Part shown: positions 1 through 64,000 of the stretch, piece after piece
Layout of the letters: each line of letters opens with the position of its first letter
How positions within the stretch are numbered: the stretch's first letter is position 1
Translations under genes and position numbers: made by a program
Notes under the pieces: model-generated
Told to the model about the DNA's origin: nothing
The model's database searches: none
What the model saw: only the letters and a program-made list of their open reading frames with translations
Origin: Bdellovibrionales bacterium
Lineage (GTDB): Bacteria > Bdellovibrionota > Bdellovibrionia > Bdellovibrionales > JAGQZY01
Reading direction: 5' to 3'
DNA: 64,000 nt
Assembly (NCBI GenBank): GCA_041739665.1
Contig: JBGSNK010000015.1
Span: 616 to 64,615, forward strand

Positions 1-512
1 GTGGCATTGCCACCGAAACCCAAAAGTACGTTCAGGCTTGTCAAGGAACCCAAACAAAAATCTTAGACACTCGTAAAACCCTTCCCTTGTATCGGGATTT
101 AAGCAAACAGGCTGTACTTGACGGTGGTGGCAACAACCATCGCTTGCACTTAAGCGACGCTGTTTTGATCAAAGAAAATCATATCAGTATTGCAGGTGGC
201 CTGCGCCAAGCTGTCGAGCAGATAAGGAAAAAAATAAATCTGCCCATTGAAGTTGAAGTGCAAAATCTTGAACAAGTGAAAGAAGCTGCAACTCTAGGGG
301 TCAATCGAATCATGCTCGACAATATGAATCTTGAACTGATGGCCAAATGTTTAAAGAATATCCCCTCCCCTATTGAAAGTGAAGCCAGCGGCAATATGAC
401 CTTAGAGCGTGTTCCTCAAGTCGCGGCTCTTGGTTTGGGTTTTATCAGCGTCGGGGCACTGACACATTCTGTAAAAAATGCCGACTTTTCTTTACTTGTG
501 GATTGGAACTGA
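1..512 (+). CDS. nadC: Quinolinate phosphoribosyltransferase (nicotinate-nucleotide pyrophosphorylase), C-terminal part; 5' end is outside the window
   Basis: Frame 3 is open from the window edge (GIATETQKYV..ILDTRKTLPLYR). GGGNNHRLHLSDAVLIKENH and IEVEVQNLEQ...GVNRIMLDNM are typical NadC barrel motifs. Confidence 0.9.
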   Translation, partial: GIATETQKYVQACQGTQTKILDTRKTLPLYRDLSKQAVLDGGGNNHRLHLSDAVLIKENHISIAGGLRQAVEQIRKKINLPIEVEVQNLEQVKEAATLGVNRIMLDNMNLELMAKCLKNIPSPIESEASGNMTLERVPQVAALGLGFISVGALTHSVKNADFSLLVDWN

Positions 513-1222
513 TGGCTTCTATCAATCTATGGACTCGCGAGTGGGCTCTCAAAAAAAATCATCCCTGTTTTTATTATCCAGAAGTTTCAAGTACTCATGA
601 TGTGGCTAAAAGGGAGTTTGATGGATCAACACCTTTTGCTCTTTATCTGACTGATCATCAGACCCATGGCAGAGGACGTAACCAAAGTCATTGGTTCAAC
701 CTGCAGAGTGGCGAAGTGCTTTTAAGCACTTGGTGTTTTGCTCTTGATAAAAATCCACAGCCAATTTTAACCCCTCTTTTAGGGTTGGCTCTTTATCAAA
801 CTTGCCGCAGTTTAAAAGTAGATCTCCCCTTACGTCTTAAGGCCCCCAATGATCTTTTTCTCCAAGAAGGCAAACTCAGTGGACTCTTAGTCGAGGTCAA
901 CCAACGGGGACAAAAATTTGAGGTCTATGTAGGGCTTGGTATGAATGTATTTGCGGCTCCTAAGGTCGATCAAGCCACAGCATGTTTGCAGAATTTTACC
1001 CCCATTGACGAGGCATCCTGGCAGGTTTTTTGTGAAACTCTCTATAATAAATTCACCTTTGCAATAGAAAGTGGCACTCAGAGCCAATTGTCTGTAACGG
1101 CTCAAGAGGATCTCCTGGAAGCCTTAAATCAAGGGCTTCCCGTCGAGAAACGCTTTCTAAAAATCAGCCCTAACGGAGATCTATACACCGCGACTGGCTT
1201 CCTGACTTGGATGGACTTATAA
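512..1222 (+). CDS. birA: Biotin--[acetyl-CoA-carboxylase] ligase, ligase-only (no N-terminal HTH)
   Basis: The ATG at 512 overlaps the nadC stop (TGATG); the track's TTG at 503 is an alternative start. QTHGRGRNQSHW matches the biotin-ligase GRGRxGRxW loop. The length fits a group I ligase. Confidence 0.8.
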   Translation: MASINLWTREWALKKNHPCFYYPEVSSTHDVAKREFDGSTPFALYLTDHQTHGRGRNQSHWFNLQSGEVLLSTWCFALDKNPQPILTPLLGLALYQTCRSLKVDLPLRLKAPNDLFLQEGKLSGLLVEVNQRGQKFEVYVGLGMNVFAAPKVDQATACLQNFTPIDEASWQVFCETLYNKFTFAIESGTQSQLSVTAQEDLLEALNQGLPVEKRFLKISPNGDLYTATGFLTWMDL

Positions 1223-1254
1223 CTCTCTCTTGAAAATTTAACCGGAGTTTTTTT

Positions 1255-1797
1255 ATGGCCAAAGCCTTTATTGCCACTCTGTTCATTCTTCTCTCCGTTG
1301 CCGCTGTTCTTATCTACCGAACGGGAGTTTATAAAGAGGTTCAAATTTCCTCGGGTGATCAGGGCCCCTTTGTCCTGGTCTACAAAGTTCATAAGGGCCC
1401 CTATCATAAAATTGTGGCAGTGATCTCCGAAGTAGAAGATTACTTCTTTAAAAATGATCTCGCTTGCCCTATGGCCTTTGGACTTTATCTTCACGATCCC
1501 AACCAAGTGGAACAAGACCGACTCACCAGCCATGGCGGCTGTGTGTTTACAAATCTCTCCAAAGAGCTACAAGAAGTTGTCAAGGATTCAAACTATGAGA
1601 TCGAAGTGCTAGAGAAAAAAGAATATTTAGTAGCCACCTTTGATGGTTCACCTTCTTTAGGTCCCATTCGGGTTTATCCAAAGGTGGATGCGTGGATGGC
1701 TAAATATGGCTATAAACGCAAAGGCTCGGTTCTTGAGCTTTATCAAACAATGGGAGAGGACAAAGTTCTTACTCGTTATTTATTTGAGTATGAGTAG
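1255..1797 (+). CDS. Membrane-anchored GyrI-like/SOUL-like small-molecule-binding domain protein
   Basis: N-terminal TM helix (AFIATLFILLSVAAVLIY) followed by a two-fold repeat pattern (..VYKVHKGPYHKI.. / ..LVATFDGSPSLGPIRVY..) typical of GyrI-like effector-binding domains. Family call is from pattern only. Confidence 0.45.
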   Translation: MAKAFIATLFILLSVAAVLIYRTGVYKEVQISSGDQGPFVLVYKVHKGPYHKIVAVISEVEDYFFKNDLACPMAFGLYLHDPNQVEQDRLTSHGGCVFTNLSKELQEVVKDSNYEIEVLEKKEYLVATFDGSPSLGPIRVYPKVDAWMAKYGYKRKGSVLELYQTMGEDKVLTRYLFEYE

Positions 1798-2155
1798 GTT
1801 CTTTTTTGGTTCTCACTTTTTTACTTTGCCAATTGAAGTAAAATAACAAAAAGATAAGCAAGATAATAATCGGCAAAAAATAGAACACGAGACCATAGAA
1901 GGAACTCAGGCTCAGTATTATAGTCAATAAGACATAAAGATAGAACGAAAGAAAATATACTTTTTTGCTAAAAACTTCTTTGATCCGATTGTTCAGAGTT
2001 AAGTAATACAGCGGATAGCCCAAGATATACAAAGCCAAGAAGCTGTTAAAGATCAATAACAGAGTAAGTTGGGTGGATTTGCCAAAGTTCCAGTTCCCCC
2101 ACAGCCAAATATGAGCTGTGAGAGAGACGAAAAAAATAAGAACTTTTAGGAACAT
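1769..2155 (-). CDS. Small polytopic membrane protein, unknown function
   Basis: About 4 hydrophobic helices. Starts 21 nt downstream of the aconitase stop on the same strand. No recognisable motif. Confidence 0.45.
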   Translation of the reverse strand: MFLKVLIFFVSLTAHIWLWGNWNFGKSTQLTLLLIFNSFLALYILGYPLYYLTLNNRIKEVFSKKVYFLSFYLYVLLTIILSLSSFYGLVFYFLPIIILLIFLLFYFNWQSKKVRTKKEPTHTQINNE

Positions 2156-2176
2156 GGGCGCGATCGACTCCCAACT

Positions 2177-4438
2177 CTAATGCTGGCGCAAGCGGTTGAG
2201 GGCAGAACCCGCTTTAAACCACTCGATTTGTTCTTCATTATAAGTATGCTTAAGCTCGATGGACTCTTTTTTTCCATCACTATGAGTGATTTCCAAATGC
2301 AAAGGCTGACCAGGAGCAAAATTTTTCAGACCTAAAATGGAAACACGATCGTCTTCTAGAATCTTGTCGTAATCGTCAGAATTGGCAAAAGTCAGACCCA
2401 ACATTCCCTGCTTCTTAAGGTTGGTTTCGTGGATGCGGGCAAAACTTCGAACGACAACTGCCAGTCCACCTAAAAAGCGAGGCGACATAGCTGCATGCTC
2501 ACGGCTGGAACCTTCACCATAGTTTTCATCGCCAATAATGATCCAACCTTGATTTTTGGCTTTGTAGTCGCGAGCAATTTTTGAAAAGGCCACACCCGTC
2601 TCGCCACTTAACTGATTTTTGCCGGTTCCGGATTCATCGTTAAAGGCGTTCACAGCAGTTAATAGCATATTGTCAGAAATATTATCCAAGTGTCCACGGT
2701 AGCTCAACCACTTCCCAGCTGGGGAGATATGGTCCGTCGTGCATTTGCCTTTTGCTTTTGCGAGAACCAAAAGACCCGTCAGGTCTTTTCCTGACCATGG
2801 CTTAAAGGGCTCTAACAATTGCAATCGATTGGAATTAGGTGCAACTTTCACATCGACGTCACTGCCCTGTGGCTCTTGATAACCCTCAAGATCCGCTACA
2901 AAGCCAGTTGCAGGAAACTCAGGAGCTTCGGGCGCTTTGAGTTTGATTTTACCAGTCGGTGTTTCCAGTTCGTCAGTTTGCGGATTAAAATCCAAACGCC
3001 CAGCCAGTCCCAAGGCCATCACAGTTTCTGGACTGCCAATGAAAGAGAGGGTATCGGGATTCGAGTCGTTTCGGCCGCGGAAATTGCGATTAAAACTAGT
3101 CACAATGGTGTTCACATCGCCTTTTTTAAAATCATCGCGCTTCCACTGACCGATGCAGGGCCCACAGGCATTGGCAAGAACAGTGGCTCCAATGTCATTG
3201 AGGGTTTTCATCTGTCCATCGCGCTCAATTGTATTTTGAATCATATTAGATCCAGGAGAGACCATAAATGTTTGTGGCATTTTTTGAACGCCAGCCGCAC
3301 GTGCCTGTTCGGCCACATGGGTGGCTCGCCCAATATCCTCATAAGATGAGTTGGTGCAAGAACCAATCAAAGCCGCGGAAAGGTCTGTGACCCAACCTTC
3401 TTTTTTCGCAATCTCTTTAACTTGGCTTAAAGGGTAAGCCAAGTCAGGAGTGTGCGGCCCAACCAAGTGAGGTTCTAGTTTATCTAAATCAATCTCAATG
3501 ACCTGATCAAAATACTTTTCAGGATCCGCTTCCACCTCTGAATCCGCACGAAGCAAATCTTTATTCTCATCGGCTAGCTTGGCGAGATCTGAACGATTTG
3601 TCACACCCAAGTAATCCTTCATACGTGAATCATAGGGAAAAAGTGAACAGGTGGCCCCTAATTCCGCCCCCATATTGGTAATCGTAGCTTTGCCTGTACA
3701 ACTGATCGACTCCGTACCAGGACCAAAATATTCCACGATACGATCGGTTCCGCCCTTGACAGTCAAAATACCGAGAAGCTTAAGAATGACATCCTTGGGA
3801 GATGTCCAGCCCTTGAGTTTACCTTTTAAGTGAACACCGATCAGCTTTGGATTTTTCACTTCCCAAGGCAAACCCGCCATAACGTCCGAAGCATCAGCAC
3901 CACCAACACCAACGGCCACCATCCCGAGACCACCCGCATTGGGAGTATGGGAATCGGTTCCGATCATCAAGCCACCCGGGAAGGCATAGTTTTCAAGAAC
4001 CACTTGATGGATAATACCAGCACCAGGTTTCCAAAAACCAATACCGTATCGACTTGAAGCAGTAGAGAGGAACTGAAAAACCTCATTGTTTTCGACCATA
4101 GAGTTTTTCATATCGGCACTGGCCCCTTTGTAAGCCAAGATCAAATGATCACAATGAACGGTCGACGGAACAGCGGCCTCATCTTTACCTGCGAGCATAA
4201 ACTGAAGAAGGGCCATTTGGGCTGTGGCATCCTGCATGGCCACACGGTCAGGTCGCATCATCAAGAAGCTCTTGCCGCGTTCGAGCTCTTGACCCTTAGG
4301 GTCATCTAGATGGCCGTAAAGAATTTTCTCAGCTAAGGAGAGGGGGCGCCCCAGTCTTTCTCTAATAATTTTTAGATCTTTTCGGGTTTTGGCGTAGACG
4401 TTGGCAACCAATTGCGGTGTGGTTTCAATTTGTGACAT
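2177..4438 (-). CDS. acn: Aconitate hydratase, ~750-aa mitochondrial-type
   Basis: [51 protein letters not shown] and [11 protein letters not shown] are the Fe-S ligand and substrate motifs. At 753 aa it matches the mitochondrial class rather than the ~890-aa AcnA or AcnB. Confidence 0.95.
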
Positions 4439-4667
4439 GGCAGGGCTCCTTGAGAGTTTTAACTCACTAATATTAGGTTAAGGAGTGCTCATTGCCAATG
4501 GCTGCCGCATCAACTTGTAAGGCTCTGGAGGTGCCCCCAGACTGGACGGGCCCCGACGACAAATTCATATTAAAAAGCGGCATCCCCTTTTGCTGAGGAG
4601 CAGAGTGAAACCCGAGTTTGCACCCTTCTGGTAGGCCCTTGAATGTATTTTTAAGAAACTGCTAAAA

Positions 4668-5498
4668 TTAATTACGTGTTAGAGCACCTGCAGGCAAGCT
4701 TTCAAGATCGTTACTAAACGCACTACAGTTTTGATCATCCAAAACACTGCTAGAATCGGCCAATCTACGAACCAACAAAACCATAGCAATCTGAGTGCGC
4801 GGACCCTGGACGTACTGAACGCGAATTCTTTTTTTCTCGCCACTATTAAAAGTTGTCACAACCTGTGCACAACGATAGGCCGGGGCGTGGGTGCCATCGT
4901 GATTGATAACCACTTCATCATTTAAAGTCACACGCATGCCATCATCTGATAGGGTGGCAAATTGGTAAAAGCCCTCGGGTAGCTCGATAAATCCACCCAT
5001 ATCTAAGTGAAACCATTCGAAAAGATCTTCTCCGTCCTCTTTTTTAACCTGTTCACCGGTGCTTAGAAAAAAACCGGACTCCCAAGATCGAGGTGTGACA
5101 TTGACAGCCGTCATGACAATATCAGCAGGAACTAGAATACCGAAGTCGCGATAGTCATCGAGTAAGGCATTTCTAAGGTCATTGTTAAAAAGGGATTGAT
5201 GGAGTTGAGGAGTCATATAATAAAGTTGACCAAGCAAGCCCATTTGTGGAGTCACGCCCTCACAATTGTCTTCTGGGTTCAAGGGGTTGCAAACTGTATT
5301 GGGAGGGGTGCCAGCACCTGGATCTTCAGGTCCAGTTGGGAGGGGCTCCTCATCAAGCGGAGTATCTAGGTCTTGAGTCTGCTCGAGGCCGGCACTGTTG
5401 ACTGGTTTTTGTGAAAAGCTGACGTTGTCCGAGCAGTTCTGAAAAAAGAAGAGAACAGCGATTAGCGGCACCAAAACTAAGATAATGTTCTTTGACAT
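4668..5498 (-). CDS. Secreted (probably lipid-anchored) protein with a PA14-like beta-barrel domain
   Basis: Signal/anchor ending ..FFQNCSD, then a Pro/Glu/Asp-rich linker. The C-terminal LGQLYY...FQFATLSDDGMRVTLNDEVVINHDG pattern resembles PA14 (GLxxxYY ... DDGxxLxIDGxxVI). Confidence 0.55.
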   Translation of the reverse strand: MSKNIILVLVPLIAVLFFFQNCSDNVSFSQKPVNSAGLEQTQDLDTPLDEEPLPTGPEDPGAGTPPNTVCNPLNPEDNCEGVTPQMGLLGQLYYMTPQLHQSLFNNDLRNALLDDYRDFGILVPADIVMTAVNVTPRSWESGFFLSTGEQVKKEDGEDLFEWFHLDMGGFIELPEGFYQFATLSDDGMRVTLNDEVVINHDGTHAPAYRCAQVVTTFNSGEKKRIRVQYVQGPRTQIAMVLLVRRLADSSSVLDDQNCSAFSNDLESLPAGALTRN

Positions 5499-5630
5499 AA
5501 ATCCCCCAATTTCCCAACCCTTATTCTAACAAAAATGACAAAAAGAGTTTCAATAATCTGGTGTCTAGTCCCAAGTTGAGACGGAAAACACCAGAACTCC
5601 CCATTCAACACAACCCATTCTAATACAAGC

Positions 5631-6803
5631 TTAGATAAAGTGACCACTACGGATTTTGTCGACAATGATTTTCTCACAAATCTGAGGGTCGCGGGGGTCA
5701 ACAGAGTAAAGAGCCTGCTGCTCACAACGCTTCTTCTCACGAATCAACCAATCAAGGGTTTGGGCTAACTTCTTGTTCTTCTTATCTTTAAAAAAGGGAT
5801 CATTTTTGAGAGCGTCTTTGGCTTTTTTCAAGGAGCGTGCATCTTTGCCATCGTTTTCACGGACATCGTAGCAATCGAGATCGTACTTTTTCACGTCCTC
5901 AGGCAAAACACCTAAAAAATTCACATCGGGAGCAGAGAAGTCCGAGTTTCGAATTAAACTCGCTGCAGAGCCTGCCTTGAGTGTTCGATAAATATTTTGA
6001 ATCGTATAAGCATCCAAATCCCCAAAGAAAAAGATCGGCACCTTAAGCTGCTCTTGAATACTTTTAGTCCATGCCCTCACAGCATTAGATGGAACGCCCT
6101 GGGCCCCCATAACAATGCAGTTGTAGCGCTTGGTCATGCCATTGGCCACCAGAGTGTTGGCCGTACCTTCTGATTCAACCACTAAACAGAATTCAATTTT
6201 CTTTTTAGCTTTTAACTTTAATGATTGGGGACGGTTCTTGGGCTGAAAAGGACTTGTTCCCAACATGCTCAAATCTATTGTTGCAGTGGTACCATCAGAC
6301 ATCGTTTCTGTAACAACCAGCTGCTGTGAGTAGGTTTGGCCTCCACGATCATTGGCAAAACAATTCAACTCTTCGCGATAAACCTCTAACAAGTCACCAA
6401 TAAAATCGATGGTGGCATCACTCTCGTTTTGATCATCAAAGTCTAGAGGACGCAAAACTTTGCTGCTTTTAATCAAACCTTTCGCCAAATAATACACTTC
6501 ACGCTTAGTGTTGACGTTGCCAATTTCGATATTACGCAAAAGAATCTCTAGCAGGAATGTCATACGCGCCATCTTTTGCACCGAAGACACATTGAGCTCG
6601 GTCGTCACCATTTTATCTCCCGGAGTGAGATAACCGACCTTAGAATTGTAAATCGAATTATCTAAGGCACACTTCACAGCTTGCAAACGAGGTCGCTTGG
6701 CAACCTCCAAATCCTTAAGCATGCGATCGCAGATCAACTTTGCTTCTTTGGAAATATCTTTAGTCATTTTACGAACGCGAATCATTTCAGACTTTGCCAT
6801 CAA
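5631..6803 (-). CDS. top6A: DNA topoisomerase VI subunit A (Spo11-type)
   Basis: KREVYYLAKG (catalytic Tyr region of the 5Y-CAP fold). Toprim acidic motifs LVVESEG and FFFGDLDAYTIQ. Sits 9 nt downstream of top6B. Confidence 0.85.
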   Translation of the reverse strand: MMAKSEMIRVRKMTKDISKEAKLICDRMLKDLEVAKRPRLQAVKCALDNSIYNSKVGYLTPGDKMVTTELNVSSVQKMARMTFLLEILLRNIEIGNVNTKREVYYLAKGLIKSSKVLRPLDFDDQNESDATIDFIGDLLEVYREELNCFANDRGGQTYSQQLVVTETMSDGTTATIDLSMLGTSPFQPKNRPQSLKLKAKKKIEFCLVVESEGTANTLVANGMTKRYNCIVMGAQGVPSNAVRAWTKSIQEQLKVPIFFFGDLDAYTIQNIYRTLKAGSAASLIRNSDFSAPDVNFLGVLPEDVKKYDLDCYDVRENDGKDARSLKKAKDALKNDPFFKDKKNKKLAQTLDWLIREKKRCEQQALYSVDPRDPQICEKIIVDKIRSGHFI

Positions 6804-6812
6804 CTTGCCTCT

Positions 6813-8714
6813 TTATTTTTTTTTACGAACCGCTTTTTTCTTAGCTGTTTTCTTTTGTGTGGATTTCTTTTTACTTTTTTTATTAGACGCCTGAGTCACT
6901 TGTGCCGTCTTTTTTTGAGTCGACTTTTTAGATTTCTTCTTTGCTAGGGGTTTGGATATGGACTTTTTTTTTGAACTTGTACGCACAGCTAATGTCTCAA
7001 GAATTGGACTGTCTTCTCCGTCGTCGATCTCAATGGCCGGCTCAATGTTTCGCTCGTCTTCATCAACCCCAGTGAAAGAGCCTATGCCTCTTTCATGCAT
7101 GCGCTGTTTGAGCTTTTTTAGTTTTAAGTCTGCATCGTCTAAGTCTTTTTCTGCCGCACGTGAGTCACGACCTAAAATTTTCTCAAGACCCGTAATAGCT
7201 TTTGCCTTACGAGAATCAGGAGCACCCGTGATACGAGCTAGTGTTTCGACAAGGATGGGACCAAACTGTTCGATATGTTTGATCTTGCGTTCAAGGTCGG
7301 CCGCTTTATTTTCACGCTTGATATGACGAGAGAGCTTTTGTCCGGCTCGCATCACAGCTAAGCGGATCTCTTCAACCAATTCATCCGAGGCATCGATTGT
7401 CTCTTTGGAGGCGTTCTTAAATTTAATGAAAGGCGACACCACCGAGATCGCAAAAATGTATGGCCCACTTGGCAAACTGTTCTTTGATTGGCTCAAACCA
7501 TAGGCGCGCCAATTGACAGATTCGATGGCCTTGGTTACCGCACAGGCACCTTTATCAAATTGGAGGGGCACTCGATTGGCAAAACGCAATAACTGAATCG
7601 ATCCGTCTTCGTTGCCGCGATCCAGAAATCGAGCCAAAGCCACTTCGATCACTACAGGCTTGTGATCACAAATTTTAGGCTTTCGAGTCACTACACTGAA
7701 GAAATCGACTTCGCCAATTCGCAAAATAGACTTGGATAGCGCCTCTTCACCGACAGTTAAGACCGAGCGTGTGGATGGATTGGGTAGAGGTGTGTCTTGA
7801 ATGGCCTGAAAGGCTTTTTTAAAGTTCACATCTTTAATCTGATTAATACTTTTATTGAGAAGCTCTTTGGGCAAACCATTTTTTATAAAATCCTTGATGG
7901 TGCTATCGGTGACTCTAGAAAAAGAAGTTTTTAAAAACTTTTGAAAAGTCATGTTTCCATATATTCCAGAGTGAGTGATGAACTCACCAAGCTTCATTGT
8001 GTGAGGATGAGGTAAGGTCGCAGAAGGTACTTTGGGCACCTCTTTTGTCACCCTTGGAATATGAATTTCATCGTTTTCCATCAACTTGTAACGCAACTCT
8101 AAGTGAGGATTCACGAGCGTGGTTCCCTCTAAATAAGTCAGCAAGCCGCCATCGCCGTTGAGTTGAACCCGACCATCAATTTTAAAGGACACTCTAGTGC
8201 CGTGGGAAACATCCCAGTCCACCATCTGTTTGTTTTTTAACAAACCCTTGTTGCCCTTTATATCAACATCCACTTGAGCCTCTATGGCTTTGCGCATTTT
8301 TTTTGTTTTACTACGAACCTGCACACCGGCAGCGTTGGTCAACTGAGCCCAGGTTGTGGCTGCCGAGATACCAATACCCTGCTGCCCACGAGACGCGCGA
8401 CCACGACCAAATTTAGATGAGGCAAGATATTCACCAAAAACTTTGGCTAGATCAGCTTGTTCAAGTCCAGGCCCATTGTCTTCTACAACGACCTCAATCA
8501 GGTCTGTGTTGCGTGCACTGCCCTTACCCACTTTAACCACTTGGACATTTAAATTAGGAGCAATGCCCGCCTCTTCACAGGCATCTAGTGAGTTGTCGAT
8601 CGCTTCCTTTAAGGTCGTGAGGACAGCCTTAGTGGGAGAAGAAAAGCCCACTTGCTGTAAATTTTTAGCAAAATACTCTGCTGTACTGCTTGATGTAATA
8701 TTCGATTTGGCCAA
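6813..8714 (-). CDS. top6B: DNA topoisomerase VI subunit B (GHKL/Bergerat ATPase) with a Lys-rich C-terminal tail
   Basis: EAIDNSLDACEE (N box), VEDNGPGL (G1), GQQGIGISAA (G2), a transducer-sized body, and a C-terminal ~50 aa that are mostly K/S/T/Q. Confidence 0.85.
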   Translation of the reverse strand: MAKSNITSSSTAEYFAKNLQQVGFSSPTKAVLTTLKEAIDNSLDACEEAGIAPNLNVQVVKVGKGSARNTDLIEVVVEDNGPGLEQADLAKVFGEYLASSKFGRGRASRGQQGIGISAATTWAQLTNAAGVQVRSKTKKMRKAIEAQVDVDIKGNKGLLKNKQMVDWDVSHGTRVSFKIDGRVQLNGDGGLLTYLEGTTLVNPHLELRYKLMENDEIHIPRVTKEVPKVPSATLPHPHTMKLGEFITHSGIYGNMTFQKFLKTSFSRVTDSTIKDFIKNGLPKELLNKSINQIKDVNFKKAFQAIQDTPLPNPSTRSVLTVGEEALSKSILRIGEVDFFSVVTRKPKICDHKPVVIEVALARFLDRGNEDGSIQLLRFANRVPLQFDKGACAVTKAIESVNWRAYGLSQSKNSLPSGPYIFAISVVSPFIKFKNASKETIDASDELVEEIRLAVMRAGQKLSRHIKRENKAADLERKIKHIEQFGPILVETLARITGAPDSRKAKAITGLEKILGRDSRAAEKDLDDADLKLKKLKQRMHERGIGSFTGVDEDERNIEPAIEIDDGEDSPILETLAVRTSSKKKSISKPLAKKKSKKSTQKKTAQVTQASNKKSKKKSTQKKTAKKKAVRKKK

Positions 8715-8791
8715 CTTAGGTGCTCCTGCTTGCGATCCGGTGGGCCCATTGTAACAAGAAGAAATTTGGGAAGTCTAGACTTCATGATCGT

Positions 8792-9145
8792 TTAAGATTG
8801 GGGAGGCTCGTTCTCGCGCAGGATCATTTCCACGGGTGTGAAGTATTTTTTCTCGCTATTACATGCCTTACAACAAGGCACCACATTGCCTTTGCTGGAG
8901 CTTCCACCACGAGACATTGGAGTGCGGTGATCCATAGTCAAATCCTTTGCAGCAAAGCCTTTACCGCAATAATGACAAAGTCCTTCGGCCAACTTTTGCT
9001 TCCACCACTGAGACTTTTTAAGCTGGCGTGCTTTTTCTTTTTCGCGCTGAATATGCTTCTTGTCGACAAAACCATGAACGATCATGTTGGGCTTATAACA
9101 GCATTTGACTAGCTGCGCAATAGACTTATTCATCAGGACGCTCAT
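8792..9145 (-). CDS. Small HNH (His-Me finger) endonuclease
   Basis: CHYCG...DHRTPMSRGG...NVVPCCKACNSEKK: HNH core with two Cys pairs. Confidence 0.75.
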   Translation of the reverse strand: MSVLMNKSIAQLVKCCYKPNMIVHGFVDKKHIQREKEKARQLKKSQWWKQKLAEGLCHYCGKGFAAKDLTMDHRTPMSRGGSSSKGNVVPCCKACNSEKKYFTPVEMILRENEPPQS

Positions 9146-9203
9146 TTACTCTCAGCATAAAATAGACTAAATCTTCAGCTGTTCAGCCCAAGGATTGATT
9201 GCT

Positions 9204-9431
9204 ATGACCCCAGAAGAAGTAAAAACACGCCTCGAGCAGACCTATCCGGAGTCCTATGTGGATGTCACCGACCTGACCGGCACCCACGACCACTACTCAG
9301 TCTATGTGGCGTCAAAGGTATTCAGTGGGATGAGTCGCATCCAGCGACACAAACACGTGATGGAAGCCTTTGCGACCGAACTGAAAAGCGGTGAGGTTCA
9401 CGCCCTCACCATCAAAACAGATGAAAAATAA
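9204..9431 (+). CDS. bolA: BolA family protein
   Basis: ..HDHYSVYVASKVFSGMSRIQRHKHVMEAF.. is the BolA signature. The ATG at 9204 has AAGGA 9 nt upstream; the track's TTG at 9195 is less likely. Confidence 0.8.
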   Translation: MTPEEVKTRLEQTYPESYVDVTDLTGTHDHYSVYVASKVFSGMSRIQRHKHVMEAFATELKSGEVHALTIKTDEK

Positions 9432-9451
9432 TCTAATAAGGAGACCTCGCA

Positions 9452-9754
9452 ATGAGCACCCGCGATAAAATTGACACTCTACTTACAGAAAACAAAATTG
9501 TTCTATTTATGAAAGGACAGCCCGAAGCCCCTCAGTGTGGTTTCTCGGCCCGAGCCATTGCCATTCTTGCCGAACTGGGTGCCGAATATGCTTCCGTGAA
9601 TGTACTTGAGGATCCTGAGATCCGTGAAGGCATCAAGGAGTATGGTCAATGGCCAACTATTCCTCAACTTTACGTCAATAAAGAGTTGATTGGGGGCAGC
9701 GATATCATGATGGAAATGTTTGAAACCGGCGAACTGAAAGAGGCCATTAAGTAA
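9452..9754 (+). CDS. grxD: Monothiol glutaredoxin (Grx4 family)
   Basis: CGFS active site (PQCGFS), WPTIPQLY and GGSDI motifs. Adjacent to bolA, the known partner. Confidence 0.9.
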   Translation: MSTRDKIDTLLTENKIVLFMKGQPEAPQCGFSARAIAILAELGAEYASVNVLEDPEIREGIKEYGQWPTIPQLYVNKELIGGSDIMMEMFETGELKEAIK

Positions 9755-9757
9755 CAT

Positions 9758-9934
9758 ATGACACAAAATATGAGTCGCCTCGAAGCCATTTTGAGAATGT
9801 TTTTAGGTGGCTTTCTTTTTTACTTTTTTGTTCTCGGTGGGCCCACTTGGATGCTAGGTGGACTTTATCTGATGCTCAGCGGGTCCTTTCGCTTTTGCGT
9901 CCTTTATTACTATCTCAAACGCGGCAAACTTTAG
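9758..9934 (+). CDS. Possible 58-aa two-helix membrane protein (below the ORF-track cutoff)
   Basis: The ATG lies 3 nt after the grxD stop. Translation by hand: MTQNMSRLEAILRMFLGGFLFYFFVLGGPTWMLGGLYLMLSGSFRFCVLYYYLKRGKL. It has two hydrophobic stretches and a basic C-terminus. Confidence 0.35.
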   Translation: MTQNMSRLEAILRMFLGGFLFYFFVLGGPTWMLGGLYLMLSGSFRFCVLYYYLKRGKL

Positions 9935-10124
9935 GTTGTTGGTCGGGTTTCGATTTGAGACCTGATTTTCTGATTGCTTCCTTTCTGTTTATTTTTTGCC
10001 AGTCAGGACCTTGGTCTCTCCCCTGACTCAAAATCTTTTACTATTGCATAAAAAGCCCCACTTTTTTTCATGAAAACTTGCTTTTTTTCCGATCTATAAG
10101 AGATTTCAAGGAGGCTCTAAAAAT

Positions 10125-10808
10125 ATGAAGTTTTTAGTTGTGGACGATGATCCTGCCATTCTAAAAATGGTCCAAACTTTATTAGAGTTTGCTGGCCATC
10201 AAGTTAAGTGTTGTGAAAACGCGCTTGATGCCATTAAAGCGCTCAACGATTTGAGTTACGACATCTTAATTAGCGACGCAACTATGCCGGCTTACAGTGG
10301 TTTTGATTTAATCCGTACTGTGAAAAAAAAATCTACTCTTAAAAACATTAGTGTGGCCATGCTTACCGGCCGCAGCGAGAAGGGTGATATCGAGCAAGCT
10401 CTTGAGTTGGGCGTGCAAGACTATATTGTCAAACCCATTGAGCCCGAGCTTTTTTTAGAAAAGATGAAAAGACTCGTGGAAAAACATCCAAAGAGTCAAG
10501 ATTCACATAAAGAGATGATTCGTATCCAAGCGGTTCTTCAATACTCGATCACAGTTATTCAAATTACTGACATTGGAGTGCGCATCGAGTGCCCTCATCC
10601 CATGACAAAAGGAATGATCGTTAAACTCGATTTATCTGAACTCAAAAAGGTCGGCATCCGACAAAATCAATTTAAAGTGATATTCAACACTCCAAATACC
10701 AACGGCGGAAACTGCGTTGTAGAACTCCTGCTGCTCCACCTTGCCACCAAAGATCAAGAGGCCTTGAGTTCTCTCGCTAAGAAGTGGATGAGCAATCGTG
10801 CTGCATGA
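10125..10808 (+). CDS. Response regulator: receiver domain plus a C-terminal PilZ-like beta-barrel domain
   Basis: REC motifs (VVDDD.., ISDATMP, KPI). The C-terminal ~100 aa have a PilZ-like strand pattern (VIQITDIGVRIECP..MIVKLDL), but the canonical RxxxR / DxSxxG motifs are not evident. Confidence 0.6.
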   Translation: MKFLVVDDDPAILKMVQTLLEFAGHQVKCCENALDAIKALNDLSYDILISDATMPAYSGFDLIRTVKKKSTLKNISVAMLTGRSEKGDIEQALELGVQDYIVKPIEPELFLEKMKRLVEKHPKSQDSHKEMIRIQAVLQYSITVIQITDIGVRIECPHPMTKGMIVKLDLSELKKVGIRQNQFKVIFNTPNTNGGNCVVELLLLHLATKDQEALSSLAKKWMSNRAA

Positions 10809-10820
10809 AGGATTGAAGCT

Positions 10821-11192
10821 ATGAAAATTTTGATTGCCGAAGACGATCTCAACATTATTAAAATTGCTCAAATTGTTTTAGAAAAAATTGGACAACACCA
10901 GGTCGTGACCGCCACTGATGGTGGGCAAGCCTTGAGTTTGGCTCTGGCTCAAGATTTTGACTTGCTTATTCTGGATGGAATGATGCCAGTTTTACCTGGG
11001 CTGGAAGTGTGTCGCCGTTACCAAAATGAGAAGCAAGGTCAAATTGCGCAAGTCATTTTCCTGAGTGCCAAATCATCGCAAAAAGATATTGATGAATTTT
11101 TACAACTCGGCGTCGGCTATATACAGAAACCATTTGAACCTAAAAATTTGTGTCCTATGATCGAAAACATCCTTAAACGAGCAGCGGCATGA
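10821..11192 (+). CDS. Single-domain CheY-like response regulator
   Basis: IAEDD.., LILDGMMP, LSAKS, KPF receiver motifs. Confidence 0.85.
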   Translation: MKILIAEDDLNIIKIAQIVLEKIGQHQVVTATDGGQALSLALAQDFDLLILDGMMPVLPGLEVCRRYQNEKQGQIAQVIFLSAKSSQKDIDEFLQLGVGYIQKPFEPKNLCPMIENILKRAAA

Positions 11193-12544
11193 AAACTATC
11201 AAAGCCAGAGTCAACTCTGTCCTCATCACTTTGCTAATCGCGACCAGTGGGCTGAGCTACTTGGCTTACACTAATTATCAAAAAACCGAATTCATCCAGC
11301 TCAAAGTTTCAGAGAGCTTAAGCATGCGTGACCTTGTCAAAGACTTGGACCCGCAAAACAAAGAGTCATCGAATATTCAAAAAATGCGCGCTTTCAAAGA
11401 TCAATTGCCAGACAGCAGCCGACGAACTGCCGTCAGTAATATGATCCAAGCTTACAATGCCAACAATAAGAGTCTTTATAAAAAAAGAGTGAACGAATTT
11501 GAAAAGAAGGAACAAAACTTTTTTGCTGTGGCCCAGTGGAATATAAAAAAATATAAAAATACTGCACATTTTTACGCCTTGCTTTCGATGAGTCTTCCCC
11601 TAATGGGGCTTTTTTGGTTGATTTATTTTTTTAACTTTGGCCTTCTCAATCCCTTGCAGACTCTCTCCAAAAGAATGATGGAGTTTTTGACTGACCAGTA
11701 CACTTTTCGATTTTCAAGCCCGCCGAACAATGAAATTGGTAATTTGGAGCGCACCTTCAATGCACTTGCACAAAAAGTTTTAAACAACATCGACGAACTG
11801 CAGTCCCTAGATCGAGCCAAGTCTGAATTCGTGAGTATTGCCAGTCACGAACTGCGCACCCCACTGACCTCTATTAAAGGGTCCCTAGGCTTATTAAGCA
11901 GTGAGGTTGTAGGCAAACTGGATCCCGATGCTAGAGATATGGTTTTGATTGCGGAACAAGAAACCGATCGATTAGTTCGTTTGATTAACGATATGCTCGA
12001 TCTTGCTAAAATAGAATCCCGCTCTCTGACTCTAAACAAAGAATGGACAGATATTGAAGAGCTTTTGCAAAAAACAGCACTAGGTTTACAAGGTTTTGCC
12101 ACGACTGCGCAAGTTCAAATCAAAGTTATCAATCCATTCTCTGACTGCGAAGCTTTAATTGATGCAGATCGTATTCAACAGGTCATCACAAACCTCATTT
12201 CTAATGCTATTAAATTTAGCCCTCAAGGTTCGCAAGTTTTCCTTGAGACCCAAAAATGCGACGACACGAGTTTGGAAATTTGCATAAGAGATCAAGGCCC
12301 AGGTATTTCGGAACTGAATCAGACGCTCATCTTTGAAAAGTTTCGACAAGCCACCGATGCCAATCACCATTTGGTAAAGGGCACCGGCTTGGGCTTAGCC
12401 ATCTCAAAAGCTTTGGTTGAACAGCATCAAGGACTAATTGGAGTTCGCTCACTCCTTGGACAAGGTTCCACCTTTTATTTTACCCTCAGAGAATGGCGCA
12501 AAAAGTCCCCTTCATCCTTAATCTTACAGAATGAGGCCGCTTGA
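11189..12544 (+). CDS. Sensor histidine kinase (2 TM, HAMP-like linker, HisKA, HATPase_c)
   Basis: ATGA overlap with the upstream REC gene. H box SHELRTPLTSI, N box ISNAIKFSP, G boxes IRDQGPGI and GTGLGLAISK. Confidence 0.9.
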   Translation: MKTIKARVNSVLITLLIATSGLSYLAYTNYQKTEFIQLKVSESLSMRDLVKDLDPQNKESSNIQKMRAFKDQLPDSSRRTAVSNMIQAYNANNKSLYKKRVNEFEKKEQNFFAVAQWNIKKYKNTAHFYALLSMSLPLMGLFWLIYFFNFGLLNPLQTLSKRMMEFLTDQYTFRFSSPPNNEIGNLERTFNALAQKVLNNIDELQSLDRAKSEFVSIASHELRTPLTSIKGSLGLLSSEVVGKLDPDARDMVLIAEQETDRLVRLINDMLDLAKIESRSLTLNKEWTDIEELLQKTALGLQGFATTAQVQIKVINPFSDCEALIDADRIQQVITNLISNAIKFSPQGSQVFLETQKCDDTSLEICIRDQGPGISELNQTLIFEKFRQATDANHHLVKGTGLGLAISKALVEQHQGLIGVRSLLGQGSTFYFTLREWRKKSPSSLILQNEAA

Positions 12545-12546
12545 TC

Positions 12547-12894
12547 ATGACAAAATCAAATTTTAACGACCTAATGAAAGAGCTTCAAATCGAGTATCTG
12601 GCAAGTTTTGACGAAAAAATTGAAAATATTAAGACCCATTATGACGGACAGGACTGGGAAAGCCTAGAGCTTGAGTTTCATAAGCTCAAAGGAACAGGAT
12701 CAACCTACGGAGTTCCAGAAGTCACCACTATTTTTGAAATTTTAGAAAAAGTTTGCCGAACAACCCAAAATTTGGATGAGCAACATCTGAACGGCGCTCT
12801 TTTGCTTCTGATACGGATTCGCGATAAATATCTCAATGGAGCGGCATTTGATCTTGCTAGCCAAGAGTCTTTCCAGAAGATTAAAGCTTTATAG
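12547..12894 (+). CDS. Stand-alone Hpt phosphotransfer protein
   Basis: HKLKGTGSTYG phospho-His motif. Starts 2 nt after the kinase stop (ATG 12547; an alternative TTG at 12541 overlaps the stop). Confidence 0.75.
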   Translation: MTKSNFNDLMKELQIEYLASFDEKIENIKTHYDGQDWESLELEFHKLKGTGSTYGVPEVTTIFEILEKVCRTTQNLDEQHLNGALLLLIRIRDKYLNGAAFDLASQESFQKIKAL

Positions 12895-12921
12895 GCGGGC
12901 TTTTTTCAGTTAAAAGACTTT

Positions 12922-13650
12922 ATGCCTTACAGTAATGACAAGCACGAAATGACTATCCCAGCAGGCTGCCCTTGGCACAACGCTCAACAGACTCTTGGTG
13001 CTCCAAATGTGAACTGGTGTGAAGACACACATTGTACCTGGATTAACGAACCCGCCAACACCTGGAGCAATCTGGGTTATATACTTGTCGGCATATACAT
13101 CATAAGAAAGCTCCAACAAAGTCATCTCCGCCTCTTTGGCTGGCTGGTTATGCTCATGGGTATTTTCTCTTTTACCTACCATGCTACAAATAACTTTTTC
13201 ACCCAGACCATAGATTTTGTCGGAATGTTCCTGATGATGAGCTTTCTTTTTGCATTTCACCTCAAAAGAATTCTACCGCCTTGGGGTTGTAACTTCTTTG
13301 CTACTTTTTGGTTTTTTATGTTTTTAAATACCTTTATCTTTTTAAGTTTTGGCATTTTCAATCAGCCTGTTCAAATAATAATGTTAATGAATGCCTTGCC
13401 CATTATGGCGCTCGACATTATTGCTGGCGCTCGTGAGGGCCACGTCAAAGAGTACAAATATTTTATCCTTTCGACCACTCTCCTGATCATTGCACAAGGT
13501 TTTGCCATTCTGGACATTCAACGAATTTACTGCAAGCCCGACAACCTTTGGCTGCATGGCCATGTAATTTGGCATCTTTTAGGTGGCTTTGCCATGCTTT
13601 TTGCCGGACTGCATATGGAAAAGATAATGAAATTAAAACAAAGTAAGTGA
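12922..13650 (+). CDS. Alkaline ceramidase family (CREST/PAQR-like) 7-TM hydrolase
   Basis: WCEDT...EPANTWSNLGYI, SFTYHATNNFFTQTIDFVGM and HGHVIWHLLGG correspond to the conserved WCE / NTxSN / H..T...Q..D / HxxWH blocks of alkaline ceramidases. Confidence 0.7.
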   Translation: MPYSNDKHEMTIPAGCPWHNAQQTLGAPNVNWCEDTHCTWINEPANTWSNLGYILVGIYIIRKLQQSHLRLFGWLVMLMGIFSFTYHATNNFFTQTIDFVGMFLMMSFLFAFHLKRILPPWGCNFFATFWFFMFLNTFIFLSFGIFNQPVQIIMLMNALPIMALDIIAGAREGHVKEYKYFILSTTLLIIAQGFAILDIQRIYCKPDNLWLHGHVIWHLLGGFAMLFAGLHMEKIMKLKQSK

Positions 13651-13690
13651 ACTGAATTTTGAAGGTTTAAACCCCGTAGGTGAAATTAAG

Positions 13691-14227
13691 ATGAGCAGTA
13701 CTAAAAATAACCCATGTAGCGATAGTCGTGTTTTAACCATGGCCGAGCACATCGGATCTTTTATTGAATACTGGGGGTTTAAACAGGTGCATGGTAAGGT
13801 CTGGACCCTTATATTTTTATCTCCCAAAGCTGTGGATGCCAATTATCTTAAAGAAAGTCTCAAGCTCTCAAAAGCTTTGATTAGTATGACGATTAAAGAT
13901 CTTCTGCATTACCGAGTGATCCTAGAAGTTGAAAAGGACAAACCTGGAACACAGAAGTATAAAATCAATCCCGACATCACCAATGTTATTCTAGATGTTT
14001 TAAATCAACGAGAACTTAAAATGTTGGTAGAGATTCAAGCAGCCTTTCAACTTTTATCCTTTGCCCAAAGCAAAAAAAATATTCCCCAAGTGGATAATTT
14101 ACGACTTGGAGAGCTCGGACTCATGGTAGATACGGCAAAGTCCATCCTAGAGGCCATGACTCATGGATCAAAAGTTGACTTCCAAAAGTTTGAAACCATT
14201 ATGACTCTTCGCGATCAGTGTCAGTAA
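13691..14227 (+). CDS. GbsR/MarR-type winged-helix transcriptional regulator
   Basis: ..IGSFIEYWGFKQVHGKVWTLIFLS..LSKALISMTIKDLLHY.. matches the GbsR-like N-terminal wHTH pattern. Confidence 0.6.
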   Translation: MSSTKNNPCSDSRVLTMAEHIGSFIEYWGFKQVHGKVWTLIFLSPKAVDANYLKESLKLSKALISMTIKDLLHYRVILEVEKDKPGTQKYKINPDITNVILDVLNQRELKMLVEIQAAFQLLSFAQSKKNIPQVDNLRLGELGLMVDTAKSILEAMTHGSKVDFQKFETIMTLRDQCQ

Positions 14228-14230
14228 ATA

Positions 14231-15709
14231 TTACGATTCTCGAGCTGCTTTGTAGATTTCAAGAGCTTTGAGCCTCTGCATCTTGTGATCGACAATAGGT
14301 TTTGGATAGCTCTTATTGTTTAATATCGGCTCATGTAATTCCTTTGGCTGAAGATCAGCTAGCTCTGGGACATACCTCTTAATATATTCACCCTTGGGAT
14401 CAAATTTGCAGCTCTGGGACCATGGATTAAAAATCCGGAAATAGGGTTGAGGATCACAGCCCGTTGAAGCTGCCCACTGCCAACCGCCATTATTGGGAGC
14501 CAAGTCTCCATCCAAAAGCATTTCCATAAAAAACTTTTCTCCCCAACGCCAATCAATTAAAAGATCCTTTGTCAAAAAAGAAGCCACAATCATGCGCACG
14601 CGGTTGTGCATCCAACCTGTACTTTGTAATTGCCGCATCCCTGCGTCGACAATGGGGAAACCGGTTTGTCCGTTCTTCCAAGCTTCAAACCAAGTTCTAT
14701 TGTTTTCCCACTGCAAACTCTCGTATTGACTTAAAAAAGATTGTTTTTCGACCTGTGGATGATGATAGAGAATATGATAATAAAATTCGCGCCAAATAAG
14801 TTCACTAAAGAAACTATCTCGTGAGGACGATTTCTTTTTATAAGGATTCAACTTTAGATAATAAATAATTTGTGGCACAGTTAAGGATCCATTTTTAAGA
14901 AAGATGGAAAAACCAGAAGTCCCTGGTAGAGAGGGAATATCTCTTTTACTTTGATAGTGCTCTAGACGTTCAGTAAAGCTCTGCAGTTCTTGGAAGGCTT
15001 GTAAGGAACCAGCTTTGGGAATTGCAATTTTCACACGTTTCCCATTTTCAGATAAATAACTTTGCAACACCTTGATCGCATCAGGACAGTTGGGCAGCAG
15101 CTCTTTCCAAGTTAAATTAAAACGTTTTGTGTTTTTTTTATTAAGACGTGATTTTAAATATTCAATACCTGCTTCTTCTTGCTGGACTCTTTTTTGAACA
15201 CTGTCGTCTTGAAAAATATCTAACCAACGACGGGCAAAAGGTGAGTAGACCTGGTAAGATTCATCGGTCTTATCTTTTTTGCCAAGCTCATGGGGCTCGA
15301 TCAGGAGGTGATCGCGAGCGACGAATGTCGCAATACTTTTTGACTTAAAAAAATCTTGCATTTTTTTGTCGCGCTGTCGGGCATAAGGTTCGTAATCCTG
15401 CCCCCAAGAGAGTAAGGTTGGTGGATTCGGTAAATCATTTAATATTTTTTGAAAAGCCACTTCGGGCCCGACATCCATAAAAAGAAGATCACTTCCCATC
15501 TCTAGAAGTTCAGATTGTAGCGATTTTAAAGTCTCCATAAAAAACTGAAATCGGTGAACAGAAAAGTCCTCTCGCCCTAAGAATTTTTTATCAAAGCAAA
15601 AGAGGCCGACCACGCGACCCTTGTTGCGTTTCCAGTTTTCGCTCAGTCCTCGGTTTCCAGCGACTCGTAAGTCGCGGCGAAACCAATGAATACCAAAGGG
15701 TTGATCCAA
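14231..15709 (-). CDS. phr: Deoxyribodipyrimidine photolyase / cryptochrome family
   Basis: HWFRRDLRV, WREFYYHI, TGFPIVDAGMRQL..TGWMHNRVRMIVASFLTKDL, LLDGDLAPNNGGWQWAASTG and PYFRIFNP motifs. TTG start with GGAGG upstream. Confidence 0.9.
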   Translation of the reverse strand: MDQPFGIHWFRRDLRVAGNRGLSENWKRNKGRVVGLFCFDKKFLGREDFSVHRFQFFMETLKSLQSELLEMGSDLLFMDVGPEVAFQKILNDLPNPPTLLSWGQDYEPYARQRDKKMQDFFKSKSIATFVARDHLLIEPHELGKKDKTDESYQVYSPFARRWLDIFQDDSVQKRVQQEEAGIEYLKSRLNKKNTKRFNLTWKELLPNCPDAIKVLQSYLSENGKRVKIAIPKAGSLQAFQELQSFTERLEHYQSKRDIPSLPGTSGFSIFLKNGSLTVPQIIYYLKLNPYKKKSSSRDSFFSELIWREFYYHILYHHPQVEKQSFLSQYESLQWENNRTWFEAWKNGQTGFPIVDAGMRQLQSTGWMHNRVRMIVASFLTKDLLIDWRWGEKFFMEMLLDGDLAPNNGGWQWAASTGCDPQPYFRIFNPWSQSCKFDPKGEYIKRYVPELADLQPKELHEPILNNKSYPKPIVDHKMQRLKALEIYKAARES

Positions 15710-15835
15710 GCTGCCTCCAAAAGTTGAAATGGGCGATGCTGCACCATCACCCCTTCCCTATTTATATAGAATAAATTATTGTTATATTGACTTTTTCGCA
15801 ACAATCAACGAGATTGTTCAAAAGGATGTGAACGA

Positions 15836-17215
15836 ATGAACGTACTCATTTCAGGTGGCACAGGTCTTGTTGGTTCCGAGCTTGGCAAGGCTCTGGTAGT
15901 TAAGGGTCATCAAGTTTTTATACTGACTCGCTCTAAAAAGAAAGCCAACAAACAATGCCCCTTTCCACAGACGGCTCTCAGTTATGAGGAGCTTGAAACT
16001 CATCCTGTATTGAAAAGTTTGGATCATATTATCAATCTGGCTGGGGCGAATCTCACCGACCGCAGATGGAATAATGATTTTAAAAAGCTGATCCGAAGTT
16101 CACGTGTTCAGACCACCGAACAACTGGTTCGTCTTGCCACTGAGAAATGTCCTCAACTTAAAAGTTTTGTTTCCACATCTGCTATTGGGATTTACGGAAA
16201 CACGGGTGATGAAATTGTTGATGAAGATCATCCTCTTTCCTATGATTTCTTAGGACAAGTTTGTCAGGATTGGGAAGCTCCTATATCTAATCTTAATAAA
16301 GACATCCGCCCAGTTATACTCAGGGTAGGAATTGTGTTCTCTGAGAAAGGCGGCGCTTTAAAGGAAATGGTTCCACCCATTCAAGCCGGCGTCGGCGGCC
16401 CCCTGGCAAGTGGCAATCAATTTATGAGTTGGATCGATATCGAAGATCTAGTGAATATGTACGTCTATGCTATCGAATCCTCAATTCGAGGAACTTTCAA
16501 TGCCGTTGGCCCTCAAGCTGAAAGCAACAATGACATCACTCAAACGATTGCCACCCACTTAGGGGTGAAAACCCTTATCAATGTTCCATTTTTTGCTCTT
16601 CGCATGATCGTGGGCGAAATGGCTGCTCATCTGGTCGAAAGTCAAAAGATCAGCTCCAAAAAAATTCAGGACCAGGGCTTCCATTTTCAGTGTCGAAAAA
16701 TGCAAGACTCCATTGTAAAAAGAGTTCCCGTGCTGAAGAATATGCAACGTCGCAAAATATTCGAGCAATGGGTTCCGAAATCAAAAGAGGAACTTTTTCC
16801 CTTTTTCTCGGATGCCTACAATTTAGAAAAAATAACGCCAGACAAATTGAATTTTCAAATTTTGTCGGTTTCATCCAATCCTGTACAAGAAGGTACTCTC
16901 ATTAAATACAAGCTCCGCATCGACGGAGTACCCGTGGGCTGGACGACTTTGATTAAAGAGTGGAACCCGCCCCATCACTTTGTCGACAATCAAGAAAAAG
17001 GACCTTACAAAAAATGGTTCCATTTTCATAAATTTGAAGAGCTTGCCGGAGGCACCCTCATGACCGATCAAGTGGATCTGGAAATTCCACTTGGCAAATT
17101 GGGTTTTGGCGCCGCTAGTTGGAAAGTCCTTAGAGATGTGGATATGATCTTTAACTATAGAAGAGATGTGATTTACGATATGTACTGTAAAAATAATGAG
17201 GAGACCTCTATATGA
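15836..17215 (+). CDS. Fusion protein: TIGR01777/YfcH-like atypical SDR (epimerase family) plus a C-terminal SRPBCC (cyclase/dehydrase-like) domain
   Basis: N-terminal Rossmann ISGGTGLVGSEL and YfcH-like body (~300 aa). The C-terminal ~150 aa (..GTLIKYKLRIDGVPVGWTTLIKEWNPPHHFVDNQEKGPYKKWFHFHKF..) fit the SRPBCC pattern. Confidence 0.65.
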   Translation: MNVLISGGTGLVGSELGKALVVKGHQVFILTRSKKKANKQCPFPQTALSYEELETHPVLKSLDHIINLAGANLTDRRWNNDFKKLIRSSRVQTTEQLVRLATEKCPQLKSFVSTSAIGIYGNTGDEIVDEDHPLSYDFLGQVCQDWEAPISNLNKDIRPVILRVGIVFSEKGGALKEMVPPIQAGVGGPLASGNQFMSWIDIEDLVNMYVYAIESSIRGTFNAVGPQAESNNDITQTIATHLGVKTLINVPFFALRMIVGEMAAHLVESQKISSKKIQDQGFHFQCRKMQDSIVKRVPVLKNMQRRKIFEQWVPKSKEELFPFFSDAYNLEKITPDKLNFQILSVSSNPVQEGTLIKYKLRIDGVPVGWTTLIKEWNPPHHFVDNQEKGPYKKWFHFHKFEELAGGTLMTDQVDLEIPLGKLGFGAASWKVLRDVDMIFNYRRDVIYDMYCKNNEETSI

Positions 17216-17778
17216 CAAAATTTATAATTCTAACAATGAGCATCTTATCCTTAACGGCACATTCTTTTGCCTTAGAAACAGTTCCACAACTTGATCTGGA
17301 ATCCTACAAAGGATTGTGGCATGAAATCGGTTCGATACCGCAAAGTTTTTCAAAGGATTGCGTGGCCAATACAACAGCCGAATACAACATCCTGGAGGAC
17401 GGCCTGGTGCAAGTTTTGAACTCCTGCTATGAAGCCGATGGCAATATTAATGTGGCCGAAGGACGTGCGCGCCTGGATCGCGAGCTCAATAGCCCCTCTA
17501 AACTTGAGGTCACATTTGTTAAGTTTATCGATTGGGTATGGTCTTTTTCTGGTGCCTATTGGGTGATTGATTTGGACGAAGCATATCAATGGTCTGTGGT
17601 GGGTCACCCAGATTTGACCTACTTGTGGATTTTATCGCGCACTCCCTCAATGAACCTTGAAAAATTGTACGAAATCCGCCGCGACATAGAGGCAATGGGT
17701 TATGATGCCTGCCAAGTCTTGATGACTAAAAACGACAGCAATACTTACAACGGACAAGAGCGACTTTGTGATTTATAA
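17212..17778 (+). CDS. blc: Bacterial lipocalin (Blc-like)
   Basis: ATGA overlap with the upstream gene; signal peptide. GLWHEIGSIP, TAEYN, YWVIDLD..YQWSVVG.P...YLWILSRTP are lipocalin SCR motifs. Confidence 0.85.
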   Translation: MTKFIILTMSILSLTAHSFALETVPQLDLESYKGLWHEIGSIPQSFSKDCVANTTAEYNILEDGLVQVLNSCYEADGNINVAEGRARLDRELNSPSKLEVTFVKFIDWVWSFSGAYWVIDLDEAYQWSVVGHPDLTYLWILSRTPSMNLEKLYEIRRDIEAMGYDACQVLMTKNDSNTYNGQERLCDL

Positions 17779-18720
17779 TGAATCACACACAGGATTGGGG
17801 TAATCTTGCAGGTGAGTTAGAATATCGAGAATATGAAAGATTGGCGTCACTCCCTCGCCACGACAATTGCTGTCGCAAAGTGCCTCAACGCGACAATCCC
17901 CGCTGTAATTAAAATCTTTTTCACCTGAAACCAAAATGCCTTCAACCCGACCTGTTATTGAATTTAAAACAGGTGAGCCCGAATTGGCTGCGAAGGCATC
18001 GACACTGGCCATAATCCTCTGACCTTGGCTTAGAATAAAGCCTCCATCCGAAATTTTTGAGGGCAATCCCATCGGATGACCGATCAACATCACCTGCTCA
18101 CCAACTGACACAGAACCTTGGCGTCGCAAATTCAAAGGGACACGATCTTCCACAGTACGATCCAAACGAATCACTGCATAGTCGACGGAACCCACCTCGC
18201 GGCGAACAATCTGACCACAAGAGTAAACACTTTCCAAGCCAACTCGATGTTCTTTTTGATCAGAGGTAAAATTAGCAAAATCAAAAACAAACTTAGTGTT
18301 TTCACATTCCGCTTGGCTGCGCACACAATGTCCGGCTGTCACAACTAAATCTTCACTTACCAAAAATCCCGAGCAAAATGCGGCTGTTGGCTGCTTAGCA
18401 AAGGGGTGACCTGGACATAGCCCGGCCATCTTTTCATAGGAAGGCCCATTGATTAGGTAAGAATCTTCTTCGAGCTGTAAAGAGTAATTATGCATAAGCG
18501 CCAAGGTGGCTTTTGCCCAATAGGCCGTTGTCAAACCTGGAGCTTCGAACCAATCCAATCTGTTGTCGGTTCCATAAATGGCACTGGCCTGTAAAGAGTC
18601 AGAATTTTGACAGGTCAAACCACTGTTGGACGCTAAGCGTTTCACAGTGCTCGGTTCCACTTGTGGCGAGCAAGCAGAGATGGCAAAGCTCACTAGAATG
18701 ACGATAAAGAGCCTGAACAT
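17773..18720 (-). CDS. Secreted trypsin-fold (S1, V8/Glu-endopeptidase-like) serine protease, lipoprotein signal
   Basis: Signal ..FAISACS. Catalytic triad context VVTAGHCV, DYAVIRLD and ANSGSPVL. Confidence 0.8.
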   Translation of the reverse strand: MFRLFIVILVSFAISACSPQVEPSTVKRLASNSGLTCQNSDSLQASAIYGTDNRLDWFEAPGLTTAYWAKATLALMHNYSLQLEEDSYLINGPSYEKMAGLCPGHPFAKQPTAAFCSGFLVSEDLVVTAGHCVRSQAECENTKFVFDFANFTSDQKEHRVGLESVYSCGQIVRREVGSVDYAVIRLDRTVEDRVPLNLRRQGSVSVGEQVMLIGHPMGLPSKISDGGFILSQGQRIMASVDAFAANSGSPVLNSITGRVEGILVSGEKDFNYSGDCRVEALCDSNCRGEGVTPIFHILDILTHLQDYPNPVCDSL

Positions 18721-18792
18721 GACTCTTCTTCGGTCGAGAGAATTAAGCTATTGAGTTTGTGTAAAAACGTTTAAAATCTGACAGGACTTTAG

Positions 18793-19680
18793 TTAAGGAC
18801 GGACTGCACTGGCCGGTTCAATGAAAGAGGGAGTCTGCTCTCGGCCTCGACTCATTTGCAGATCGTCCTGTTCTGGACAGACGTCGTGGCGGGATTTGTT
18901 TGACTGACTCAAATAAATATTCAGGTAACGTTCAAAAACAGGGCGCCACTGGTCCATCAATTCTGGACTCATATCCTCTTCTAAGGGAATCGAATCTAGG
19001 GCTCCCCCTTTACAGAGTACCCCTTCAAGAGAGCAAGAGGAAAATAAGTCGCGCTGTTTATTTTGGAAATTGCGCGCGCGCTGCAAAAAAGGTTCGCGAC
19101 TTTCATCATCATAGCGTCGAATGACATCCGTTAAATCTTTATCTTTTTCTGTTAGGCCCTTGGCTGGTAATAGGCCGACACGATCACTCTGCCGCAAGAG
19201 CCAGGTTCCCGGTTGCAAGCCTAGACGCTTCAAGGGCACGCCGTTTTGTAAAAGAAGGTTTTCTAAACGTTTAGCCTCTCGCCAGTTTTCAAGATCTTTT
19301 TGAAATTTAATTGGTGATTGTTTCAAAATTTGTTGATGTCGAATTCTGCCGGACAAATCGTAAGTCAGAGCATAATATTGGGTTTTTTTTGCATTTCCCA
19401 CTTGAATCCAGGCCATAGCACCATCGAGGGTCTGTCCCTCAACTAAACGAGGACTTTTTAAGCGATAAATTTGTGGTTTGCCAAAACCGGAGTGAATCAG
19501 ATAGTTTTCAATTTTACCTTGAGAGGGTTCATGGGTAAATATCCAACTCTTGGGCCGAGTAGGATCACAATCGACTTGAGCCGAACACAAACAATCCACT
19601 TGTCGTTGCAACTCATAAGTGTTGGCTAAGATTGAAGATTTAAAACCGCATATTAAAACAAGAACAACAATGATTCGCAT
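18793..19680 (-). CDS. Secreted hypothetical protein
   Basis: Signal peptide (MRIIVVLVLICGFKSSILA). No recognisable motif. Confidence 0.5.
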   Translation of the reverse strand: MRIIVVLVLICGFKSSILANTYELQRQVDCLCSAQVDCDPTRPKSWIFTHEPSQGKIENYLIHSGFGKPQIYRLKSPRLVEGQTLDGAMAWIQVGNAKKTQYYALTYDLSGRIRHQQILKQSPIKFQKDLENWREAKRLENLLLQNGVPLKRLGLQPGTWLLRQSDRVGLLPAKGLTEKDKDLTDVIRRYDDESREPFLQRARNFQNKQRDLFSSCSLEGVLCKGGALDSIPLEEDMSPELMDQWRPVFERYLNIYLSQSNKSRHDVCPEQDDLQMSRGREQTPSFIEPASAVRP

Positions 19681-19688
19681 AACCCATG

Positions 19689-21428
19689 TTACATGAGTTT
19701 GCGAATTTCGCGAATAGGAGAACTGCCAAAACTTAAAAAAGTTTCGTGGAACTCTTTTAGATTAAAACGATCACCTTTCTCGGCTTTCATCTCTTCCCGT
19801 AAGGAATAAATCTCACTGAAACCCGCAAAATAACTCGTCAACTGAACCTGAGAGACCGTGGCGCGGTGCCATTTCCCCTCCGCTTCAGCTTGTTCTTGAA
19901 ATGCTCCCTGGGTCATCAGCTTCATGGCCTGAGCTCGACTTAGGTTCTTATTATGGATCTCGTAGTCAAGTATGGTGTTTGTCACCACTCGTAAAAACCA
20001 CTTGTAGTACATCAGCCAAAGCTCGGCCGAATTGTTTCCGTAACCTTCCTCGAGCATCATACGCTCTGTATATACCGCCCAACCTTCTATCATTGGAGTG
20101 TTGCCAAAAATGGATTTAATCACACTTTTCGATTTGTTTCGGTAAATCATTTGCACATAATGACCAGGCAAAGCTTCGTGTATATTCAAAATCTGCAATG
20201 TGTAGTTGTTGTATTCTCGCAAATAACTCTTTTGTTGTTTGCGACTCATATCATCAAGTGGTGTGACATTATAAAAAGTGTCACCCTGAGGATCAAAAAT
20301 TCCTGGAGAGTCGACACTCGCCCCAGCAAATCCTCGTTGATAAACCGGAGTTTCTCTAACAATAAGAGGCCGACTGTCGTCAAGGGTCAGTAGATCTTTT
20401 TCTTTAATAAAGGCCGTTAGCTCGGGAATTTGTTTGCGAACAGTTTCAACAAAATTGTTTGCTTTTGGATGTTCGCTCGAGACCTTGTTTAAAACATCTT
20501 CAATCACCTGCTGGCGATCTTTGGGTGGCAATTTAGCTCCAAAGTACTTAGGATAAAGCTCAATGGCCGCTTCGAACATTTTAGAGCGAGCATCTTCTTT
20601 AGCTCTTAACGCCATTTTATAAAGTTCTTCGGGTTTCGAATCTATTTGCAGATCGTACTCAAACTTTTGTTGGTAGAGTTCTGGTTTAATTCTAAAGTCA
20701 CGAAAACCACCGACAGGTTTAGGATTCGCTAACAAGCCTTTAAGGTAGGTTATATAACGAGCAGTGGCTTGTTCAGTCGCAGTTACTCTTTTATTTAATA
20801 TTTTTAGCTCTTCACCTTTGAGGCCGGACTTTTTAATTTCTTTTCTTAAATGACCCTTAAAAAAACTCAAGGCCCCTCTAGATTGCTTAATCGCAAGATT
20901 CACTTGTTCACGAGTGGGCATAGAAATATTATTTTTGACCGCTTGATAGTATTCAGGAGCTTTTTTGAGTTTTTGGCTCAGATCCTTCAAACGTTCGACG
21001 AGTGGACGCTGGCGACGATTTAACAGCAGACTCACCTCTTCGGCCAGATTGTAATCATCTAACTTCCATTGATAAGAATGAAAAGTTTCAATCTGCCAAA
21101 TTCTCTTTTGCAGATGATTGCGGATTAAAGCCAGGTCAGTGAGTTGACTCACAGAAAGTTGATCGCGATCAACAGTCTCGAACATTTGCAGTTGTTGTTT
21201 ATAAAAAGCCAGTTTTTGCTCACGATTATTTTGATCAGGAATTTCTAAAACTGAGTCGTATTGGTGGAGCCCCGCCTCAGAAGCATGAAGAGGATGGACC
21301 TGCCAATACTTTTCTAAAAACTGCGTTGTTGTTATAGCAAAATCAGGATCATCCACGCGTTGGTGAAGACTGGTACATCCCAAAACCAATTGCACGAGAA
21401 CAAGTACGGCTAGAATTCTTTTGATCAC
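19689..21428 (-). CDS. DUF885 family lipoprotein (metallopeptidase-like)
   Basis: HEALPGHY (the HExxPGHxxQ-type DUF885 motif). A GTG at 21428 gives a lipoprotein signal MIKRILAVLVLVQLVLGC; the track's ATG at 21479 adds 17 non-signal residues. Confidence 0.75.
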   Translation of the reverse strand: MIKRILAVLVLVQLVLGCTSLHQRVDDPDFAITTTQFLEKYWQVHPLHASEAGLHQYDSVLEIPDQNNREQKLAFYKQQLQMFETVDRDQLSVSQLTDLALIRNHLQKRIWQIETFHSYQWKLDDYNLAEEVSLLLNRRQRPLVERLKDLSQKLKKAPEYYQAVKNNISMPTREQVNLAIKQSRGALSFFKGHLRKEIKKSGLKGEELKILNKRVTATEQATARYITYLKGLLANPKPVGGFRDFRIKPELYQQKFEYDLQIDSKPEELYKMALRAKEDARSKMFEAAIELYPKYFGAKLPPKDRQQVIEDVLNKVSSEHPKANNFVETVRKQIPELTAFIKEKDLLTLDDSRPLIVRETPVYQRGFAGASVDSPGIFDPQGDTFYNVTPLDDMSRKQQKSYLREYNNYTLQILNIHEALPGHYVQMIYRNKSKSVIKSIFGNTPMIEGWAVYTERMMLEEGYGNNSAELWLMYYKWFLRVVTNTILDYEIHNKNLSRAQAMKLMTQGAFQEQAEAEGKWHRATVSQVQLTSYFAGFSEIYSLREEMKAEKGDRFNLKEFHETFLSFGSSPIREIRKLM

Positions 21429-21527
21429 AATGCCCCCACAGACCTCCGCTTTTATCAGGAGGACTTGCGAAAAAGCCATTTGAGGTCAGGAGGAATCTCA
21501 GACTTAAGAGTCTTCCTGACTACTTAA

Positions 21528-21604
21528 TGGCGATGGCGGGAGGACTCGAACCTCCGACCGTCTGCTTAGAAGGCAGATGCTCTATCCAACTGAGCTACGC
21601 CACC
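21528..21604 (-). tRNA. tRNA-Arg (anticodon UCU), CCA encoded
   Basis: Hand-folded cloverleaf: acceptor GGUGGCG/CGCCAUC (one G.U), D stem GCUC/GAGC, anticodon stem UCUGC/GCAGA with loop CUUCUAA, T arm GGAGG-UUCGAGU-CCUCC, then G-CCA. Confidence 0.9.
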
Positions 21605-21747
21605 ACTTTAACGAAGTTTTATTAGTATCTGAAAAGCTCATGGGAATCAATCAGAGTCTCCTTCCTCAACAGGTTGCCCAAAAACAAGCAAAATCTGGCA
21701 AGCATGTCGGTCAAAGCCTCTAAAGCCCTGTATTTACACGGTGTATT

Positions 21748-22761
21748 TTAAGCATAAAAATCTTGGATCTTATTCAAAGAGTCTCGACTGGGGCGCAACT
21801 CCACTTCGCTCAAGTCACAGAGGGGACGCGCAACCAAATGCTCCTCATCGAGCAAGTTCTGTTTATCTTTATTAAAGTAAAAAAGCCCGGTCACAAATTG
21901 TTGATTCTTGCGTGCCTGGTGCAAAACTCGTAAGGCTTGCAGCTCGTCGCTGACATCAAAATTTTTATCGTCCACTTTAGATAAAGCCAGGCGCGAGCCA
22001 TCGTGCATTTCAACAAAAGTAGCCCCTTCATAGTCGACTGAGATTTCTTCTTTGGGCTCAATAAAACCCATTTGTTGCAATTGGTACTTGTGCTCTTTCA
22101 CACTATCGTAACTTTTAGTCGAGCCAGGGTTGTTGGCAAAAGTCACGCAAGGCGAAATGACGTCAATAAAAGCTGTGCCTTTAAATTCTAAGGCGGCCCT
22201 TAATAACGGAACCATTTGTTTAGCATCTCCTGAAAAAGAACGAGCAACAAAACCACATCCCATCTCAATAGCCAATGAGCAAAGGTCTATGGATGAAAAA
22301 TGGTTGGTCTCACCACTTTTGCGACGACTGCCCTCGTCGGCTGTAGCAGAAAATTGTCCCTTGGTTAATCCGTAAACTCCGTTGTTCTCAACTATATAAA
22401 CCATAGGGACATTTCGACGTAGCAAATGACAAAAACCACCCAAACCAATACTGGCCGAGTCTCCGTCACCGGAGACACCGATGATACGTAAATCCTGGTT
22501 GGCCATCTTTGCACCTGTAGCCACCGGAGCCATTCGTCCATGCACGCTGTTAAAGCCTGCAGCCTTATCTAAAAAATAAGTGGGCGTTTTTGATGAGCAA
22601 CCAATCCCAGATATCTTGGCGACTTGATAAGGTTGAACAGAGGACTGATAAAGGGCCGAAATGATGTGGCTAGTGATACTGTCATGACCACAACCCGAGC
22701 AAAGAGTGGATTTCGCTCCACCGTAATCTTTGCGTTCCAATCCAACTTGATTAGTGGCCAT
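21748..22761 (-). CDS. korB: 2-oxoacid (2-oxoglutarate):ferredoxin oxidoreductase beta subunit (TPP-binding)
   Basis: CSGCGH, GVSGDGDSASIGLGGF (TPP GDGx motif). The true start is MATNQVGLE at 22761; the track's longer ORF runs into korA. Confidence 0.85.
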   Translation of the reverse strand: MATNQVGLERKDYGGAKSTLCSGCGHDSITSHIISALYQSSVQPYQVAKISGIGCSSKTPTYFLDKAAGFNSVHGRMAPVATGAKMANQDLRIIGVSGDGDSASIGLGGFCHLLRRNVPMVYIVENNGVYGLTKGQFSATADEGSRRKSGETNHFSSIDLCSLAIEMGCGFVARSFSGDAKQMVPLLRAALEFKGTAFIDVISPCVTFANNPGSTKSYDSVKEHKYQLQQMGFIEPKEEISVDYEGATFVEMHDGSRLALSKVDDKNFDVSDELQALRVLHQARKNQQFVTGLFYFNKDKQNLLDEEHLVARPLCDLSEVELRPSRDSLNKIQDFYA

Positions 22762-24550
22762 TATGACCTCCAGATATGTTCTTGAGTTGATGAGCCAGAA
22801 ATTCTGGTGACAGAGGTAAGCCGTCGCAATTCGTGAGAACAAAGATCTTGTCCGCCCAACGAGGAAAATCACTGCGCAACAACTCTGTCATTTGCCCATG
22901 TTGGTTTTGTTCGATAACTAAGACTCTATCATGCTTTTCTATAAAAGCTTGGACCTCACGGTGAAAGGGATACGCCTTTAACCTCAATGTGGAATAGGAG
23001 TCATCACCGAGCAGCTCTAAAAGTTCGGGTATCACTAAATCTGTTGAGCCAAAGTAAATCAAACCTGTTTTTGCATCGTTATTGTAGTGAGCCAGCGGAT
23101 GAGGGATAAGGGTTTTAATAGTCTCCCACTTTCGATCCAAACGATTCAGGAGGTCTTGATAGTTGTCGGCTCGCTCAGAGTACTTGGCCTGGGGTGTGTG
23201 CCCTGTACCTCGAGTGAAGTAAGCAGCTAAATCATGATCTGTGCCCGGAAGGGTACGATATGGAATGCCATCTCCGTCCACATCGGCATAACGCGCAAAC
23301 TCGCCACGTTTTTCTAAATCTTCTTTTTTGAGAACTTTTCCACGATCAAAGGGCTTGTCCGGGAAATCAAAACGATCACTGATCCAAGTGTTCATACCAA
23401 GATCTAAATCGGTTAAAACAAACACGGGAGTTTGAACTCTTTCCGCCAGATCAAACGCGAGCGAAGCAAATTCAAAACATTCTTTTGGATTCGATGGAAA
23501 AAGCACAGGGTGTTTAGTGTCGCCATGAGAGCAATGAACTGCCGAAATAATATCACCTTGCGATGTTCTTGTTGGAAGACCTGTCGAAGGACCCATGCGT
23601 TGCACATCCCAGATGACACCAGGAATTTCGGCAAAGTACATCAAACCAATTGTTTCACCCATCAGACTGACACCAGGCCCTGATGTCGCCGTCATTGCTC
23701 GCGCCCCCGCCCAGCCTGCGCCAGCAACCATGGATATGGCACTCAGCTCATCCTCGGATTGAATGACAGAAAAGAGTTTTTCTCCTTTTTCGTTGGTACG
23801 CAGGCTGTGGCATTGGGATTCAAAACTTTCCACCAAAGAGCTTGAAGGAGTGATTGGGTACCAAGAGACAAAGGTGCAGCCAGCGTAGACCAGGCCCAAG
23901 GCAGCGGCCGTGTTTCCCTCGATCAAAATTTTATTTTGTGTGAGCTGCTTAGATTCGATACGCAGCGGAAAAGAGTAATCTTTAAGATTTTGACGAACAT
24001 AAGAACGACCCGCTTCGACAGCATTTTTGTTAATGGAGTAAACAGATTCTTTACCCTTAAACTGGTGTTCAATGGTACCGCTCATCACTTCTTCACCAAC
24101 ATTGAGCAGTTCTGCTAAAACGCCCACATAAATCATATTTACCAGCAGCTTTTTGAGCTGGATCGAGTCACTCACGTCCTTGGAGAGATCGTTGAAGGGA
24201 ATAGGTAGGAGGTTGACGTTAGGTGGGAGATCAGCTTCTTCAACACGCAAATTGGAGTTATATATAAAAAGACCACCGGGCTTGAGATATTCGAAATCTT
24301 GCAAAAGAGTCTCTTTATTCATCGCCACCACCACTTCACTTTGCGGACGTCGACCGACGAAACCTTTTTCGCTAACTCGTATAGTAAACCAGGTGGGAAG
24401 ACCGGCGATATTTGATGGAAAAAGGTTCTTTCCCCCCACGGGAACGCCACTTCGAAAAAGAGTACGCATCAAAATATTATTGGCCGATTGGCTTCCGCTT
24501 CCATTGACTGTGGCTATGGTTATGGAGAAATCGTTCACTGTCTTGGACAA
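22751..24550 (-). CDS. korA: 2-oxoacid (2-oxoglutarate):ferredoxin oxidoreductase alpha subunit (fused gamma+alpha domains)
   Basis: N-terminal gamma-like domain (ATVNGSGSQSANNIL), then the POR alpha domain (GNTAAALG..YPITPSS, TATSGPGVSLM). Overlaps korB by 11 nt. Confidence 0.85.
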   Translation of the reverse strand: MSKTVNDFSITIATVNGSGSQSANNILMRTLFRSGVPVGGKNLFPSNIAGLPTWFTIRVSEKGFVGRRPQSEVVVAMNKETLLQDFEYLKPGGLFIYNSNLRVEEADLPPNVNLLPIPFNDLSKDVSDSIQLKKLLVNMIYVGVLAELLNVGEEVMSGTIEHQFKGKESVYSINKNAVEAGRSYVRQNLKDYSFPLRIESKQLTQNKILIEGNTAAALGLVYAGCTFVSWYPITPSSSLVESFESQCHSLRTNEKGEKLFSVIQSEDELSAISMVAGAGWAGARAMTATSGPGVSLMGETIGLMYFAEIPGVIWDVQRMGPSTGLPTRTSQGDIISAVHCSHGDTKHPVLFPSNPKECFEFASLAFDLAERVQTPVFVLTDLDLGMNTWISDRFDFPDKPFDRGKVLKKEDLEKRGEFARYADVDGDGIPYRTLPGTDHDLAAYFTRGTGHTPQAKYSERADNYQDLLNRLDRKWETIKTLIPHPLAHYNNDAKTGLIYFGSTDLVIPELLELLGDDSYSTLRLKAYPFHREVQAFIEKHDRVLVIEQNQHGQMTELLRSDFPRWADKIFVLTNCDGLPLSPEFLAHQLKNISGGHNGH

Positions 24551-24659
24551 GATCCACCTCTAAATAAGACTATAAGGGACTGAGTTTAGAAGATGTATCC
24601 GTGGCTTTCAATCTCGAGGCCGCCTCACGATATGTTGCGTCTTAATCCTTTGACAGAGG

Positions 24660-25397
24660 CTAATCGAGTGAGATCTGGAGCTCCACATCGGGGTCGACTT
24701 GGCGAACCCATTGGATGTAACGCTCATGCACCTCTTCTTTGTTTGCGGGCGGACATACGGGGCCCACAAAAATCTCCAATCGACCAGGGCTTGGCAAGAG
24801 CTGCCCCTTAGGCCACAAGCTGCTGTTTCCTTTGATGTAGAGAAACAATATTGGCGTGCCCGTCTCCTGAGAAAAGAGGCTGATACCGCGGCGAAATTTT
24901 TGAATAGCACCATCTTTGGATCGAGTTCCCTCTGGAAAAAAAATCATCCAAATTCGATCCAATTGCTTGAGCAGAGTTAAAACAAGCTGGACCGCCTCGC
25001 CTTTCTTGTCCTTGCGATCAATAGGAATAGCTCCCAAACAGTGTTTGGAAAAAAAATCAAAAACCGGATTACCAAAGAAATAGTCTTTAGCAGCGGTGAC
25101 GTAAAGATCGGGCCAATAGCGAAAAGGAATGACAGCCGCCATAGATGTGGCGTCTAAGTGACTGGCATGGTTGGAAATAATAATTAATTTAGGATATTCT
25201 TTAGCAATACTATGGAACTCTCCATGCAACTTGATACGTACATAAAAGCGATAAGCCAACAATTTTAAGAAAATAGCCCAAAGCATGCGAACAAATCGCG
25301 AGGTCAAATCAAAGTGACGAGTGAACAAAGGCAAATGCTTTAAATAGGGTGGAAGCTTTGCCCACTGTTCGTTTTCGTAATCCCAGTTCCAGCTCAC
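24660..25397 (-). CDS. Lysophospholipid (1-acyl-glycerol-3-phosphate-type) acyltransferase
   Basis: NHASHLD (HX4D) and FPEGTRS motifs. GTGA overlap with the upstream cdsA-like gene. Confidence 0.75.
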   Translation of the reverse strand: MSWNWDYENEQWAKLPPYLKHLPLFTRHFDLTSRFVRMLWAIFLKLLAYRFYVRIKLHGEFHSIAKEYPKLIIISNHASHLDATSMAAVIPFRYWPDLYVTAAKDYFFGNPVFDFFSKHCLGAIPIDRKDKKGEAVQLVLTLLKQLDRIWMIFFPEGTRSKDGAIQKFRRGISLFSQETGTPILFLYIKGNSSLWPKGQLLPSPGRLEIFVGPVCPPANKEEVHERYIQWVRQVDPDVELQISLD

Positions 25398-26305
25398 ACC
25401 AACTCCCCAAGGATAAAAAGAACATAGTGAGCAATGGGAGCCACAAAAACAAGTCTATCCAGACGACTAAAAAAATCACCGCGCCCTAAAATAAAAGTGT
25501 CCGTGACTTTGATTCCCAAATCGCGACGGACCACGGAAAGAACAGAGTCACCCGTGCTCGCAAATAAAATACATGTTAAAGTGACAGTGATCCAATACAT
25601 CTCGGATCGCACTGGTAAGAGATGACGCATTCCCCACCCTAAAGCAAGAGTGGCAAAACCTGCCAAAACAAAGCCCTCTAAACTGCGCTTAGGAGTGATA
25701 TTCGAGATCAACTTGACTCTCTTGGAGTAACGACTGATCGCCAAGTATATGGTATCAAAGAATTCGGTGAGCATAAAAATATAGAGAAACGTATAAACAC
25801 CAGACTCCATCTCCATTATCCAACCCAGGTGGAGAAAGGCCCAGATAAAACAAAAGTTCAATAAAGTTAGAGCTATATACTGCACCATATGAGTGTAGGA
25901 GTTACGCAGCAATGGAATAAAGCAAACCACTAAAAACATAAACATGGGCATGATATTAAAAATATCAACCAGCTCGATATAAATACAAAAAGTCGAAAAC
26001 ATAATACTGATATAACAAGCCCAGACAAAGTTGCTGCGATGATACATACCTGTCATTTGGAAAAAGTTTTTAGCTCCGTAAATAGAGACCAAACATAAGA
26101 AGATCAAGGGATAGGGCCAAGCTGTTCCGGCCATTAAAAAAATAACTGGAATCACAAACAACCAACTCAAGGTGCTCGCCTTCCCAGCCTTAAATGCCTG
26201 GGACTTCCGTTGCACCAGCTGAAGAATGAGGTTCAAAATGAGGACCACACCAAAGATAATAAAAAAAGTCTCTTGAAATTTGGGTTCGTAGAGAAGTTCC
26301 CACAT
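25394..26305 (-). CDS. CTP_transf_1 (CdsA-like) family integral membrane protein with a divergent signature
   Basis: TPKRSLEG block and polytopic topology fit the CdsA family. The signature region reads SVVRRDLGIKVTDTFILGRGDFFSRLDRL instead of S.xKR....KD....PGHGG..DR.D. Confidence 0.6.
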   Translation of the reverse strand: MWELLYEPKFQETFFIIFGVVLILNLILQLVQRKSQAFKAGKASTLSWLFVIPVIFLMAGTAWPYPLIFLCLVSIYGAKNFFQMTGMYHRSNFVWACYISIMFSTFCIYIELVDIFNIMPMFMFLVVCFIPLLRNSYTHMVQYIALTLLNFCFIWAFLHLGWIMEMESGVYTFLYIFMLTEFFDTIYLAISRYSKRVKLISNITPKRSLEGFVLAGFATLALGWGMRHLLPVRSEMYWITVTLTCILFASTGDSVLSVVRRDLGIKVTDTFILGRGDFFSRLDRLVFVAPIAHYVLFILGELV

Positions 26306-26316
26306 AATTAATCCGC

Positions 26317-27675
26317 CTATTTTTTGAATTCCAATTGATGGTCTTTAACTTTTTTGTAGAGACTGGATCTCGAGATCTTGAGCTTCTTCGCCAAATCATC
26401 GACATCTAGGTTTTGTAGCAAGGCAAAAGTGAGTATTCGGTATTCATAATCCTCTAAAAGCTTGGCCAGGCCCTGGCTAAGATCAAAAAAAGAAGCCTCT
26501 GAAGAAGTGATACTCCCCTGGCCCTGACCTTTTAAAATCGAACGTACATCTTCAGCACGCACGATGGGCAGAGGGGCCATAAGGCTTAAGTGTTCACAAA
26601 CTCTTTTAAGCTGTCGAACATTTCCTGGCCATGAAAAATCTTGCAGAATTTCGAGTGCCTGGGGATCAATGGTTTTCTTAAGAGTGACATCTCGTTGGCT
26701 CATAAAAAATTGGCAGAGTTCGCCAATATCTTCCTTACGCTCCCTTAAGGGTGGCAGGTTCAAGCGATGTCCACTCAATCGAAACATCAAGTCTTGACGA
26801 AATTTCTCTTTTTCCACCAAACTTTGCAGATTCTCATTGGTTGCGGCGATAATACGTACGCTCACCTTTTGAGCTTCCGTGCTACCTACCCTCTGAAACT
26901 CACCACTTTCTAGAAAACGCAAAAGTTTTGCTTGGTGATTGAGGCTGAGGGCCTCGATCTCATCTAAAAATAGATCACCACCATGAGCCACTTCTACAAA
27001 TCCGGCTTTGTTATTTTGAGCCCCAGTAAAAGCCCCTTTGACATGGCCAAAAAATTCGGACTCAAACAGAGCATCGCTAATCGCAGCCACATTGACAGCG
27101 ACAAAGGGACGCTCCGGCTGGGCTTGGTGTAAGAGCTGGGCAATAACTTCTTTACCAGTCCCAGACTCGCCCTCGATGAGGATAGGAGCTTTTTCACTTT
27201 TCATGTTGGCAACAAAACGACGTACCCTATCTGACGACGCTCCCTGCCCCACCCATTTGACCACCGATTGAGCTTGTTTCTTAAGGTTCACACCACGTAG
27301 GACCCAGAGAGCTTCTATTTTATCGAGAACCAAGCGCAACTCATTTGAACTCAAAGGTTTGGCTAAAAAGCGTGTTGCTCCGGCTTTAAGAGTGGCCTCC
27401 ATATTTTCTCGCCTCATATCTCCCGACATGGCCACAATTTCGGAAAGACTTTGTTGCTGACTGAGGGTTTTCATCACAGTTAGGCCTTCCGATTTACTCA
27501 GATCTCCGGAGAGATGAATGTCAACCAGAGCCGCGTGGTAAAATTCATTAGGATTAAAGTTGTCTTTACTTTGAGCAATCATGGTCCAGTGCTCTGGCAA
27601 ACAAAGCTCAATCGTGTCGACCACTAGCGGGTCGTCATCTATGACCAATAAACGCAATTTTCCTGTCTGTGTCAC
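26317..27675 (-). CDS. Sigma-54-dependent response regulator (REC + AAA+ + Fis-type HTH)
   Basis: REC (VIDDD), Walker [15 protein letters not shown] sigma-54 contact loop, ESEFFGH, and a C-terminal HTH (..[17 protein letters not shown]). GTG start. Confidence 0.9.
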
Positions 27676-27868
27676 CTGATGACCTCATGTCGATAGTGAA
27701 TTTACGAACCCTTTGATTCTATGAAACTTTAAATTGAAATTCATTACACCCCGAGCCTTACACCTAGAACAAGGTCTTTTCCTGTTTAAATTACGGTCCC
27801 CCCCAAACTCCCCCTTCTCCCTAGGTCGAAAATATGCCATATTAGTCCTGTACTGATGAGGTCCTTAT

Positions 27869-29062
27869 ATGAAAATTGCTCTTCTCGAAAACATTCATAA
27901 AGTTGCCAAAGAAAAACTTTCTGCAAAAGGTTACGAAGTGGAACTCTTCACTCAGTCCTTTGCCGATGATGAGTTGGTCTCAATCCTTAAAAACTTTGAT
28001 GCTGTTGGTATACGTTCCAAAACACAGTTGACCCAAGAAGTTCTCATGGCCTCTGCTCACCTCAACGTCGTGGGTTGTTTTTGTATCGGCACCAACCAGG
28101 TGGATCTGACTGCCGCTAAAAGATTAGGAATACCTGTCTTCAACGCTCCCCATAGTAACACTCGATCTGTGGCCGAGCTGGTCTTGGCAGAAATGGTAGC
28201 CCTCTCGCGAAACCTTTTTGATATGAGTTCGAAAGTGCACATGGGCCAATGGCAAAAGTCTGCCAGCGGATCTTTTGAAGTGCGGGGAAAAACTGTTGGC
28301 ATCGTAGGTTTTGGCCATATCGGAAGCCAAGTCTCTATTTTAGCTGAGGCTTTTGGTATGAAAGTTGTTTACTACGATGTGATTAAAAAATTGCCCCTTG
28401 GCAATAGCTTACAAATGGACTCCCTCGACGAACTATTGAGAGAATCCGACTTTGTGACCCTGCATGTTCCCGAAACCACTGACACTCGCAATATGATGGG
28501 CCCCGATCAAATCTCTCGAATGAAAAGAGGTTCGTATTTAATCAACGCCAGTCGCGGCAGTGTTGTGGATCTTGAATCCTTGAAAGTCGCATTAAACTCT
28601 GGCCATCTTGCCGGGGCGGCCATTGATGTCTACCCGAGTGAACCACAGAAAAATGATGATGAGGGGTTTGCCAGCCCCTTGCAAAACTGCAAAAACGTGA
28701 TCCTCACTCCACATATTGGTGGTAGCACCCAAGAAGCCCAATTTAAAATTGGACAAGAAGTGGCCGAATCCTTGGATCAATTTATAACTTTAGGGCAAAC
28801 CATGGGGGCTGTTGAATTTCCAAACGTCCAATCCAGTCCTGCAATCAAAGGGCGACGACTTATAAATGTTCATAAGAACGTTCCCGGTGTTTTGGGTGGG
28901 ATCAACAGCATTGTCTCGCAAGCCGGCATTAATATTCACTCTCAACAATTGAGCACTGACGAAGAAATTGGCTATTTGATTATGGATATTGAAGCCGGTC
29001 ACCTTCAAGCTTTTGAGAAAATTGACCAGCTACCAACCAGCATCAAAACTCGCTTAATTTAA
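27869..29062 (+). CDS. serA: D-3-phosphoglycerate dehydrogenase with a C-terminal ACT domain
   Basis: GIVGFGHIGSQV NAD fold, ..TPHIGGST.. catalytic His. ACT-like C-terminus (RLINVHKNVPGVLGGINS). Confidence 0.9.
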   Translation: MKIALLENIHKVAKEKLSAKGYEVELFTQSFADDELVSILKNFDAVGIRSKTQLTQEVLMASAHLNVVGCFCIGTNQVDLTAAKRLGIPVFNAPHSNTRSVAELVLAEMVALSRNLFDMSSKVHMGQWQKSASGSFEVRGKTVGIVGFGHIGSQVSILAEAFGMKVVYYDVIKKLPLGNSLQMDSLDELLRESDFVTLHVPETTDTRNMMGPDQISRMKRGSYLINASRGSVVDLESLKVALNSGHLAGAAIDVYPSEPQKNDDEGFASPLQNCKNVILTPHIGGSTQEAQFKIGQEVAESLDQFITLGQTMGAVEFPNVQSSPAIKGRRLINVHKNVPGVLGGINSIVSQAGINIHSQQLSTDEEIGYLIMDIEAGHLQAFEKIDQLPTSIKTRLI

Positions 29063-29138
29063 AGAAAAAGTGCTGTTAATCACAGGCTAGTGAGACAAAT
29101 CACTCTCTGCCACAAAGAATGTCCGTGGGGGTGAGCTG

Positions 29139-30437
29139 TTAAACTAGCAACTGCAAACAGGCTAAGGCGACAAGAGTTGGCAACAAGGCTCCCAAAAGAA
29201 GCTTCACCGGGTTGATACCACCGTCAAAAGAACCCTTGAGGATGCCGTATCCAGCGGGGTTAGGGGCGTTGGCAATCACTGTGAGACCTCCACCCGCAAC
29301 AGCACCGGCCACCAAATTGTACTTAGCCCCTTCACTTAAATCGACCAACGAACCCAAGTAGGTTAAAGCGGCATTGTCGGTAATAGCAGTCAAACCAGTC
29401 GCACCAAAAAACAAAGTGATGTCATCAAGAGATGTCAAAACATCTTTAAGCCACCAAGCTTGCATATTCCCTAAGGTCACAAGGCCAGCGAGAAAAAAAC
29501 CGACGAGCAAGGACTCTTTTAACTTAGGCTCATCCTGATACTCTTGGGTCACCGTCATAAAACCTAGGAAGAACAAAAAGAGACCCATAAAGAAAACCAT
29601 ATGGTGAGCGGTGTAAACAACTCCTGCCAAAAATAATATGTGAATTGCAATAATCCACCAGGTAGGGGTCATCTCGTTTTCGTGCTTTTGTTTGACAACA
29701 AGTTTTCCGGTTAGTTCTTTACGAAAATAAAAAGCCGTTGCTGTTGTACAAATAAAAATAGAAATCGCCGCTTTGTAGCCAAAATTAGTGAGCATATGAA
29801 TCATATCCCAATGATACTTGCTGGCCACCATTAGAACCGGTGGCGCTGCAAAATGAGTCAGCGTGCCCCCAATCGAAATATTAACAAATAAGAGGCCAAT
29901 GGTGGCGTACTTAAACTTAGGACTCATCTTTCCTGAGAAAAAATAATCCAAGAGGATCAGGGCTGTCACCGTCATGGCCGCAGGCTCTGTGATAAACGAT
30001 CCCAGAAGAGGCCCAATAATCAAGGCCGAGATATAAAATGACATTTTTGAGCCGAGAGGCAAGATATTGGCCACAAACTGAATGCATCTTTCGGCAAACA
30101 AAATGACAGGGCGAGTTCCTGCCATGACCATGATCACAAAAACAAAAGCAGGTTCCGTGTAATTAATCGATTCTAAATAATGAATAGCGCCACCGGTGGC
30201 ATGGTGATGATCATCTAAGGTCATGACACCTTCAAGTGAGATATAAGCGATTATAAACAATCCAGCCCAGATACCAAAAATGGCTTCCACTTCGCCCAGG
30301 AAATGAAAGAGATTCTCTCGAATAGAGCCTTCGGGATATTTGTGGGCCATGGCCTCAAACTTTGTTGCGATAAAAGTATGACAGACAGCCAAGGCAAATA
30401 AGACTGTGGCTATTATCTCAAGGGTGCTTGGATTCAT
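29139..30437 (-). CDS. Polytopic membrane transporter, DUF1504/putative Na+/H+ antiporter-like
   Basis: About 11-12 TM helices; the N-terminal region IIATVLFALAVCHTFIATKF resembles that family. The ATG at 30437 follows GGAG; the track's longer start is unlikely. Confidence 0.5.
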   Translation of the reverse strand: MNPSTLEIIATVLFALAVCHTFIATKFEAMAHKYPEGSIRENLFHFLGEVEAIFGIWAGLFIIAYISLEGVMTLDDHHHATGGAIHYLESINYTEPAFVFVIMVMAGTRPVILFAERCIQFVANILPLGSKMSFYISALIIGPLLGSFITEPAAMTVTALILLDYFFSGKMSPKFKYATIGLLFVNISIGGTLTHFAAPPVLMVASKYHWDMIHMLTNFGYKAAISIFICTTATAFYFRKELTGKLVVKQKHENEMTPTWWIIAIHILFLAGVVYTAHHMVFFMGLFLFFLGFMTVTQEYQDEPKLKESLLVGFFLAGLVTLGNMQAWWLKDVLTSLDDITLFFGATGLTAITDNAALTYLGSLVDLSEGAKYNLVAGAVAGGGLTVIANAPNPAGYGILKGSFDGGINPVKLLLGALLPTLVALACLQLLV

Positions 30438-30638
30438 GATGTGAACTCCTGCTGGGGATCTACCTGGTTGTTTTTTCATTCTATGGCTTTGTCCCCAATA
30501 GAACAACAGTTTAGCTCGACACCCACTGGACTGAGGTCAAGTGCTTGACTTGGTTAAAAGAGCGGTCGAAATGGATTCAGAACTGAATAAATTTCAAATG
30601 ATCTGTCCTCGATTGCGGAATTCACATAAGGTCGACAA

Positions 30639-31709
30639 ATGCTGTCAATCTTACTTTTTCATGTCTTTTCTTTTGGGTCTGAGTACCACTGCTCGACCAT
30701 CTTTGATCAGGATACACAATCTGTTTATTTAGAGTTGTCCATGGCCACCGCTAGGTTTGAAGGCTTGGCGACAAAGTTTAAAGGTGAGCATGGTTGGATT
30801 TTGAAGGTTGATGACGGAGTGGACTTTAAAAACTATCAAGATTTTATTTTTGATGCCGAAACTGACAGCCTTTTTCTTTCTTCCCATCTTTTTGATAATC
30901 TAAATTTTGATCGCCTTTTTGAAGTTCTTGAAAAAGAGATTCCACAACACTTAGAGACTCAAGTAAAAGCTCATCTCTGGATGCAGGAAAGGTTTGGTTT
31001 TTCTGTTGATGCCAATGGATTTGTTGACCCGCAAAACTCAGCGTCTCGTTTTGCTCGCGCCCTCAAAGGATTAAAAGAGAACCATGGAATTCAAATAAAT
31101 GTGACAGATCCTAAGACCGGCCCCCATCTTTTAGGGATAGCCCGCGATGAATCCTATATCGCCTTATCTTTACAGTACTTAGACCCACAAGAGGAAAGTC
31201 TTTTGATCGGCTTTCTTGTCCACGAAGCGACTCACAACACAACCAAAAAGCGATTTCAAATGCAGAACCTTTCCTATAAGCAATTTTTATACTACGCTGG
31301 TCGTAGTATTCAATTTCATCCTATGGGACTCACTCAGAAGTCCCAGCCCTTTGGTTACGACACCTCTTACCGTGCCGATGAATTTGAGGCTTACCACAAA
31401 CAACTACTGACCATGAATCAAGATCCAAGAAGCCTGAGTCAAGACATTCAAGATCTGAGCTGGAGAACTCATCGCTTTCAAAGTCAGCAGAGTCTTTGGA
31501 TTAAAAGGATTTTGCTTAACAACACACCTCCTTTTCTAGAAAGAGTTGATCAACAAACACAGGTTACTTTTAGTGAGAAAAGTTTGTTAGGCGGAATGAG
31601 ACTCACAGTTCGCCTTGGGTCCTATTTTAACAATCAAGAAGAGGCCATCGCTTTGGCGCGAGCTATCATAGTTGATCGCCATGAAGTTCTGCAAAAGATA
31701 GCATTCTGA
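30639..31709 (+). CDS. Hypothetical protein with an HExxH motif
   Basis: Only landmark: LIGFLVHEATHNT (HEATH). Start uncertain (30639, or the ATG of MATARF about 100 nt downstream). Confidence 0.45.
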   Translation: MLSILLFHVFSFGSEYHCSTIFDQDTQSVYLELSMATARFEGLATKFKGEHGWILKVDDGVDFKNYQDFIFDAETDSLFLSSHLFDNLNFDRLFEVLEKEIPQHLETQVKAHLWMQERFGFSVDANGFVDPQNSASRFARALKGLKENHGIQINVTDPKTGPHLLGIARDESYIALSLQYLDPQEESLLIGFLVHEATHNTTKKRFQMQNLSYKQFLYYAGRSIQFHPMGLTQKSQPFGYDTSYRADEFEAYHKQLLTMNQDPRSLSQDIQDLSWRTHRFQSQQSLWIKRILLNNTPPFLERVDQQTQVTFSEKSLLGGMRLTVRLGSYFNNQEEAIALARAIIVDRHEVLQKIAF

Positions 31710-31716
31710 ATTGAGT

Positions 31717-33828
31717 CTAAATCTGCTCTTGCAGCCAAACAAAAAAGGCGTAGTCGTCGGCAACCTCGCGCGTGCGAGCAAAGCGCCCGGTCACTCCACT
31801 GTGACCCGCATCCATTTCCGTGCGCATAACAAGCCAAGTCGGTGCGGTATTGTGTAGGCGCAGTTTCGCTAACCATTTTAAGGGCTCCCAATACTGAACC
31901 TGTGAATCGTGATATCCGGTTGTGATCAACAGATGAGGATAGTCTTGCTTTGTTATATTGTCGTAAGGCGAATAAGATTTTATCATCTTATAATCCGCTT
32001 TGACATTGGGATTGCCCCACTGTTGATACTCACCTACGGTAAGCGGCAAAGTCTCATCGAGCATCGTGCTCAGAACATCCACAAAAGGGACAGCGGCATG
32101 CCCCCCTCGATAGAGGTCAGGGCGCTGGTTGATAACGGCCCCAACTAAAAGACCACCTGCGCTGCCCCCACGAAGATACACTTGTTTGGGATGGGCGTAG
32201 CCAGATTGGATCAAGTACTCGGTCACATCAATGAAATCATGAAAGGTGTTCATTTTGTTTTTAAGTCGGCCCCCTTCGTACCACCAGCGACCCAGCTCCT
32301 GACCGCCCCGTATATGAGCGATGGCATAAACAAAGCCACGATCCAATAAGCTCACCAACGAGGACTGAAAGTGAGGATCCATAGAAATTCCATAGGATCC
32401 ATAGCCATATTGCAAAAGTGGATTTTTGCCTTTTTTAAATTTATCCTTACGGTAAACAAGGGAAATGGGAATCTTTTGGCCATCTCGCGCTGGCGCCCAA
32501 ATTCTCTCTGTTTTATAAAGACGGGAATTGTAAGTCGGAACCTCTGTTTGTTTGATAAAATGAGTTTTTTGACTTGTAATTTCATAATCATAAAAGGTCT
32601 GCGGAGTTGTTAAAGACGAGTAAGAGTAACGAACTTTCTTGGCCTTGGGATTTCGGTTCATAGCCAGGTAAGACACGTAGGCTGACTCTTTGAACGGAAT
32701 GCGTTGCAAAAGCCAAGCTTGTCGGTTGTAAACTTCAATTTGAGTGAGCCCCTGTTCTCGCCCCTGCAAAACTATAAAGTTGTCCAGCACTAAAAAACCT
32801 TGCATCAAAAAATCTTTGCGGTGGGCAATAATTTTTTTCCAACTGGTTTCTGCACTTGCTGTTTTTTTTGTTTGCCACATCTGAAAATTTTCGGCACGTC
32901 CTTTATTGCTGCGAATATAAAAAACATCATCACCGTCTTCGAGTTCGTAGATATGATTGTGTTGTCTTTTCTTGAAGAGTTTGATTTTTGATTTTGAATT
33001 GTCTGCTGCAATATAATGGTACTCTCGGCTGTCAAAACTCTCGGCAATAATAAAAATTGTTTTTTTGTTTAAACTCTTTTCTAAACTAAGGCCATAAAGC
33101 TCATCGGGCTCTTGTAAGACAAGCTCTTTTTGATTCCGCTCAAGACGCGTACGAAACACACGATCAGCCCGCAAGGTTTTCTTATCCTGTTTGACATAGT
33201 AACCAGTCTGGTTGTCGTTGAACCAAACCCATTCACCCGTTGTGTTGGGAATATGCCAATCTAAAATTTTATTGGTTTCTAAGTTTTTAAAATGAAGTGT
33301 GTAAAAGCGACGTCCTACTTTGTCTACAGCAAAAACCAACATTTTGTGATCAGGCGACGGAGCCACGACATGAGCCGAGTAATACTTCTTACCTTTGGCC
33401 AATGTGTTCACGTCCAATATGATCTGCTCGGGATTTTTAAGACTCCCGTGTTTACGGCAGTAAATTGGGTACTCTTTTCCTTTTTCGTAACGAGTGTAGT
33501 AATAAAAGTTGTCCACTTTATAAGGTGGTGTGGACTCATCTTCTGAGATTCTGTTTTTCATCTCTAGAAAAAGTTGATCGGCAATGGGTGCCGCCGTCTT
33601 TAAAACCTTTTGCGCGTATTCATTTTCCTGATTGATATAATTTAAGACCGGTTCGGCATCGCGCTCACGCATCCAAAAAAACGGGTCGACTCTTTTGTCC
33701 CCATGTTTTTCAAAGATATGATTTTGTTGTTGAGCCTGTGGTGGAGGGAATTGAGAAATATTATGTTGCATACTGAAGCAGCCTACTAAGCCCAAAAAAA
33801 TGGGCATTGAAATGATTTTAATTAACAT
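31717..33828 (-). CDS. ptrB: Oligopeptidase B / prolyl oligopeptidase family (S9A) lipoprotein
   Basis: N-terminal beta-propeller region. GGSAGGLLVG (Ser nucleophile), GYHDSQV and DAGHSG (Asp/His). A start at 33828 gives the signal MLIKIISMPIFLGLVGC; the track's extension overlaps manC. Confidence 0.85.
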   Translation of the reverse strand: MLIKIISMPIFLGLVGCFSMQHNISQFPPPQAQQQNHIFEKHGDKRVDPFFWMRERDAEPVLNYINQENEYAQKVLKTAAPIADQLFLEMKNRISEDESTPPYKVDNFYYYTRYEKGKEYPIYCRKHGSLKNPEQIILDVNTLAKGKKYYSAHVVAPSPDHKMLVFAVDKVGRRFYTLHFKNLETNKILDWHIPNTTGEWVWFNDNQTGYYVKQDKKTLRADRVFRTRLERNQKELVLQEPDELYGLSLEKSLNKKTIFIIAESFDSREYHYIAADNSKSKIKLFKKRQHNHIYELEDGDDVFYIRSNKGRAENFQMWQTKKTASAETSWKKIIAHRKDFLMQGFLVLDNFIVLQGREQGLTQIEVYNRQAWLLQRIPFKESAYVSYLAMNRNPKAKKVRYSYSSLTTPQTFYDYEITSQKTHFIKQTEVPTYNSRLYKTERIWAPARDGQKIPISLVYRKDKFKKGKNPLLQYGYGSYGISMDPHFQSSLVSLLDRGFVYAIAHIRGGQELGRWWYEGGRLKNKMNTFHDFIDVTEYLIQSGYAHPKQVYLRGGSAGGLLVGAVINQRPDLYRGGHAAVPFVDVLSTMLDETLPLTVGEYQQWGNPNVKADYKMIKSYSPYDNITKQDYPHLLITTGYHDSQVQYWEPLKWLAKLRLHNTAPTWLVMRTEMDAGHSGVTGRFARTREVADDYAFFVWLQEQI

Positions 33829-33856
33829 GAAGTCTTCTCTTCTCGGTTTTAGACCT

Positions 33857-35251
33857 TTAAGTACGATGGTAGTCGTCCTCGTAGCGTGTGATATCACTCT
33901 CAGAAAAACTTTCGCCCAACTGCACTTCGACAAACTTGAGAACCTCAGTCGCACTCGTGTTGCGCATGCGATGCTTGGAGCCGGCAGGGACGGACACCAC
34001 TTCACCGGAATGAACAGGAATGATTTGATCGTCGAGGACCACCTCTCCTTGCCCCATTACGGTGACCCAAATTTCACTTCGCTTTTGGTGAGATTGATAG
34101 GAGAGCTGTTGCCCCGGATCTACACTGATAATTTTGGTTTTGAACTGGCCTGGCTCCTCATAAAGATTTTGGTAATCACCCCATGGACGGGACTCAAAAG
34201 TGTGATCGACCATCAAAGGTCTATTTTGCTCTTTGACAAGTTCGGTCAATTGACGGATCTCCTGGGAATGCCCCTTTTTACTGATCAAGAGAGCATCTGG
34301 TGTGTCGACGACTGTTAAATCGCGAACGCCCAGAAGATACACACCTTTATCGACGAGAGAAAAGACAAAGTTGTTTGTCGAGGAGAACTCTTCCTTCTTG
34401 GCAAGAGAACTCAACGGATGGAGCAAGTCAATTTTGGCTAGATCATCCCAAGATCCTAAGTCCGACCAACCCATCTGACAGGGAATATTTACTAAATTAT
34501 TTATTTTTTCCATCACACCGTAGTCAATGCTCTGGGATTTCAGTTTTTGATAAATGATGTTTAAATTCGAAAAATCATCTTTGAGCAGAGAGAGTTCCGC
34601 CCAAAGCTGTGGCATATGGGTTTGCAAAGACATTATCATTTGTTGCACAGTGAAGACGAACATCCCAGAGTTCCACACATAATTTCCAGATTTTAGGTAC
34701 TGCTCTGCTCTTTCAAGATGGGGTTTTTCAGTAAAACCCTTAACAGAAAAGGCTTTAAGCTTATTGTCCTCTTTCAGCACTTGCTCATTGAGCTGGATGT
34801 ATCCAAAACCGGTGGACGGATGAGTGGGTGTAATCCCCAAGGTGACAATGTGGTCAGACAAGGCCAACTCCTGGGCCAAAAGAATCGCTTTTTGAAAAGT
34901 TTCATCATCTTGAATCCAGTGGTCCGACGGGAAGACTGCCAAAATCTCTTCAGTGCGTCCTTGAATTTGAAAAGCTCGCACCGCAAGCGCAATAGCAGGT
35001 GCGGTATTTCGACCCACGGGCTCGTACAAACATTTTTGCACCTGAAGTTGATCGGTTCGAATTTGTTTTTCTGTCAAATCCTTGAGACTTTCGGCCGTGC
35101 AAACCCAAACTTCACCCAAGGCACTTAATCGTTCGACAGTCTGGGTGAACAAACACTTTTTAAAAAAAGGAGCAAAGGGTTTGGGTAACTTTTCTCTGGA
35201 AACAGGCCAAAGACGCTCGCCCTTGCCCCCCGAAAGAACAAGGGAAATCAA
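33857..35251 (-). CDS. manC: Mannose-1-phosphate guanylyltransferase / mannose-6-phosphate isomerase (bifunctional, cupin C-terminus)
   Basis: LSGGKGERLWPVSR nucleotidyltransferase motif. C-terminal cupin (RPWGDY...SYQSHQKRSEIW..GEVVSVPAGSKHRMRN). The likely TTG start at 35251 follows GGGAGG and overlaps the metF stop. Confidence 0.85.
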   Translation of the reverse strand: MISLVLSGGKGERLWPVSREKLPKPFAPFFKKCLFTQTVERLSALGEVWVCTAESLKDLTEKQIRTDQLQVQKCLYEPVGRNTAPAIALAVRAFQIQGRTEEILAVFPSDHWIQDDETFQKAILLAQELALSDHIVTLGITPTHPSTGFGYIQLNEQVLKEDNKLKAFSVKGFTEKPHLERAEQYLKSGNYVWNSGMFVFTVQQMIMSLQTHMPQLWAELSLLKDDFSNLNIIYQKLKSQSIDYGVMEKINNLVNIPCQMGWSDLGSWDDLAKIDLLHPLSSLAKKEEFSSTNNFVFSLVDKGVYLLGVRDLTVVDTPDALLISKKGHSQEIRQLTELVKEQNRPLMVDHTFESRPWGDYQNLYEEPGQFKTKIISVDPGQQLSYQSHQKRSEIWVTVMGQGEVVLDDQIIPVHSGEVVSVPAGSKHRMRNTSATEVLKFVEVQLGESFSESDITRYEDDYHRT

Positions 35252-36273
35252 GCGTACCTCCCTTGCAACTCTTTCATAGCCTCTTGGCAAAGAGCCACAT
35301 CTGATAAGACAAAAATGTGGATACCGGGGGCTCCACCGCCTTTTAAACGATCGACTAATTCTAAGAATGGAACAAGAACACTAAGGTCGATAATGTTTTT
35401 ATCGTGCTCTTTCGGCAATTGATTAAAATACCAATCGGGAACGGAACAACCAAAACGGGTTTTCATTACATCAGCTTGTTTCTGGGAGCGCAAAATACGT
35501 AAGCCAGGTAGGATGGGCTGATCGCAGCCCCTTGCCTGTAAACTTTGAGACAGCTGGATATAGGGATTTGGATCAAAAAGCATTTGGGTGATGCCAAACT
35601 CAGCTCCCGCCTTAAACTTGAGTTCTGCAAAGTGCAGTCGCTCTTTTAGATCGGGATGTTCAGGATAGATAGCAGCACCTATGCAAAAATCAGTGGCCTC
35701 TCGCGAAGAGACCTTAAATCCCTTGCGCTCTAGAAATTCTCCTTTGTTGAGCTTTTGAATTTGCTCAATCAATTGGAAAGCATAGGAATAACCACCGAGA
35801 GGAGGTGTCCAATCCGTCTCTCCCATGGGCGGATCCCCACGCAGAGCCAGGATATTACGAACTCCGAAATAATGATGATCCACAAGTTGATTTTCGATGT
35901 CCTGTGGAGTTAGATCCCGGCAAGTGAAGTGGGCAATGCAAGGTTTGGCAAACTGATCTTTAATGGTTTGGGCGATGGGGAGGCTTCCTCCACGTAAAGA
36001 TCCGCCCGCTCCTTTTGTAACAGAGAGGAAGTCCACACCACTGGCCACAATTTTATTAAGACCGGCCATTGTCACCTGCATCTGCTCGCCATTTCGCGGC
36101 GGTATCACCTCTGCCGAAAGGGTGAAGGCCTTCTTTTCCAAGACCTCTGTGACTTTGCAGTCTTTGAGGTAGCCCATAGAGGTTCTTTCTGATTCTGCAG
36201 ATTCAGTTTGGCCTGCCAAATTGTCGTTCATATTCATCCCATCCTCTAGATAACGCGCAATGCTAATTGGCAC
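35248..36273 (-). CDS. metF: Methylenetetrahydrofolate reductase
   Basis: ..FLSVTKGAGGS.., ILALRGDPP, and a TIM-barrel-length body. Start uncertain (an internal ATG at 36237 has a better AGAGGA site). Confidence 0.8.
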   Translation of the reverse strand: MPISIARYLEDGMNMNDNLAGQTESAESERTSMGYLKDCKVTEVLEKKAFTLSAEVIPPRNGEQMQVTMAGLNKIVASGVDFLSVTKGAGGSLRGGSLPIAQTIKDQFAKPCIAHFTCRDLTPQDIENQLVDHHYFGVRNILALRGDPPMGETDWTPPLGGYSYAFQLIEQIQKLNKGEFLERKGFKVSSREATDFCIGAAIYPEHPDLKERLHFAELKFKAGAEFGITQMLFDPNPYIQLSQSLQARGCDQPILPGLRILRSQKQADVMKTRFGCSVPDWYFNQLPKEHDKNIIDLSVLVPFLELVDRLKGGGAPGIHIFVLSDVALCQEAMKELQGRYA

Positions 36274-36327
36274 TTAATATACCACATCTTTGGACTTTGC
36301 CCACTCTTCTTATAGACTTAGAGAGGC

Positions 36328-38181
36328 ATGAAAAACAACCTTGTACGACTCTTGTTCGCAGGAATTTTTATTTTTTCACTTCCTGTGCACGCGGGTCTCG
36401 AGTACGACTCCGCGGCCAACAAAGTTGAGATATATGGTCCCTACATTAAATACAATATTCTCAAGCCTCCCTACTCTTTAGGCCGATTCTCGTTTAACCC
36501 TGAGGATATCCGCGTCGAAGGCTTTGCAAATCCTGATTCTGAAAATAGTGAGGCTGAAGTCCCTCTCGAGCTGCGAGCCATTTGGCCACGTTTTTTGATG
36601 GATTATGGTCAACTGCAAATTCTAAGTTTGAGTGGACGCGTTCTCTTGACCCAGAACTTTCAAAACTCCGATTTAGCTGAAGACCAAAAGTTAGCGCAGC
36701 TTCCTTTAAGCGATAGCTCCCAGTCCTTTATAGAAGTTCTAAAAGAAGGCTTTCAACTTTGCCTGTCGCAAAAATATAAAAAATCTTTAGTTGATGCATG
36801 TTCCAGTTATTTTATCTACTCAGATGGAAAGTTCGTAGAGAAACTGTCCGGCAAAAATATAGGGTCTGTTATTTTTAACGGCAAAAAACACCCTAAAAAT
36901 GCCCAGATTATTTTAAGTGATGAGAAAAAAGGTCTGTCTCTCGAAATAAAGTTCAAGTCTGGTTTTCGGATAACTATCCAAGATGAAATACGCCGTCTAA
37001 CCATGGATAATTTACTTATCGACCCAAAGGAGCAACGTATTGGTGTGGTCGATGGCGGTGGTCAAATTCGCCCAACTCGTCTAACCACTCGCGGACAAAT
37101 TTTTTCTTTTATGAAAGAACAAAATTATTTTATCAATGACTACAAAGGACAAAAAAATTGGTCGGATAAATTTGAAGAAGCTGAAATGGAATTCGCCCCA
37201 TATGAGATTGGCGCCTCATTACAACTTTTTGGTTTGGTACTTCCTAAGATTCCTCCTGCTTTTGAGTTTAGCTTGAATGAAAAATCTCCTATTGCCACAT
37301 ACAGCCCCTTTGTATATCTCAAGGGACGCAAAGGACCCACTGAACAACTGGCGGCCAAAGAGAAGGGGGAACTCTTGGTCAACACAAATGAAATTGATTT
37401 TATATGGAAATTTAAGACTGAAAAAAAAGCAGAGGTCAATCGCAATTACCTTAGCCTTCAACACAAAGGTGATAACTACTTCTTTTCAAATCGGATTTTT
37501 AGAGCCCACAAAACATCTGTCTCGGCCAGTGCAGCTTTGTCCACAAGCCCAACTCTTGATATTGTTCCTGGTTACAACTTTACCTTCGATCATTGGTTTG
37601 AAGAAATCTGGAACACGAGTAGCCTTTCCTACCAACGCTGGGGAATCAAAGGAAACATTTATGAAACTGTTAAAGGTTTTAAACCCTCTGAGAATTACCC
37701 TGAAAGCATAAGTGTCTTACCCATAAACCTTGACCTTCTCTACCGATTTTCGCCAGGAGTAAAACCTGTGCAAAGCAGCTTTGGAGCGGGTTTGCGGTAC
37801 ATGCGCTTTAAACTCTTTCGCAGTATCAGCTCTGACATTGAATCCGAGCTCTTGGGAGTTGGCACTTTTTGGCACACGGCTCCACAAAAAATCGTAGACG
37901 ATATTTTTAACGTGGTCCCATTTTTTCGCTACCCCAAATGGATGGAACTCAGTTTTTTCTACTATCCCTTGATCATTGGAGGTGAGACTGCTGGTTTTTC
38001 TTTCTCTTGGCAGGCGCGTGGCCAGATGTACTTTGCTAAGAACTGGTTTCTAGATGCTTCTTTTAACGTGAACAACATTGCTTTCAAGCGAACAAAACTC
38101 GAGGGTGTGACCGTCGGAGCTGATTCCTTTGGAATTGGAACTGCACATGGAACCATCGGGGTTGGTTACTTATTTAATTAA
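36328..38181 (+). CDS. Secreted hypothetical protein, probable outer-membrane beta-barrel at the C-terminus
   Basis: Signal peptide (..IFSLPVHAG). The C-terminal ~250 aa show alternating hydrophobic strands and end in ..GTIGVGYLFN. Confidence 0.5.
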   Translation: MKNNLVRLLFAGIFIFSLPVHAGLEYDSAANKVEIYGPYIKYNILKPPYSLGRFSFNPEDIRVEGFANPDSENSEAEVPLELRAIWPRFLMDYGQLQILSLSGRVLLTQNFQNSDLAEDQKLAQLPLSDSSQSFIEVLKEGFQLCLSQKYKKSLVDACSSYFIYSDGKFVEKLSGKNIGSVIFNGKKHPKNAQIILSDEKKGLSLEIKFKSGFRITIQDEIRRLTMDNLLIDPKEQRIGVVDGGGQIRPTRLTTRGQIFSFMKEQNYFINDYKGQKNWSDKFEEAEMEFAPYEIGASLQLFGLVLPKIPPAFEFSLNEKSPIATYSPFVYLKGRKGPTEQLAAKEKGELLVNTNEIDFIWKFKTEKKAEVNRNYLSLQHKGDNYFFSNRIFRAHKTSVSASAALSTSPTLDIVPGYNFTFDHWFEEIWNTSSLSYQRWGIKGNIYETVKGFKPSENYPESISVLPINLDLLYRFSPGVKPVQSSFGAGLRYMRFKLFRSISSDIESELLGVGTFWHTAPQKIVDDIFNVVPFFRYPKWMELSFFYYPLIIGGETAGFSFSWQARGQMYFAKNWFLDASFNVNNIAFKRTKLEGVTVGADSFGIGTAHGTIGVGYLFN

Positions 38182-38219
38182 TCAGCACGCTTTAAAATAT
38201 ATCCCTATATTTCACCACA

Positions 38220-39329
38220 CTACTCAAAGTGGGAAGACACTTTCTTTACACTTTCCACAACATAAGCCACATGGTCATCGGGCATATCGGCATAAAGGGG
38301 AAGGCTTATCACCTCATCACAAACAGATTCTGTGACGGGCAAAGGATCTTTAGGACGATATTCGGCAAGGGCTGGTTGCTCATGCATGCCTTTTGGATAA
38401 TGGATGGAAGTGGGTACTCCAATTTCGGCCAGAGCTTTTTGGAACTGGTCGCGTTTTTTCACCCGCAAAGTGTATTGTGCAAAAACTGAATCACGATCCT
38501 CCTTGATAAGAGGTGTTATCAAAGGCTCAATTCCTTGAAACTCTTCTGTGTAGATATTGGCGATACGCTGGCGTTGCTCGATCTCCCAAGGATAGCGTTC
38601 AAGCTTTCCGAGGATCACGGCACATTGAATCGTATCCATACGACAGTTAAAACCCATGCGGGTGTGGTGGTAGCGACCAGATTGCCCATGCACCCGAATT
38701 TGTTTTAGGATTTCGTAGTGTTCTTCAGTTTGGCAAAAAACAGCTCCACCGTCACCGTAGCATCCCAAAGGCTTAGCAGGAAAAAAACTGGTGCAGCCAA
38801 AAGCACTCAGGTTGCAACTGGTTTGCCCTTGATAACGAGCACCAAAACTTTGGGCCGCATCCTCCATAACAGGAATATTGTATTTGCGAGCCAACTCGTT
38901 GATCTCTTTCATGTCGGGGACCTGTCCATAAAGTGAGACCGGTGCGATAGCGCGTGTCTTGTTAGTGATCAAAGCTTCGACTTGGCTAACATCCAAGTTA
39001 AAGGTGCGAGGATCAATGTCGGCAAAAATAGGAACAGCACCAATCAAGGCAATCACTTCAGCTGTTGCAAAAAACGAGAATGAGGGAACAATAATTTCAT
39101 CACCAGGCTTAACATCATGAGCAAGAAGCGCCATCAACCAAGCATCTGTCCCGCTAGCAGCCGTCACGCAGTAAGGAGCCCCCACAAATTCGGCCAACTT
39201 TTGCTCGCACTCTTCGACCTCGGGTCCTAGAATATACTGCGCCTCTTTGAGGACTTTCTGAATACGTTCATTCATTTGTGACTCTAGGGCTTGATACTGA
39301 ATGGTTAAATCCAAATACGGAATTTGCAT
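38220..39329 (-). CDS. DegT/DnrJ/EryC1/StrS family PLP-dependent sugar aminotransferase
   Basis: ..GTDAWLMAL.., and SFFPAKPLGCYGDGG (PLP-Lys region). Typical length of 369 aa. Confidence 0.85.
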   Translation of the reverse strand: MQIPYLDLTIQYQALESQMNERIQKVLKEAQYILGPEVEECEQKLAEFVGAPYCVTAASGTDAWLMALLAHDVKPGDEIIVPSFSFFATAEVIALIGAVPIFADIDPRTFNLDVSQVEALITNKTRAIAPVSLYGQVPDMKEINELARKYNIPVMEDAAQSFGARYQGQTSCNLSAFGCTSFFPAKPLGCYGDGGAVFCQTEEHYEILKQIRVHGQSGRYHHTRMGFNCRMDTIQCAVILGKLERYPWEIEQRQRIANIYTEEFQGIEPLITPLIKEDRDSVFAQYTLRVKKRDQFQKALAEIGVPTSIHYPKGMHEQPALAEYRPKDPLPVTESVCDEVISLPLYADMPDDHVAYVVESVKKVSSHFE

Positions 39330-39498
39330 GGAGGGAACCTCGTGTTTTAAGTTGCTTTAGAGTTTATACGCGAATTTGGTTTGGTTTCAAGTAGCACCGA
39401 GGAAGCAAGGGCTCTGACACAGTGTGGACATCATGGTGGTCCTGTAGCCAAGGCCTAGGCTTTTATTTAGACTGGTCTCCAAGTGAGGATGATGTCAA

Positions 39499-40020
39499 AT
39501 GACCTATTTACTGCAGCAATTTTTTCAACTGGTGAAGCTTCTCAACTCCGAAACTGGCACAAAGCAAATCGCTTGGGGGGTTGCCCTTGGTTTCGTTCTT
39601 GGAATGACCCCCGCTTTTTCTCTGCAAACCGTGCTTGTATTTTTAGTTCTTCTCTTCTTTCGAGTTCAGATGGGGGCGGCTTTTGTCGCTGCTTTTTTCT
39701 TTAAATTTGTGGCTTTTTTGCTCGACCCCGTTTTTCATGGAGTGGGTTCATTTGTCCTCGAAATTCAAGCCCTGAAACCTCTCTACACTCAGCTCTACAA
39801 TATGCCCATAGTTCCCTGGACTCGCTTCTATAACTCGATTGTGATGGGTTCAGGAGTGCTCTCAATTTTGTTAACACCTTTTGTTTTTGTGGCAACTTTA
39901 GTTGCAGTTCAGAAATATCGCAAAAGTGTTTACGATCGTTTTAAAGACTCTAAATTTTTTAAAGCCCTTAAAGCCACCTCTTTCTACAAATGGTATGTGA
40001 AGTACAATGACTACAGCTAA
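39499..40020 (+). CDS. Small DUF2062/TIGR03546-like membrane protein
   Basis: ..TGTKQIAWGVALGFVLGMTPAFSLQTVLVFLVLLFFRV.. matches the DUF2062-like pattern as I recall it. Overlaps the next gene by 14 nt. Confidence 0.5.
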   Translation: MTYLLQQFFQLVKLLNSETGTKQIAWGVALGFVLGMTPAFSLQTVLVFLVLLFFRVQMGAAFVAAFFFKFVAFLLDPVFHGVGSFVLEIQALKPLYTQLYNMPIVPWTRFYNSIVMGSGVLSILLTPFVFVATLVAVQKYRKSVYDRFKDSKFFKALKATSFYKWYVKYNDYS

Positions 40021-41938
40021 AACCTCTACTGAAAAAAAACCAAAAGCCAAAGGACCTCTGCGCATTGAGGCCCTTGTTCCCCTAACTCTTGTCCTTGTAC
40101 TTTTAGGCGCTTATTTTAAGTATTTCTTTGATTCCCATTTACGCCAGGGTCTCGAGTTTGGCGCCACCTATGCTCATGGGGCCGAAGTGAACGTTGGCGA
40201 CTTACAAACACTTTTCCTTGAGCCCTCCATTCGAATTCGCAATATCGAGATCACCGACAAATCTGACCCAACTCTCAATATTATCAAAATTGGCGAAATC
40301 AAGTTGCAGCTTTTATGGGACGCTTTACTCAGAGGCAAGTTTGTCATCCCCGAGTCGTCTATTTTAGATATCCAAGCTAAAAACAAACGCAGACGCCCTG
40401 GTCGCATCTTGCCGCCAAGCAAATCGGCAGGTTCAACAGGTGCTGTCAACCAAGCGGCCCAAGAAACCTTGGGGAAACTGAAAGAGAAAAATGAGTCGAA
40501 CCTGTTGGGCGATATCTTTTCTGTAGCTGGTGGCACCAACTACAAAGACCAACTTAAAAATCTGGAAGGCCAAATACAAACCCAAGTTAAGATCAAAGCA
40601 TTGGGTGACGAGTTGAAACTAAAAGAAGTGGAGTGGAAAAAGCGCATCGATGCCCTCCCCGATGATAGCGAAATCAAGCAATTGTCAAAAAAAGTCGAAG
40701 GCTTAAAACTTGACACCAGCAATCCTAAAGCCATCCAAGCCTCTCTTAAGGAAATCGACAGTGTTTATAAAGAGGCGCGCGCTAAATACAAAAATCTTGA
40801 GGAAGCTAAAAAAATCCTAGATCAAGACCTAAAAAAATACCAAAGTGAATACAAGGGACTGGATCAATTGATCAAACAGGATATTGAAGCTCTCTCGGCC
40901 AAACTCAATATTCCCTCGTTAGATCCTGAGGAAATTAACAAGATGTTACTTGGGTCCCTTGTCGCCAATCAGCTGGGGAGTTTGTTGAAGTACCAAAATT
41001 TGGTTCGCGAATACATGCCGAAGAAATCAAATGAGGCAAAAGAAAAAAAACAACTCACCCCCCGTGAGCGGGCCGAAGGGGTTAACTACACTTTTGCTAA
41101 AGGGAAAAGCTATCCCCGCTTTTGGCTCAAAAAGGCTAAAATCAGTTCGGACTCCAAACAAGGGGAAGCCGGCGACATCGAAGGCACTTTACAGAATGTA
41201 ACCAACAATCCGCGCCATTTGGGGCTACCCGCCACGCTGGATTTCAAAGGGGGCTTTCCGCACCAAAATATTTTCGATGTGAAAGGCAATGTGACAATCG
41301 ATCACACCAGCGAAGCACCCGTGGAAAAAGGCACATTCAGTGTGGGTTCTTTTCCCGTACATAAAAATACTCTCAGCCAATCCCAAGATCTTGAGCTGGG
41401 TTACAACAGTGCTCTCGGTTCAAGTACAATTGGCTTTGAAATAAAAAATGAGCAGATAGAAATCAACTCGAATTCGCTTTTTTCTAAAGTGGATTATTTT
41501 GCTAGTGCTAAGGACAAAAATGTGGATCGTCTGCTTAATGCGGTGGTGCAAGATCTCAATGACCTGACCTTAAATATTAAGGCCCAAGGCTCTTGGGATA
41601 AGTTGAGACTAAACATCAATTCCAATCTAGGGGATCGTCTGGTCCGTGCTATCAAAACCCAGGTAGAAAACGAAATTCGCAAAGCTCGACAACAAGTCGA
41701 AGAACATGTTCAAGCTATGGTAGGAAACGATAAGGCTAAGCTGGATCAGGAAGTGCAAAAGATTGAAAAGCAATTAGGCGTTTCTTTGAAAAGTCGGGAA
41801 GATGCGGTCAAGTCGGTCGAGTCAGCCGTTGATAAAAAGAAAAAAGAATCCACTCAACAGCAAAAAAAGCAAATCGACAAATTAAAAAAAGAAGGCCAAA
41901 AGAAGGCCAAAGAGCTCTTAAAAGGCATCAAATTCTAA
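40007..41938 (+). CDS. TIGR03545-like large envelope protein (N-terminal TM, coiled-coil middle, Lys-rich tail)
   Basis: One N-terminal TM (IEALVPLTLVLVLLGAYF). Long K/E-rich heptad-like middle region. Size and pairing with the small upstream membrane protein fit the TIGR03545/TIGR03546 gene pair. Confidence 0.5.
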   Translation: MTTAKTSTEKKPKAKGPLRIEALVPLTLVLVLLGAYFKYFFDSHLRQGLEFGATYAHGAEVNVGDLQTLFLEPSIRIRNIEITDKSDPTLNIIKIGEIKLQLLWDALLRGKFVIPESSILDIQAKNKRRRPGRILPPSKSAGSTGAVNQAAQETLGKLKEKNESNLLGDIFSVAGGTNYKDQLKNLEGQIQTQVKIKALGDELKLKEVEWKKRIDALPDDSEIKQLSKKVEGLKLDTSNPKAIQASLKEIDSVYKEARAKYKNLEEAKKILDQDLKKYQSEYKGLDQLIKQDIEALSAKLNIPSLDPEEINKMLLGSLVANQLGSLLKYQNLVREYMPKKSNEAKEKKQLTPRERAEGVNYTFAKGKSYPRFWLKKAKISSDSKQGEAGDIEGTLQNVTNNPRHLGLPATLDFKGGFPHQNIFDVKGNVTIDHTSEAPVEKGTFSVGSFPVHKNTLSQSQDLELGYNSALGSSTIGFEIKNEQIEINSNSLFSKVDYFASAKDKNVDRLLNAVVQDLNDLTLNIKAQGSWDKLRLNINSNLGDRLVRAIKTQVENEIRKARQQVEEHVQAMVGNDKAKLDQEVQKIEKQLGVSLKSREDAVKSVESAVDKKKKESTQQQKKQIDKLKKEGQKKAKELLKGIKF

Positions 41939-42031
41939 GACCTTGGGCCGGTCCTTGACTAGGCCCCCACACCTAATACTGCTACTCTAAAAGAGTCAGT
42001 TTCTCTCACTTTTGACGAGGTATTCAGTTTG

Positions 42032-42847
42032 ATGACAGTCTCTAAATTATTTTGGGCCTTTGTGATTATTAGTTGGCCGCTTCAAATTTTTTCACAAGAA
42101 ACCACTCGAAGCGGTAGCGGCAGTTTTTTTTCACCCCGCCAAACGCAAGAAACAGAAATGGATAGACTGCGCAAAAAAATTATGTGCGCATTTGAAGAAA
42201 ATAAACTTCCGAAAGACAATGAATCAAATCAACGCAAGCGGGCCGAGTACCTATCCCGACACTTAAGTGAAATCTTCTCGCGCCTTGAGCCGGACTGGAC
42301 AACCCTCGAACTGCAACACAGCCTGGCCCAGGCTGTTGCTGAAACGGGAAACCTTCGTCACGTGACTGAACAACCCTCTAAATACAGATCTTCTCGTTCA
42401 AAATACAAAGGGCGTGGCTTGATTCAAACAACTCACAAAGCTAATTATGCACAACTGGCAGGTTGCGCTCAGACCATCTCTAACAATCCCATTCCTCAGT
42501 CTATTTCGAGAGAAGCCTTGGCTCGCGCCCCTCGCCTAATGAGCAGCGAACTGGTTCGAAATCCAGATCAGGCTATGAGTGAGCGAACTCAGGGTGGACA
42601 ATTTCTAAATGCCGCAAGCTTGGTTTGTTATATGGTCAATACCTCAGAAAGACACAATCGCTTAAAAAAGGCCATGAGCTGCGCCAACCCGCCTTGTGTT
42701 CGAGAAGTGGGTGTCGCTGTGAACCGTGGCCCAGGTGCTCTGGGTAAAGGTCGCAAGCCGTTGGGCGATGCCGAAAGGGTTCGAGCTTTCTGCCGCATGA
42801 ACTCTTGCTTCGGAAACCAAGGTCGTTGCGCTACGGGAGGTCGTTAA
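42032..42847 (+). CDS. Secreted glycoside hydrolase family 19 (chitinase/endolysin-like muramidase) protein
   Basis: Signal peptide. LAQAVAETGNLRHVTEQ (two catalytic Glu context) and YKGRGLIQTTHKANY (GH19 GRGxIQxTxxxNY motif). Confidence 0.75.
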   Translation: MTVSKLFWAFVIISWPLQIFSQETTRSGSGSFFSPRQTQETEMDRLRKKIMCAFEENKLPKDNESNQRKRAEYLSRHLSEIFSRLEPDWTTLELQHSLAQAVAETGNLRHVTEQPSKYRSSRSKYKGRGLIQTTHKANYAQLAGCAQTISNNPIPQSISREALARAPRLMSSELVRNPDQAMSERTQGGQFLNAASLVCYMVNTSERHNRLKKAMSCANPPCVREVGVAVNRGPGALGKGRKPLGDAERVRAFCRMNSCFGNQGRCATGGR

Positions 42848-43380
42848 TGTTATCTGTTCTTAAAATTCTTTTTGTTTTTTTCTATACTCCATCTCTTTTG
42901 GCCATACCCAATTGGGTCAAGTTGACCGATAAAAAAACCCAGCATTGCAGCCAGCAAGCTCCTTGCACTCTCGTTCACGACAAAAACAAGCAGCGCTTTC
43001 AGGTCACTTTTGACCTCAAAAAAGAGGGCAGCAAGCTTTTTTTGACGACCGTTAATATTGTCGGTCCCGATAAAAAGAAAACTCAGTTTTCGGAACTTGA
43101 AAATTTCCAGGCCCATTACGACGATGAAGAGTTTAAACTTTTTGCAGTCGACCTCAATAACGACGGCCTCTTAGATTTAGCTTTAGAAGCCAGTCTTTCT
43201 AATAAAATGGGTCCCATGTACTACTATTGGGTTTATGACTCCAAAAAGAAAAATTTTGTTCAAACCACCGAACAAATCGAAGAGCTCAGCTTCAATTCAA
43301 AAGGCAAGCTCGAAGGTGCAGCCACCGGCGCTCTTTACACCATCAATAGGGATCTCAGGATTCAATCAAAAAGCCAATAA
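42847..43380 (+). CDS. Small secreted protein translationally coupled to the GH19 gene
   Basis: The ATG overlaps the GH19 stop (TAATG). Signal MLSVLKILFVFFYTPSLLA. DLNNDGLLDL (FG-GAP/VCBS-like turn). No family recognised. Confidence 0.6.
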   Translation: MLSVLKILFVFFYTPSLLAIPNWVKLTDKKTQHCSQQAPCTLVHDKNKQRFQVTFDLKKEGSKLFLTTVNIVGPDKKKTQFSELENFQAHYDDEEFKLFAVDLNNDGLLDLALEASLSNKMGPMYYYWVYDSKKKNFVQTTEQIEELSFNSKGKLEGAATGALYTINRDLRIQSKSQ

Positions 43381-43409
43381 AACGGGTCGACGGTATTGCT
43401 CATGTGCCT

Positions 43410-43534
43410 AACCCATCTCCTCGTCTCTATAAAATCAGACCTCCGAAAAGCGGATGCGTTCGCAGCCTTTAGGCTGCGATTTCGGTGAGGGCATGGAGCC
43501 CGTGTCTGATTTTGTAGAGACGAGGAGATGGGTT
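43410..43534 (+). repeat. Structured palindromic repeat, copy 1: 31-bp closing stem plus a 63-nt branched core
   Basis: Arms AACCCATCTCCTCGTCTCTATAAAATCAGAC / GTCTGATTTTGTAGAGACGAGGAGATGGGTT, with one T.G pair on the + strand. The core is shared with the element at 55906..56073. Lies between convergent gene ends. Confidence 0.8.
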
Positions 43535-43595
43535 GCGGATACAAGTGCAACAACGCAGAACGGGTCTTTTTTCCAAAGGAACGTGAGCCCTTTTT

Positions 43596-46500
43596 TTAGG
43601 GACTGAGCTTGAGCTTTCTGACGATGTGATTTTCAGTATCGCTGATATACAAATCACCATTGGCATCAAAATTAAGACCTGTCGGTCTTAACAAAGTAGC
43701 CGATGTTCCCGCCACACCTTCTTGACTAAAATCAAAGGGACTTCCCCCTGTTGCAATAGCTTCGATGCGCCCGGCGACGGTGCTCACCACACCCGTTGTC
43801 GTGTTGAAACATCTAACGTTATGACGGGCTCTTTGGGCGTAACAAAGACGACTCCCATAAAAGGCCAAACCTGTTGGTTGGTTACAGCGAGCTGAAGACA
43901 CTAAGACATTCTCGGAGTCACTGCCCGAAGTTCCACCTAGGCAGCCTACAGTCGAGACTTGATTGGGATTCACTGTAACGGTTCCTATCGACACAGGGCT
44001 TGCCGTTTTATTCCAATAGTAAATACGATGATTTCCCATATCGGAAATAAAAAGATTACCTAACCCATCGATTGCAATATCTCGAGGTTGATTGAAGTAA
44101 GCTGAACCCTCTGGAAAACTCAATGGAACTGGAGCTGGCCCGGGGAATGCCGTCGCACTAGTCGTTTCACATGTGCCCAGAACAGATGACAATGTTCCAC
44201 TGGCGTCCACATATTTGATACAATGATTAAGACTGTCGACAATATACATTTCAGGGTCGCCATTGTTATTCACAAACTTAACTGAGTTCGGATATCTTAA
44301 GCGAGACGCTAAGGCGGGTCCACTGGCATCGTGCCCTGCTCCCGAGACCCAATCACCAGCAACTGTTGAGATACGATTGTTTTGTATAAATTGTCCAAGA
44401 TAATTTTTATTAGAACCACTACGATTCCAAATGCGCACATTATGTCCATAGGGATTCAATTGAGCCAAACTGCCATCTTCCCAAATATCAAAACCGTTTG
44501 TAATCGCATTAGTCGCATTCCACGTGGATTGAAGGGGGGCATTATTAGGGAAATCATTATCTAAAGTCGGAGAGGCTGCTGGTCCTGAGCCCACCACGGA
44601 TTTCATACGTCCATATTTGTCCACAGAGCGTATTCGCTGATTGTTTTGATCGGCAATAAATAGTATCTGATTGGTGTTATCAAAAACTAAGCCTGATGGG
44701 AAATCCATAAGATGCTGGCTCACAGGGAGTTCGATGTCTCCTAAGAAACCACTCTTTCCATCTCCGCTGCCTAAGAAGTCACTCACCGCTCCCGTGATAA
44801 TGTTGATATCACGTAATCTATAATTGGAGTAATCCGAAACCACTAAACGATTGGAATTGTTTCGATCTATAGTAATGCCGCTGGGTTGATTGAATCTTGT
44901 CAAAGCAATTCCGGCATTCGAGCCGTTGTAACCGTTTGTCGCCTGGTTGATTCGCCCCAAAAGACCATTATTAATGGTGTTGCCATCAATTGTGATGGGG
45001 GCCGGAGAGTTGTTTGCTAGAACTATGCTCCCTCTGTGTAGGTCCGTAATGAAAATTGTATCCAAGTCCTTCACCCAAATACTTGAGGGTTGTGACACGG
45101 GTGTGGCCAAGGGGTTACCCGACAGAGGGGTAGCTCCGTTGGCTCCATTGCCGATGATCGTTGCCATCATTCCAGGAGCAACAATGATCTCGCTCGGGTT
45201 TCCAGACCAAAAGGTAATCGGATTTAGAGTGGTATTGATAAAGCGAACAAGGCGACGGCTGTACAAAGTGATATAAATTCCATTGGCATCCACAAAAATG
45301 CCCATGGGTTGACCTGTACCACCAGATGTGGGTGCCACATTGTTACCGGTGTTGTTATCAGAACCTGTTCCCGCAATAGTGTAAGCCAAGTCGCTGGCCA
45401 AATCCCACCGCTTGACACGATGGTCATTCAAACATGTGACATATAAATTGCCAGAATAATGGAACAATTCACGAGGACGACGGCAACGCTCTAAGAAAGC
45501 AGGCTGTCCGTTAATGTGGCTCGTTCCCCCACCCATTCCAACGAAGATAACACCGGACGCATCGACATATTTAATTAAATCACCTAAATACTCCGTGATA
45601 TAAAGTCGATCAAAAGCGTCGTCGTACCAAAGACCTCTAGGTTCATATAAGGGTGAGGCCAGAGCCGCAATACCAGCACTTCCACTTTCTGCAGAACCGG
45701 TCCCAGCAATCACCTGAATTGTTCCAGGCTGAATCGTCACGCCCACACGGGTCACGGCCGAAGCAGTGTTGTTCCAATACCAAACCACGTGATTGTCCAG
45801 ATCTGAAATAAAGAAGTTACCTAAAGCATCTTGGACATGGGACCCTGGGCGAAAGCGCAATGGATAATTCACATCAGTGGGTGAAAAACCACTTCCTTTA
45901 TTCGCGCTTCCAGCAAATGTGCAAATTTGACCTGTTTGCAACTCGTTACATTTCTGAGGAAACCAATTGACCTCTCCACTCCAACTAAAAGATGTAGACT
46001 TGGTTCCGTCGCTGACTTCAACCGTCACAAGATTGGTACCTACAATATCTGCATGTCCCGTTAAATACCCGGTCGCCCCAAGCCCACTTAGATGAGGGGA
46101 TGAAGCACCATTGAGTTTCCATTGAAAAGTTAAAGTGTCATTATTGGGATCCGTCGCTAAAGCCATAAAGCTCACAGTGGAGTCCACAGAAACTTTTGGA
46201 ATTCCGGAGGTCAAACTGCTTAAAACAGGAGGGCCGTTGACTTTAACGATCCACGCATTTTCAATGGTGGCCTTTTCATCTGACAAGGTAACGACCAGAT
46301 TGTGTTCGCCAATAAGAGCTTCAGTTGCTGTGAATGTAAACTGGTTCACCGCTGCTATGGCCTGACCGTCGAGCTTCCATGAATAATTAACTGTTCTGGG
46401 AAAGACGGCAACACCGGTAATAAAAAAATCAACCGATTGACCAATCTCGACAATGATCTCGCCCGCGTCTGGTAAACGACTGGTGATCTTTAACTCGGTG

Positions 46501-46616
46501 GCATTGGTGGGTCCACCGCCACCAGATAATATATCTAAAGAGGATCCCCCCTCTTGCTTACAGGAAGTTAGAAAAAGGAATATCAATAGGGGAATATAGA
46601 GCTTTGATATATTCAT
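43596..46616 (-). CDS. Large lipoprotein: N-terminal Ig-like domains plus multiple NHL-repeat beta-propeller blades (paralog 1)
   Basis: Lipobox ..LFLTSC. Two ~90-aa Ig/PKD-like units. Recurrent NHL motifs (e.g. FNQPRDIAIDGLGNLFISDMGNHRIYYW, LLRPTGLNFDANGDLYISDTENHIVRKL). Confidence 0.8.
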   Translation of the reverse strand: MNISKLYIPLLIFLFLTSCKQEGGSSLDILSGGGGPTNATELKITSRLPDAGEIIVEIGQSVDFFITGVAVFPRTVNYSWKLDGQAIAAVNQFTFTATEALIGEHNLVVTLSDEKATIENAWIVKVNGPPVLSSLTSGIPKVSVDSTVSFMALATDPNNDTLTFQWKLNGASSPHLSGLGATGYLTGHADIVGTNLVTVEVSDGTKSTSFSWSGEVNWFPQKCNELQTGQICTFAGSANKGSGFSPTDVNYPLRFRPGSHVQDALGNFFISDLDNHVVWYWNNTASAVTRVGVTIQPGTIQVIAGTGSAESGSAGIAALASPLYEPRGLWYDDAFDRLYITEYLGDLIKYVDASGVIFVGMGGGTSHINGQPAFLERCRRPRELFHYSGNLYVTCLNDHRVKRWDLASDLAYTIAGTGSDNNTGNNVAPTSGGTGQPMGIFVDANGIYITLYSRRLVRFINTTLNPITFWSGNPSEIIVAPGMMATIIGNGANGATPLSGNPLATPVSQPSSIWVKDLDTIFITDLHRGSIVLANNSPAPITIDGNTINNGLLGRINQATNGYNGSNAGIALTRFNQPSGITIDRNNSNRLVVSDYSNYRLRDINIITGAVSDFLGSGDGKSGFLGDIELPVSQHLMDFPSGLVFDNTNQILFIADQNNQRIRSVDKYGRMKSVVGSGPAASPTLDNDFPNNAPLQSTWNATNAITNGFDIWEDGSLAQLNPYGHNVRIWNRSGSNKNYLGQFIQNNRISTVAGDWVSGAGHDASGPALASRLRYPNSVKFVNNNGDPEMYIVDSLNHCIKYVDASGTLSSVLGTCETTSATAFPGPAPVPLSFPEGSAYFNQPRDIAIDGLGNLFISDMGNHRIYYWNKTASPVSIGTVTVNPNQVSTVGCLGGTSGSDSENVLVSSARCNQPTGLAFYGSRLCYAQRARHNVRCFNTTTGVVSTVAGRIEAIATGGSPFDFSQEGVAGTSATLLRPTGLNFDANGDLYISDTENHIVRKLKLSP

Positions 46617-46652
46617 TTTATACCTAACACTTCATATAATGGATCGGCTTAG

Positions 46653-46694
46653 TTGGTGAATTATGTATATCTAGACATTCATTTTTGGTGAATT
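46653..46694. repeat. Two direct copies of TTGGTGAATT spaced 32 bp start-to-start, in the gap between the NHL paralogs
   Basis: Copies at 46653-46662 and 46685-46694, read directly from the sequence. They lie upstream (minus-strand sense) of paralog 1. Confidence 0.4.
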
Positions 46695-46756
46695 GACATC
46701 ACTTTCATTCTCAGGATGAGAAATTGAACTTTATTCCCTCTCAATTTGTCCCAGAA

Positions 46757-49744
46757 TTAGTCACTTAATTTTATTTTACGAACAATATGATTGTATGTGT
46801 CGCTCACGTACAAGTCTCCATTTGAGTCAAAGGTCAAGCCAGAGGGGTTTTGCAAAGTGGCCTCGTTGCCAGGAATACCTTCTTGGGAAAAATCAAAAGG
46901 CGAGCCCGCCCCAGGGGTGGCTTCGTTGCGGCCCGCTACGGTTTTTAAAATTCCGGTCGAGGTATCCATGCAACGGACATTATGGCGCCCTGCCTGAGCA
47001 TAGCAAAGGCTATTTTCATGGAGAGCTAAGCCGATAGGAGTGTTACAGCGAGAGGATGTTGCCAAAATATTTTCTGCCGTACTCCCCGCAGTTCCCCCCA
47101 TACATGCAATAACTGCAATATGATTGGGATTCACCGTAACAGTCCCAATTTGTCGACTGACAGCACTTCTGTTCCAGTACCAAATATGATGATTCACACT
47201 ATCCGAGATAAAAAGGTTACCATGGCTGTCAATAGCCACATCACGCGGACGATTAAATTGAGCACTTCCCTCTGGCACATTTAGACCTGGGTTACCGGCC
47301 GTTCCACAGTCCCCCACGGCTGTAGTCAACTCTCCAGTGCTATCCACATGGCGAATGCAATGATTCAAAGAATCCACTATGAACATTTCCATTTGACCGG
47401 CGTTATTAAAAAATTTTGCAGAGTTTGGATATGTCAGCTGGGCTGCTAATGCAGGTCCCTCTGGGCCATCGCCAGCGCCAGAAACCCAATTACCTGCAAT
47501 CGTAGAGACTCGATTGTCTTGTAAGAATTGACCAAAGTAGGATTGATCCGAGCCACTGCGGTTCCATATACGAACATTGTGCCCATAAGAGTTGAGCTGT
47601 AAAAGGGATCCGTCCTCCCAAATATCAAATCCGTTTAGATAAGAGTTCGTTGTGTTAAAATTACTGCGTATTCGAGTGCTATTGGGAAACTCGTTATCGG
47701 GTATGGGATCTCCAGCAGTTATCGATCCGACAGCAGTTTTGACAAGACCATAACGATCAAGCACACGGACTCTATGATTATTTTGATCTGCTACAAATAA
47801 GAGTTGGTTCTGATTATCAAATGCCAAACCGGTTGGAAAATTTAAGAGGTGTTGAGAAGTCGGAAGTTCAAAGTCTCCCATATTCCCATTTTTTCCGACC
47901 CCAGAGCCCAAAAAATCTGTCACTTGGGCTGTCGACACATTGATATCGCGAAGTCTAAAATTATTATAATCAGCTATAATGACACGTTCTGGATTTAAAA
48001 TATCTAGAGATAAATGATAAGGGCTACTGAATCGAGTGGCGTTCACACCTGCCGTGGTTCCATTATAGCCAGCCGTGTTGCTATTGATCCGACCCATTTG
48101 ACCTGCCACAATTGTTAGGCCGTCAATATTGATATCCACACCAGAATTGTTGGCTGCGACAATATGGCTGCGTTGTTGTCCAGAAATATAGATAACATCA
48201 TCTGGACTCACCGAGATTCCCGAGGGTCTAGCGACCGGAGCACTCAAGGGATCTGCACTAGCAGGTGTGTTTCCGTTCCCTCCATTGCCGACAATGGTGG
48301 CCATAAGACCAGGCCCCACAGTTATCTCATCGGGGTTACCTGACCAAAATGTTTTAGGAACAAGACTCGTGTTGATAAAGCGAACACGCCTCTGGTCCCA
48401 CAGGGTGATGTAAATCCCATCGTCATTGGTAAATAGACCATAGGCCTGACCTGTCCCTCCCGATGTGGGTGCCACATTGTTTCCATTTGTATTGTTGGCA
48501 CCCGTTCCGGCAACTGTATAGGCCTGATCCGAACTTAAATCCCAACGTTTGACTCTATGGTCGGTATAGCAAGTCACGTAAAGTTGGTCGTTACGAAGTG
48601 AAATTCCATTTGGATTGCGGCAACGATGGGTGAAAGCCGAGGCTCCATCCACATGAGATGTGCCTCCTCCCATTCCAATAAAGACGACCCCAGAGCTATT
48701 TACGTATTTCACTGTGTGACTGGACCATTCGGATATAAAAAGTCGATCCGAGCCACCATCATACCAAAGACCTCTTGGGCCATTTAAAGCAGACTCTAGA
48801 GCAGAAAGACCTGCACTTCCACTAGCAGCTTCCCCTGTACCTGCGACAACTTGAATAACGCCTGCGGGGATCACTCGCCCAATACGACTCACTGGATTTG
48901 CAGTATTATTCCAGTACCAAACAACATTATTATCCAAATCAGAAATAAAGAAGTTCCCAAGACTGTCTTGAAAGTGACTGATTGGACGAAAACGCAATGG
49001 AAAATCAACATTTGTTGGAGAAAAACCGCTTCCTTTGTTTGCAGAACCAACGACAGTACAAATCTCTCCTGTCTCAAGTTCATTGCAAGCTTGAGGAAAA
49101 AAATTGACTTCCACATCCCAAGAGTGGCTAGCCGTTTGAGTGCCATCGTCGACTTCAACAGTAACAGTATTGAGTCCGACTATACTCTCGTGTCCGGTGA
49201 GTTGTGCACTGCTTGTTGTCCCCAGCAAATGAGTGGAAGTCGCTCCATTTAATAACCATCGGTAGTTTAAGCTATCATTATTGGGATCCGAGGCCACAGC
49301 ATTTAAACTTAAAGTCGATCCCACAGATATTTTTTGTTGACCCTCTTGCTGACCAGATACTACAGGTGGTCCATTCACTTTTATTTCCCAAGTGTTTGAG
49401 ATCGTTGCCTGATCATCAGAGAGGGTGGCAATAAGAGTATGATTGCCAATGTTTTCTTCGAGACCAATGAAGGTGAAATCATTGATAGCATTGACAAGAG
49501 CCCCATCAAGAGTCCAGGAATAAGTTACAGTTCTGGGAAAAACGGCCACACCTGTAATAAAAAATTCCTGACTCTCTCCAATTTCAACAATGACCTGACC
49601 TTGATCCGGAATGCGACTCGTGATTTCAAGCTCTGTGGCATTGGTCGGTCCACCACCGCCAGTTAATATATTAAGAGAGGTGCTTCCGTCCTGTTTACAG
49701 GACAAAAGCAAAAATGCCCCCAAATATAAAGCTAAAAATCTCAT
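46757..49744 (-). CDS. Large lipoprotein: N-terminal Ig-like domains plus multiple NHL-repeat beta-propeller blades (paralog 2)
   Basis: Lipobox ..FLLLSC. Collinear with paralog 1 along its whole length, and about two-thirds identical by eye over the first ~110 aligned residues. Same NHL motifs (FNRPRDVAIDSHGNLFISDSVNHHIWYW). Confidence 0.8.
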   Translation of the reverse strand: MRFLALYLGAFLLLSCKQDGSTSLNILTGGGGPTNATELEITSRIPDQGQVIVEIGESQEFFITGVAVFPRTVTYSWTLDGALVNAINDFTFIGLEENIGNHTLIATLSDDQATISNTWEIKVNGPPVVSGQQEGQQKISVGSTLSLNAVASDPNNDSLNYRWLLNGATSTHLLGTTSSAQLTGHESIVGLNTVTVEVDDGTQTASHSWDVEVNFFPQACNELETGEICTVVGSANKGSGFSPTNVDFPLRFRPISHFQDSLGNFFISDLDNNVVWYWNNTANPVSRIGRVIPAGVIQVVAGTGEAASGSAGLSALESALNGPRGLWYDGGSDRLFISEWSSHTVKYVNSSGVVFIGMGGGTSHVDGASAFTHRCRNPNGISLRNDQLYVTCYTDHRVKRWDLSSDQAYTVAGTGANNTNGNNVAPTSGGTGQAYGLFTNDDGIYITLWDQRRVRFINTSLVPKTFWSGNPDEITVGPGLMATIVGNGGNGNTPASADPLSAPVARPSGISVSPDDVIYISGQQRSHIVAANNSGVDINIDGLTIVAGQMGRINSNTAGYNGTTAGVNATRFSSPYHLSLDILNPERVIIADYNNFRLRDINVSTAQVTDFLGSGVGKNGNMGDFELPTSQHLLNFPTGLAFDNQNQLLFVADQNNHRVRVLDRYGLVKTAVGSITAGDPIPDNEFPNSTRIRSNFNTTNSYLNGFDIWEDGSLLQLNSYGHNVRIWNRSGSDQSYFGQFLQDNRVSTIAGNWVSGAGDGPEGPALAAQLTYPNSAKFFNNAGQMEMFIVDSLNHCIRHVDSTGELTTAVGDCGTAGNPGLNVPEGSAQFNRPRDVAIDSHGNLFISDSVNHHIWYWNRSAVSRQIGTVTVNPNHIAVIACMGGTAGSTAENILATSSRCNTPIGLALHENSLCYAQAGRHNVRCMDTSTGILKTVAGRNEATPGAGSPFDFSQEGIPGNEATLQNPSGLTFDSNGDLYVSDTYNHIVRKIKLSD

Positions 49745-49839
49745 CTAGTGGCTTCCTCTTATAGATAACTATCGGAGAATTGATATGAGAACTAAAATGC
49801 TATCTATCCATAAATATTTCTTATATATTGAGCAGCTTC

Positions 49840-49859
49840 TATAAGACACTAGTCTTATA
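49840..49859. promoter_or_regulatory. Perfect palindrome TATAAGAC-ACTA-GTCTTATA in the divergent control region
   Basis: 8-bp arms with a 4-bp spacer, in the 187-bp gap between the NHL paralog 2 start (49744, -) and the PEGA/TPR lipoprotein start (49932, +). Confidence 0.35.
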
Positions 49860-49931
49860 ATTAGACTCTTGTCCTGTAAAGAAAATCAGTAACTTATGTC
49901 GAAAGAGAACTATCAAATAGGAGTTTTTAAA

Positions 49932-50558
49932 ATGATGAAGACAATTCTAGTTCTCCTTTTTCTCAACTCGTTAATTGCTTCTTGCACAAGTATGCAGATG
50001 AAAATTGAGTCTGAGCCATCCGAGGCCACAGTTTATCTAAAAGATGGACAAAAAATTAAAAAAATTGGCGTCACACCTCTCAATATTAACAGTGAACAAT
50101 ATAACGATGTTGAAAATTTCCATTTAAGAATAGAAAAAGAGGGTTACAAATCCCATGAAATTATTGTCGATAAGCGGTCTGTCACAAGTCGAGCTAAAAT
50201 TTTTGCATCAATGAATAAAATGGATTTAGAAAACAATGCTTCAAATAACGCTAGCACAGGTAGCTCTAATCCAATTTCACTTATTCAAGCTCAGCAACAT
50301 CGCGGGCTCGCTAGTATTCAATCACTTTTATTACAAAGCCAATACGCCCAAGCAGAAGTGATAGCACGACAATTCGTTGTCGAAAATCCATTCTCTTCAG
50401 TGGGCTGGAGTCTTTTAGGAAACGCTTACCTTTTGCAAAACAAAAGTTCATTGGCCTTAGAAGCCTACCAAAAATCCTTGGAATACGAACCTGAAAACGA
50501 AGACACTCGACGCATTGTCGAACGTCTTAAAAATGACACTCCAAAAAGGAGTCGATAG
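49932..50558 (+). CDS. Lipoprotein with a PEGA domain and C-terminal TPR repeats
   Basis: AGGAG upstream of the ATG at 49932. Lipobox LIASC. PEGA pattern (IESEPSEATVYLKDG..GVTPL..). TPR-like GWSLLGNAYLLQNKSSLALEAYQKSLEYEP. Confidence 0.7.
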   Translation: MMKTILVLLFLNSLIASCTSMQMKIESEPSEATVYLKDGQKIKKIGVTPLNINSEQYNDVENFHLRIEKEGYKSHEIIVDKRSVTSRAKIFASMNKMDLENNASNNASTGSSNPISLIQAQQHRGLASIQSLLLQSQYAQAEVIARQFVVENPFSSVGWSLLGNAYLLQNKSSLALEAYQKSLEYEPENEDTRRIVERLKNDTPKRSR

Positions 50559-51350
50559 ATGTACAATTTTATTGGCTTTATAATATCAATCGCATTCGTA
50601 AAGTTTGCCCTTGGTCACCTCAGTGTCAACACTAGCTTTTTTGTTGACGTTGTCGCTTTGTTAGTTGTTTTTGGTGGCACTTTCGGTGTCATGGTGATTT
50701 CGTTTCCGCCCAAATTTTTATTTCGATTTTTTACAGCACCAATGAAAATGATAGTCTCCAAAAGTCCCAACTTTGTTCAAGCGATAGAGTCACTAATTAA
50801 GGCTTTGCAAGACGATAAAGATCGCAAACACAACTTAAAGAAACTGAGCGAGCAAAAAAATACCGATACATTTTTAAAAGAGGGTATCGAGCTCTATTTA
50901 ATGGATATGCCCCTTAAAGACTTTAAAAATATTATGACAGAAAGAATTTATCGATCTCGGCAAAGAGAAGAGGATAATATCAACCTTTTTCGTCGTTTGG
51001 CTAAGTATCCACCGGCTTTTGGATTGGTTGGAACGGTTTTGGGTCTAATCAGTCTGATGCGGTCTGTTGGTGAAGGCGCAAATGCATCTACAATTGGTTT
51101 GAATATGGCTCTTGCCTTAACAGCCACTCTTTACGGTTTGGCCTTTTCAAATTTTGTACTAGCTCCTATTGCTGAAAACTTTCAAAGTGTCGCAGATGAG
51201 AAAAAGGTATTTCAGGAGTTGTTACTTGAGGGACTTCTCCTTTGTTATGATGGCTCGTCACCTCTCACAGTTCAAGAGATGCTCAACTCGTACGTCGAAC
51301 CTCACAAACGAATAGATATATTAGGTGTTAATCAAAAGGAATCTGCATAA
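50559..51350 (+). CDS. motA: MotA/PomA-type proton-channel stator protein
   Basis: Starts directly after the upstream TAG. 2+2 TM helices with a long charged cytoplasmic loop. AKYPPAFGLVGTVLGLI and LYGLAFSNFVLAPIAENF contain the conserved MotA prolines. Confidence 0.8.
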   Translation: MYNFIGFIISIAFVKFALGHLSVNTSFFVDVVALLVVFGGTFGVMVISFPPKFLFRFFTAPMKMIVSKSPNFVQAIESLIKALQDDKDRKHNLKKLSEQKNTDTFLKEGIELYLMDMPLKDFKNIMTERIYRSRQREEDNINLFRRLAKYPPAFGLVGTVLGLISLMRSVGEGANASTIGLNMALALTATLYGLAFSNFVLAPIAENFQSVADEKKVFQELLLEGLLLCYDGSSPLTVQEMLNSYVEPHKRIDILGVNQKESA

Positions 51351-52073
51351 GTGGAACACAATAAACTGCGCAACATTCAAAGCTCAGAAGAAGTTGAAAA
51401 CAACTGGGCGATTAGCTATGGAGATATGATTACCCTCCTACTTGGCTTTTTTGTTATCTTCTTTAATATTAAGAATGAAACAATGAATTTGCAGCTAGTT
51501 CATAAAGATATCACCAAGTATTTTGAGACAAGCGATGGTCGAGGTCCTTCGGCCATTGCAGGTACGGGCGGCAAAGAACAACAACGCCCTGGAACTCTCA
51601 CTGAAACAATTGCAGCAAAATTAAAAGTGAAAGCAAATATCGATGGCGAAAAAATAATCATAGAGTTTCCCAATACTAGCTTCTTTGATTCCTCAGCTTA
51701 TGAGCTCAATGAAACTGGAAAAGCGGCTTTAACAGAGTTTTCCAATGCCATCAAAGATCACTTAGGATTATTTAGACTTGTTGTGCGAGGGTACACAGAC
51801 ATTAAACCCGTCAACCCTGGTGCGCGCTATAAGGACAATCTAGAGCTTTCTGCCTTTCGATCCATTTCTGCTATTCGCTACCTGGCTAACCAAGGTATTC
51901 GCATGGAAAATATGAGAATTGCAGGTTTTGGAGAATCCTCTATGAGCCGTGAGAGCTTGGACGTCAAAGATTTAAGCCAACAACGGAAAGTTGTAATTGT
52001 TATTGAACCTCTGGATCACACCGAGCGAGCATTTAACAAGTTAATGGACAATAAAACTGAGGTGACTCAATGA
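51351..52073 (+). CDS. motB: MotB-type stator protein with an OmpA-like peptidoglycan-binding domain
   Basis: GTG immediately after the motA stop. WAISYGDMITLLLGFFVIFF (channel Asp in a MotB-like TM). C-terminal OmpA-like region (F.SSAYEL.., LVVRGYTD, NLELSAFRSISAIRYL, GFGES). Confidence 0.8.
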   Translation: MEHNKLRNIQSSEEVENNWAISYGDMITLLLGFFVIFFNIKNETMNLQLVHKDITKYFETSDGRGPSAIAGTGGKEQQRPGTLTETIAAKLKVKANIDGEKIIIEFPNTSFFDSSAYELNETGKAALTEFSNAIKDHLGLFRLVVRGYTDIKPVNPGARYKDNLELSAFRSISAIRYLANQGIRMENMRIAGFGESSMSRESLDVKDLSQQRKVVIVIEPLDHTERAFNKLMDNKTEVTQ

Positions 52074-53740
52074 AATATCTAGTCCTTTTGATATCTCTTT
52101 TACTTGTCGCGCCCGTGCATGCATCTCGGGTGATTGAGATTGAAGACTATTACTCAAATAAGGTCACAGACTTTATTAAATCGCGCTACCCTCGTGTTGC
52201 ATTTTCAATTTCTGTCAAAGCAATCGTCGAAGAAGAGGTTAACAACAGAAATCAAAAGCAAGACACTCTAGCTCTACCCTATATGGATGGTATGGAATCA
52301 AAGGCTATTGGTTTTTGGGAACAAAAAGACATTCCATTGGGTACTTTAATTTCATATGTGAAAAGTATTTCAGTAAAAGTTGATATTGACAGAAATTTTA
52401 CATTAGAAGAAATTCAACAGTTTAAATCAGAAATGAGTGAATATTTAAAACTCTCAGATGTTTATGACCGTTTAGAAATAAGCCAAAGACAATGGCAAAG
52501 CCCTTGGTCTATTGAAAATAGTGGAAACCAAATCGTCCTCATAATGATTGGTATCCTTCTTTTAGCTATTGTCTTTTTTGTGGTTTTCCAAAGTGGGATC
52601 CGAAGCCTTATTAAGGGCCTTGCACAACCTCTTAGCGAAATTGGAAAATCTGCTGAGAACGTTGCCAACACGGCTTCCGCTGTTCGCCCCTCTTCTAATA
52701 ATTCTCAGTCTGGTTTTGCTGGCTCTAACTCACAACACCTGGATGTCCAAAATTCCAAGCAAATTATCTCTGAAATCAAAATGATGTCGTCCTTTATTGG
52801 CAATCCAAATCCTGACTTAATCCGTAAAATCGAGAAATTGGGTCAAGAAGATCCACAGGCGATGGGTGCTCTTTTAAAAGAAGTAGAAGTTGAAGATTTA
52901 AAGTCTTTAGTTTCATGGGGACGTGGCGAATGGTGGAGACAAGCCATTACACAACCTGGCTCTCTATCTGAGAATTCCTTTCGCTTTTTTAATGAAATAA
53001 CAACTCTCTCAAGAAAGAGTCAGTTGTTACCTAATAATAGTGAATTTGATGACTTCCAAAAAATTATTGCAAGACTCAGTATCAAAGAGTTTGGTCAGTT
53101 GTTGGAAGGTGCTAGCTTTGAACAAGCAGAGCCTATTTTAAGGCTGACTCCGCAAGAAGTTCGAGTCTCTGTAGGTAAATATTTGTACCCCGGCCAGTGG
53201 GCACAGTTGCTCAAAGATTCAGGAAAAGGTAAAAAATCCGTGCTTTTGGCCGATGTAAAGAAAAAATACAGCGATAAAGCGCTGAAGATATGTCCATTGA
53301 TAGAAAGTGAGCTCATTGAACAGTATTTCGAGGACGCTGAGATGGTCTCTTTCCTAGATCACAATTCAACAAAAGATGAACGAGAAGTTTACCGAGCCTT
53401 GGATGAGACTTCATGGATCAAACAAAATAGACGCCCCTTCTATAGTATTCTTCAAGAAGACAAAAATATCCTAGAGAAACTAGTTTCAGAAACTCATTTA
53501 GATCAGTGGGCTTTAGCATTTACATGCTGCGATTCAGATGAACAAGAACAACTTTTGGTTTTATTTACAGAAAGACAAAGATTTTTATTAAAGAATGCTA
53601 AAAAACAGTATCTTTTACAGCCACCACAACAGCAAGATGTGGCCTTTGCTAAAAGAGAAATCATAAATATTTGCAATCAAATTAAACAGTTTGAAAAGAG
53701 CTATCCGAGTGCTGAAATCAATAATGAAATTGCTGCTTAA
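52070..53740 (+). CDS. Bitopic membrane protein: signal peptide plus periplasmic FliF/YscJ-like domain, one TM, cytoplasmic FliG-like (middle + C-terminal) domain
   Basis: ATGA overlap with motB. TM IVLIMIGILLLAIVFFVVF followed by basic residues. DLIRKIEKLGQEDPQAMGALL resembles the FliG ..DLIRDEHPQIIA.. region. ..ILEKLVSETHLDQWALAFTCCDSDEQEQLLVLFTERQRFLL.. resembles the FliG C-domain ..IQRLLQEVDSESLLIALKGA...REKFLRNMSQRAADIL. Confidence 0.5.
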   Translation: MKYLVLLISLLLVAPVHASRVIEIEDYYSNKVTDFIKSRYPRVAFSISVKAIVEEEVNNRNQKQDTLALPYMDGMESKAIGFWEQKDIPLGTLISYVKSISVKVDIDRNFTLEEIQQFKSEMSEYLKLSDVYDRLEISQRQWQSPWSIENSGNQIVLIMIGILLLAIVFFVVFQSGIRSLIKGLAQPLSEIGKSAENVANTASAVRPSSNNSQSGFAGSNSQHLDVQNSKQIISEIKMMSSFIGNPNPDLIRKIEKLGQEDPQAMGALLKEVEVEDLKSLVSWGRGEWWRQAITQPGSLSENSFRFFNEITTLSRKSQLLPNNSEFDDFQKIIARLSIKEFGQLLEGASFEQAEPILRLTPQEVRVSVGKYLYPGQWAQLLKDSGKGKKSVLLADVKKKYSDKALKICPLIESELIEQYFEDAEMVSFLDHNSTKDEREVYRALDETSWIKQNRRPFYSILQEDKNILEKLVSETHLDQWALAFTCCDSDEQEQLLVLFTERQRFLLKNAKKQYLLQPPQQQDVAFAKREIINICNQIKQFEKSYPSAEINNEIAA

Positions 53741-54284
53741 AGCAATTCTTATTTCATTTATAATCCCCACTTGGGCTTTTGCTGGCCAAGGGCAGGTGAC
53801 AGCCAAGCTAGGTACTTGGGCCTTTGATGTATCGGGCAATAGCAGTTCTGCTGAATCGGCTTCTGGTATTGGAGCTTATGCCTTTGAAGTGGGTTATAGT
53901 TTTTTTCCGCAAATTATGGTTGTCTTTGGATTTAACCTTGTTATGAGCGAGCTGGTTTCAGGAAGTGCAGGTTACGGTCTGGATCTTGGGGCCCGTTACT
54001 ATCCCCTATCTGATTCGGGCACTTACCAACAATCTACAGATTTTACAGACATCACGATTCAAGAAAAATGGCGTCCCTATATAGGCTTGGCCATGCGTCA
54101 GCGTCTTTTTGGTCTAGCCCTGTCGACCAGCTATTTTGGTCCTGGAATCAGTTTAGGTTTGGATTACTCTCTCACTTCAAAATGGTTGCTCACTTCAGAA
54201 CTTCGCTATGATTATCTTTATGGCCAAGGTGATACTTTGGCCGTCCAAACAAATATATTATTTGGTTTTGGCCTAGAGTTCTGA
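53724..54284 (+). CDS. Small outer-membrane beta-barrel protein
   Basis: Signal MKLLLKAILISFIIPTWAFA. Alternating-hydrophobic strands and a C-terminal ..LFGFGLEF (terminal Phe). 17-nt overlap with the upstream gene. Confidence 0.65.
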   Translation: MKLLLKAILISFIIPTWAFAGQGQVTAKLGTWAFDVSGNSSSAESASGIGAYAFEVGYSFFPQIMVVFGFNLVMSELVSGSAGYGLDLGARYYPLSDSGTYQQSTDFTDITIQEKWRPYIGLAMRQRLFGLALSTSYFGPGISLGLDYSLTSKWLLTSELRYDYLYGQGDTLAVQTNILFGFGLEF

Positions 54285-54423
54285 CTTAAAGCTGATCCAT
54301 CAATATTTGCATGATCACTCACTTTTTACTATATTCAACGACAGTCCATAGCACCGGACAAACAGCCTATTTAAGAGTGGCGAGATTTTTGTAAAATTCC
54401 TAATTCACAAAAGGAGATATATT

Positions 54424-54747
54424 GTGAGCAATCGTCGCCTGGTTTGGTCCGATGAAGACGGAGATCAGCGTAAAAATAAAATGACTACAGAAACAGTTGT
54501 GAATATGAAGGGACTTGAGCTCAAAGTGCGTCGGCTGACTTCTGGCAAAGGTCGAACTGTCGTTGAGATCAGTGACCTGCCGAACAACAAAAAATGGTGC
54601 CAAGAACTTGCACGAGATCTAAAGAAAAAACTCGGCGTTGGAGGATCGTACAAGGACGCCTATATTGAAATTCACGGCGAGAAACTCGATGCAGTAACCC
54701 AGTTCCTCGATAGCAAACAGCTCAAATGGAAAAAGATCGGCGGCTAA
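54424..54747 (+). CDS. yciH: SUI1/eIF1-family translation factor (YciH-like)
   Basis: GTG start after AAGGAG. ..RRLTSGKGRTVVEISDL.....LARDLKKKLGVGGS......IEIHGE... is the SUI1 fold signature. Confidence 0.8.
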   Translation: MSNRRLVWSDEDGDQRKNKMTTETVVNMKGLELKVRRLTSGKGRTVVEISDLPNNKKWCQELARDLKKKLGVGGSYKDAYIEIHGEKLDAVTQFLDSKQLKWKKIGG

Positions 54748-54858
54748 AGGTCCGGGCCGGCACAGGTGTTGCTCTTTATCAGTCCTGAAGCCCTATTGGG
54801 CCCAAGACTGGGACAAAATGACTCACTTTTAGGGCCCTCTGAGACAAAGGAGTGAAGA

Positions 54859-55260
54859 ATGTCTAAACCAATCCGCGATTTCATGACCCCCATGCCCCAC
54901 ACCATTGGACAAGATATTGAGATAGGTAAAGCCAAGGACATGATGGCTGAATACGGCTGTCACCATTTGCCAGTCCTAAACGGCGGTCATTTGGTCGGAA
55001 TTGTAAGCGATACAGATATCCGCACTTTGAAAAAAATAGCCGATTCAGACAGCTTAAAAGTAGAGGATATCATGACTGAAGATCCAGAAATTGTCCCACC
55101 CCACAAAGACGTCTTCCAGGTGGCGATGCTTATGCACCAAAAGAAGATCGGAAGTGTTATTGTGTCAGCTAGCGATGATTCTCCATGGGGCATATTCACC
55201 GCCACTGATGCTCTACGATATTTGACTGAAGACAAACATTTAAATCTTAATACACTTTAA
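54859..55260 (+). CDS. CBS-pair domain protein
   Basis: Two CBS motifs (..HHLPVLNGGHLVGIVSDTDI.. and ..IGSVIVSASDDSPWGIFTATD..). Confidence 0.8.
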   Translation: MSKPIRDFMTPMPHTIGQDIEIGKAKDMMAEYGCHHLPVLNGGHLVGIVSDTDIRTLKKIADSDSLKVEDIMTEDPEIVPPHKDVFQVAMLMHQKKIGSVIVSASDDSPWGIFTATDALRYLTEDKHLNLNTL

Positions 55261-55276
55261 CAAAAAAGGAGTGTTT

Positions 55277-55720
55277 ATGTTTGCAAAACCTCACTGGAAT
55301 ATTGCCGTGGTCGTGGACAGAAGCCAAGCTCGCTTTATCAACCGCAAGCCATTCAATATATTTGCCACTTTTGTCAACGAATTGGGACGCACTAAAAATC
55401 GCGAGTTCACAGATGACAAGCCTGGACTCAGTCGTGCTAAGGGAGGCGGCCCCTCGAGCACTCACAGTTTAGGAAGTGAAAAAGACCCCACCGCTGAAGC
55501 CGATAAACAGTTTGTGCATGCTCTTTGTGATCGCATTGACAAACTTTGCTACGAAACAAATTTACAACAGTTTTTAATTGTGGCTGAACCTAAAATGAAA
55601 GGCTTGATTCGAGCCAAGCTTAGTTCACAATCCTTAGATAAAAGCTTGTGGATGGACAAAGACCTAGCACACTTTAACAAGCACGAACTCAAAGAAAAAC
55701 TCAAAAACTATGAAGCTTAA
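55277..55720 (+). CDS. Host_attach family protein (protein required for attachment to host cells; eRF1/Pelota-like fold reported)
   Basis: ..AVVVDRSQARFI.., DDKPGLSR, ..FLIVAEPKMKGLIRAKL..DKDL.. follow the family pattern (VVADGxKARxF / DxPGR / LVLVAPPxxLGxLR / KDL). The ATG at 55277 follows AAAGGA. Confidence 0.6.
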   Translation: MFAKPHWNIAVVVDRSQARFINRKPFNIFATFVNELGRTKNREFTDDKPGLSRAKGGGPSSTHSLGSEKDPTAEADKQFVHALCDRIDKLCYETNLQQFLIVAEPKMKGLIRAKLSSQSLDKSLWMDKDLAHFNKHELKEKLKNYEA

Positions 55721-55905
55721 TTAATTATTGTACCTAGCAAAGGGCTTGTACGATTTCAGAGAAATTTTACAAGCCCTTTACAATTATAGCCGCTTGCCTA
55801 TTAAACCCACCCTTAGTTTATTTTTTTTGACGACATAATTATAGGGCGGGTGGGCAGTGATTTTTTATACTCAAAGCATCATGTTGCAGTTCTTGTGCAA
55901 GAGAA

Positions 55906-56073
55906 TTTCCTAGATTCATTTCTCTATAAAATCAGACCTCGGACAAGTCGTGAAGCGTTCGCGGGCAAAGCCCGCGATGTCGGTGAGGGGCCACAGCATG
56001 CTTAGCTGTACAGCTAAGGCATGTGGCCGTCAGGAGCCCGTGTCTGTTTTTATAGAGAAATGAATCTAGGAAA
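55906..56073 (+). repeat. Structured palindromic repeat, copy 2: 32-bp closing stem plus a 104-nt core carrying an extra hairpin
   Basis: Arms TTTCCTAGATTCATTTCTCTATAAAATCAGAC / GTCTGTTTTTATAGAGAAATGAATCTAGGAAA with one mismatch. The core is collinear with copy 1 except for a ~40-nt hairpin inserted at 55989-56028. Lies between convergent gene ends. Confidence 0.8.
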
Positions 56074-56105
56074 CGGTCTTATATGCAACAAGGCTCACAA
56101 ATTTA

Positions 56106-56660
56106 TTACATTTGTTTGAAGAATTCTAAAGCTCCAGGGGAAGCCCAGTCTTGAATTCCGATAATCTTTTTTTGCAGGCGACCTTCTTGATCAAAGATAA
56201 AGCCTTCTGGCAAACGGTCCACTGCAAAGGCTTGGCTAAGCTCTTTCCCCTTGTCCATTGTTAAAATCAGGTTGGGACGATAGCCATCAAAAGCTTTGAC
56301 GAAGTCGCGAACCTCTTGCTCTTCATAGTCGTGGGAAATTGCCACCAATCTTATTTTATCTGGGAAGGCGTCCATGAGTTTCACAAAAGAGGGAAATTCC
56401 TCTACGCAGGGCTCACACCATGTGGCCCAAAAACTGAGAATAAGGACTTTGCCTTTGAAGCTGCTCAAGGCAATAGTCTCGCCTGTAAGAGTGGTGAGCT
56501 TAATCTCTTCACCCTTATAAATACCGGCATTTTCAAGGTCGTCTAGGACTTTGTAGGACTTCGGCACCTTTTGGGATTCCCAATTGCTGTTTTGCCAATA
56601 GAGAGAGCCCACTCCAATGGCCACACCTAACACAATAAATAAGCCAATCACTTTTTTCAT
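56106..56660 (-). CDS. TlpA/ResA-like periplasmic thiol:disulfide oxidoreductase
   Basis: N-terminal anchor and a thioredoxin fold with WATWCEPC. Confidence 0.8.
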   Translation of the reverse strand: MKKVIGLFIVLGVAIGVGSLYWQNSNWESQKVPKSYKVLDDLENAGIYKGEEIKLTTLTGETIALSSFKGKVLILSFWATWCEPCVEEFPSFVKLMDAFPDKIRLVAISHDYEEQEVRDFVKAFDGYRPNLILTMDKGKELSQAFAVDRLPEGFIFDQEGRLQKKIIGIQDWASPGALEFFKQM

Positions 56661-56711
56661 GATTTAAATATAAAGAAGCTTAGCGAAGTTGTCACCCTCC
56701 ACCGACAGCTA

Positions 56712-56743
56712 CAAATGAAAATGCCCACAACTGAGTTGCGGGC
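56712..56743 (-). terminator. Intrinsic terminator of the alpha operon
   Basis: Minus-strand hairpin GCCCGCAAC-UCA-GUUGUGGGC (9 bp, one G.U that would be an A-C mismatch on the + strand), followed by AUUUUCAUUU. Begins 25 nt after the rplQ stop. Confidence 0.6.
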
Positions 56744-56768
56744 ACTACAATATTTTTGGAGTTTTAAA

Positions 56769-57323
56769 CTAGGCTTGTGGACGATTGGCGCGACGAGACT
56801 CTTGTTGAATCTTGCGAACGCGTTTTTTCTTGACCGCAGCAGCTCTCTCGGCTTGCTTAGCTCTGTAAGCAGTAAACTCTTCGGGAGACATCTCTTTGAT
56901 CACTTGCTTTTTATCCGGACCACGAGTTTTCACCTTAATAGGTGTTTCATTGGTTTTTGAAGGATCATAATCAACAAACTCAATAAATGCCATTGGAGCG
57001 CCATCACCCATTCGGTGACCCAGTTTTAAAATACGGGTGTAACCACCAGGAGTGTCTTTGAATCGGTTCTTTGATAAATCATTCACGATCTTGCTGACTG
57101 TAGATTTGTTTGGGTAGCGAGACAACAAAACACGGAGAGCACTCAGATCACCCTTACGGCCAATTGTGATGGCCCTTTCAACATGGCGACGAAGTTCTTT
57201 TGCTTTTGGTAAAGTTGTTTTAATGCGCTCGTGCTCAACAAGTGAACTCACAAGCCCACGGATCAATGCTTTTCTAGCTTCAGGGGATCGCGAGAATCTT
57301 TTTGCATGTCTTCTATGTCTCAT
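56769..57323 (-). CDS. rplQ: 50S ribosomal protein L17 with a ~60-aa basic C-terminal extension
   Basis: MRHRRHAKRFSRSPEARKALIRGL..HERIKTT..KAKELRRHVE is canonical L17. The protein continues to 184 aa. Confidence 0.95.
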   Translation of the reverse strand: MRHRRHAKRFSRSPEARKALIRGLVSSLVEHERIKTTLPKAKELRRHVERAITIGRKGDLSALRVLLSRYPNKSTVSKIVNDLSKNRFKDTPGGYTRILKLGHRMGDGAPMAFIEFVDYDPSKTNETPIKVKTRGPDKKQVIKEMSPEEFTAYRAKQAERAAAVKKKRVRKIQQESRRANRPQA

Positions 57324-57398
57324 TTCTGACTCCTATTAAAAAAGTCCATTTTTCTCGCTGATGTTTTCACTCAACTTATGGACTTTTCAATTCCTTAT

Positions 57399-58481
57399 TT
57401 ACTGGTGGTCTCCACTAGTGCCCATACCACCCATTCCCATATCGTCATCAACCACAGGGTTGGAACGAATGGGCGTGGCGTTTGGATCCCAATTGGCAGG
57501 AGGCCAGCCATCGATCTTCATTCCAAGACCGAGACCCATTTCCGTTAAAATTTCTTTAATTTCGTTAAGAGACTTACGACCAAAGTTTTTGGTTTTTAGC
57601 ATCTCGGCTTCAGAGCGAACAACGAGCTCACCAATGTGGCGAATGTTGGCATTCTTCAAGCAGTTGGCGCTACGCACAGAAAGTTCAAGATCATCAACAG
57701 AACGGAAAAGATTTTCGTTCAATTGAGTGTTTTGAGTTTCAATTTTCTCTTCAGTCGGAGCGACATCTTCGTCAAAGTTAATGAAGATTTGCATTTGCTC
57801 TTTCATGATTTTGGCAGCCAAAGCCACAGACTCTTCGGGGCGAACAGAGCCATCCGTCCAAACTTCCAAGCTCAAAGCATCGTAATCAGTACGTTGCCCC
57901 ACACGAGCGTTTGAAACATTGTAGTTCACGCGAGTGATTGGAGAATAAAGGGAATCCATATTGATAGTCCCAATACCTAATGTGTCGGCTTCATGCTCTT
58001 CAGCGGGAACATAACCGCGCCCAAAGGTCACACGAATCTGAGCATTGAAGACGCCGTTGTCACCAAGAGTGGCAATATGGTGATCAGGATTCAGAACTTG
58101 AACTTTGTCATTTGTCTGAATATCAGCAGCCGTCACTTTACCAGGCCCCTGCTTATTGATTGTTAAGACTTGTGGATCTGCTGAGTGCTGAGCAAAGCGG
58201 ACGTCTTTAAGGTTGAGGATTATGTCCGTCACATCTTCAATCACGTCGGGCATAGTTGAGAACTCGTGCATGACGTTTTCAATTTTAATAGCAGAGACAG
58301 CAGAGCCCATCATAGAGCTCAAAAGAACTCGTCTCATGGAGTTTCCAAGAGTGATGCCGTAGCCTTTTTCAAGTGGGCTCACGTTGAACTTACCATAACG
58401 ATGGGAGAGTGAATCGCGATCGATTTCAAAAGATTTTGGTTTAATCAAATCATGCCAAAATTTATAATAATGTTCTTGCAT
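57399..58481 (-). CDS. rpoA: DNA-directed RNA polymerase alpha subunit
   Basis: NTD (..[15 protein letters not shown]..) and CTD ([23 protein letters not shown]). Has an extra ~30-aa Gly/Met/Asp-rich C-terminal tail. Confidence 0.95.
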
Positions 58482-58507
58482 CAGGGGCTTCTCCTAAAAA
58501 GTCTAAA

Positions 58508-58900
58508 TTAAATTCTACGTCTTTTGGGGGGACGGCAACCGTTGTGTGGCACAGGGGTCACATCGCGCATTGAAGTCACTTTCATTCCCGCGTTCGCTAG
58601 AGCACGGATGGCCGGTTCACGCCCAGCTCCTGGCCCCTTTAGAAAAACATCAACAGCGCGAACACCCATTTCAGCTGCCTTTTTGGCCACGTCTTCGGCG
58701 GTCATCTGTGCGGCAAATGGTGTTCCACGTCGACTGCCCTTGAAACCAATAGCTCCAGCACTCGACCAACAAAGTGTGTTTCCTGCAGGGTCGGCGATAG
58801 TCACAATTGTGTTACCAAAACCAGCTTGCACAAGGCACTTCCCGTTGGGGACGTTTTTCTTAACTTTCTTTTTTGTGGTTTTTGCTTTCTTTACTGCCAT
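58508..58900 (-). CDS. rpsK: 30S ribosomal protein S11
   Basis: ..[14 protein letters not shown]...[38 protein letters not shown]. Confidence 0.95.
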
Positions 58901-58915
58901 TTTTTAATTCACTCC

Positions 58916-59290
58916 TTAAACAGCCTTCTTCTTATTGGCCACGGTCTTTTTCGGACCTTTACGAGTTCGAGCATTTTGCTTTGAAGACTGTCCACGCACA
59001 GGAAGACCTTTGCGATGACGTAAACCACGGTAGCATCCTAAATCCATCAAACGTTTGATAGACATGGAGACCTCACGACGAAGATCACCTTCAACTTTAT
59101 AATTTCCTTCGATAAAATCACGAAGGCGAGCCACATCGGCGTCAGTCAGTTCGTGGGTTCTCTTGCTGGGCTCATAGCCCATCAACTTCACTAAGTCTTT
59201 GGCACGCTTTGGACCAATCCCATAGAGATAAGTGAGTGAAATTTCGAGTCTTTTGTTTTTAGGTAAATCAACCCCAGAAATACGAGCCAT
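58916..59290 (-). CDS. rpsM: 30S ribosomal protein S13
   Basis: [26 protein letters not shown]..; ..[17 protein letters not shown].. Confidence 0.95.
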
Positions 59291-59403
59291 TATCCTTGCC
59301 TTTGCTTATGTTTAGGGTTTTCACAAATGACGCGAATAACACCTTTACGTTTGATGACCTTACAGTTTTTACACATGGGTTTGACCGATGCACGAACCTT
59401 CAT
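59290..59403 (-). CDS. rpmJ: 50S ribosomal protein L36 (37 aa; below the ORF-track cutoff)
   Basis: Hand translation of the minus strand: [37 protein letters not shown]. The stop overlaps the rpsM start (TAATG). Confidence 0.9.
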
Positions 59404-59703
59404 TTTTTACCTCTTTAAAAAAAACATTCCCATTCTTGTAAGCACTTGATTTATCTATATTTTTTAGAGATCTTGAACTACAAAAAAGTCAAAAAAAAAT
59501 ATAAAAATCAACCCTTTATTGGTAACGGACCGCAAAACTTAACACCTTAAGTTGGGCGTCGTCCAGTATAAATCCAAAATTCTTTCAAGTTTTTTACCCT
59601 CTTAAAAGAGTCAAAACAAGAACTTCACTTTCTGTCTGGAACGAGTGTCAAAGTCCTTGAAACTCTTGATGGGCAAGCCGCTTAAAGCTCTAGGATGAAA
59701 AAC

Positions 59704-60342
59704 CTACAAATAGGGTTGAAACCTTGCAAAGACCCTATCTGGGTTGCCCTGGCCATCAATGGCCACAAATAAACCTTTTTTTTGATAATACTCTTTGAGG
59801 GGTTCCGTGCTTTTTGCATAGGCCTCTAATCGAGTAGAAATCACACTTTCACTATCATCTTTTCGTTGGTAGGTTTCGCCACCACATTTGTCACAAATAC
59901 CTTCGACACGAGGCGGACTGGAGTCTACATGATACACGGCCCCACAGTCGCGACATAAGCGTCGGCCAGTGAGGCGAGTCAGTAGTGTCTCTTGGGGAAC
60001 TTCAAGAAAAAGAGCGTGACGTATAGGGCTGACACCCATGTCATGCACAAGCTTTTCAAGAGCTTCAGCCTGAGGTGAGGTTCTCGGAAAACCATCAAAA
60101 ATAAAATCCTGCCCCTTGTTGTTTTCTAAAACTTCCTTAACTAGACCTATCGTCACAGAGTCCGGAACAAGTTGTCCGGAGTCCACATAAGATTTGGCTT
60201 CTAAACCCAGAGGTGTGTTGTTTTTCATCGCCGTGCGGAAGAGATCTCCAGTGCTGATATGGTATTTTCCACCATCGCGAATCATACGCGCAGCTTGAGT
60301 TCCCTTGCCTGCTCCCGGAGGTCCGAACAAAACAAGACTCAA
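59704..60342 (-). CDS. adk: Adenylate kinase (Zn-finger lid type)
   Basis: GPPGAGKGTQ P-loop. Lid with CRDCG...CDKCGG. TTG start overlapping the secY stop (TTGA). Confidence 0.9.
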   Translation of the reverse strand: MSLVLFGPPGAGKGTQAARMIRDGGKYHISTGDLFRTAMKNNTPLGLEAKSYVDSGQLVPDSVTIGLVKEVLENNKGQDFIFDGFPRTSPQAEALEKLVHDMGVSPIRHALFLEVPQETLLTRLTGRRLCRDCGAVYHVDSSPPRVEGICDKCGGETYQRKDDSESVISTRLEAYAKSTEPLKEYYQKKGLFVAIDGQGNPDRVFARFQPYL

Positions 60343-61667
60343 AACTGAACTCGCTTTTTGCGCGGACGACTTTGAGCTCGAATCATAGCTTCGTAGCGAT
60401 AGCCATTGACCTTTTCTATCATTTGGATAGCCACACCCACAAGAATGAGGAGACTGGTTCCACCAAAATAAAAAGGCACATTAAGACGAGCGATCATAAT
60501 TGTTGGCAAAATACAGACGGCACTTAAATAAATAGCTCCGACCACATTCACACGTTCCATCACTTTTGAAATATAATTGGCCGTGCTTTTGCCAGCGCGA
60601 ATTCCTGGAATAAACTTACCTGACTTCTTAAGGTTCTCAGAAATTTCTGTGGGAGGAAATACGATTTCTGTATAGAAAAAACAGAAGAACACAATCAACC
60701 CAATGAAAAGAATGTTGTAAAGACCGCCACCCGTCGGGCTCAAGGGATTCATATAGTCTTGTACAACTTGCACCCAGGCCGCATCGGAGAAACTTGAGAT
60801 AGTGGCCGGCATCATCAAAATGGAGCTAGCAAAAATAGGTGGAATCACACCCGATGGATTCACCTTAATTGGGAAAAAGCTTCCCATCATTTGACCTTTG
60901 CCACCACCCTTTTGGGAAACGTGGATGGGCAGTCGTCTTTGGGACACTTCCATAAAAATAATGAAGGCCACTACAACCACCATAAAAGCCAATAGCATCA
61001 GACCCAAAAGTCCATTGATCTGACCGTTGGAAACGAGAGTCCATAAACCCATGGCACCAGAGGGAATGCCCGCTGCAATACCGGCGTAGATGATCATACT
61101 AGCGCCTTCGCCAATACCAAATTCAGAAATTTGTTCACCAAGCCACATGATAAAACATGTTCCGGCAACTAGAGTGATGATTGTCATAACTTGAAAGGAG
61201 ACGGCACCAACCTGAGGGTAATAGAGAGCCTCACCAGAGGGTCCACTTTGTCCCATCAGCCAGCTAGAAATGGCATAACCTTGGATGGTCGCTAAAACCA
61301 CCGTGGACCAACGAGTGTATTGGGTGATCTTGCGTTGCCCCGAAGTCCCTTCTTTTTTGAGTGCTTCAAGGTATGGAATCGTAGCCGTCAAAAGCTGAAA
61401 GATAATCGACGCTGAAATATAGGGCATGATTCCCAGAGCAAAAACGCTAAATTGGTTGAGAGCTCCACCGGTGAAAGTGTTGAACAGACCAAAAAGGCCT
61501 CCCTGATTCTCAAAGAAACCCTTGACCACTTCACTGTTGATTCCGGGAGTTGGAACATGAACGCCCAAACGATAAACCAACAAAATAAAGAGGGTGAAGA
61601 GCAGCCTGCGGCGTAAATCTTCATTTTGGAGTAAACTCTCAGTTGATGCTGCAGATGCTGTTGCCAC
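60339..61667 (-). CDS. secY: Preprotein translocase subunit SecY
   Basis: 10-TM profile. ..LFTLFILLVYRLG..IPTPGI.., ..FALGIMPYISASII... GTG start. Confidence 0.95.
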   Translation of the reverse strand: MATASAASTESLLQNEDLRRRLLFTLFILLVYRLGVHVPTPGINSEVVKGFFENQGGLFGLFNTFTGGALNQFSVFALGIMPYISASIIFQLLTATIPYLEALKKEGTSGQRKITQYTRWSTVVLATIQGYAISSWLMGQSGPSGEALYYPQVGAVSFQVMTIITLVAGTCFIMWLGEQISEFGIGEGASMIIYAGIAAGIPSGAMGLWTLVSNGQINGLLGLMLLAFMVVVVAFIIFMEVSQRRLPIHVSQKGGGKGQMMGSFFPIKVNPSGVIPPIFASSILMMPATISSFSDAAWVQVVQDYMNPLSPTGGGLYNILFIGLIVFFCFFYTEIVFPPTEISENLKKSGKFIPGIRAGKSTANYISKVMERVNVVGAIYLSAVCILPTIMIARLNVPFYFGGTSLLILVGVAIQMIEKVNGYRYEAMIRAQSRPRKKRVQF

Positions 61668-62104
61668 TAGATGACCTCTACTTTTCCACCAGCCTTTTCA
61701 ATTTCCGCTTTGGCGGCCGCACTGAATTTGTGAGCCTTGACGGTGAGAGACTTATCCAATTTACCGTTTGCCAAAACTTTGAGTTTTTCTGTCTTTTTTA
61801 GAAAACCCTGTTCTGCCAAAAGTGCCGGACTGACTTCACCTTCGTAACGGTTAAGCTGCTGAAGATTGATGATAACATAATTGTCTTTGAAGTCCGTATT
61901 TTTAAAACCAAACTTAGGCAGACGACGATGCAAAGGAGTTTGCCCCCCTTCAAAACCACGTTTGACTTTTCCACCAGATCTTGCGAGTTGGCCTTTGTGG
62001 CCCTTTCCAGCGGTTCCGCCCTGACCAGACCCGTCGCCGCGACCGATTCTTTTTTTCTTGTGCGTTGCACCTTTGTTGGGTGCTAATTCTGATAACAAAC
62101 TCAT
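61667..62104 (-). CDS. rplO: 50S ribosomal protein L15
   Basis: ..[46 protein letters not shown]. Confidence 0.95.
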
Positions 62105-62105
62105 C

Positions 62106-62291
62106 TTAATTCTCCACTGTCACTTCAAGTAAATGCTGAACCTTTAAAATCTGACCACGAGTAGCAGGATGATCGGGCACAACGACAACAGACTCACGTT
62201 TCCTTAAACCCAAACAACGAACGGTGTCTTTTTGGGTCTGTGTGCAGCCAATCAGACTTCTCTTGAGTTTTACTTTAAAATTCTTTGCCAT
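62106..62291 (-). CDS. rpmD: 50S ribosomal protein L30
   Basis: ..[26 protein letters not shown].....[19 protein letters not shown]. The ATG at 62291 has GAGG 8 nt upstream. Confidence 0.9.
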
Positions 62292-62315
62292 ATCCATTAC
62301 CTCGACGATTCTATT

Positions 62316-62780
62316 TTACTTGTAAGTTGTAATAAACTCTTGTCCCTGCAACTGGCCCAACCCATCGAGAGTGGCGCGCACGGCATTGTGAGCATTTCTT
62401 GTACCCACACACTTTGTTAATATATCTTTAACACCCACTGATTCGAGGACTGCTCGAACCGGTCCACCGGCAATTACTCCTGTTCCTGGGGCGGCAGGTC
62501 TCATGATCACACGCGCGGCTCCAAACTGACCCACCACTTCGTGAGCAATAGTGCGACCTTCCACTAAGGGAAACTGAATAAAGGATTTCTTTGCTCCGCG
62601 TGTGGCTTTACCGATAGCTTCGGGAACTTCTCCAGCTTTACCCATCCCAAAACCGACACTGCCAGCTCCGTTACCTACCACTACAAGAGCGGAAAAGGAA
62701 AAACGTCGACCACCTTTAACAACTTTGGCCACGCGATTGATGGATACCACTCTTTCTTCATATTCTGGCATTTCTTGCAT
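62316..62780 (-). CDS. rpsE: 30S ribosomal protein S5
   Basis: ..[40 protein letters not shown]. Confidence 0.95.
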
Positions 62781-62790
62781 CGATGTTCTC

Positions 62791-63159
62791 CTAAACCTCT
62801 AAACCGGCTTCTCTAGCTCCATCCGCCAAAGACTTTACGCGTCCGTGGTAGATGTACCCACTGCGATCAAACACAGCCTTGGTGATATTTTTTTCTTTAG
62901 CTCTTTCTGCGATAAGCTTTCCAACCTCTTGAGCCGCTTGCTTACCTTTTGTAGAAATCTTATCCTGCAAAGTCGAAGCACTCACGAGAGTTTTACCCGT
63001 CGCATCGTCAATCATCTGAGCATAAATATTTTTAGTGCTTTTATAAACGCAAAGGCGAGGACGCATTTCATCGCCCGCTACTTTTTTGCGAATCTTCATT
63101 CTTTTCTTCATACGGAGTTTTAGTTTATCACCCCATTTTTTTCGTATCGTCACTCGCAT
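62791..63159 (-). CDS. rplR: 50S ribosomal protein L18
   Basis: ..[29 protein letters not shown]..; ..[24 protein letters not shown]. Confidence 0.9.
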
Positions 63160-63175
63160 CTTACTGTCCTCTTAC

Positions 63176-63718
63176 CTATTTACCGGCTGATTTTCCTTCT
63201 TTACGACGGATCACTTCATCACTATATCGAACACCTTTACCCAAGAAAGGCTCGGGTGGTCTGAAGTTGCGGATCTTGGCTGCAACCTGACCCACTTGCT
63301 CTTTGCTTGCTCCAGAAATGACAACAGTCGTCTGCTTATCTACTTTAATATCAATCCCATCGGGGATCGGAAACTTGATGGGGTGAGAATAGCCCAAAGA
63401 CAACTCAAGGGTCTTACCAGAAACAGAAGATCTGTAACCCACACCATTGAGAATCAAAGTCTTAGAGAAGCCTTCTGTGACACCGGTCACCGCATTTTGC
63501 ACCAAAGAACGGTAAAGACCGTGAAGGGCGCGACCTTTTTGAGTCTCTTCCAGTCTGTCGATAAAAATTTGATTTCCTTCGATCCGAGCTTTTACCTGAG
63601 GAAGCATTTTCACCTTTTGAGTGGAATTGCCAGCCTTCACGATAACTTCGTTTTCTGGAGTCACACTCACGTTGACTTTGCTATCAAAATTAACCGGATA
63701 TTTTCCAATACGTGACAT
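63176..63718 (-). CDS. rplF: 50S ribosomal protein L6
   Basis: MSRIGKYPV......V.V......V.VKG..; ..GVGYRS...GK.LELSLGYSHP....P.GI; ..PPEPFLGKGVRY. Confidence 0.95.
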   Translation of the reverse strand: MSRIGKYPVNFDSKVNVSVTPENEVIVKAGNSTQKVKMLPQVKARIEGNQIFIDRLEETQKGRALHGLYRSLVQNAVTGVTEGFSKTLILNGVGYRSSVSGKTLELSLGYSHPIKFPIPDGIDIKVDKQTTVVISGASKEQVGQVAAKIRNFRPPEPFLGKGVRYSDEVIRRKEGKSAGK

Positions 63719-63727
63719 ATCTTTTAC

Positions 63728-64000
63728 CTACCAAACGACACAGAGGAGTTCGCCACCGACATTTTGGTCTTTGGCCTGTCCACCGCTCATGATTCCTCTA
63801 CTTGTACTTAAAATTGCCAGTCCGTAACCGGCTCGAATATTTGGAATATCAGAAGCTCTGACGTATTCGCGACGACTGGGGCGACTGTATCTCTTCAAAC
63901 GAGAGATCACGGGCTTACCAGCCTCATCATACTTCAAATAAACTCTCATCATCCCCTGCTTGCTGTCTTTTACAACTTTGAAGCTGGTGATGTAATTTTG
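63728..64000 (-). CDS. rpsH: 30S ribosomal protein S8, C-terminal part; 5' end lies beyond the window
   Basis: ..RPSRREYV....IP.IRAGYGLAILSTSRGIMSG..A....VGGELLCVVW. The frame stays open to the window edge. Confidence 0.9.
   Translation of the reverse strand, partial: QNYITSFKVVKDSKQGMMRVYLKYDEAGKPVISRLKRYSRPSRREYVRASDIPNIRAGYGLAILSTSRGIMSGGQAKDQNVGGELLCVVW

Follow-up and report, generated by a model that had tools for sequence, protein, structure and literature searches.

Between two convergent genes in a 64,000-nt stretch of a Bdellovibrionales genome (the window) lies a long palindrome whose halves pair almost perfectly around a short core, and the question arises as to what keeps such a structure intact: selection on an RNA, a role in ending transcripts, or the copying and mobility of the DNA itself. 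The initial annotation described a 31-bp closing stem around a 63-nt core, with a flanking 8-nt direct repeat, and a second copy at 55906-56073; from the compensated differences between the two, it proposed that the structure is under selection, and it suggested a transcribed palindrome resembling ERIC/REP, a non-autonomous mobile element, or a structured RNA of no known class. The features of the first copy (copy 1) and its surroundings are as follows, in window coordinates.

42805..43380, + strand: convergent ORF upstream of copy 1, 191 aa, its stop 6 nt ahead of the hairpin
43381..43388, + strand: left 8-nt direct repeat, AACGGGTC
43387..43559, + strand: entire hairpin with imperfect outer stem extension (MFE fold), equal to G000:C22:44002-44174 minus an offset of 615
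43410..43440, + strand: 5' arm of closing stem P1 (fold and blastn self-match)
43441..43503, + strand: core, a 63-nt three-way junction (fold, CM alignments)
43441-42, + strand: J1/2, CT (fold)
43443-48 pairing with 43480-85, + strand: helix P2 (fold)
43449-59, + strand: J2/3, AGCGGATGCGT (fold)
43460-79, + strand: P3 hairpin (fold)
43486-88, + strand: junction TGA between P2 and P4 (fold)
43489-43501, + strand: P4 hairpin, GGGC-ATGGA-GCCC (fold)
43502-03, + strand: junction GT after P4 (fold)
43504..43534, + strand: 3' arm of P1 (fold and blastn self-match)
43559..43566, + strand: right 8-nt direct repeat, AACGGGTC, followed by TTTTTT
43596..46616, - strand: convergent ORF downstream of copy 1, 1006 aa

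The closing stem and core were recovered where they had been placed, with arms of 31 nt each that pair throughout except for one T.G position (blastn self-match 96.8% over 31 nt; fold), and the ORFs at 42805..43380 (+) and 43596..46616 (-) do leave a convergent 3' gap around them. The fold of copy 1 has an MFE of -100.5 kcal/mol, compared to -56.3 +/- 4.2 for shuffled sequences (z = -10.4), a value equalled by none of 200 shuffles, and the covariance model (CM) R2 matches positions 43422-43522 with 84.4 bits (E = 1.7e-17). The T-run lies about 25 nt past the perfect stem. Within the 5' arm, the inner 17 nt, TCTCTATAAAATCAGAC, are common to copy 2 and to one copy in another genome (G011), and the distal 14 nt, AACCCATCTCCTCG, are unique to copy 1.

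The second copy is also placed in a convergent 3' gap, between the ORFs at 55271..55720 (+) and 56106..56660 (-).

55271..55720, + strand: ORF upstream of copy 2, 149 aa
55892..56092, + strand: entire hairpin of copy 2 (folds)
55989..56028, no strand assigned: 40-nt palindrome GGCCACAGCATGCTTAGCTGTACAGCTAAGGCATGTGGCC, nested in the P4 loop of copy 2
56106..56660, - strand: convergent ORF downstream of copy 2, 184 aa, thioredoxin-fold-like

Copy 2 is matched by model R2 at 55919-56060 (53.2 bits, E = 5.8e-10), and its fold has a z of -10.2. At 55906-56073, it has the inner stem and core of copy 1 (81% over 68 nt, 92% over 26 nt), as originally described. Comparison of the two sequences also bears out the compensated differences: P3 is CGCAGCC/GGCTGCG in copy 1 and CGCGGGC/GCCCGCG in copy 2, P2 is CCGAAA/TTTCGG and GGACA/TGTCG, respectively, and the distal stems are unrelated in sequence yet self-complementary in each.

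The two copies are not unrelated terminators of similar appearance. A CM search of the 2.64-Mb genome found 44-47 copies (about 46) of a dispersed, palindromic, intergenic element of 110-245 bp, all in one model orientation. Within the genus, the CM counts per genome are 0, 0, 0, 1, 2, 2, 6, 25, 27, 29, 40, 47, and 81, the last being a lower bound (81+); the family has been amplified and lost within genomes. Carriers make up 46 of the 121 sampled genomes of the order, and only four other sampled genomes of the phylum have the element. After a pattern scan of 596 Gb, the matches validated by CM came only from Bdellovibrionales, Bdellovibrionia, and Pseudobdellovibrionaceae, while a single pattern match in viral contigs was not confirmed by CM. 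Among sampled genomes, the family is thus found only in Bdellovibrionota, that is, in Bdellovibrio-like bacteria. The Rfam search suggested in the initial annotation matched no family: at gathering thresholds over the window it returned tRNA only, and at E up to 10 for four other copies it gave only chance matches, far under threshold; self-cleaving ribozymes, Y RNA, 6S, and SRP were among the families covered. No description of such repeats in Bdellovibrio was found in the literature, and the family has apparently not been described previously.

Copies of the family cluster and nest. Contigs were also seen to break at them. A young subfamily consists of 12 near-identical copies (92-97% identity), and arm sequence is common to copies only within subfamilies. 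No copies with a gene between the halves and no orphan halves were found, and no neighbor gene is conserved across copies, the neighbors including groEL, rplL, a protease, an oligopeptidase, and others. When the stem sequences were compared with other genomic targets, as would be done for guide-like sequences, only family members and chance 14-mers were matched. From the variation in copy number and the patchy presence of the element, its transposition can be inferred. The 8-nt direct repeat around copy 1 is present; however, it does not characterize the family at large, and no consistent repeat flanks the 12 near-identical copies. The AACGGGTC 8-mer occurs three times in the 64-kb window versus 1.2 expected, so it is weak evidence of such a duplication, and on the left of copy 1 it is similar to the A-run/GGGTC sequence with which members of the ‘type 1’ subfamily end on the outside.

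Each copy consists of a Watson-Crick stem of about 25-50 bp, freely variable in sequence, under a conserved asymmetric three-way junction of about 60-65 nt. This cap comprises P2, P3, P4, and conserved unpaired bases. In the CM alignment, conservation across lineages reaches at least 90% for TC before P2, AGC, GA.GCG, the A that precedes P4, and A.G in the P4 loop. The loop of P3 is mostly a GNA triloop closed by C-G. Such triloops form a stable DNA mini-hairpin motif. Three other explanations of the core were considered and rejected. A small ORF is not consistent with the many copies that carry GGACGCG and therefore lack the ATG of GGATGCG. CsrA-type GGA sites were dismissed since many lineages have GTGA in place of the GGA of J2/3, and some copies carry ACGA or AGAA as their P4 loop. 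Hammerhead and twister ribozymes have cores to which, by eye, the junction lengths do not fit.

Covariation persists in the larger alignment: double changes occur at 38 of 38 modeled base pairs, all four helices covary, and 94.6% of cells are paired versus 55.6% in shuffles. However, the pattern expected on a transcribed strand, in which G-U is tolerated but A-C is not, was not found. Arm mismatches of G-U and A-C type stand at 24:30 in the genome studied and at 81:60 among its relatives (105 vs 90 in total), and G-U accounts for 0.9% of core pairs and 0.9-2.5% of pairs. Between orthologs, a mirrored 2-bp indel and seven double substitutions were found with zero one-sided changes, and the rplL locus has a mirrored 1-bp indel. 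At one copy (C70:36075), the normally asymmetric right flank has been replaced by the inverted left flank, extending the palindrome to +/-94 versus +/-61 in its siblings; at another (C101:4326), the core is inverted relative to the outer arms. Four of the 12 copies in the young subfamily have independently lost the C.A mismatch of their founder through repair, in one arm or the other. The rarity of G-U, about equal to that of A-C, together with the mirrored indels, the overwriting of flanks, and the core flip, indicates that long-stem complementarity probably arises by templated arm-to-arm copying of DNA, not by selection of the long stem as an RNA. Quasipalindrome correction, in which the template is switched within the molecule, is reportedly such a process, described by Ripley and, in E. 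coli, by the Lovett laboratory. Its replication-based copying of one arm of an imperfect repeat onto the other gives perfect complementarity, mirrored indels, and outward extension, as seen in the family; however, it is a mutational mechanism and not an element family, and accounts for the arms but not for the conserved tip or the amplification. Caution follows for the discovery of RNA motifs: covariation at 38 of 38 pairs is not, in this case, good evidence of a functional RNA.

Orthologous sites offer a natural experiment that separates DNA-mechanical ‘compensatory’ change from purifying selection on the tip, which are usually confounded. The family is also carried by a related genus for which complete genomes exist (probably Bdellovibrio); there it occupies one to a few conserved loci, including rplL-rpoB, and the tip was compared at three of them. 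Stem divergence there is 21-50% with pairing retained. At locus 1, the arms are 79% identical and the core 78-85%, compared to 37-40% for adjacent intergenic DNA, and the core differences are confined to P2, where they are compensated, and to P3, with the unpaired junction bases and the P4 hairpin unchanged. At rplL-rpoB, the stems have diverged by about 37% with one difference across the core; at locus 2, they have diverged by at least 50%, with the core about 97% identical. The whole core is 97-98% identical at these last two loci. The arms diverge at roughly the rate of neighboring non-coding DNA, complementarity being kept. As the tip is nearly unchanged while the paired stems diverge, it is, judged from these orthologous comparisons, under purifying selection. 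The proposal that the structure is under selection can thus be kept for the core and not for the long stem, whose compensation (105 vs 90 mismatches, mirrored indels, flank overwriting) is no proof of selection at the RNA level. All three loci lie between co-directional gene pairs and have equal relative orientation. In E. coli, the rplL-rpoB interval carries an attenuator and an RNase III site.

Presence and absence could be compared at two sites. At the first, six genomes have the element, whereas in more distant species the site is occupied solely by a plain terminator with a T-run; at the second, five genomes have it, and a 21-nt junction is found in another (G107). The idea that a small core was inserted into the loop of a pre-existing terminator was rejected, since carriers keep a hairpin at the terminator position and the whole palindrome lies beside it, outside the loop; empty sites contain no stem sequence. 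Inverted target duplication as a general source of the distal stem was likewise not retained: it is suggestive at one empty/filled pair (CTATGG vs CCATAG...CAATGG), with flanks too diverged for certainty. The sole empty site examined for target duplication is in a genome with flanks 74-86% identical.

The explanation that we favor, with moderate confidence, is a mobile family of intergenic DNA palindromes with a freely varying stem, in which the conserved three-way-junction cap serves as the functional module. It is proposed that arm complementarity is maintained chiefly at the DNA level, where one arm would serve as template for the other, through either intra-palindrome template switching (quasipalindrome correction) or hairpin-primed synthesis. 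Such copying would generate ‘compensatory’ changes and mirrored indels automatically and would push palindromy outward into the flanks, which would explain why the distal 14-17 bp are wholly different in copy 1, copy 2, and the G011 copy. The tip would probably be recognized by a protein that acts in trans, either on the hairpin, extruded or single-stranded, or on its transcript. Once transcribed, the hairpin would probably also end or process neighboring mRNAs as a secondary role. Against mobility, no mobilizing enzyme was found, the single RAYT-like gene of the genome being flanked by another repeat. That the tip is conserved where loci were inherited vertically, in genomes carrying one to three copies, is hard to reconcile with a purely selfish element and argues for a host-level role.

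A structured non-coding RNA family, which we regard as possible but clearly less probable, would account for part of the same data. The long stem, a likely RNase III substrate, would present the three-way-junction cap, which binds a protein or acts in trans, and the fold would be selected in RNA, with the spread of copies a by-product. The covariation of all four helices, the conservation of unpaired junction bases to at least 90% across families, and the maintenance of the tip at three orthologous loci despite diverged flanking non-coding DNA agree with this explanation. Placement also bears on it. Among 116 placed copies, 42 are in convergent, 39 + 16-18 in tandem, and 10 in divergent contexts; in the tandem contexts, the core is antisense to the gene reading in 39 times and sense 16-18 times, an approximately 2.3-fold bias that could reflect an RNA-level or transcription-coupled role, and the three conserved loci, one of them rplL-rpoB, share both co-directional neighbors and relative orientation. 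However, G-U is no commoner than A-C on either strand and its share of pairs is far from that usual in selected RNA helices, the mirrored indels and flank overwriting are DNA events, and the core can flip relative to the outer arms, both orientations being frequent. Copy numbers that vary between 0 and 81 among congeners are unlike those of an RNA gene, no Rfam family was matched up to E 10, and no promoter of their own was evident at the elements.

A more far-reaching explanation, to be taken as tentative and of low probability, treats the cap as the handle of a system working on hairpin DNA or RNA. Two forms of it may be considered. A symmetrizing enzyme would nick at the cap and resynthesize one arm from the other, so that only the cap and one arm are inherited and a mobile element is copied in a self-symmetrizing way; alternatively, a cap-binding factor domesticated by the host would use the hairpins as modules of transcript ends or chromosome structure. 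In either form, if correct, this would be a new kind of element with a conserved apex and free arms, not a variant of REP or MITE. Little is understood of the small palindromic REP, BIME, ERIC, and REPIN repeats in comparison with most other components of bacterial genomes, and the family reverses their usual layout, with the apex conserved and the arms free.

It is improbable that the family is a REPIN-type element with an unusual conserved centre, mobilized by a RAYT (Y1/HUH) acting on the single-stranded hairpin, even though it shares several properties with such elements. Like REPINs and REP-BIMEs, the copies are short, non-coding, extragenic palindromic repeats that can form long hairpins in ssDNA or RNA, occur in tens to hundreds with numbers varying between relatives, and are clustered. 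The compensatory changes along the hairpin are also shared with REPINs (Bertels and Rainey, 2011; PMC3116915). A RAYT-like gene is present in six of six congeners with at least 25 copies and in one of seven with six or fewer, although these genomes are not phylogenetically independent. In the genome studied, the single RAYT-like gene (G000:C15:29539-30183) encodes a protein that matches Pfam Y1_Tnp above the cut-off and NCBIfam REP_Tyr_transpos (E = 5e-16) below it. In the related genus, REP-like GTAG...GGCACCTTTTGG units adjoin the element at one locus. However, the repeat found in inverted copies on either side of the gene is another one, a 25-mer REP, GGTACCTGGTTCTTTTTGCAGAAGC, present in at least 40 copies; this 25-mer does not match the element ends (blastn-short), and the contig has zero CM matches to the family. 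In relatives, too, each RAYT has short REPs of its own at its flanks, and the family as the repeat flanking RAYT was rejected. The family is not made of two inverted copies of the RAYT-flanking REP and lacks a GTAG or CGTC tag at the element ends, and its architecture is inverted: REPINs have conserved ends (REP 16-mers) and a variable spacer, whereas the family combines variable arms with a conserved centre, the 60-nt three-way junction. Y1 elements using the lagging-strand template show an orientation bias relative to GC skew; no replication-strand bias was found for the family by local GC skew (17 vs 21).

Long intrinsic, possibly bidirectional, terminators or mRNA-stabilizing hairpins of shared ancestry, without mobility or tip function, are very improbable, because, although both window copies fill convergent 3' gaps, 81 of the 116 copies lie directly past the 3' end of a gene in one orientation, and relatives have a plain terminator with a T-run at a site where the element is found, a T-rich edge (at least six T in 14 nt at the stem edge) occurs in only 7 of 40 copies versus a background of 0.25, a 60-nt conserved branched tip is not needed for termination, and the elements cluster, nest, and range from 0 to 81+ copies among congeners. 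A terminator scan did not flag the full hairpins; in copy 1 it picked out the small P4 hairpin alone, and copy 2 gave no prediction. The family in general does not show the G+C-rich hairpin followed by a U-tract that defines intrinsic terminators. The suggestion of a bidirectional terminator, made in the initial annotation, fits the one subfamily with A-run and T-run flanks, and that subfamily only.

The mobile palindrome with a conserved cap also has to be set against other known repeats. ERIC/IRU elements of Enterobacteriaceae and Vibrio are imperfect palindromes, about 127 bp long, that occupy transcribed intergenic DNA and number from none to hundreds per species, with optional internal insertions at fixed points, reported compensatory substitutions, and orientation-dependent effects on flanking mRNAs. 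The family is similar in being an imperfect intergenic palindrome of strongly variable copy number between species; however, its sequence is unrelated and its phylum different, ERIC arms are common to copies whereas those of the family are lineage- or copy-specific, and ERIC has no branched conserved apex. MITEs (Correia/NEMIS, Nezha, RUP) share with it the non-autonomous size, intergenic location, near-identical subfamilies, and contig breaks at copies, but no parent IS with matching ends was found for the family, and its terminal inverted repeats vary across subfamilies around a conserved centre. In integron attC, conserved R''/R' sites (RYYYAAC ... GTTRRRY) stand at the hairpin base and the centre is variable; in the family this is reversed, with unconserved stem bases and a conserved centre. 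The palindrome GGCCACAGCATGCTTAGCTGTACAGCTAAGGCATGTGGCC nested in the P4 loop of copy 2, which was not part of the initial annotation, lies at J2/3 instead in three other family members, and the small palindrome has solitary occurrences too.

In copy 1 of the window, the near-perfect 31-nt stem around a 63-nt core described by the initial annotation was confirmed in the sequence and by blastn. The minimum-free-energy fold is longer than these arms and reaches -100.5 kcal/mol, compared to -56.3 ± 4.2 in dinucleotide shuffles (z = -10.4); the fold of copy 2 gives z = -10.2.

Copies of the hairpin in the window
43410-43440 and 43504-43534: arms of copy 1, 31 nt each, with a single T.G position (96.8% over 31 nt in blastn)
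43387-43559: whole hairpin of copy 1
55892-56092: full hairpin of copy 2 (55906-56073 in the initial annotation)

Both copies lie in convergent 3' gaps and have in common the inner stem TCTCTATAAAATCAGAC and the core, and the compensated differences listed between them were found again. The direct repeat AACGGGTC does flank copy 1 on both sides, but the window contains it three times, with 1.2 occurrences expected. More copies were recovered by blast, regular expression, and nhmmer in the genome to which the window belongs (2.64 Mb, 109 contigs, 43.6% G+C). Two successive covariance models, R1, for which the structure was drawn by hand on nine ungapped copies, and R2, rebuilt on the covariance-model alignment of 36 copies, find 44-47 copies there, showing a dispersed family instead of two lone copies. 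All matches have one model orientation, barring a single weak antisense echo, and many contig ends fall at or inside family copies.

The hairpin consists of a long outer stem of variable sequence (P1, ~25-50 bp), closed by a tip in which the core helices P2, P3, and P4 form a three-way junction. A joint of 1-2 nt with TC at its end leads from P1 to P2 (6 bp), followed by a one-sided 11-12-nt internal loop, AGC-n-G(G/T)GA-n-GCG. The P3 hairpin, of at most 8-10 bp and with a loop mostly of 3 nt, is nearly absent in some lineages; after it come a joint of 2-4 nt with a final A, the P4 hairpin (4-5 bp, loop A-n-GGA), and one or two bases before P1 resumes. REPINs, ERIC, and MITEs have their conserved and variable parts the other way round, and it is this reversed layout that sets the family apart among intergenic palindromic repeats. 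Among the options considered initially was the correct type of element: a palindromic repeat resembling REP or ERIC, probably mobile. Several subfamilies were distinguished in the genome, one of them with ~12 copies at 92-97% identity. Copies 1 and 2 represent a rare subfamily with a third, more decayed member on contig C71; genome G011 contains a relative, whose inner stem is the same and whose distal stem is a third, unrelated, perfectly self-complementary sequence.

The covariation proposed from the two copies also holds in an alignment of 55 distinct copies from many lineages, where two-sided changes were found in 38 of the 38 modelled pairs and 94.6% of alignment cells are paired (55.6% in shuffles, at most 49% with partners slid). 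From such compensatory changes it had been concluded that the structure is under selection; the branched tip bears this out, but for the stems the RNA-level argument fails. One transition turns a Watson-Crick pair into G-U as read on one strand and into A-C as read on the opposite strand, and selection on RNA should enrich G-U on its strand. When each 5' arm was aligned to the reverse complement of its 3' arm, the ratio of G-U to A-C type mismatches was 24:30 in the window's genome and, over 77 copies drawn from five others, 81:60; in alignments fitted by the covariance model, which lean to G-U, G-U accounts for only 2.5% of pairs in P1 and 0.9% in the core. Comparison of orthologs shows that indels come in mirrored form, a 2-bp insertion in the 5' arm having its counterpart in the 3' arm, and a 1-bp indel at a second locus likewise. 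The outer flanks of the 12-copy subfamily are usually asymmetric (A left, B right); at C70:36075, flank B is replaced by inverted A, and the palindrome grows from ±61 to ±94. In copy C101:4326, the left and right outer arms have traded places around the core, which means that the centre was inverted. In this young subfamily, the C.A mismatch of the founder was repaired in four of 12 copies, three via the 5' arm and one via the 3' arm, and one private substitution is mirrored. These five results (wobble counts, mirrored indels, flank overwriting, core inversion, and repair of either arm) point to pairing maintained at the DNA level.

Templated copying of one arm onto the other would explain these results most simply. 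Intramolecular template switching, or quasipalindrome correction, copies one arm of a hairpin from the other. Such copying would generate "compensatory" changes without selection and let the stems drift at the neutral rate, and palindromy might spread outward. The spread, supported by the flank overwriting at C70:36075 and, weakly, by one filled/empty pair, would account for the copy-specific distal stems in copy 1, copy 2, and the G011 copy.

The tip behaves differently at orthologous loci. In a related genus with complete genomes, probably Bdellovibrio, one copy occupies the same site in six genomes, and in more distant species this site holds a plain terminator with a T-run and nothing more.

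Identity at the first orthologous locus (genome G077 compared to three genomes)
Flanking coding DNA: 77-92%
Adjacent non-coding DNA: 37-40% (60 + 9 columns)
P1 arms: 79%
Core: 78-85%

The core differences at this locus are compensated P2 changes or fall within the variable P3 hairpin, while P4 and the junction bases are identical; P1 carries five double substitutions and a mirrored indel, P2 two double substitutions, and one-sided changes are absent. The rplL-rpoB intergenic locus was compared between two genomes (86.5% identity across 2.7 kb): ~12 of 33 stem positions have changed, each with its mirror change, and the core differs at one position. Around the third locus, where the flanks share 89.5% identity, stem divergence is 50% or more with pairing intact throughout, and core identity is ~97%. 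The copies within one such genome differ in their cores, so this conservation is not accounted for by concerted evolution among them. A vertically inherited, purely selfish remnant should decay like its surroundings, and the tip does not, which argues that it serves the host or the element. The aligned orthologs indicate purifying selection on the branched tip.

The placement of 116 copies on a crude ORF-based gene map (42 convergent, 39 tandem with the core antisense, 16-18 tandem with the core sense, 10 divergent) shows that the family is concentrated at gene 3' ends and avoids promoter regions. The bias of antisense over sense in tandem pairs is ~2.3:1 (p ~0.007, binomial, for copies that are not independent), and the majority orientation was found at all three conserved orthologous loci. 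Orientation is unbiased with respect to local GC skew (17 vs 21), so a replication-strand effect is not the cause of the bias in tandem pairs. The suggested bidirectional terminator is at best a property of the one subfamily that has A-run/T-run edges. TTTTTT is present in copy 1, ~25 nt past the perfect stem; against a family-wide function, T-rich tails occur in seven of 40 copies (background 25%), and a consensus terminator scan did not flag the hairpins.

A RAYT (REP-associated tyrosine transposase) as mobiliser was also considered. A search with Pfam Y1_Tnp found a weakly matching RAYT-like gene in each of the six congeners that carry 25 or more copies, and it is mostly missing from low-copy congeners. 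The protein of the window's genome (215 aa) matches Y1_Tnp above the cut-off and NCBIfam REP_Tyr_transpos below it (E = 5e-16).

G000:C15:29421-30270, in the window's genome, outside the window: RAYT-like gene just downstream of groEL (REP-RAYT system)

The defining feature of REPINs is missing, as this gene is bordered not by the hairpin family but by a different 25-mer, GGTACCTGGTTCTTTTTGCAGAAGC, in perfect inverted orientation; this 25-mer is present in at least 40 copies in the genome, sometimes as inverted doublets (e.g., C6:47-71 with 131-155). The genome therefore has an ordinary REP-RAYT system beside the hairpin family. RAYT genes of related genomes have their own, different short flanking repeats; no copy of the hairpin contains a gene between its halves, and no conserved neighbour gene was found. 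At one locus in a single genome of the related genus (L320, G122:C1, ~3916800-3916930), two tandem REP-like units, (C)GTAGAC...AAAAAA...GGCACCTTTT(C/G)G, directly adjoin the hairpin, and the orthologous site in G107 holds one unit without the hairpin. The motif GGCACCTTTTGG also borders RAYT genes in G008 and G012.

The repeat matches no catalogued RNA family in Rfam 15, which at gathering thresholds gave a tRNA alone in the window and, at E up to 10, chance matches far under threshold in four other copies; a search of the literature library found no description of the repeat family. Repeat copies are present in 22 of 25 other genomes and all six genera of the taxonomic family, in 46 of 121 sampled genomes and six of 13 families of the order, and in only four sampled genomes of the phylum outside it. 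Copy numbers within the genus are 0, 0, 0, 1, 2, 2, 6, 25, 27, 29, 40, 47, and at least 81; a genus of the order with many complete 3-4 Mb genomes has 1-7 per genome. When one genome per species (596 Gb) was scanned for an exact pattern, many chance matches came up in G+C-rich genomes, and the loci passing the covariance model came only from Bdellovibrionales, Bdellovibrionia, and Pseudobdellovibrionaceae MAGs; the one pattern match in viral contigs failed it.

Family copies are clustered or nested: those of different subfamilies are often 100-300 nt apart, frequently in opposite orientation (C104:15224-15517, C70:36075-36483, C107:26144-26541, C28:2011-4274), and one short 4.3-kb contig carries three copies. 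A second family member lies 400 nt from the G011 relative of copy 1, on the other strand, and directly upstream of this relative (L111, G011:C84, 1380-1470) is a long T-rich tract of irregular TTTTTAT/TTTTTGT repeats. A small separate palindrome of ~40-42 nt, GGCCACRGCATG...CATGTGGCC with the centre GCTGTACAGC, occurs at least six times.

Sites of the small palindrome
Window 55989-56028: 40 nt, nested inside the P4 loop of copy 2
C71:10808-10849
C28:2065-2106
C21:5171-5212
C33:1602-1637
C103:10153-10198

Four sites are within family members, in the P4 loop of copy 2 and in the P2-P3 joint of three other copies, each time flanked by G on one side and C on the other. It has the look either of a second mini-element that favours unpaired regions of the family hairpin or of an expansion hairpin that is optional. 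The joint before P2 (e.g., window 43438-43444) reads GACCTCC in many lineages, resembling an anti-Shine-Dalgarno sequence, and the P4 loop and stem (e.g., window 43493-43498) contain the complementary AGGAG or TGGAG. The two might meet in a tertiary contact or pair with each other in an alternative fold; both are near-invariant and so show no covariation.

Follow-up and report, generated by a model that had tools for sequence, protein, structure and literature searches.

The window, that is, the whole 64,000-nt stretch of Bdellovibrionales DNA that we analysed, from an uncultured Bdellovibrio relative, contains between positions 49932 and 54284 a cassette of five tightly coupled genes on the + strand, hereafter g1 to g5. 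Our reading of the ORFs agrees with the preliminary description of this operon in all five genes and in their junctions: TAG/ATG at 50556-50558/50559, TAA/GTG at 51348-51350/51351, ATGA at 52070-52073, and a 17-nt overlap at 53724-53740. The start of g1 at 49932 was upheld, with AGGAG 8 nt upstream and homologues beginning at the same point; the ATG at 49896 given by a mechanical ORF list falls within the promoter region and was rejected. Domain searches likewise bore out the predicted parts (PEGA+TPR lipoprotein, MotA-type channel, MotB-type protein, bitopic FliG-like protein, and outer-membrane barrel), to which we add a giant NHL/Ig-repeat lipoprotein partner, a FliF-like half of g4, and promoters. 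The cassette genes are:

49932..50558, + strand: g1, lipoprotein of 208 aa with a PEGA-like domain and, at its C-terminus, a TPR domain (Pfam matches, alignment)
50559..51350, + strand: g2, MotA/PomA-type stator A subunit of 263 aa with four TM helices and a cytoplasmic loop of ~100 aa (profiles, solved structures)
51351..52073, + strand: g3, MotB-type stator B subunit of 240 aa with a plug, a TM helix carrying an Asp, and an OmpA-like peptidoglycan-binding domain (Pfam, alignment)
52070..53740, + strand: g4, bitopic inner-membrane protein of 556 aa, read as a FliF(RBM3-like)-TM-FliG-like fusion (profiles, predicted structure)
53724..54284, + strand: g5, small outer-membrane beta-barrel of 186 aa with signal peptide AFA/GQ and C-terminal ...GLEF (OMP_b-brl, alignment)

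The stator subunits are of flagellar type. The g2 protein matches the Pfam family MotA_ExbB (E=3e-21) and, as its best NCBIfam match, PomA (1.5e-36; 126 bits, far under the 341-bit equivalog cut-off), and aligns over its full length with solved PomA and MotA structures (E=5e-27 to 1e-17); TolQ and ExbB models score 4e-7 and 3e-4, against 1e-36 for the flagellar models. The prolines pointed out earlier in PPAFG and LAPIA do align with E. coli P173 and P222 and their equivalents are conserved, and the canonical MotA R90/E98 charges are not conserved in the window's clade. In g3, which matches MotB_plug (E=2e-8) and OmpA (E=5e-10), the proposed channel Asp of YGDM aligns with E. coli D32, and this D32 equivalent is invariant within ISYGDM. 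The g1 protein passes the thresholds for PEGA (22.5 bits, cut-off 20.8) and TPR_1 (31.7 bits, cut-off 27.8), with a weak YbgF-like match (E=0.018), and the Cys of its lipobox (LIASC) is kept in 12 of 12 aligned orthologues; it would reside in the outer membrane. For g5, the OMP_b-brl match (E=3.4e-4) is below the cut-off, and its orthologues carry precomputed PF13505 assignments.

In g4 we recognized the following parts:

52124..52519, + strand: periplasmic domain, residues 19-150, of topology alpha1-beta1-[46-aa insert]-beta2-alpha2-beta3, a predicted ring-building motif (model topology)
52532..52588, + strand: transmembrane helix, residues 155-173 (hydropathy 3.48; model helix 152-194)
52745..53737, + strand: cytoplasmic FliG-like region, residues 226-556, at ~330 residues the length of a whole FliG (Foldseek, profiles)
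53417-53683, + strand: Pfam FliG_C match, residues 450-538 (Pfam search)

The FliG_C match in g4 (E=1.1e-4, 22.8 bits) falls just 0.5 bit short of the 23.3 cut-off, and the domain is found in 32 of 54 members of the g4 family; a broad profile of this family matches Thermotoga maritima FliG_C with E=9e-5. The best Foldseek matches of the g4 model are full-length FliG (3hjl, E=7e-4 across 350 columns), with FliG from C-rings (8wiw_3, 9n49_G) also matched, and its FliG_C superposes on 1qc7 with a TM score of 0.85 and an rmsd of 2.0 A, and on the MotAB-bound FliG_C 8ucs_H with a TM score of 0.76. At the torque-helix position of E. coli R281, all 54 family members examined have K or R, and PF(Y), the equivalent of the MFXF hinge, is almost invariant; the canonical FliG D288/D289 charges are not conserved in the window's clade. 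Judged on its predicted fold, the cytoplasmic part of g4, which the preliminary description had called FliG-like, resembles FliG across the whole FliG length. For the periplasmic domain, Foldseek matches to FliF RBM3/S-ring predominate (local probability 0.98-1.0, rmsd 1.8 A over ~50 residues), with E values of only 0.03-0.1 and with OsmC-like folds scoring much the same; compared profile to profile with 61 FliF sequences, the domain aligns colinearly but with P=0.045, and a Pfam search gave no YscJ_FliF match. The 46-aa insert, which contains an invariant LPY..FW..D..G, occupies the site of the FliF beta-collar (PMC11481574). The AlphaFold model (mean pLDDT 76) gives weak and purely structural support for a likeness to the FliF RBM3/collar domain, and g4 looks like a natural fusion of FliF and FliG in one membrane protein.

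Upstream of the cassette, two related giant genes lie on the opposite strand:

46757..49744, - strand: NHL-repeat lipoprotein paralogue a, 995 aa, with an LLSC lipobox and two Ig/PKD-like domains ahead of its NHL beta-propellers (NHL E=4e-28)
43596..46616, - strand: NHL-repeat lipoprotein paralogue b, 1006 aa (NHL E=7e-20, TEN_NHL, Big_9)

These paralogues are 61% identical. Orthologues of paralogue a (48-59% identity) adjoin the cassette or lie within a few kb of it in loci L001-L009; in L013 the gene lies within the operon itself, and in L017 it immediately follows g5. An Ig/fn3 giant takes the place of the NHL protein in L019, and the giant neighbour in L010 reaches 3930 aa. In every locus with a covered flank, the cassette has a large surface-type protein of the NHL or Ig/fn3 kind as its neighbour, and in L013, L017, and L019 this giant belongs to the same-strand gene array. 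Paralogue a is therefore a conserved sixth partner of the cassette, presumably located in the outer membrane or at the cell surface; the membership of paralogue b, upstream of which we found no good FliA-type promoter, is uncertain.

The region between g1 and paralogue a contains three regulatory features:

49770..49796, - strand: FliA (sigma-28)/attack-phase type promoter of paralogue a, TTTAG-N16-CCGATA (consensus match)
49840..49859, no strand: perfect 8-bp inverted repeat TATAAGAC-ACTA-GTCTTATA between the divergent promoters (sequence read), a possible operator
49877..49904, + strand: weak FliA-type promoter candidate of the cassette, TAAAG-N17-TCGAAA (consensus match)

The first, 52 nt upstream of the start of paralogue a, has one mismatch to the Bdellovibrio bacteriovorus attack-phase consensus TTAAG-N16-CCGATA (PMC3627812), and counterparts with 0-2 mismatches occupy the same place in L001, L002, L003, L005, L007, L008, and L009. 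The cassette promoter candidate of the window is not significant alone because of its three mismatches; among the orthologous loci, 6 of 12 have a site with at most two mismatches at -50 to -59, against a background of 3.5% (binomial 1.4e-6). Since the cassette and the NHL gene are each preceded by FliA/attack-phase promoters, they appear to be co-regulated, and the cassette is probably co-expressed with the flagellum. However, FliA controls about two thirds of the B. bacteriovorus attack-phase promoters, including those of non-flagellar surface proteins (PMC3627812), so that a promoter of this type does not imply a flagellar role.

Conservation of the cassette as a unit, a check proposed in the preliminary description, was evident: the five genes recur in 15 other loci of uncultured Bdellovibrionota, with an unchanged order in 14 (L018 has the barrel gene first; the L012 sequence is cut inside motB). 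As they do so at only 21-46% g4 identity, the association is more than chance. The g4 family comprises 210 representatives, nearly all full length and all from uncultured organisms. The earlier statement that the window lacks other flagellar genes also stood, with no flagellar Pfam family in the 45 ORFs scanned out of 49 of at least 150 aa (the other four, at the ribosomal-protein end, were outside the scan), nor did we find flagellar genes in the flanks that were gene-called for 11 other loci. The cassette is thus not embedded in flagellar gene clusters in the window or these loci, but its promoters assign it to the flagellar/attack-phase regulon, so that some role with the flagellum is still conceivable. 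The proposal of a self-contained trans-envelope unit with a minimal rotor and outer-membrane parts is supported as architecture by the FliG-like fold and the absence of flagellar embedding; as a whole it has partial support, given its conjectural function, the promoters, and the unconserved MotA/FliG charge pairs.

We found no published description of this cassette, which may represent an undescribed motor made from flagellar components: a MotAB motor, a FliF-FliG-like protein, and outer-membrane partners. With the flagellar motor core (MotA5B2/PomA5B2 stator, FliG on the FliF MS-ring) it shares an A subunit that resembles PomA and has four TM helices and the conserved prolines; a B subunit that combines plug, channel Asp, and OmpA-like anchor; a FliG_C fold with basic torque-helix residue and MFXF-like hinge; a periplasmic domain predicted to be RBM3-like, whose insert falls where the beta-collar would be; and a sigma-28-type promoter. 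By contrast, it has no nearby genes for FliM/FliN, export apparatus, rod, hook, filament, or L/P rings and does not keep the canonical R90/E98 and D288/D289 charges; its FliF-like and FliG-like parts form a single polypeptide, which has one RBM where FliF has three, and a cleavable signal peptide and a single TM helix where FliF has two TM helices; and a TPR/PEGA lipoprotein, a small outer-membrane barrel, and the giant NHL/Ig-repeat lipoprotein accompany it as obligatory partners. A natural FliF-FliG(M) fusion exists in Chlamydiaceae, hosts without a flagellum (Bergeron 2016, PMC4768692), with a similar layout of a shortened FliF (signal sequence/TM helix, RBM-type part, TM helix) followed by a FliG-like cytoplasmic domain. 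That protein of ~330 aa has an RBM2-like and a second RBM-like domain and no SpoIIIAG/RBM3-like one, contains only a FliG_M-like region, lacks a MotAB partner, and is believed to function together with the injectisome (PMC4768692), whereas g4 combines a predicted RBM3-like domain with a FliG-like part that is full-length and includes FliG_C, and has a stator encoded next to it. Engineered FliF-FliG fusions in Salmonella and Vibrio still assemble MS-ring-like rings (PMC6079021, PMC10941966, PMC11481574) but, unlike g4, were made in the laboratory from full-length FliF and FliG within a complete flagellar system. Other 5:2 motor machines, namely GldLM/T9SS of Bacteroidota, AglRQS-Glt of Myxococcota, TolQRA-Pal, ExbBD-TonB, and ZorAB, also combine a PMF-driven inner-membrane motor with co-encoded envelope-spanning and surface/adhesin parts and pass work to the outer membrane. 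Their motors form the non-flagellar ('generic ion transporter') branch (PMC12505986) and act via a periplasm-spanning arm (GldM, TolA, TonB, GltG/J) rather than a cytoplasmic FliG-like ring, in contrast with the flagellar-type stator and FliG-like partner of the cassette.

The explanation that we favour, to which we give roughly even chances, is a filament-less, self-contained stator-rotor module of flagellar derivation that is coupled to the outer membrane. The g2 and g3 proteins would form an ion-driven stator of MotA5B2 type, with the OmpA-like domain of g3 as its peptidoglycan anchor, and g4, a type I membrane protein once its Sec signal peptide is cleaved, would be its dedicated partner. 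The periplasmic ring-building motif of g4 could oligomerise in the manner of the FliF S-ring and its FliG-like domains could offer the torque helix to the cytoplasmic loop of g2, so that ion flow would turn the stator and drive a g4 ring devoid of export gate, rod, hook, and filament. The output of this ring would pass through the periplasm to g1, g5, and the giant NHL/Ig-repeat lipoprotein, although no axle, track, or periplasm-spanning arm was identified among the cassette parts. Its likely purpose would be to move, tension, or expose the giant surface protein during the free-living attack phase, perhaps for surface movement such as gliding, adhesion, or prey contact.

Alternatively, g2 and g3 might be an extra stator set for the single flagellum of the organism, with g4 as a FliG-like platform in the membrane at which stator units dock, are stored, or are regulated (as a decoy, clutch, or pre-assembly site) and g1 and g5 as a periplasmic/outer-membrane scaffold comparable to PflA/PflB/FlgP or MotX/MotY of high-torque or sheathed motors. 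Such an accessory module, which we consider possible but rather improbable, would fit a stator of PomA/MotA rather than Tol/Exb/Agl type and the FliA-type promoters, as an ordinary flagellar motAB operon would have sigma-28 promoters, and TPR proteins do scaffold stators in other flagella. Several motAB pairs in separate small operons are, moreover, normal in this group (PMC11323537, PMC11870529), B. bacteriovorus having three. Nevertheless, a membrane-tethered g4 with its own periplasmic domain cannot join a normal C-ring, the strictly linked and co-regulated giant protein has no flagellar precedent, neither the 11 gene-called loci nor the scanned part of the window has a flagellar gene next to the cassette, and FliA-type promoters are not specific to flagellar roles (PMC3627812).

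A non-rotary energy transducer working in the manner of Tol-Pal or TonB, with neither ring nor continuous rotation, appears distinctly unlikely. Here, PMF harnessed by the MotAB-like unit would alter the conformation of g4 and thereby g1 and g5; this would serve the export, surface exposure, or maintenance of the giant lipoprotein, or the upkeep of the outer membrane. The parts do span the envelope, from the outer-membrane TPR lipoprotein with its YbgF-like match to the OmpA-like anchor and the barrel, and the giant neighbour, itself cargo-like, varies: mostly NHL, Ig/fn3 in L019, and the very long protein of L010. Yet the TolQ and ExbB models fit g2 far worse than the flagellar ones, TolA and TonB are engaged via a TM helix and span the periplasm whereas g4 has only ~130 residues in the periplasm, against 330 FliG-like cytoplasmic residues with a conserved torque helix; an 8-stranded barrel is also too small for a secretion pore. 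Defence against phages by a Zorya-like system, or by some other known module derived from MotAB, is effectively ruled out: g3 matches ZorB models (best E=1e-15), but these matches reflect generic MotB homology, no gene matches ZorA, ZorC, or ZorD, g2 with its 263 aa lacks the long ZorA tail, and the gene content and promoters indicate envelope and motility functions.

The five consecutive same-strand genes described previously (g1 to g5, 49932-54284) are all listed in the ORF table as + strand ORFs, and direct reading gives the junctions as they had been noted, namely TAG followed directly by ATG at 50558/50559, TAA by GTG at 51350/51351, an ATGA at 52070-52073, and a 17-nt overlap at 53724-53740. 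The start of g1 is better placed at 49932 than at the mechanical ORF start, the ATG at 49896, because an AGGAG ribosome-binding site (49920-49924) lies 8 nt upstream and all orthologues begin at the signal peptide; these features, together with an overlapping promoter-like element, speak against 49896. Profile searches bore out all the domain assignments of the preliminary description. The lipoprotein g1 matched PEGA with 22.5 bits (cut-off 20.8) and TPR_1 with 31.7 bits (cut-off 27.8), and its lipobox cysteine is conserved across all aligned orthologues, while the putative outer membrane barrel g5 carries a signal peptide, a C-terminal Phe, and a weak OMP_b-brl match. The cassette had also been said to lie apart from other flagellar genes, and indeed none of the 45 ORFs scanned with Pfam, out of 49 of at least 150 aa in the window, belongs to a flagellar family (the remaining four are located at the ribosomal-protein end of the window). 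The genes around it are housekeeping ones, such as those for aconitase, topoisomerase VI, photolyase, rpoA, and rplQ.

The second and third genes encode a stator that, to judge from its sequence, belongs to the flagellar-type branch (the "FIT" clade, MotAB/PomAB, in the framework of PMC12505986) and not to the Tol/Exb/Agl branch. The g2 protein has four transmembrane helices and a MotA_ExbB domain (PF01618, E=3e-21), and aligns over its full length with PomA 8bri, MotA 9lu9, 6ysf, and 8ucs (E=5e-27 to 1e-17); its 263 aa correspond to a PomA-like length and its cytoplasmic TM2-TM3 domain, the torque-generating interface, can be aligned with that of solved flagellar stators. The g3 protein combines a plug helix (MotB_plug, 2e-8) with an OmpA-like peptidoglycan-binding domain (5e-10). 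The residues singled out earlier as channel signatures align as anticipated: the prolines of PPAFG and LAPIA correspond to E. coli P173 and P222 in the alignment of 12 orthologues, and the Asp of ISYGDM, equivalent to D32 of E. coli MotB, is invariant among orthologues. The rotor-facing charges, for which we compared E. coli MotA R90 and E98 (PomA R88 and E96), appear less well kept: R, K, Q, or S stands at the R88/K89 equivalent and most orthologues lack an acidic residue at that of E96, in a PomA-based alignment that is uncertain in this loop. The best NCBIfam matches, to PomA (126 bits, cut-off 341) and MotD (82.8 bits, cut-off 283), remained below the equivalog thresholds, as did those to all other curated stators, so that by these scores the pair is a divergent branch and not an orthologue of any curated stator.

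Two features of the C-termini in these families deserve mention. The MotB orthologues of eight other cassette loci (L002-L005, L007-L009, and L013) extend by ~100 aa beyond the OmpA-like domain, with a conserved helical motif (..LYQK..D..V...L...GYS...I..) in the extension of most close relatives; the extension is absent from g3 of the window (51351-52073) and from locus L001. Proteins of both the MotA-like and the g4 family have two small residues, -SA or -AA, at their ends (51339-51350 and 53726-53737 in the window), and in g4 the last of them, A556, hardly varies among 54 members. Such ends recall C-terminal degradation or processing signals, and both partners might be under proteolytic control.

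The fourth gene encodes the most unusual component, a bitopic 556-aa protein for which we built an AlphaFold model from the family alignment (pLDDT 76). Its predicted layout is the following:

g4 residues 1-18, cleavable-looking signal peptide, with the junction A18-S19-R20 invariant
g4 residues 20-139, periplasmic domain alpha1-beta1-[46-residue insert]-beta2-alpha2-beta3 in the model
g4 residues 152-194, single long transmembrane helix in the model, with the hydropathy peak at 155-173
g4 residues 195-225, disordered linker in the model
g4 residues 226-555, all-helical region in the model

The family is narrow. A word-indexed search of 5.8 billion proteins found only 19 clusters, all of 552-564 aa, and its repetition with a 54-sequence alignment recovered the same 19 proteins with no additions, while an exhaustive profile search yielded 210 representatives (50% level), which with few exceptions have 540-630 aa and match end to end. 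The named members, all annotated as "hypothetical", come from metagenome-assembled genomes (MAGs) of Bdellovibrionales, Bdellovibrionia, Pseudobdellovibrionaceae, Bdellovibrionaceae, and Oligoflexales. The 30 clusters inspected contain 1-5 sequences each, all derived from MAGs or metagenomes; none has a cultured or named host, the only names being those of Bdellovibrionales or Oligoflexales bacteria.

The proposal that the cytoplasmic part of g4 resembles FliG is well supported by the structural model. Full-length FliG proteins were the top PDB matches in Foldseek, beginning with Aquifex FliG (3hjl, E=7e-4 over 350 columns) and followed by Salmonella C-ring FliG chains, with 323-350 columns aligned at E=7e-4 to 3e-3 for 3hjl, 8wiw_3, and 9n49_G. 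The predicted C-terminal domain superposes on isolated FliG_C (1qc7) with a TM score of 0.85 at 2.0 A, and the TM score against the MotAB-bound FliG_C of 8ucs_H is 0.76. The cytoplasmic part (residues 226-556, 331 aa) has the size of a whole FliG with its three domains N-M-C, and MgtE_N/ARM-type matches occur in 12 of the 19 close members. At the sequence level, FliG_C (PF01706) is matched by 13 of the 19 close and 32 of the 54 broad members (best E=1e-10), the window protein alone remaining just below the 23.3-bit cut-off (22.8 bits, E=1.1e-4), and a PDB search with the broad family profile reaches T. maritima FliG_C (E=9e-5). No Pfam match to FliG_M occurs in either set of members, and no fliM gene lies near the cassette. 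The comparison of the family by hhalign with a single E. coli FliG or FliF sequence (probability 3% and 0.2%, respectively) is uninformative because a one-sequence template carries no profile. On the torque helix, all 54 members have K/R at the position of E. coli FliG R281; at that of D288, 26 of them have E but the window protein has Asn, and at that of D289 the residue is not acidic; the MFXF hinge has a nearly invariant P-F-(Y) counterpart. FliG is a soluble protein bound non-covalently to the C-terminus of FliF, whereas the FliG-like part of g4 is covalently joined to a transmembrane helix and a periplasmic domain. Thus, g4 has a FliG fold yet falls outside the definition of a soluble FliG bound to FliF.

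The periplasmic domain points, more cautiously, to FliF itself. Two models give it the alpha1-beta1-[46 aa]-beta2-alpha2-beta3 arrangement, which is the alpha-beta-beta-alpha-beta layout of a ring-building motif (RBM), and the Foldseek runs with the whole protein and with the periplasmic domain alone both returned RBM3/S-ring chains of the FliF MS-ring, from Salmonella (7cg7, 6sd1, 8t8p, 7bk0) and Vibrio (8z4d/8z4g). These matches dominate the list with probabilities of 0.7-1.0 but E values of 0.03-0.1, and OsmC-like folds score equally. RBM3, the S-ring/collar domain of FliF, has the topology alpha1/beta1/[beta-collar]/beta6/alpha2/beta7 (PMC11481574), which the predicted topology of g4 matches down to the placement of the insert after beta1 and before beta2; this insert is modeled with low confidence and contains invariant LPY, FW, D, and G. 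None of the 54 members matches the Pfam families YscJ_FliF (PF01514) or YscJ_FliF_C (PF08345), and the hhalign alignment with a 61-sequence FliF RBM3 profile is colinear but non-significant (P=0.045, probability 1%). The likeness to RBM3, coming from Foldseek and topology, is only structural, and suggests that g4 joins its FliG-like part through one transmembrane helix to a probable RBM of the FliF RBM3 type.

The five genes travel together. We examined the neighborhoods of both close and distant members of the g4 family, at the loci L001-L005, L007-L010, L012-L014, and L017-L019 (L006 being a duplicate of L002 and L011 of L010), and the order lipoprotein-MotA-MotB-g4-barrel is held while g4 identity drops to 21-29%, with the exceptions of L018, where the barrel gene stands at the front, and L012, cut by a contig end. 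The cassette is conserved as a unit. Moreover, wherever the flank is covered, a gene for a giant secreted repeat protein adjoins the cassette or lies within a few kb. In the window, two tandem NHL-repeat lipoprotein paralogues, 61% identical to each other, are divergent from g1 (43596-46616 and 46757-49744, both on the - strand), and L001-L009 possess an orthologue with 48-59% identity. The NHL gene is found between g4 and the barrel gene in L013 and directly after the barrel gene, on the same strand and as part of the operon, in L017 (7892-15347). The giant partner is variable among loci: it is a 3930-aa NHL/cadherin-like protein in L010 and, instead of an NHL protein, a 1021-aa Ig/fn3/Big_6 protein encoded by the first gene of the operon in L019 (4733-12206), while an unannotated 1198-aa protein is encoded downstream in L018 (6942-15517). 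No other neighbor recurs among the small ORFs flanking the cassette in L001-L014, and across 11 other loci the gene-called flanks showed no flagellar family.

Cassette and giant partner also appear to share their regulation. We searched the cassette loci for the attack-phase/FliA consensus of B. bacteriovorus, TTAAG-N16-CCGATA (Karunker et al. 2013, PMC3627812), a pattern fixed in advance. In 6 of 12 loci, a site with at most two mismatches precedes g1 by 50-59 nt, against a background of 3.5% per scanned interval (binomial tail 1.4e-6); the g1 site of the window itself (49877-49904), with three mismatches, does not reach significance on its own. The NHL gene is preceded by a site with 0-2 mismatches in 8 of 11 cases, perfect in L005 and L009 and with one mismatch in the window (49770-49796, - strand), and the Ig-repeat gene opening the L019 operon has a perfect TTAAG-N17-CCGATA upstream. 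Of the two NHL paralogues in the window, only the cassette-proximal copy has a good promoter of this type, the distal one having none within 150 nt. With such sites before g1, the NHL gene, and the Ig-repeat gene, co-regulation of the cassette and its giant partner by a sigma-28-type factor is very probable. In enteric bacteria, a sigma-28-type promoter marks late flagellar genes, motAB included. FliA of B. bacteriovorus drives about two thirds of the attack-phase promoters, including those of non-flagellar surface proteins (PMC3627812); the promoter thus suggests activity in free-swimming cells in search of prey, without deciding between a flagellar and a non-flagellar role. Scans of 49600-54500 gave fewer sigma-70 promoter-like sites than shuffled sequences and no convincing intrinsic terminator, and we did not find a sigma-54 consensus upstream of g1. 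A sigma-54-dependent response regulator (receiver and Sigma54_activat domains) is encoded ~22 kb from the cassette (26317-27675, - strand). A perfect 8-bp inverted repeat, TATAAGAC-ACTA-GTCTTATA (49840-49859), is situated halfway between the NHL promoter and the cassette promoter, which diverge, and could be the operator of a shared regulator.

The best-supported reading of these data is that the cassette encodes a stator and a rotor that have become separate from the flagellum. The g2 and g3 proteins would form an ion motor anchored to peptidoglycan, and g4, if its model is right, would supply both a membrane ring through its FliF-like part and a torque-receiving ring through its FliG-like part. 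The periplasmic face of this ring, g1, g5, and the giant lipoprotein would then constitute the output side; by analogy with GldLM-SprB and AglRQS-Glt-CglB, the giant surface protein might be what is moved or tensioned. Such an architecture is plausible because engineered FliF-FliG fusions still assemble rings (PMC6079021, PMC10941966, PMC11481574) and the Chlamydiaceae, which have no flagellum, possess a natural FliF-FliG(M) fusion (PMC4768692). Its weak points are the modest RBM statistics, the apparent lack in the clade of the charges equivalent to MotA R90/E98 and FliG D288/D289, the sigma-28 promoters, and the lack of a recognizable axle or periplasm-spanning arm. In its fullest form, a filament-less rotary engine in which a natural FliF-FliG ring spun by a flagellar-type stator delivers work to the giant NHL/Ig-repeat lipoprotein via the TPR lipoprotein and the outer membrane barrel, the proposal is a tentative one. 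Alternatively, the cassette could be related to a rotor-stator pair that predates the flagellum, having survived after losing the type III export core or without ever gaining it.

The FliA-type promoters would also suit a flagellum-associated accessory, in which an extra stator set is combined with a periplasmic scaffold and a FliG-like platform for docking or regulation; we consider it less likely, as no flagellar gene accompanies the cassette either in the scanned window ORFs or in the flanks of the 11 loci. It is unlikely that the system is a non-rotary Tol/Ton-like transducer serving the giant lipoprotein or the outer membrane: the matches of g2 to TolQ (4e-7) and ExbB (3e-4) are far weaker than that to PomA (1.5e-36), and the partner protein is FliG-like, not TolA/TonB-like as in Tol-Pal and ExbBD-TonB. 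A Zorya-type defense role was rejected. Zorya systems combine a long-tailed ZorA with ZorC/ZorD or ZorE, whereas PADLOC, which detected no defense system, matched none of these; g3 alone had matches, all of a generic ZorB type.

To our knowledge, bona fide flagellar-type MotAB stators and FliG have been described only as parts of flagella, and our full-text literature searches yielded no description of this operon or of the g4 family. The cassette would put the flagellar rotor-stator core to use as an independent module coupled to the envelope, in which a conserved stator, fused FliF- and FliG-like parts, outer membrane proteins, and an adhesin-like giant operate without export apparatus or axial structure. 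If so, this core can occur, and be selected for, independently of the rest of the flagellum, which bears on models of the origin of the flagellar motor, and its three inner-membrane proteins would offer a very small system for studies of stator-rotor coupling. The cassette is also candidate machinery for surface motility or prey contact in predatory bacteria. Were the filament-less engine confirmed, it would constitute a third, independent way in which a 5:2 motor serves movement on surfaces or adhesion to prey, and a candidate gliding or adhesion motor for part of the Bdellovibrionota. [quoted passage not shown] Even as a flagellar accessory, it would contain a new class of stator-docking protein.

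Some observations concern the surroundings of the cassette. Its G+C content (50001-54000) is 0.39, compared with 0.43-0.45 in the flanks, with a slightly positive GC skew, a difference that the composition of membrane proteins, or a history of its own, could explain. The stretch directly 3' of it (54424-55720, + strand) encodes a SUI1-family protein, a protein with a CBS pair, and one that matches "Host_attach" (PF10116)/bacterial eRF1-like family 12; these genes are not kept beside the cassette at other loci. The topoisomerase VI genes of the window form an adjoining pair, subunit A (Spo11/Toprim) at 5631-6803 and subunit B (transducer, GHKL ATPase) at 6813-8714, both on the - strand; this archaeal/eukaryotic-type enzyme is uncommon in bacteria.

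Follow-up and report, generated by a model that had tools for sequence, protein, structure and literature searches.

A membrane-anchored FliG-like protein with a FliF-like periplasmic domain, encoded with its own MotAB stator in Bdellovibrionota

Related fusions and motors

To our knowledge, FliG is known solely from the flagellum, where it forms the soluble ring that receives torque. We analyzed a 64,000-nucleotide stretch of DNA from a Bdellovibrionales bacterium ('the window'), in which the fourth gene of a five-gene operon encodes a protein resembling both FliF and FliG. With the flagellar FliF/FliG/MotAB (PomAB) system it shares a FliG_C torque domain with an R281-type basic residue, a colinear helical arm of FliG length and, as in FliF RBM3-TM2, a predicted split ring-building motif (RBM) followed directly by a transmembrane (TM) helix. 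The stator encoded by genes 2 and 3 has the plug, channel Asp and peptidoglycan-binding domain of the flagellar stator. Gene 4 encodes one polypeptide instead of two, with a signal peptide in place of TM1. Compared with FliF, it lacks RBM1 and RBM2 and, where the ~105-residue beta-collar would be, has an insert of only 46 residues; compared with FliG, it lacks EHPQR, reads R-P-P-F-Y for MFXF and does not conserve the D288/D289 pair. Whereas FliG is soluble and its gene lies with fliF, fliH and further flagellar genes, the gene 4 protein is membrane-anchored and in 12 loci is encoded beside motAB and genes for a lipoprotein, an outer-membrane barrel and NHL proteins.

FliF-FliG fusions as such are already known. 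A natural fusion reported in Chlamydiaceae (Bergeron 2016, PeerJ, PMC4768692) is ~330 aa long, with two TM helices, two RBM-like domains, a FliG_M-like region and no torque domain; Chlamydiae lack MotAB, and an injectisome connection (SctQ) has been proposed (PMC4768692). It resembles the gene 4 protein in joining a shortened FliF-like periplasmic part to a FliG-like cytoplasmic part in the absence of a complete flagellum. The gene 4 protein differs in having one RBM, one TM helix and a FliG-like arm of full length that includes FliG_C, and in being paired with a dedicated stator, and we rejected a chlamydial-type fusion on this difference in architecture. Engineered Salmonella and Vibrio fusions (Francis 1992 and Thomas 2001, as cited in PMC4768692; PMC6079021; PDB 8z4d/8z4g) share the covalent FliF-FliG linkage and demonstrate that it is compatible with ring assembly and rotation, but they join full-length FliF and FliG within a complete flagellum. 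A sequence-only reading of this locus, made before our analysis, knew of no description of the architecture. This holds for the module of gene 4, MotAB and envelope proteins, which is not known to have been described before, but not for FliF-FliG fusion, given the chlamydial and engineered examples.

Other MotA/MotB-class motors are also encoded with a single-pass inner-membrane partner: ExbBD-TonB, TolQR-TolA-TolB-Pal-CpoB, AglRQS-Glt and GldLM. Like the operon described here, these systems include TPR proteins, beta-propellers or outer-membrane components, to which the gliding systems add large surface adhesins. Unlike it, they couple within the membrane or periplasm, without a FliG-like domain. 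In both SpoIIIAG and FliF RBM3 a conserved insert separates strand 1 of the RBM from strand 2, as is predicted for the gene 4 protein, but the gene 4 insert is much shorter, is predicted with low confidence and has no detectable sequence similarity.

Architecture of the gene 4 protein

Gene 4 (52070..53740, + strand, as are all its parts below) is a genuine gene of 556 aa, with an ATG start and a GAGGTGA ribosome-binding site 8 nt upstream. It encodes a single-pass inner-membrane protein in which a TM helix links a FliF-like split RBM to a FliG-like arm. The N-terminus, MKYLVLLISLLLVAPVHAS, is a signal peptide (residues 1–19, 52070..52126) with a short hydrophobic core, and A18-S19-R20 is invariant in 19 close relatives. 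Cleavage after VHA is probable, though inferred. A Kyte–Doolittle scan finds only two hydrophobic segments, at residues 1–24 and 150–182. The second contains the TM helix (approximately residues 152–176, 52523..52597) and is spanned by a helix at 152–194 in the AlphaFold2 (AF2) model. IRSLIK directly follows this segment, in agreement with the positive-inside rule and a cytoplasmic C-terminus. The cytoplasmic portion is ~375 aa, with an arm of ~335 aa. The signal sequence, the single TM helix with the C-terminus inside and the cytoplasmic region of ~370 aa (about 375 aa by our analysis) had all been proposed from the sequence and are confirmed here.

AF2 models residues 20–140 (52127..52489) as a split RBM-like domain of ~120 aa, running alpha1, beta1, insert, beta2, alpha2, beta3: a helix at 20–39, a strand at 45–52, a 46-residue insert, a strand at 99–106, a helix at 112–126 and a strand at 134–139. 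This is the alpha-beta-beta-alpha-beta order that the sequence-only reading had suggested, and pLDDT in the core elements is 85–93. The highest-probability Foldseek matches are FliF RBM3 chains (probability 0.98–1.0; rmsd 1.8–2.0 over 46–58 residues, ~20% identity). Their E-values are weak (0.03–0.07), in a range that OsmC-like and ribosomal S3 folds also reach. Pfam YscJ_FliF (PF01514) and YscJ_FliF_C (PF08345) have no match to the gene 4 protein at E up to 1, and a PDB search with a profile of the periplasmic domain gives no match up to E 10. The modelled topology agrees with the FliF/YscJ-like ring-building motif that the sequence-only reading had suggested for the periplasmic part; the likeness to FliF RBM3 rests solely on predicted structure and these weak Foldseek E-values. 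RBM1, RBM2 and a full beta-collar are absent from the AF2 model, which has one RBM in the periplasmic part. The RBM-like domain alone is too small to span the periplasm.

RBM strand 1 is separated from strand 2 by a conserved insert (residues 53–98, 52226..52363), with invariant residues L69, P70, Y71, F82, W83, D87, G91 and Y96 and partly low pLDDT. FliF RBM3 and SpoIIIAG have a collar insert at the same RBM position (PMC4768692). Leaving FliG_C aside, conservation in the family is highest in the periplasmic domain and its insert.

The cytoplasmic portion begins with a helical ARM-like region (residues 222–453, 52733..53428; pLDDT ~85–92) at the positions of FliG_N, FliG_M and ARM_C, followed by a FliG_C-like torque domain (residues 454–545, 53429..53704) identified by Pfam, PDB profile search and fold. 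The gene 4 protein itself scores 22.8 bits against Pfam FliG_C (PF01706; E 1.1e-4), 0.5 bit short of the gathering score of 23.3 bits. Thirteen of the 19 close relatives have a FliG_C match, with E down to 1.1e-10, and some of them exceed the cut-off (P0019, 42.1 bits; P0015, 41.7; P0036, 33.3; P0004, 31). MgtE_N matches 12 of these 19 relatives weakly, at approximately residues 331–405, and is outscored by FliG_C in all members shown. When family profiles are searched against 177,635 PDB sequences, FliG provides the sole significant matches (E 0.002 in one search and 5.8e-5 in another), the top one in the former search being the 8z4d fusion chain.

Predicted structure agrees. For the full AF2 model, the top 13 Foldseek PDB matches are all FliG, and alignments to full-length FliG chains extend over 320–350 columns (350 with 3hjl). 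Residues 400–545 have pLDDT ~90, and the FliG_C-like domain superimposes on 1qc7 (1qc7_B) with a TM-score of 0.85 (rmsd 2.0, 87 columns) and on 8ucs_H, the FliG_C chain of a MotAB-FliG complex, with a TM-score of 0.76. The identity of residues 454–545 as FliG_C is thus supported by both sequence and fold. For the arm, equivalence to FliG_N and FliG_M is at the level of predicted fold only. Pfam FliG_N (PF14842) has no match in the gene 4 protein and FliG_M (PF14841) none in any family member scanned. A helical domain at residues 226–319 sits at the colinear position of FliG_N, also without a Pfam match. Greedy hhalign gives an alignment colinear with E. coli FliG 22–329, of low significance (E 0.015), and alignments of the family to E. 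coli FliG are generally weak (E 0.009–0.036). Of the profile matches that the chimera reading suggested looking for, FliG_C was therefore found by Pfam, and FliG_N, FliG_M and YscJ_FliF were not. In the structural model, the arm matches FliG and the fold is not a generic ARM/HEAT or MgtE_N-only one. Overall, the reading of gene 4 as a FliF-FliG chimera is supported, and none of the outcomes that it had named as refuting it, such as that generic fold, was observed.

HMMER and hhalign place the torque-helix equivalent at residues 499–516, FTERQRFLLKNAKKQYLL (53564..53617), and agree on the register to E. coli FliG, with R502 at R281, N509 at D288 and A510 at D289. The sequence-only reading had aligned ILEKLVSETHLDQWALAFT...TERQRFLLKN by eye with the same E. 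coli torque-helix region, and both programs return an identical register. At the family level this parallel is beyond chance (FliG_C in 13/19; PDB E 5.8e-5). The other proposed parallel, of NPDLIRKIEKLGQEDPQAMGALL with ADLIRDEHPQIIATIL, is not reproduced: hhalign aligns the stretch of E. coli FliG from 131 with residue ~349 rather than ~260, so the likeness joins different ARM-like repeats and not a homologous EHPQ site.

Conservation of the torque-helix charges, expected for a FliG-like protein, is partial. The R281 equivalent at position 502 is basic in 136 of 137 family members (Lys in 107, Arg in 29). The acidic pair is not conserved: position 509 (D288) is Glu in 81 of the 137 members and Asn in the gene 4 protein, and position 510 (D289) is never predominantly acidic and is Ala in the gene 4 protein, which has therefore kept neither acidic residue. 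In the MotA loop of gene 2, equivalents of R88/K89 are kept and E96/E97 are absent in register. The canonical electrostatic pairs are thus only half present. Two other FliG signatures are absent from the gene 4 protein. The EHPQ positions of the FliM-binding EHPQR motif read L-S-I-K (hhalign, low-confidence register), and the positions aligned to the MFXF hinge read R-R-P-F(-Y). Where FliG has MFXF, an R-R/P-P-F-Y family motif opens the FliG_C-like domain, with R454, P456 and F457 conserved in at least 90% of the family.

Stator genes, operon and family

Gene 4 lies directly downstream of motA and motB, as the sequence-only reading had stated. Gene 2 (50559..51350, + strand; 263 aa) encodes a MotA/PomA-like stator A subunit (Pfam MotA_ExbB, 75.9 bits). 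Its best NCBIfam matches are PomA, MotP and MotA, all below equivalog cut-offs (126 versus 341 bits); PomA has E 1.5e-36 and TolQ merely 4e-7. All nine of its PDB matches are flagellar stators (E 5e-27 to 1e-17). Gene 3 (51351..52073, + strand; 240 aa) encodes a MotB-like stator B subunit with a plug (MotB_plug, 34 bits) and an OmpA domain of the peptidoglycan-binding type (40 bits), both over the Pfam cut-offs. The channel Asp (WAISYGDMITLLL) is retained as a TM Asp in the alignment to B. subtilis MotB. Gene 3 also falls under the NCBIfam MotB equivalog cut-off (83 versus 283 bits). Because these cut-offs are unmet, we consider genes 2 and 3 a divergent stator and not an ortholog of a named one; judged by sequence comparison, it is closer to the flagellar type than to Tol/Exb. 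We also considered the Zorya anti-phage system, defined by ZorA with a long tail and ZorB, plus ZorC/D or ZorE. With PADLOC, only MotB matches (to ZorB), owing to generic MotB homology; there is no ZorA, the other four proteins are unmatched, and Zorya was rejected.

The remaining operon genes encode envelope proteins. Gene 1 (49932..50558, + strand) encodes a PEGA + TPR lipoprotein with lipobox LIASC (TPR_1, 31.7 bits; PEGA, 22.5 bits; both over Pfam cut-offs) and a faint match to NCBIfam tol_pal_ybgF (E 0.018). Its ORF opens at 49896; translation probably begins at the ATG at 49932, which is preceded by an AGGAG site. Gene 5 (53724..54284, + strand; 186 aa) encodes a small protein, probably an outer-membrane beta-barrel, that has a signal peptide and ends in ...GLEF. 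It matches OMP_b-brl across its full length, under the Pfam cut-off (E 3.4e-4). All gene junctions of the operon are adjacent or overlapping, including a 4-nt ATGA overlap between genes 3 and 4 and a 17-nt overlap between the end of gene 4 and the start of gene 5 (called at ATG 53724). Divergent from the operon is an NHL-repeat lipoprotein of 995 aa (46757..49744, − strand; lipobox LLSC; Pfam NHL, 96.6 bits), which is probably an accessory or output component. A second, paralogous NHL-repeat lipoprotein of 1006 aa (43596..46616, − strand; lipobox LTSC; NHL, 70.4 bits) falls in the same homolog cluster.

The five-gene order of TPR lipoprotein, MotA, MotB, gene 4 and barrel is found at every locus examined, down to ~22% identity. 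A gene 1 homolog is directly upstream of motA in all 11 loci with enough flank; motA is conserved in 11/11 loci, and motB and the gene 5 barrel in 12/12. NHL-protein homologs adjoin the operon in 9 of 12 loci, and at two of these (L009 and L010) the NHL gene is directly downstream on the same strand. No flagellar export, rod, hook or switch genes were found in the scanned regions of the window or in the flanks of the 12 loci.

The gene 4 family comprises ~210 clusters at 50% identity, nearly all 540–600 aa long and matched end to end. Of seven shorter matches to the family profile (314–401 aa), the three whose loci were checked are fragments at contig ends. All members are annotated 'hypothetical', and the only named sources are Bdellovibrionales and Oligoflexales metagenome-assembled genomes (MAGs). 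All come from uncultured organisms.

Possible function and significance

A fusion of FliF-like and FliG-like parts, with its own MotAB and outer-membrane partners, looks like a flagellum-independent mini motor. We propose, as the likeliest of the readings considered, that the gene 4 protein is the rotor-side subunit of a compact, flagellum-independent, MotAB-coupled envelope machine, a proposal that we regard as evenly balanced between right and wrong. Its basis, the domain identities and the conserved operon, is observed; ring, rotation and output are inferred. The protein would be co-translated with its own flagellar-type stator. Ion flow through MotA5B2 would rotate the MotA pentamer, which would push the FliG_C torque helix, with the conserved K/R as counterpart of R281. 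We think this contact between stator and FliG_C quite probable, although no multimer model or experiment supports it. Should the RBM domains assemble into a FliF-like ring, the entire membrane ring would rotate. Engineered FliF-FliG fusions do assemble rings and rotate (PMC4768692, PMC6079021). For the gene 4 protein, ring formation and rotation are likewise inferred without a multimer model or experiment, and we hold them only tentatively. Without a ring, force would pass to the single TM helix and the periplasmic domain. In either case, the work may be handed to the envelope partners (TPR lipoprotein, barrel and NHL lipoprotein), possibly moving or loading a surface protein. The data give no indication of the nature of the output, and this guess is unlikely to be correct. 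The boldest version, a stand-alone rotary motor without type III export, in which the fusion ring is spun by its own MotAB and drives surface NHL lipoproteins via the TPR lipoprotein and barrel, is somewhat improbable.

The first alternative is a non-rotary, TonB/TolA-like force transducer, with one or a few copies of the protein beside MotA5B2 and no ring. MotA would pull FliG_C as a handle, and the change would cross the TM helix to the periplasmic domain and then to the envelope partners; imagined outputs are outer-membrane tethering, transport or surface-protein activation. In the TolQR-TolA-TolB-CpoB system, TolB is a beta-propeller and CpoB a TPR protein. The combination of a single-pass protein, a 5:2-type motor and outer-membrane partners would resemble that system and ExbBD-TonB, the operon similarly has a TPR protein and beta-propeller (NHL) lipoproteins, the faint tol_pal_ybgF match of gene 1 (E 0.018) points the same way, and the evidence for an RBM is weak. 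Nevertheless, we know of no role for FliG_C, the coupling domain, besides one in a tangentially driven ring. With its plug and peptidoglycan anchor, the stator belongs to the flagellar and not the Tol/Exb type; the periplasmic domain is short, without an extended TonB/TolA-like linker, and structurally it is matched best by FliF RBM3 chains, which form rings. We consider the force transducer unlikely.

A tethered FliG_C could also act as a stator-binding regulator, decoy or assembly factor, parking MotAB or modulating flagellar stators without transmitting work. Bdellovibrio-type organisms have several motAB pairs, and the degenerate acidic torque-helix pair might suit a non-productive binder. 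This is very unlikely, because a regulator on the cytoplasmic side would hardly account for a strictly conserved lipoprotein and barrel and a linked NHL protein, the periplasmic domain and insert are the best-conserved parts outside FliG_C, and the stator is dedicated, encoded in the same operon by overlapping genes. Still harder to accept is that the gene 4 protein is a true, reduced MS-ring/C-ring of a flagellum, replacing separate FliF and FliG. It does have FliF-like and FliG-like parts and an adjoining motAB, and engineered fusions support flagellar rotation, but it lacks RBM1, RBM2 and the full beta-collar in which the export gate and rod would sit, as well as an EHPQR/FliM-binding site in the aligned register; flagellar genes are missing from the scanned window regions and the flanks of 12 loci, and the neighbouring genes that are conserved encode a lipoprotein, an outer-membrane barrel and NHL proteins. 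Scarcely credible, finally, is a generic MgtE_N/ARM helical-repeat by-product whose adjacency to motAB has no functional meaning: weak MgtE_N matches in 12/19 relatives and the 0.5-bit shortfall of the gene 4 protein at FliG_C would fit it, but it is largely refuted by FliG_C outscoring MgtE_N in all members shown (several over the cut-off), by FliG alone being significant in the PDB, by a fold match specific to FliG_C (TM-score 0.85) and by motAB synteny maintained to ~22% identity.

The gene 4 family is a natural case of a membrane-anchored FliG with a FliF-type ring motif and its own stator, without export apparatus, rod or switch. Its architecture offers models of flagellar evolution a concrete, intermediate-like case. 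Since the family is unannotated and has no NCBIfam model, naming it would improve the annotation of these MAGs. If the proposed envelope machine is real, it would be the simplest known rotor-stator pair, a tractable test of the minimum that MotAB needs for turning something, and an instance of the flagellar torque interface reused for a different envelope task. The gliding motor of Bdellovibrionota is still unidentified and has been described as an open problem (PMC13104615); the gene 4 module is a candidate motor for surface functions in this group. Were it a stand-alone rotary motor, it would give Bdellovibrionota a new engine of surface motility or adhesin handling, and would be a living minimal rotor-stator pair bearing on the origin of the flagellar motor.

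The FliG-like cytoplasmic arm

The 556-codon open reading frame at 52070–53740 (+), preceded by a GAGGTGA ribosome-binding site, stands fourth in a tight five-gene run. The sequence-only reading had described its product as a chimera of FliF and FliG. That observation as a whole is confirmed, and its interpretation is supported.

The C-terminal domain of this fusion protein is FliG-like at several levels of evidence. The Pfam model FliG_C scores 22.8 bits (E 1.1e-4) on the fusion protein, just below the 23.3-bit cut-off; it matches 13 of the 19 close relatives (best E 1.1e-10), and scores in family members reach 42.1, 41.7, 33.3 and 31 bits. When the 19 relatives were made into a profile and compared with all PDB sequences, FliG chains alone were significant matches (E < 0.05; observed E 0.002–0.015), with a Vibrio FliF-FliG fusion construct (8z4d) at the top. 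A diverse 137-member profile improved the best FliG match to E 5.8e-5. Mean pLDDT is 76 for the AlphaFold2 model of the full protein and about 85–92 across residues 222–545. The model's best 13 Foldseek matches in the PDB are all FliG, and full-length Aquifex aeolicus FliG is among the matches, with 350 columns aligned. FliG_C alone superposes with TM 0.85 and rmsd 2.0; against the FliG_C chain of the MotAB-FliG complex 8ucs, TM is 0.76.

Parts equivalent to FliG_N and FliG_M are predicted at the level of the modelled fold only. Pfam FliG_N and FliG_M gave no matches, and MgtE_N matches weakly at about residues 331–405. Residues 22–329 of E. coli FliG align colinearly in hhalign at low significance. 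Because the FliG homologue search returned enterobacterial sequences only, 87–100% identical to each other, the FliG profile had a Neff of 1.3 and the hhalign comparison stayed weak (E 0.009–0.036). It still confirmed the E. coli FliG sequence used and supplied the residue register. Of the two parallels drawn by eye, the torque-helix one recurs as the same alignment in HMMER and hhalign. The ‘EHPQ’ one is not reproduced: hhalign sets E. coli FliG 131 at residue ~349, so the EDPQAMGALL segment (~260) belongs to an earlier ARM-like repeat.

Diagnostic residues were located with the HMMER/hhalign register and counted by column over 137 family sequences. The equivalent of E. coli R281 is R502, and K or R occupies this position in 136 of 137 members. 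The D288 equivalent is Asn in the fusion protein and Glu in 81 of 137 sequences, and at the D289 position acidic residues never predominate across the family. In place of the MFXF hinge stands a nearly invariant R-P-P-F-Y, and the EHPQ positions lack conservation. This pattern indicates a protein that keeps the torque domain without the features associated with FliM binding and directional switching.

Membrane topology and the periplasmic domain

The claimed topology is borne out: the N-terminus is signal-like, the lone later hydrophobic segment (residues 150–182) is followed by R/K residues, and a cytoplasmic region of ~375 aa follows, where ~370 aa had been proposed. The periplasmic order alpha-beta-beta-alpha-beta read from the sequence also appears in two AlphaFold2 runs, one of the full protein (19-sequence alignment) and one of the periplasmic part alone. 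Both give helix 20–39, strand 45–52, a 46-residue insert, strand 99–106, helix 112–126 and strand 134–139.

On the strength of these models the periplasmic domain is plausibly FliF-like, on weaker ground than the FliG_C assignment. Sequence methods found no link between this domain and FliF. In Foldseek, the highest-probability matches of the periplasmic model are chains of RBM3, the third ring-building motif (RBM) of FliF, from many MS-ring structures (probability 0.98–1.0; 46–58 residues superposed, rmsd 1.8–2.0, ~20% identity). E-values are just 0.03–0.07, and OsmC-like and ribosomal S3 folds score similarly. Two features raise the specificity for RBM3. FliF RBM3 and SpoIIIAG carry a collar insert between RBM strands 1 and 2 (PMC4768692), and the RBM of the fusion protein is split at exactly this place. 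The FliF order of RBM3, TM2 and FliG-binding tail likewise corresponds to the fusion protein's RBM, immediate TM helix and FliG-like arm. Most of the invariant periplasmic residues sit in the insert (LPY, FW, D, G, Y), which is partly low-confidence in the monomer model. We infer from the model that this would fit a segment folding only on oligomerization or partner binding.

The stator operon and its conservation

The run comprises, all on the forward strand, genes for a PEGA + TPR lipoprotein (49932–50558), MotA (50559–51350), MotB (51351–52073), the fusion protein and a small probable outer-membrane beta-barrel (53724–54284). The gene borders are, in order, TAG/ATG, TAA/GTG, a 4-nt overlap in which the fusion-protein start overlaps the MotB stop (ATGA), and a 17-nt overlap. 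G+C is low over the operon (0.39 at 50001–54000 vs 0.43–0.46 in the surroundings), and GC skew there is slightly positive. In the PDB, the TPR lipoprotein and the barrel matched designed TPRs and noise only.

The PDB matches of MotA are all flagellar stators (Paenibacillus MotA1, PomA, and Clostridium sporogenes and Bacillus subtilis MotA; E 5e-27 to 1e-17). Among NCBIfam models, PomA (1.5e-36) is far ahead of TolQ (4e-7) and ExbB (3e-4), with every equivalog cut-off unmet. MotB carries the TM Asp and an OmpA domain as well as a plug (34 bits). The PomA R88/K89 pair is RK in the window MotA, and at least one basic residue is present in 6/6 close homologues; PomA E96/E97/E99 are not kept in register. 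Strict MotA-FliG charge pairing was set aside, as the MotA loop varies too much over the wide family for the R90/E98 equivalents to be aligned reliably, and in more distant homologues it does not align.

The close MotA subfamily has a strongly conserved charged cytoplasmic motif, TERIYRxRQR[DE]EE (50877–50921, MotA residues ~107–121). PomA has no counterpart (KKDIALTDERHTQ there), and more distant MotA members keep E-R-[IL] only. The motif could be a family-specific contact surface for the fusion protein. MotA C-termini are Ala-rich, ending in KESA here (51333–51350) and in KESA, KEAS, NESA, ENAA, EAAA or LEAS in relatives at the other loci carrying the module. Those of the fusion protein are similar (EIAA here, 53723–53740; EAAA, EASA, AQAA, DMAA and QSAA in relatives), and at least 90% of 137 members have Ala as the last residue. 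Both ends recall ssrA-like -AA degradation tags or a shared docking motif.

A word-indexed search found 19 relatives of the fusion protein, all unnamed or ‘hypothetical’, and repeating it with the 137-sequence alignment returned the same proteins and no more. HMMER against 1.84 billion cluster representatives gave 210 matches, 154 at E ≤ 1e-30, nearly all 540–600 aa long and aligned end to end. Seven profile matches of 314–401 aa cover the cytoplasmic part only. We rejected these as soluble split versions: all three looked up lie at contig ends and are thus truncated gene calls. Where a source was named, it was a MAG of Bdellovibrionales, Pseudobdellovibrionaceae, Bdellovibrionia, Bdellovibrionaceae or Oligoflexales; only three of the 30 clusters looked up had such a name (two Bdellovibrionales MAGs and one Oligoflexales MAG).

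Synteny was compared at 12 independent loci, with identity to the fusion protein down to ~22%. All 12 loci have MotB, the fusion protein and the barrel, and the 11 with sufficient flanking sequence all have the TPR lipoprotein and MotA. In 9/12 loci the module adjoins a giant homologous NHL-repeat protein in variable orientation, which lies directly 3' on the same strand in two. No further conserved neighbours were found across the 12 loci. In the window, two paralogous ~1000-aa NHL-repeat lipoproteins lie in tandem (43596–46616 and 46757–49744, both −), 5' of and divergent from the operon. Their N-terminal regions are Ig-like, and they contain many NHL repeats (teneurin-like NHL). NHL homologues beside the module reach 3930 aa, with PKD- or cadherin-like domains.

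Directly 3' of the operon (54424–55720, +) are SUI1/eIF1-like, tandem-CBS and Host_attach/baeRF family 12 (bacterial release-factor-like) genes, which we rejected as module parts since they are not kept beside it at other loci. The scanned rest of the window holds no flagellar genes; its content is housekeeping, including aconitase, topoisomerase VI, photolyase and ribosomal protein genes. The genes for topoisomerase VI subunits A (Spo11/Toprim; 5631–6803, −) and B (transducer + GHKL ATPase; 6813–8714, −) adjoin. This type IIB topoisomerase is uncommon among bacteria. Three sizeable open reading frames 5' of the NHL genes (36328–38181, 40007–41938 and 42029–42847, all +; 617, 643 and 272 aa) matched nothing in Pfam at E up to 0.001; the second of them (643 aa) comes after a DUF2062 membrane protein gene. 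A sigma-54 consensus is absent from the window, and a sigma-70/terminator scan showed no enrichment over shuffles.

A proposed rotor-stator pair outside the flagellum

We read the module as a rotor-stator pair made from parts of FliF, FliG and MotAB, with an architecture and operon not described before; a ring, rotation and output have not been shown. The domain assignments and synteny are solid. With a flagellar-type stator conserved and translationally coupled to a membrane protein bearing FliG_C, contact between the two is the most economical reading. If the RBM acts as in FliF, the fusion protein would form a membrane ring turned by the stators. If it does not, the protein could be a TonB/TolA-like transducer with a FliG handle. 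A genuine flagellar MS/C ring is unlikely, since the protein lacks RBM1, RBM2, the full collar and the FliM site, and has no flagellar neighbours. Zorya is excluded, and no other defence system is supported, as PADLOC shows generic ZorB matches on MotB only.

The architecture had been proposed as undescribed, and searching full texts for rotor proteins that are FliG-like, non-flagellar or fused turned up no counterpart of the module, but FliF-FliG fusions as such are known. Chlamydiaceae carry a natural one of ~330 aa, in which two TM helices and two RBM-like domains are joined to a FliG_M-like tail as the only FliG part (PMC4768692); the same paper describes Chlamydia as non-flagellate and possessing few flagellar genes. 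Laboratory-made fusions of the Salmonella and Vibrio proteins are able to assemble and rotate (PMC4768692, PMC6079021). A recent survey of MotAB diversity splits the homologues between flagellar and generic ion transporters; in the passages searched, FliG appears solely as the conventional flagellar rotor partner (PMC12505986).

Whether the rotor-stator pair acts as a ring or a transducer, the conserved lipoprotein, outer-membrane barrel and NHL lipoproteins point to an outer-envelope output, and the NHL lipoproteins could be the motor's load or substrate. The identity of the gliding motor, adhesins and force transmission of Bdellovibrio is a major open challenge (2026 review, PMC13104615), to which the module may, speculatively, be tied.
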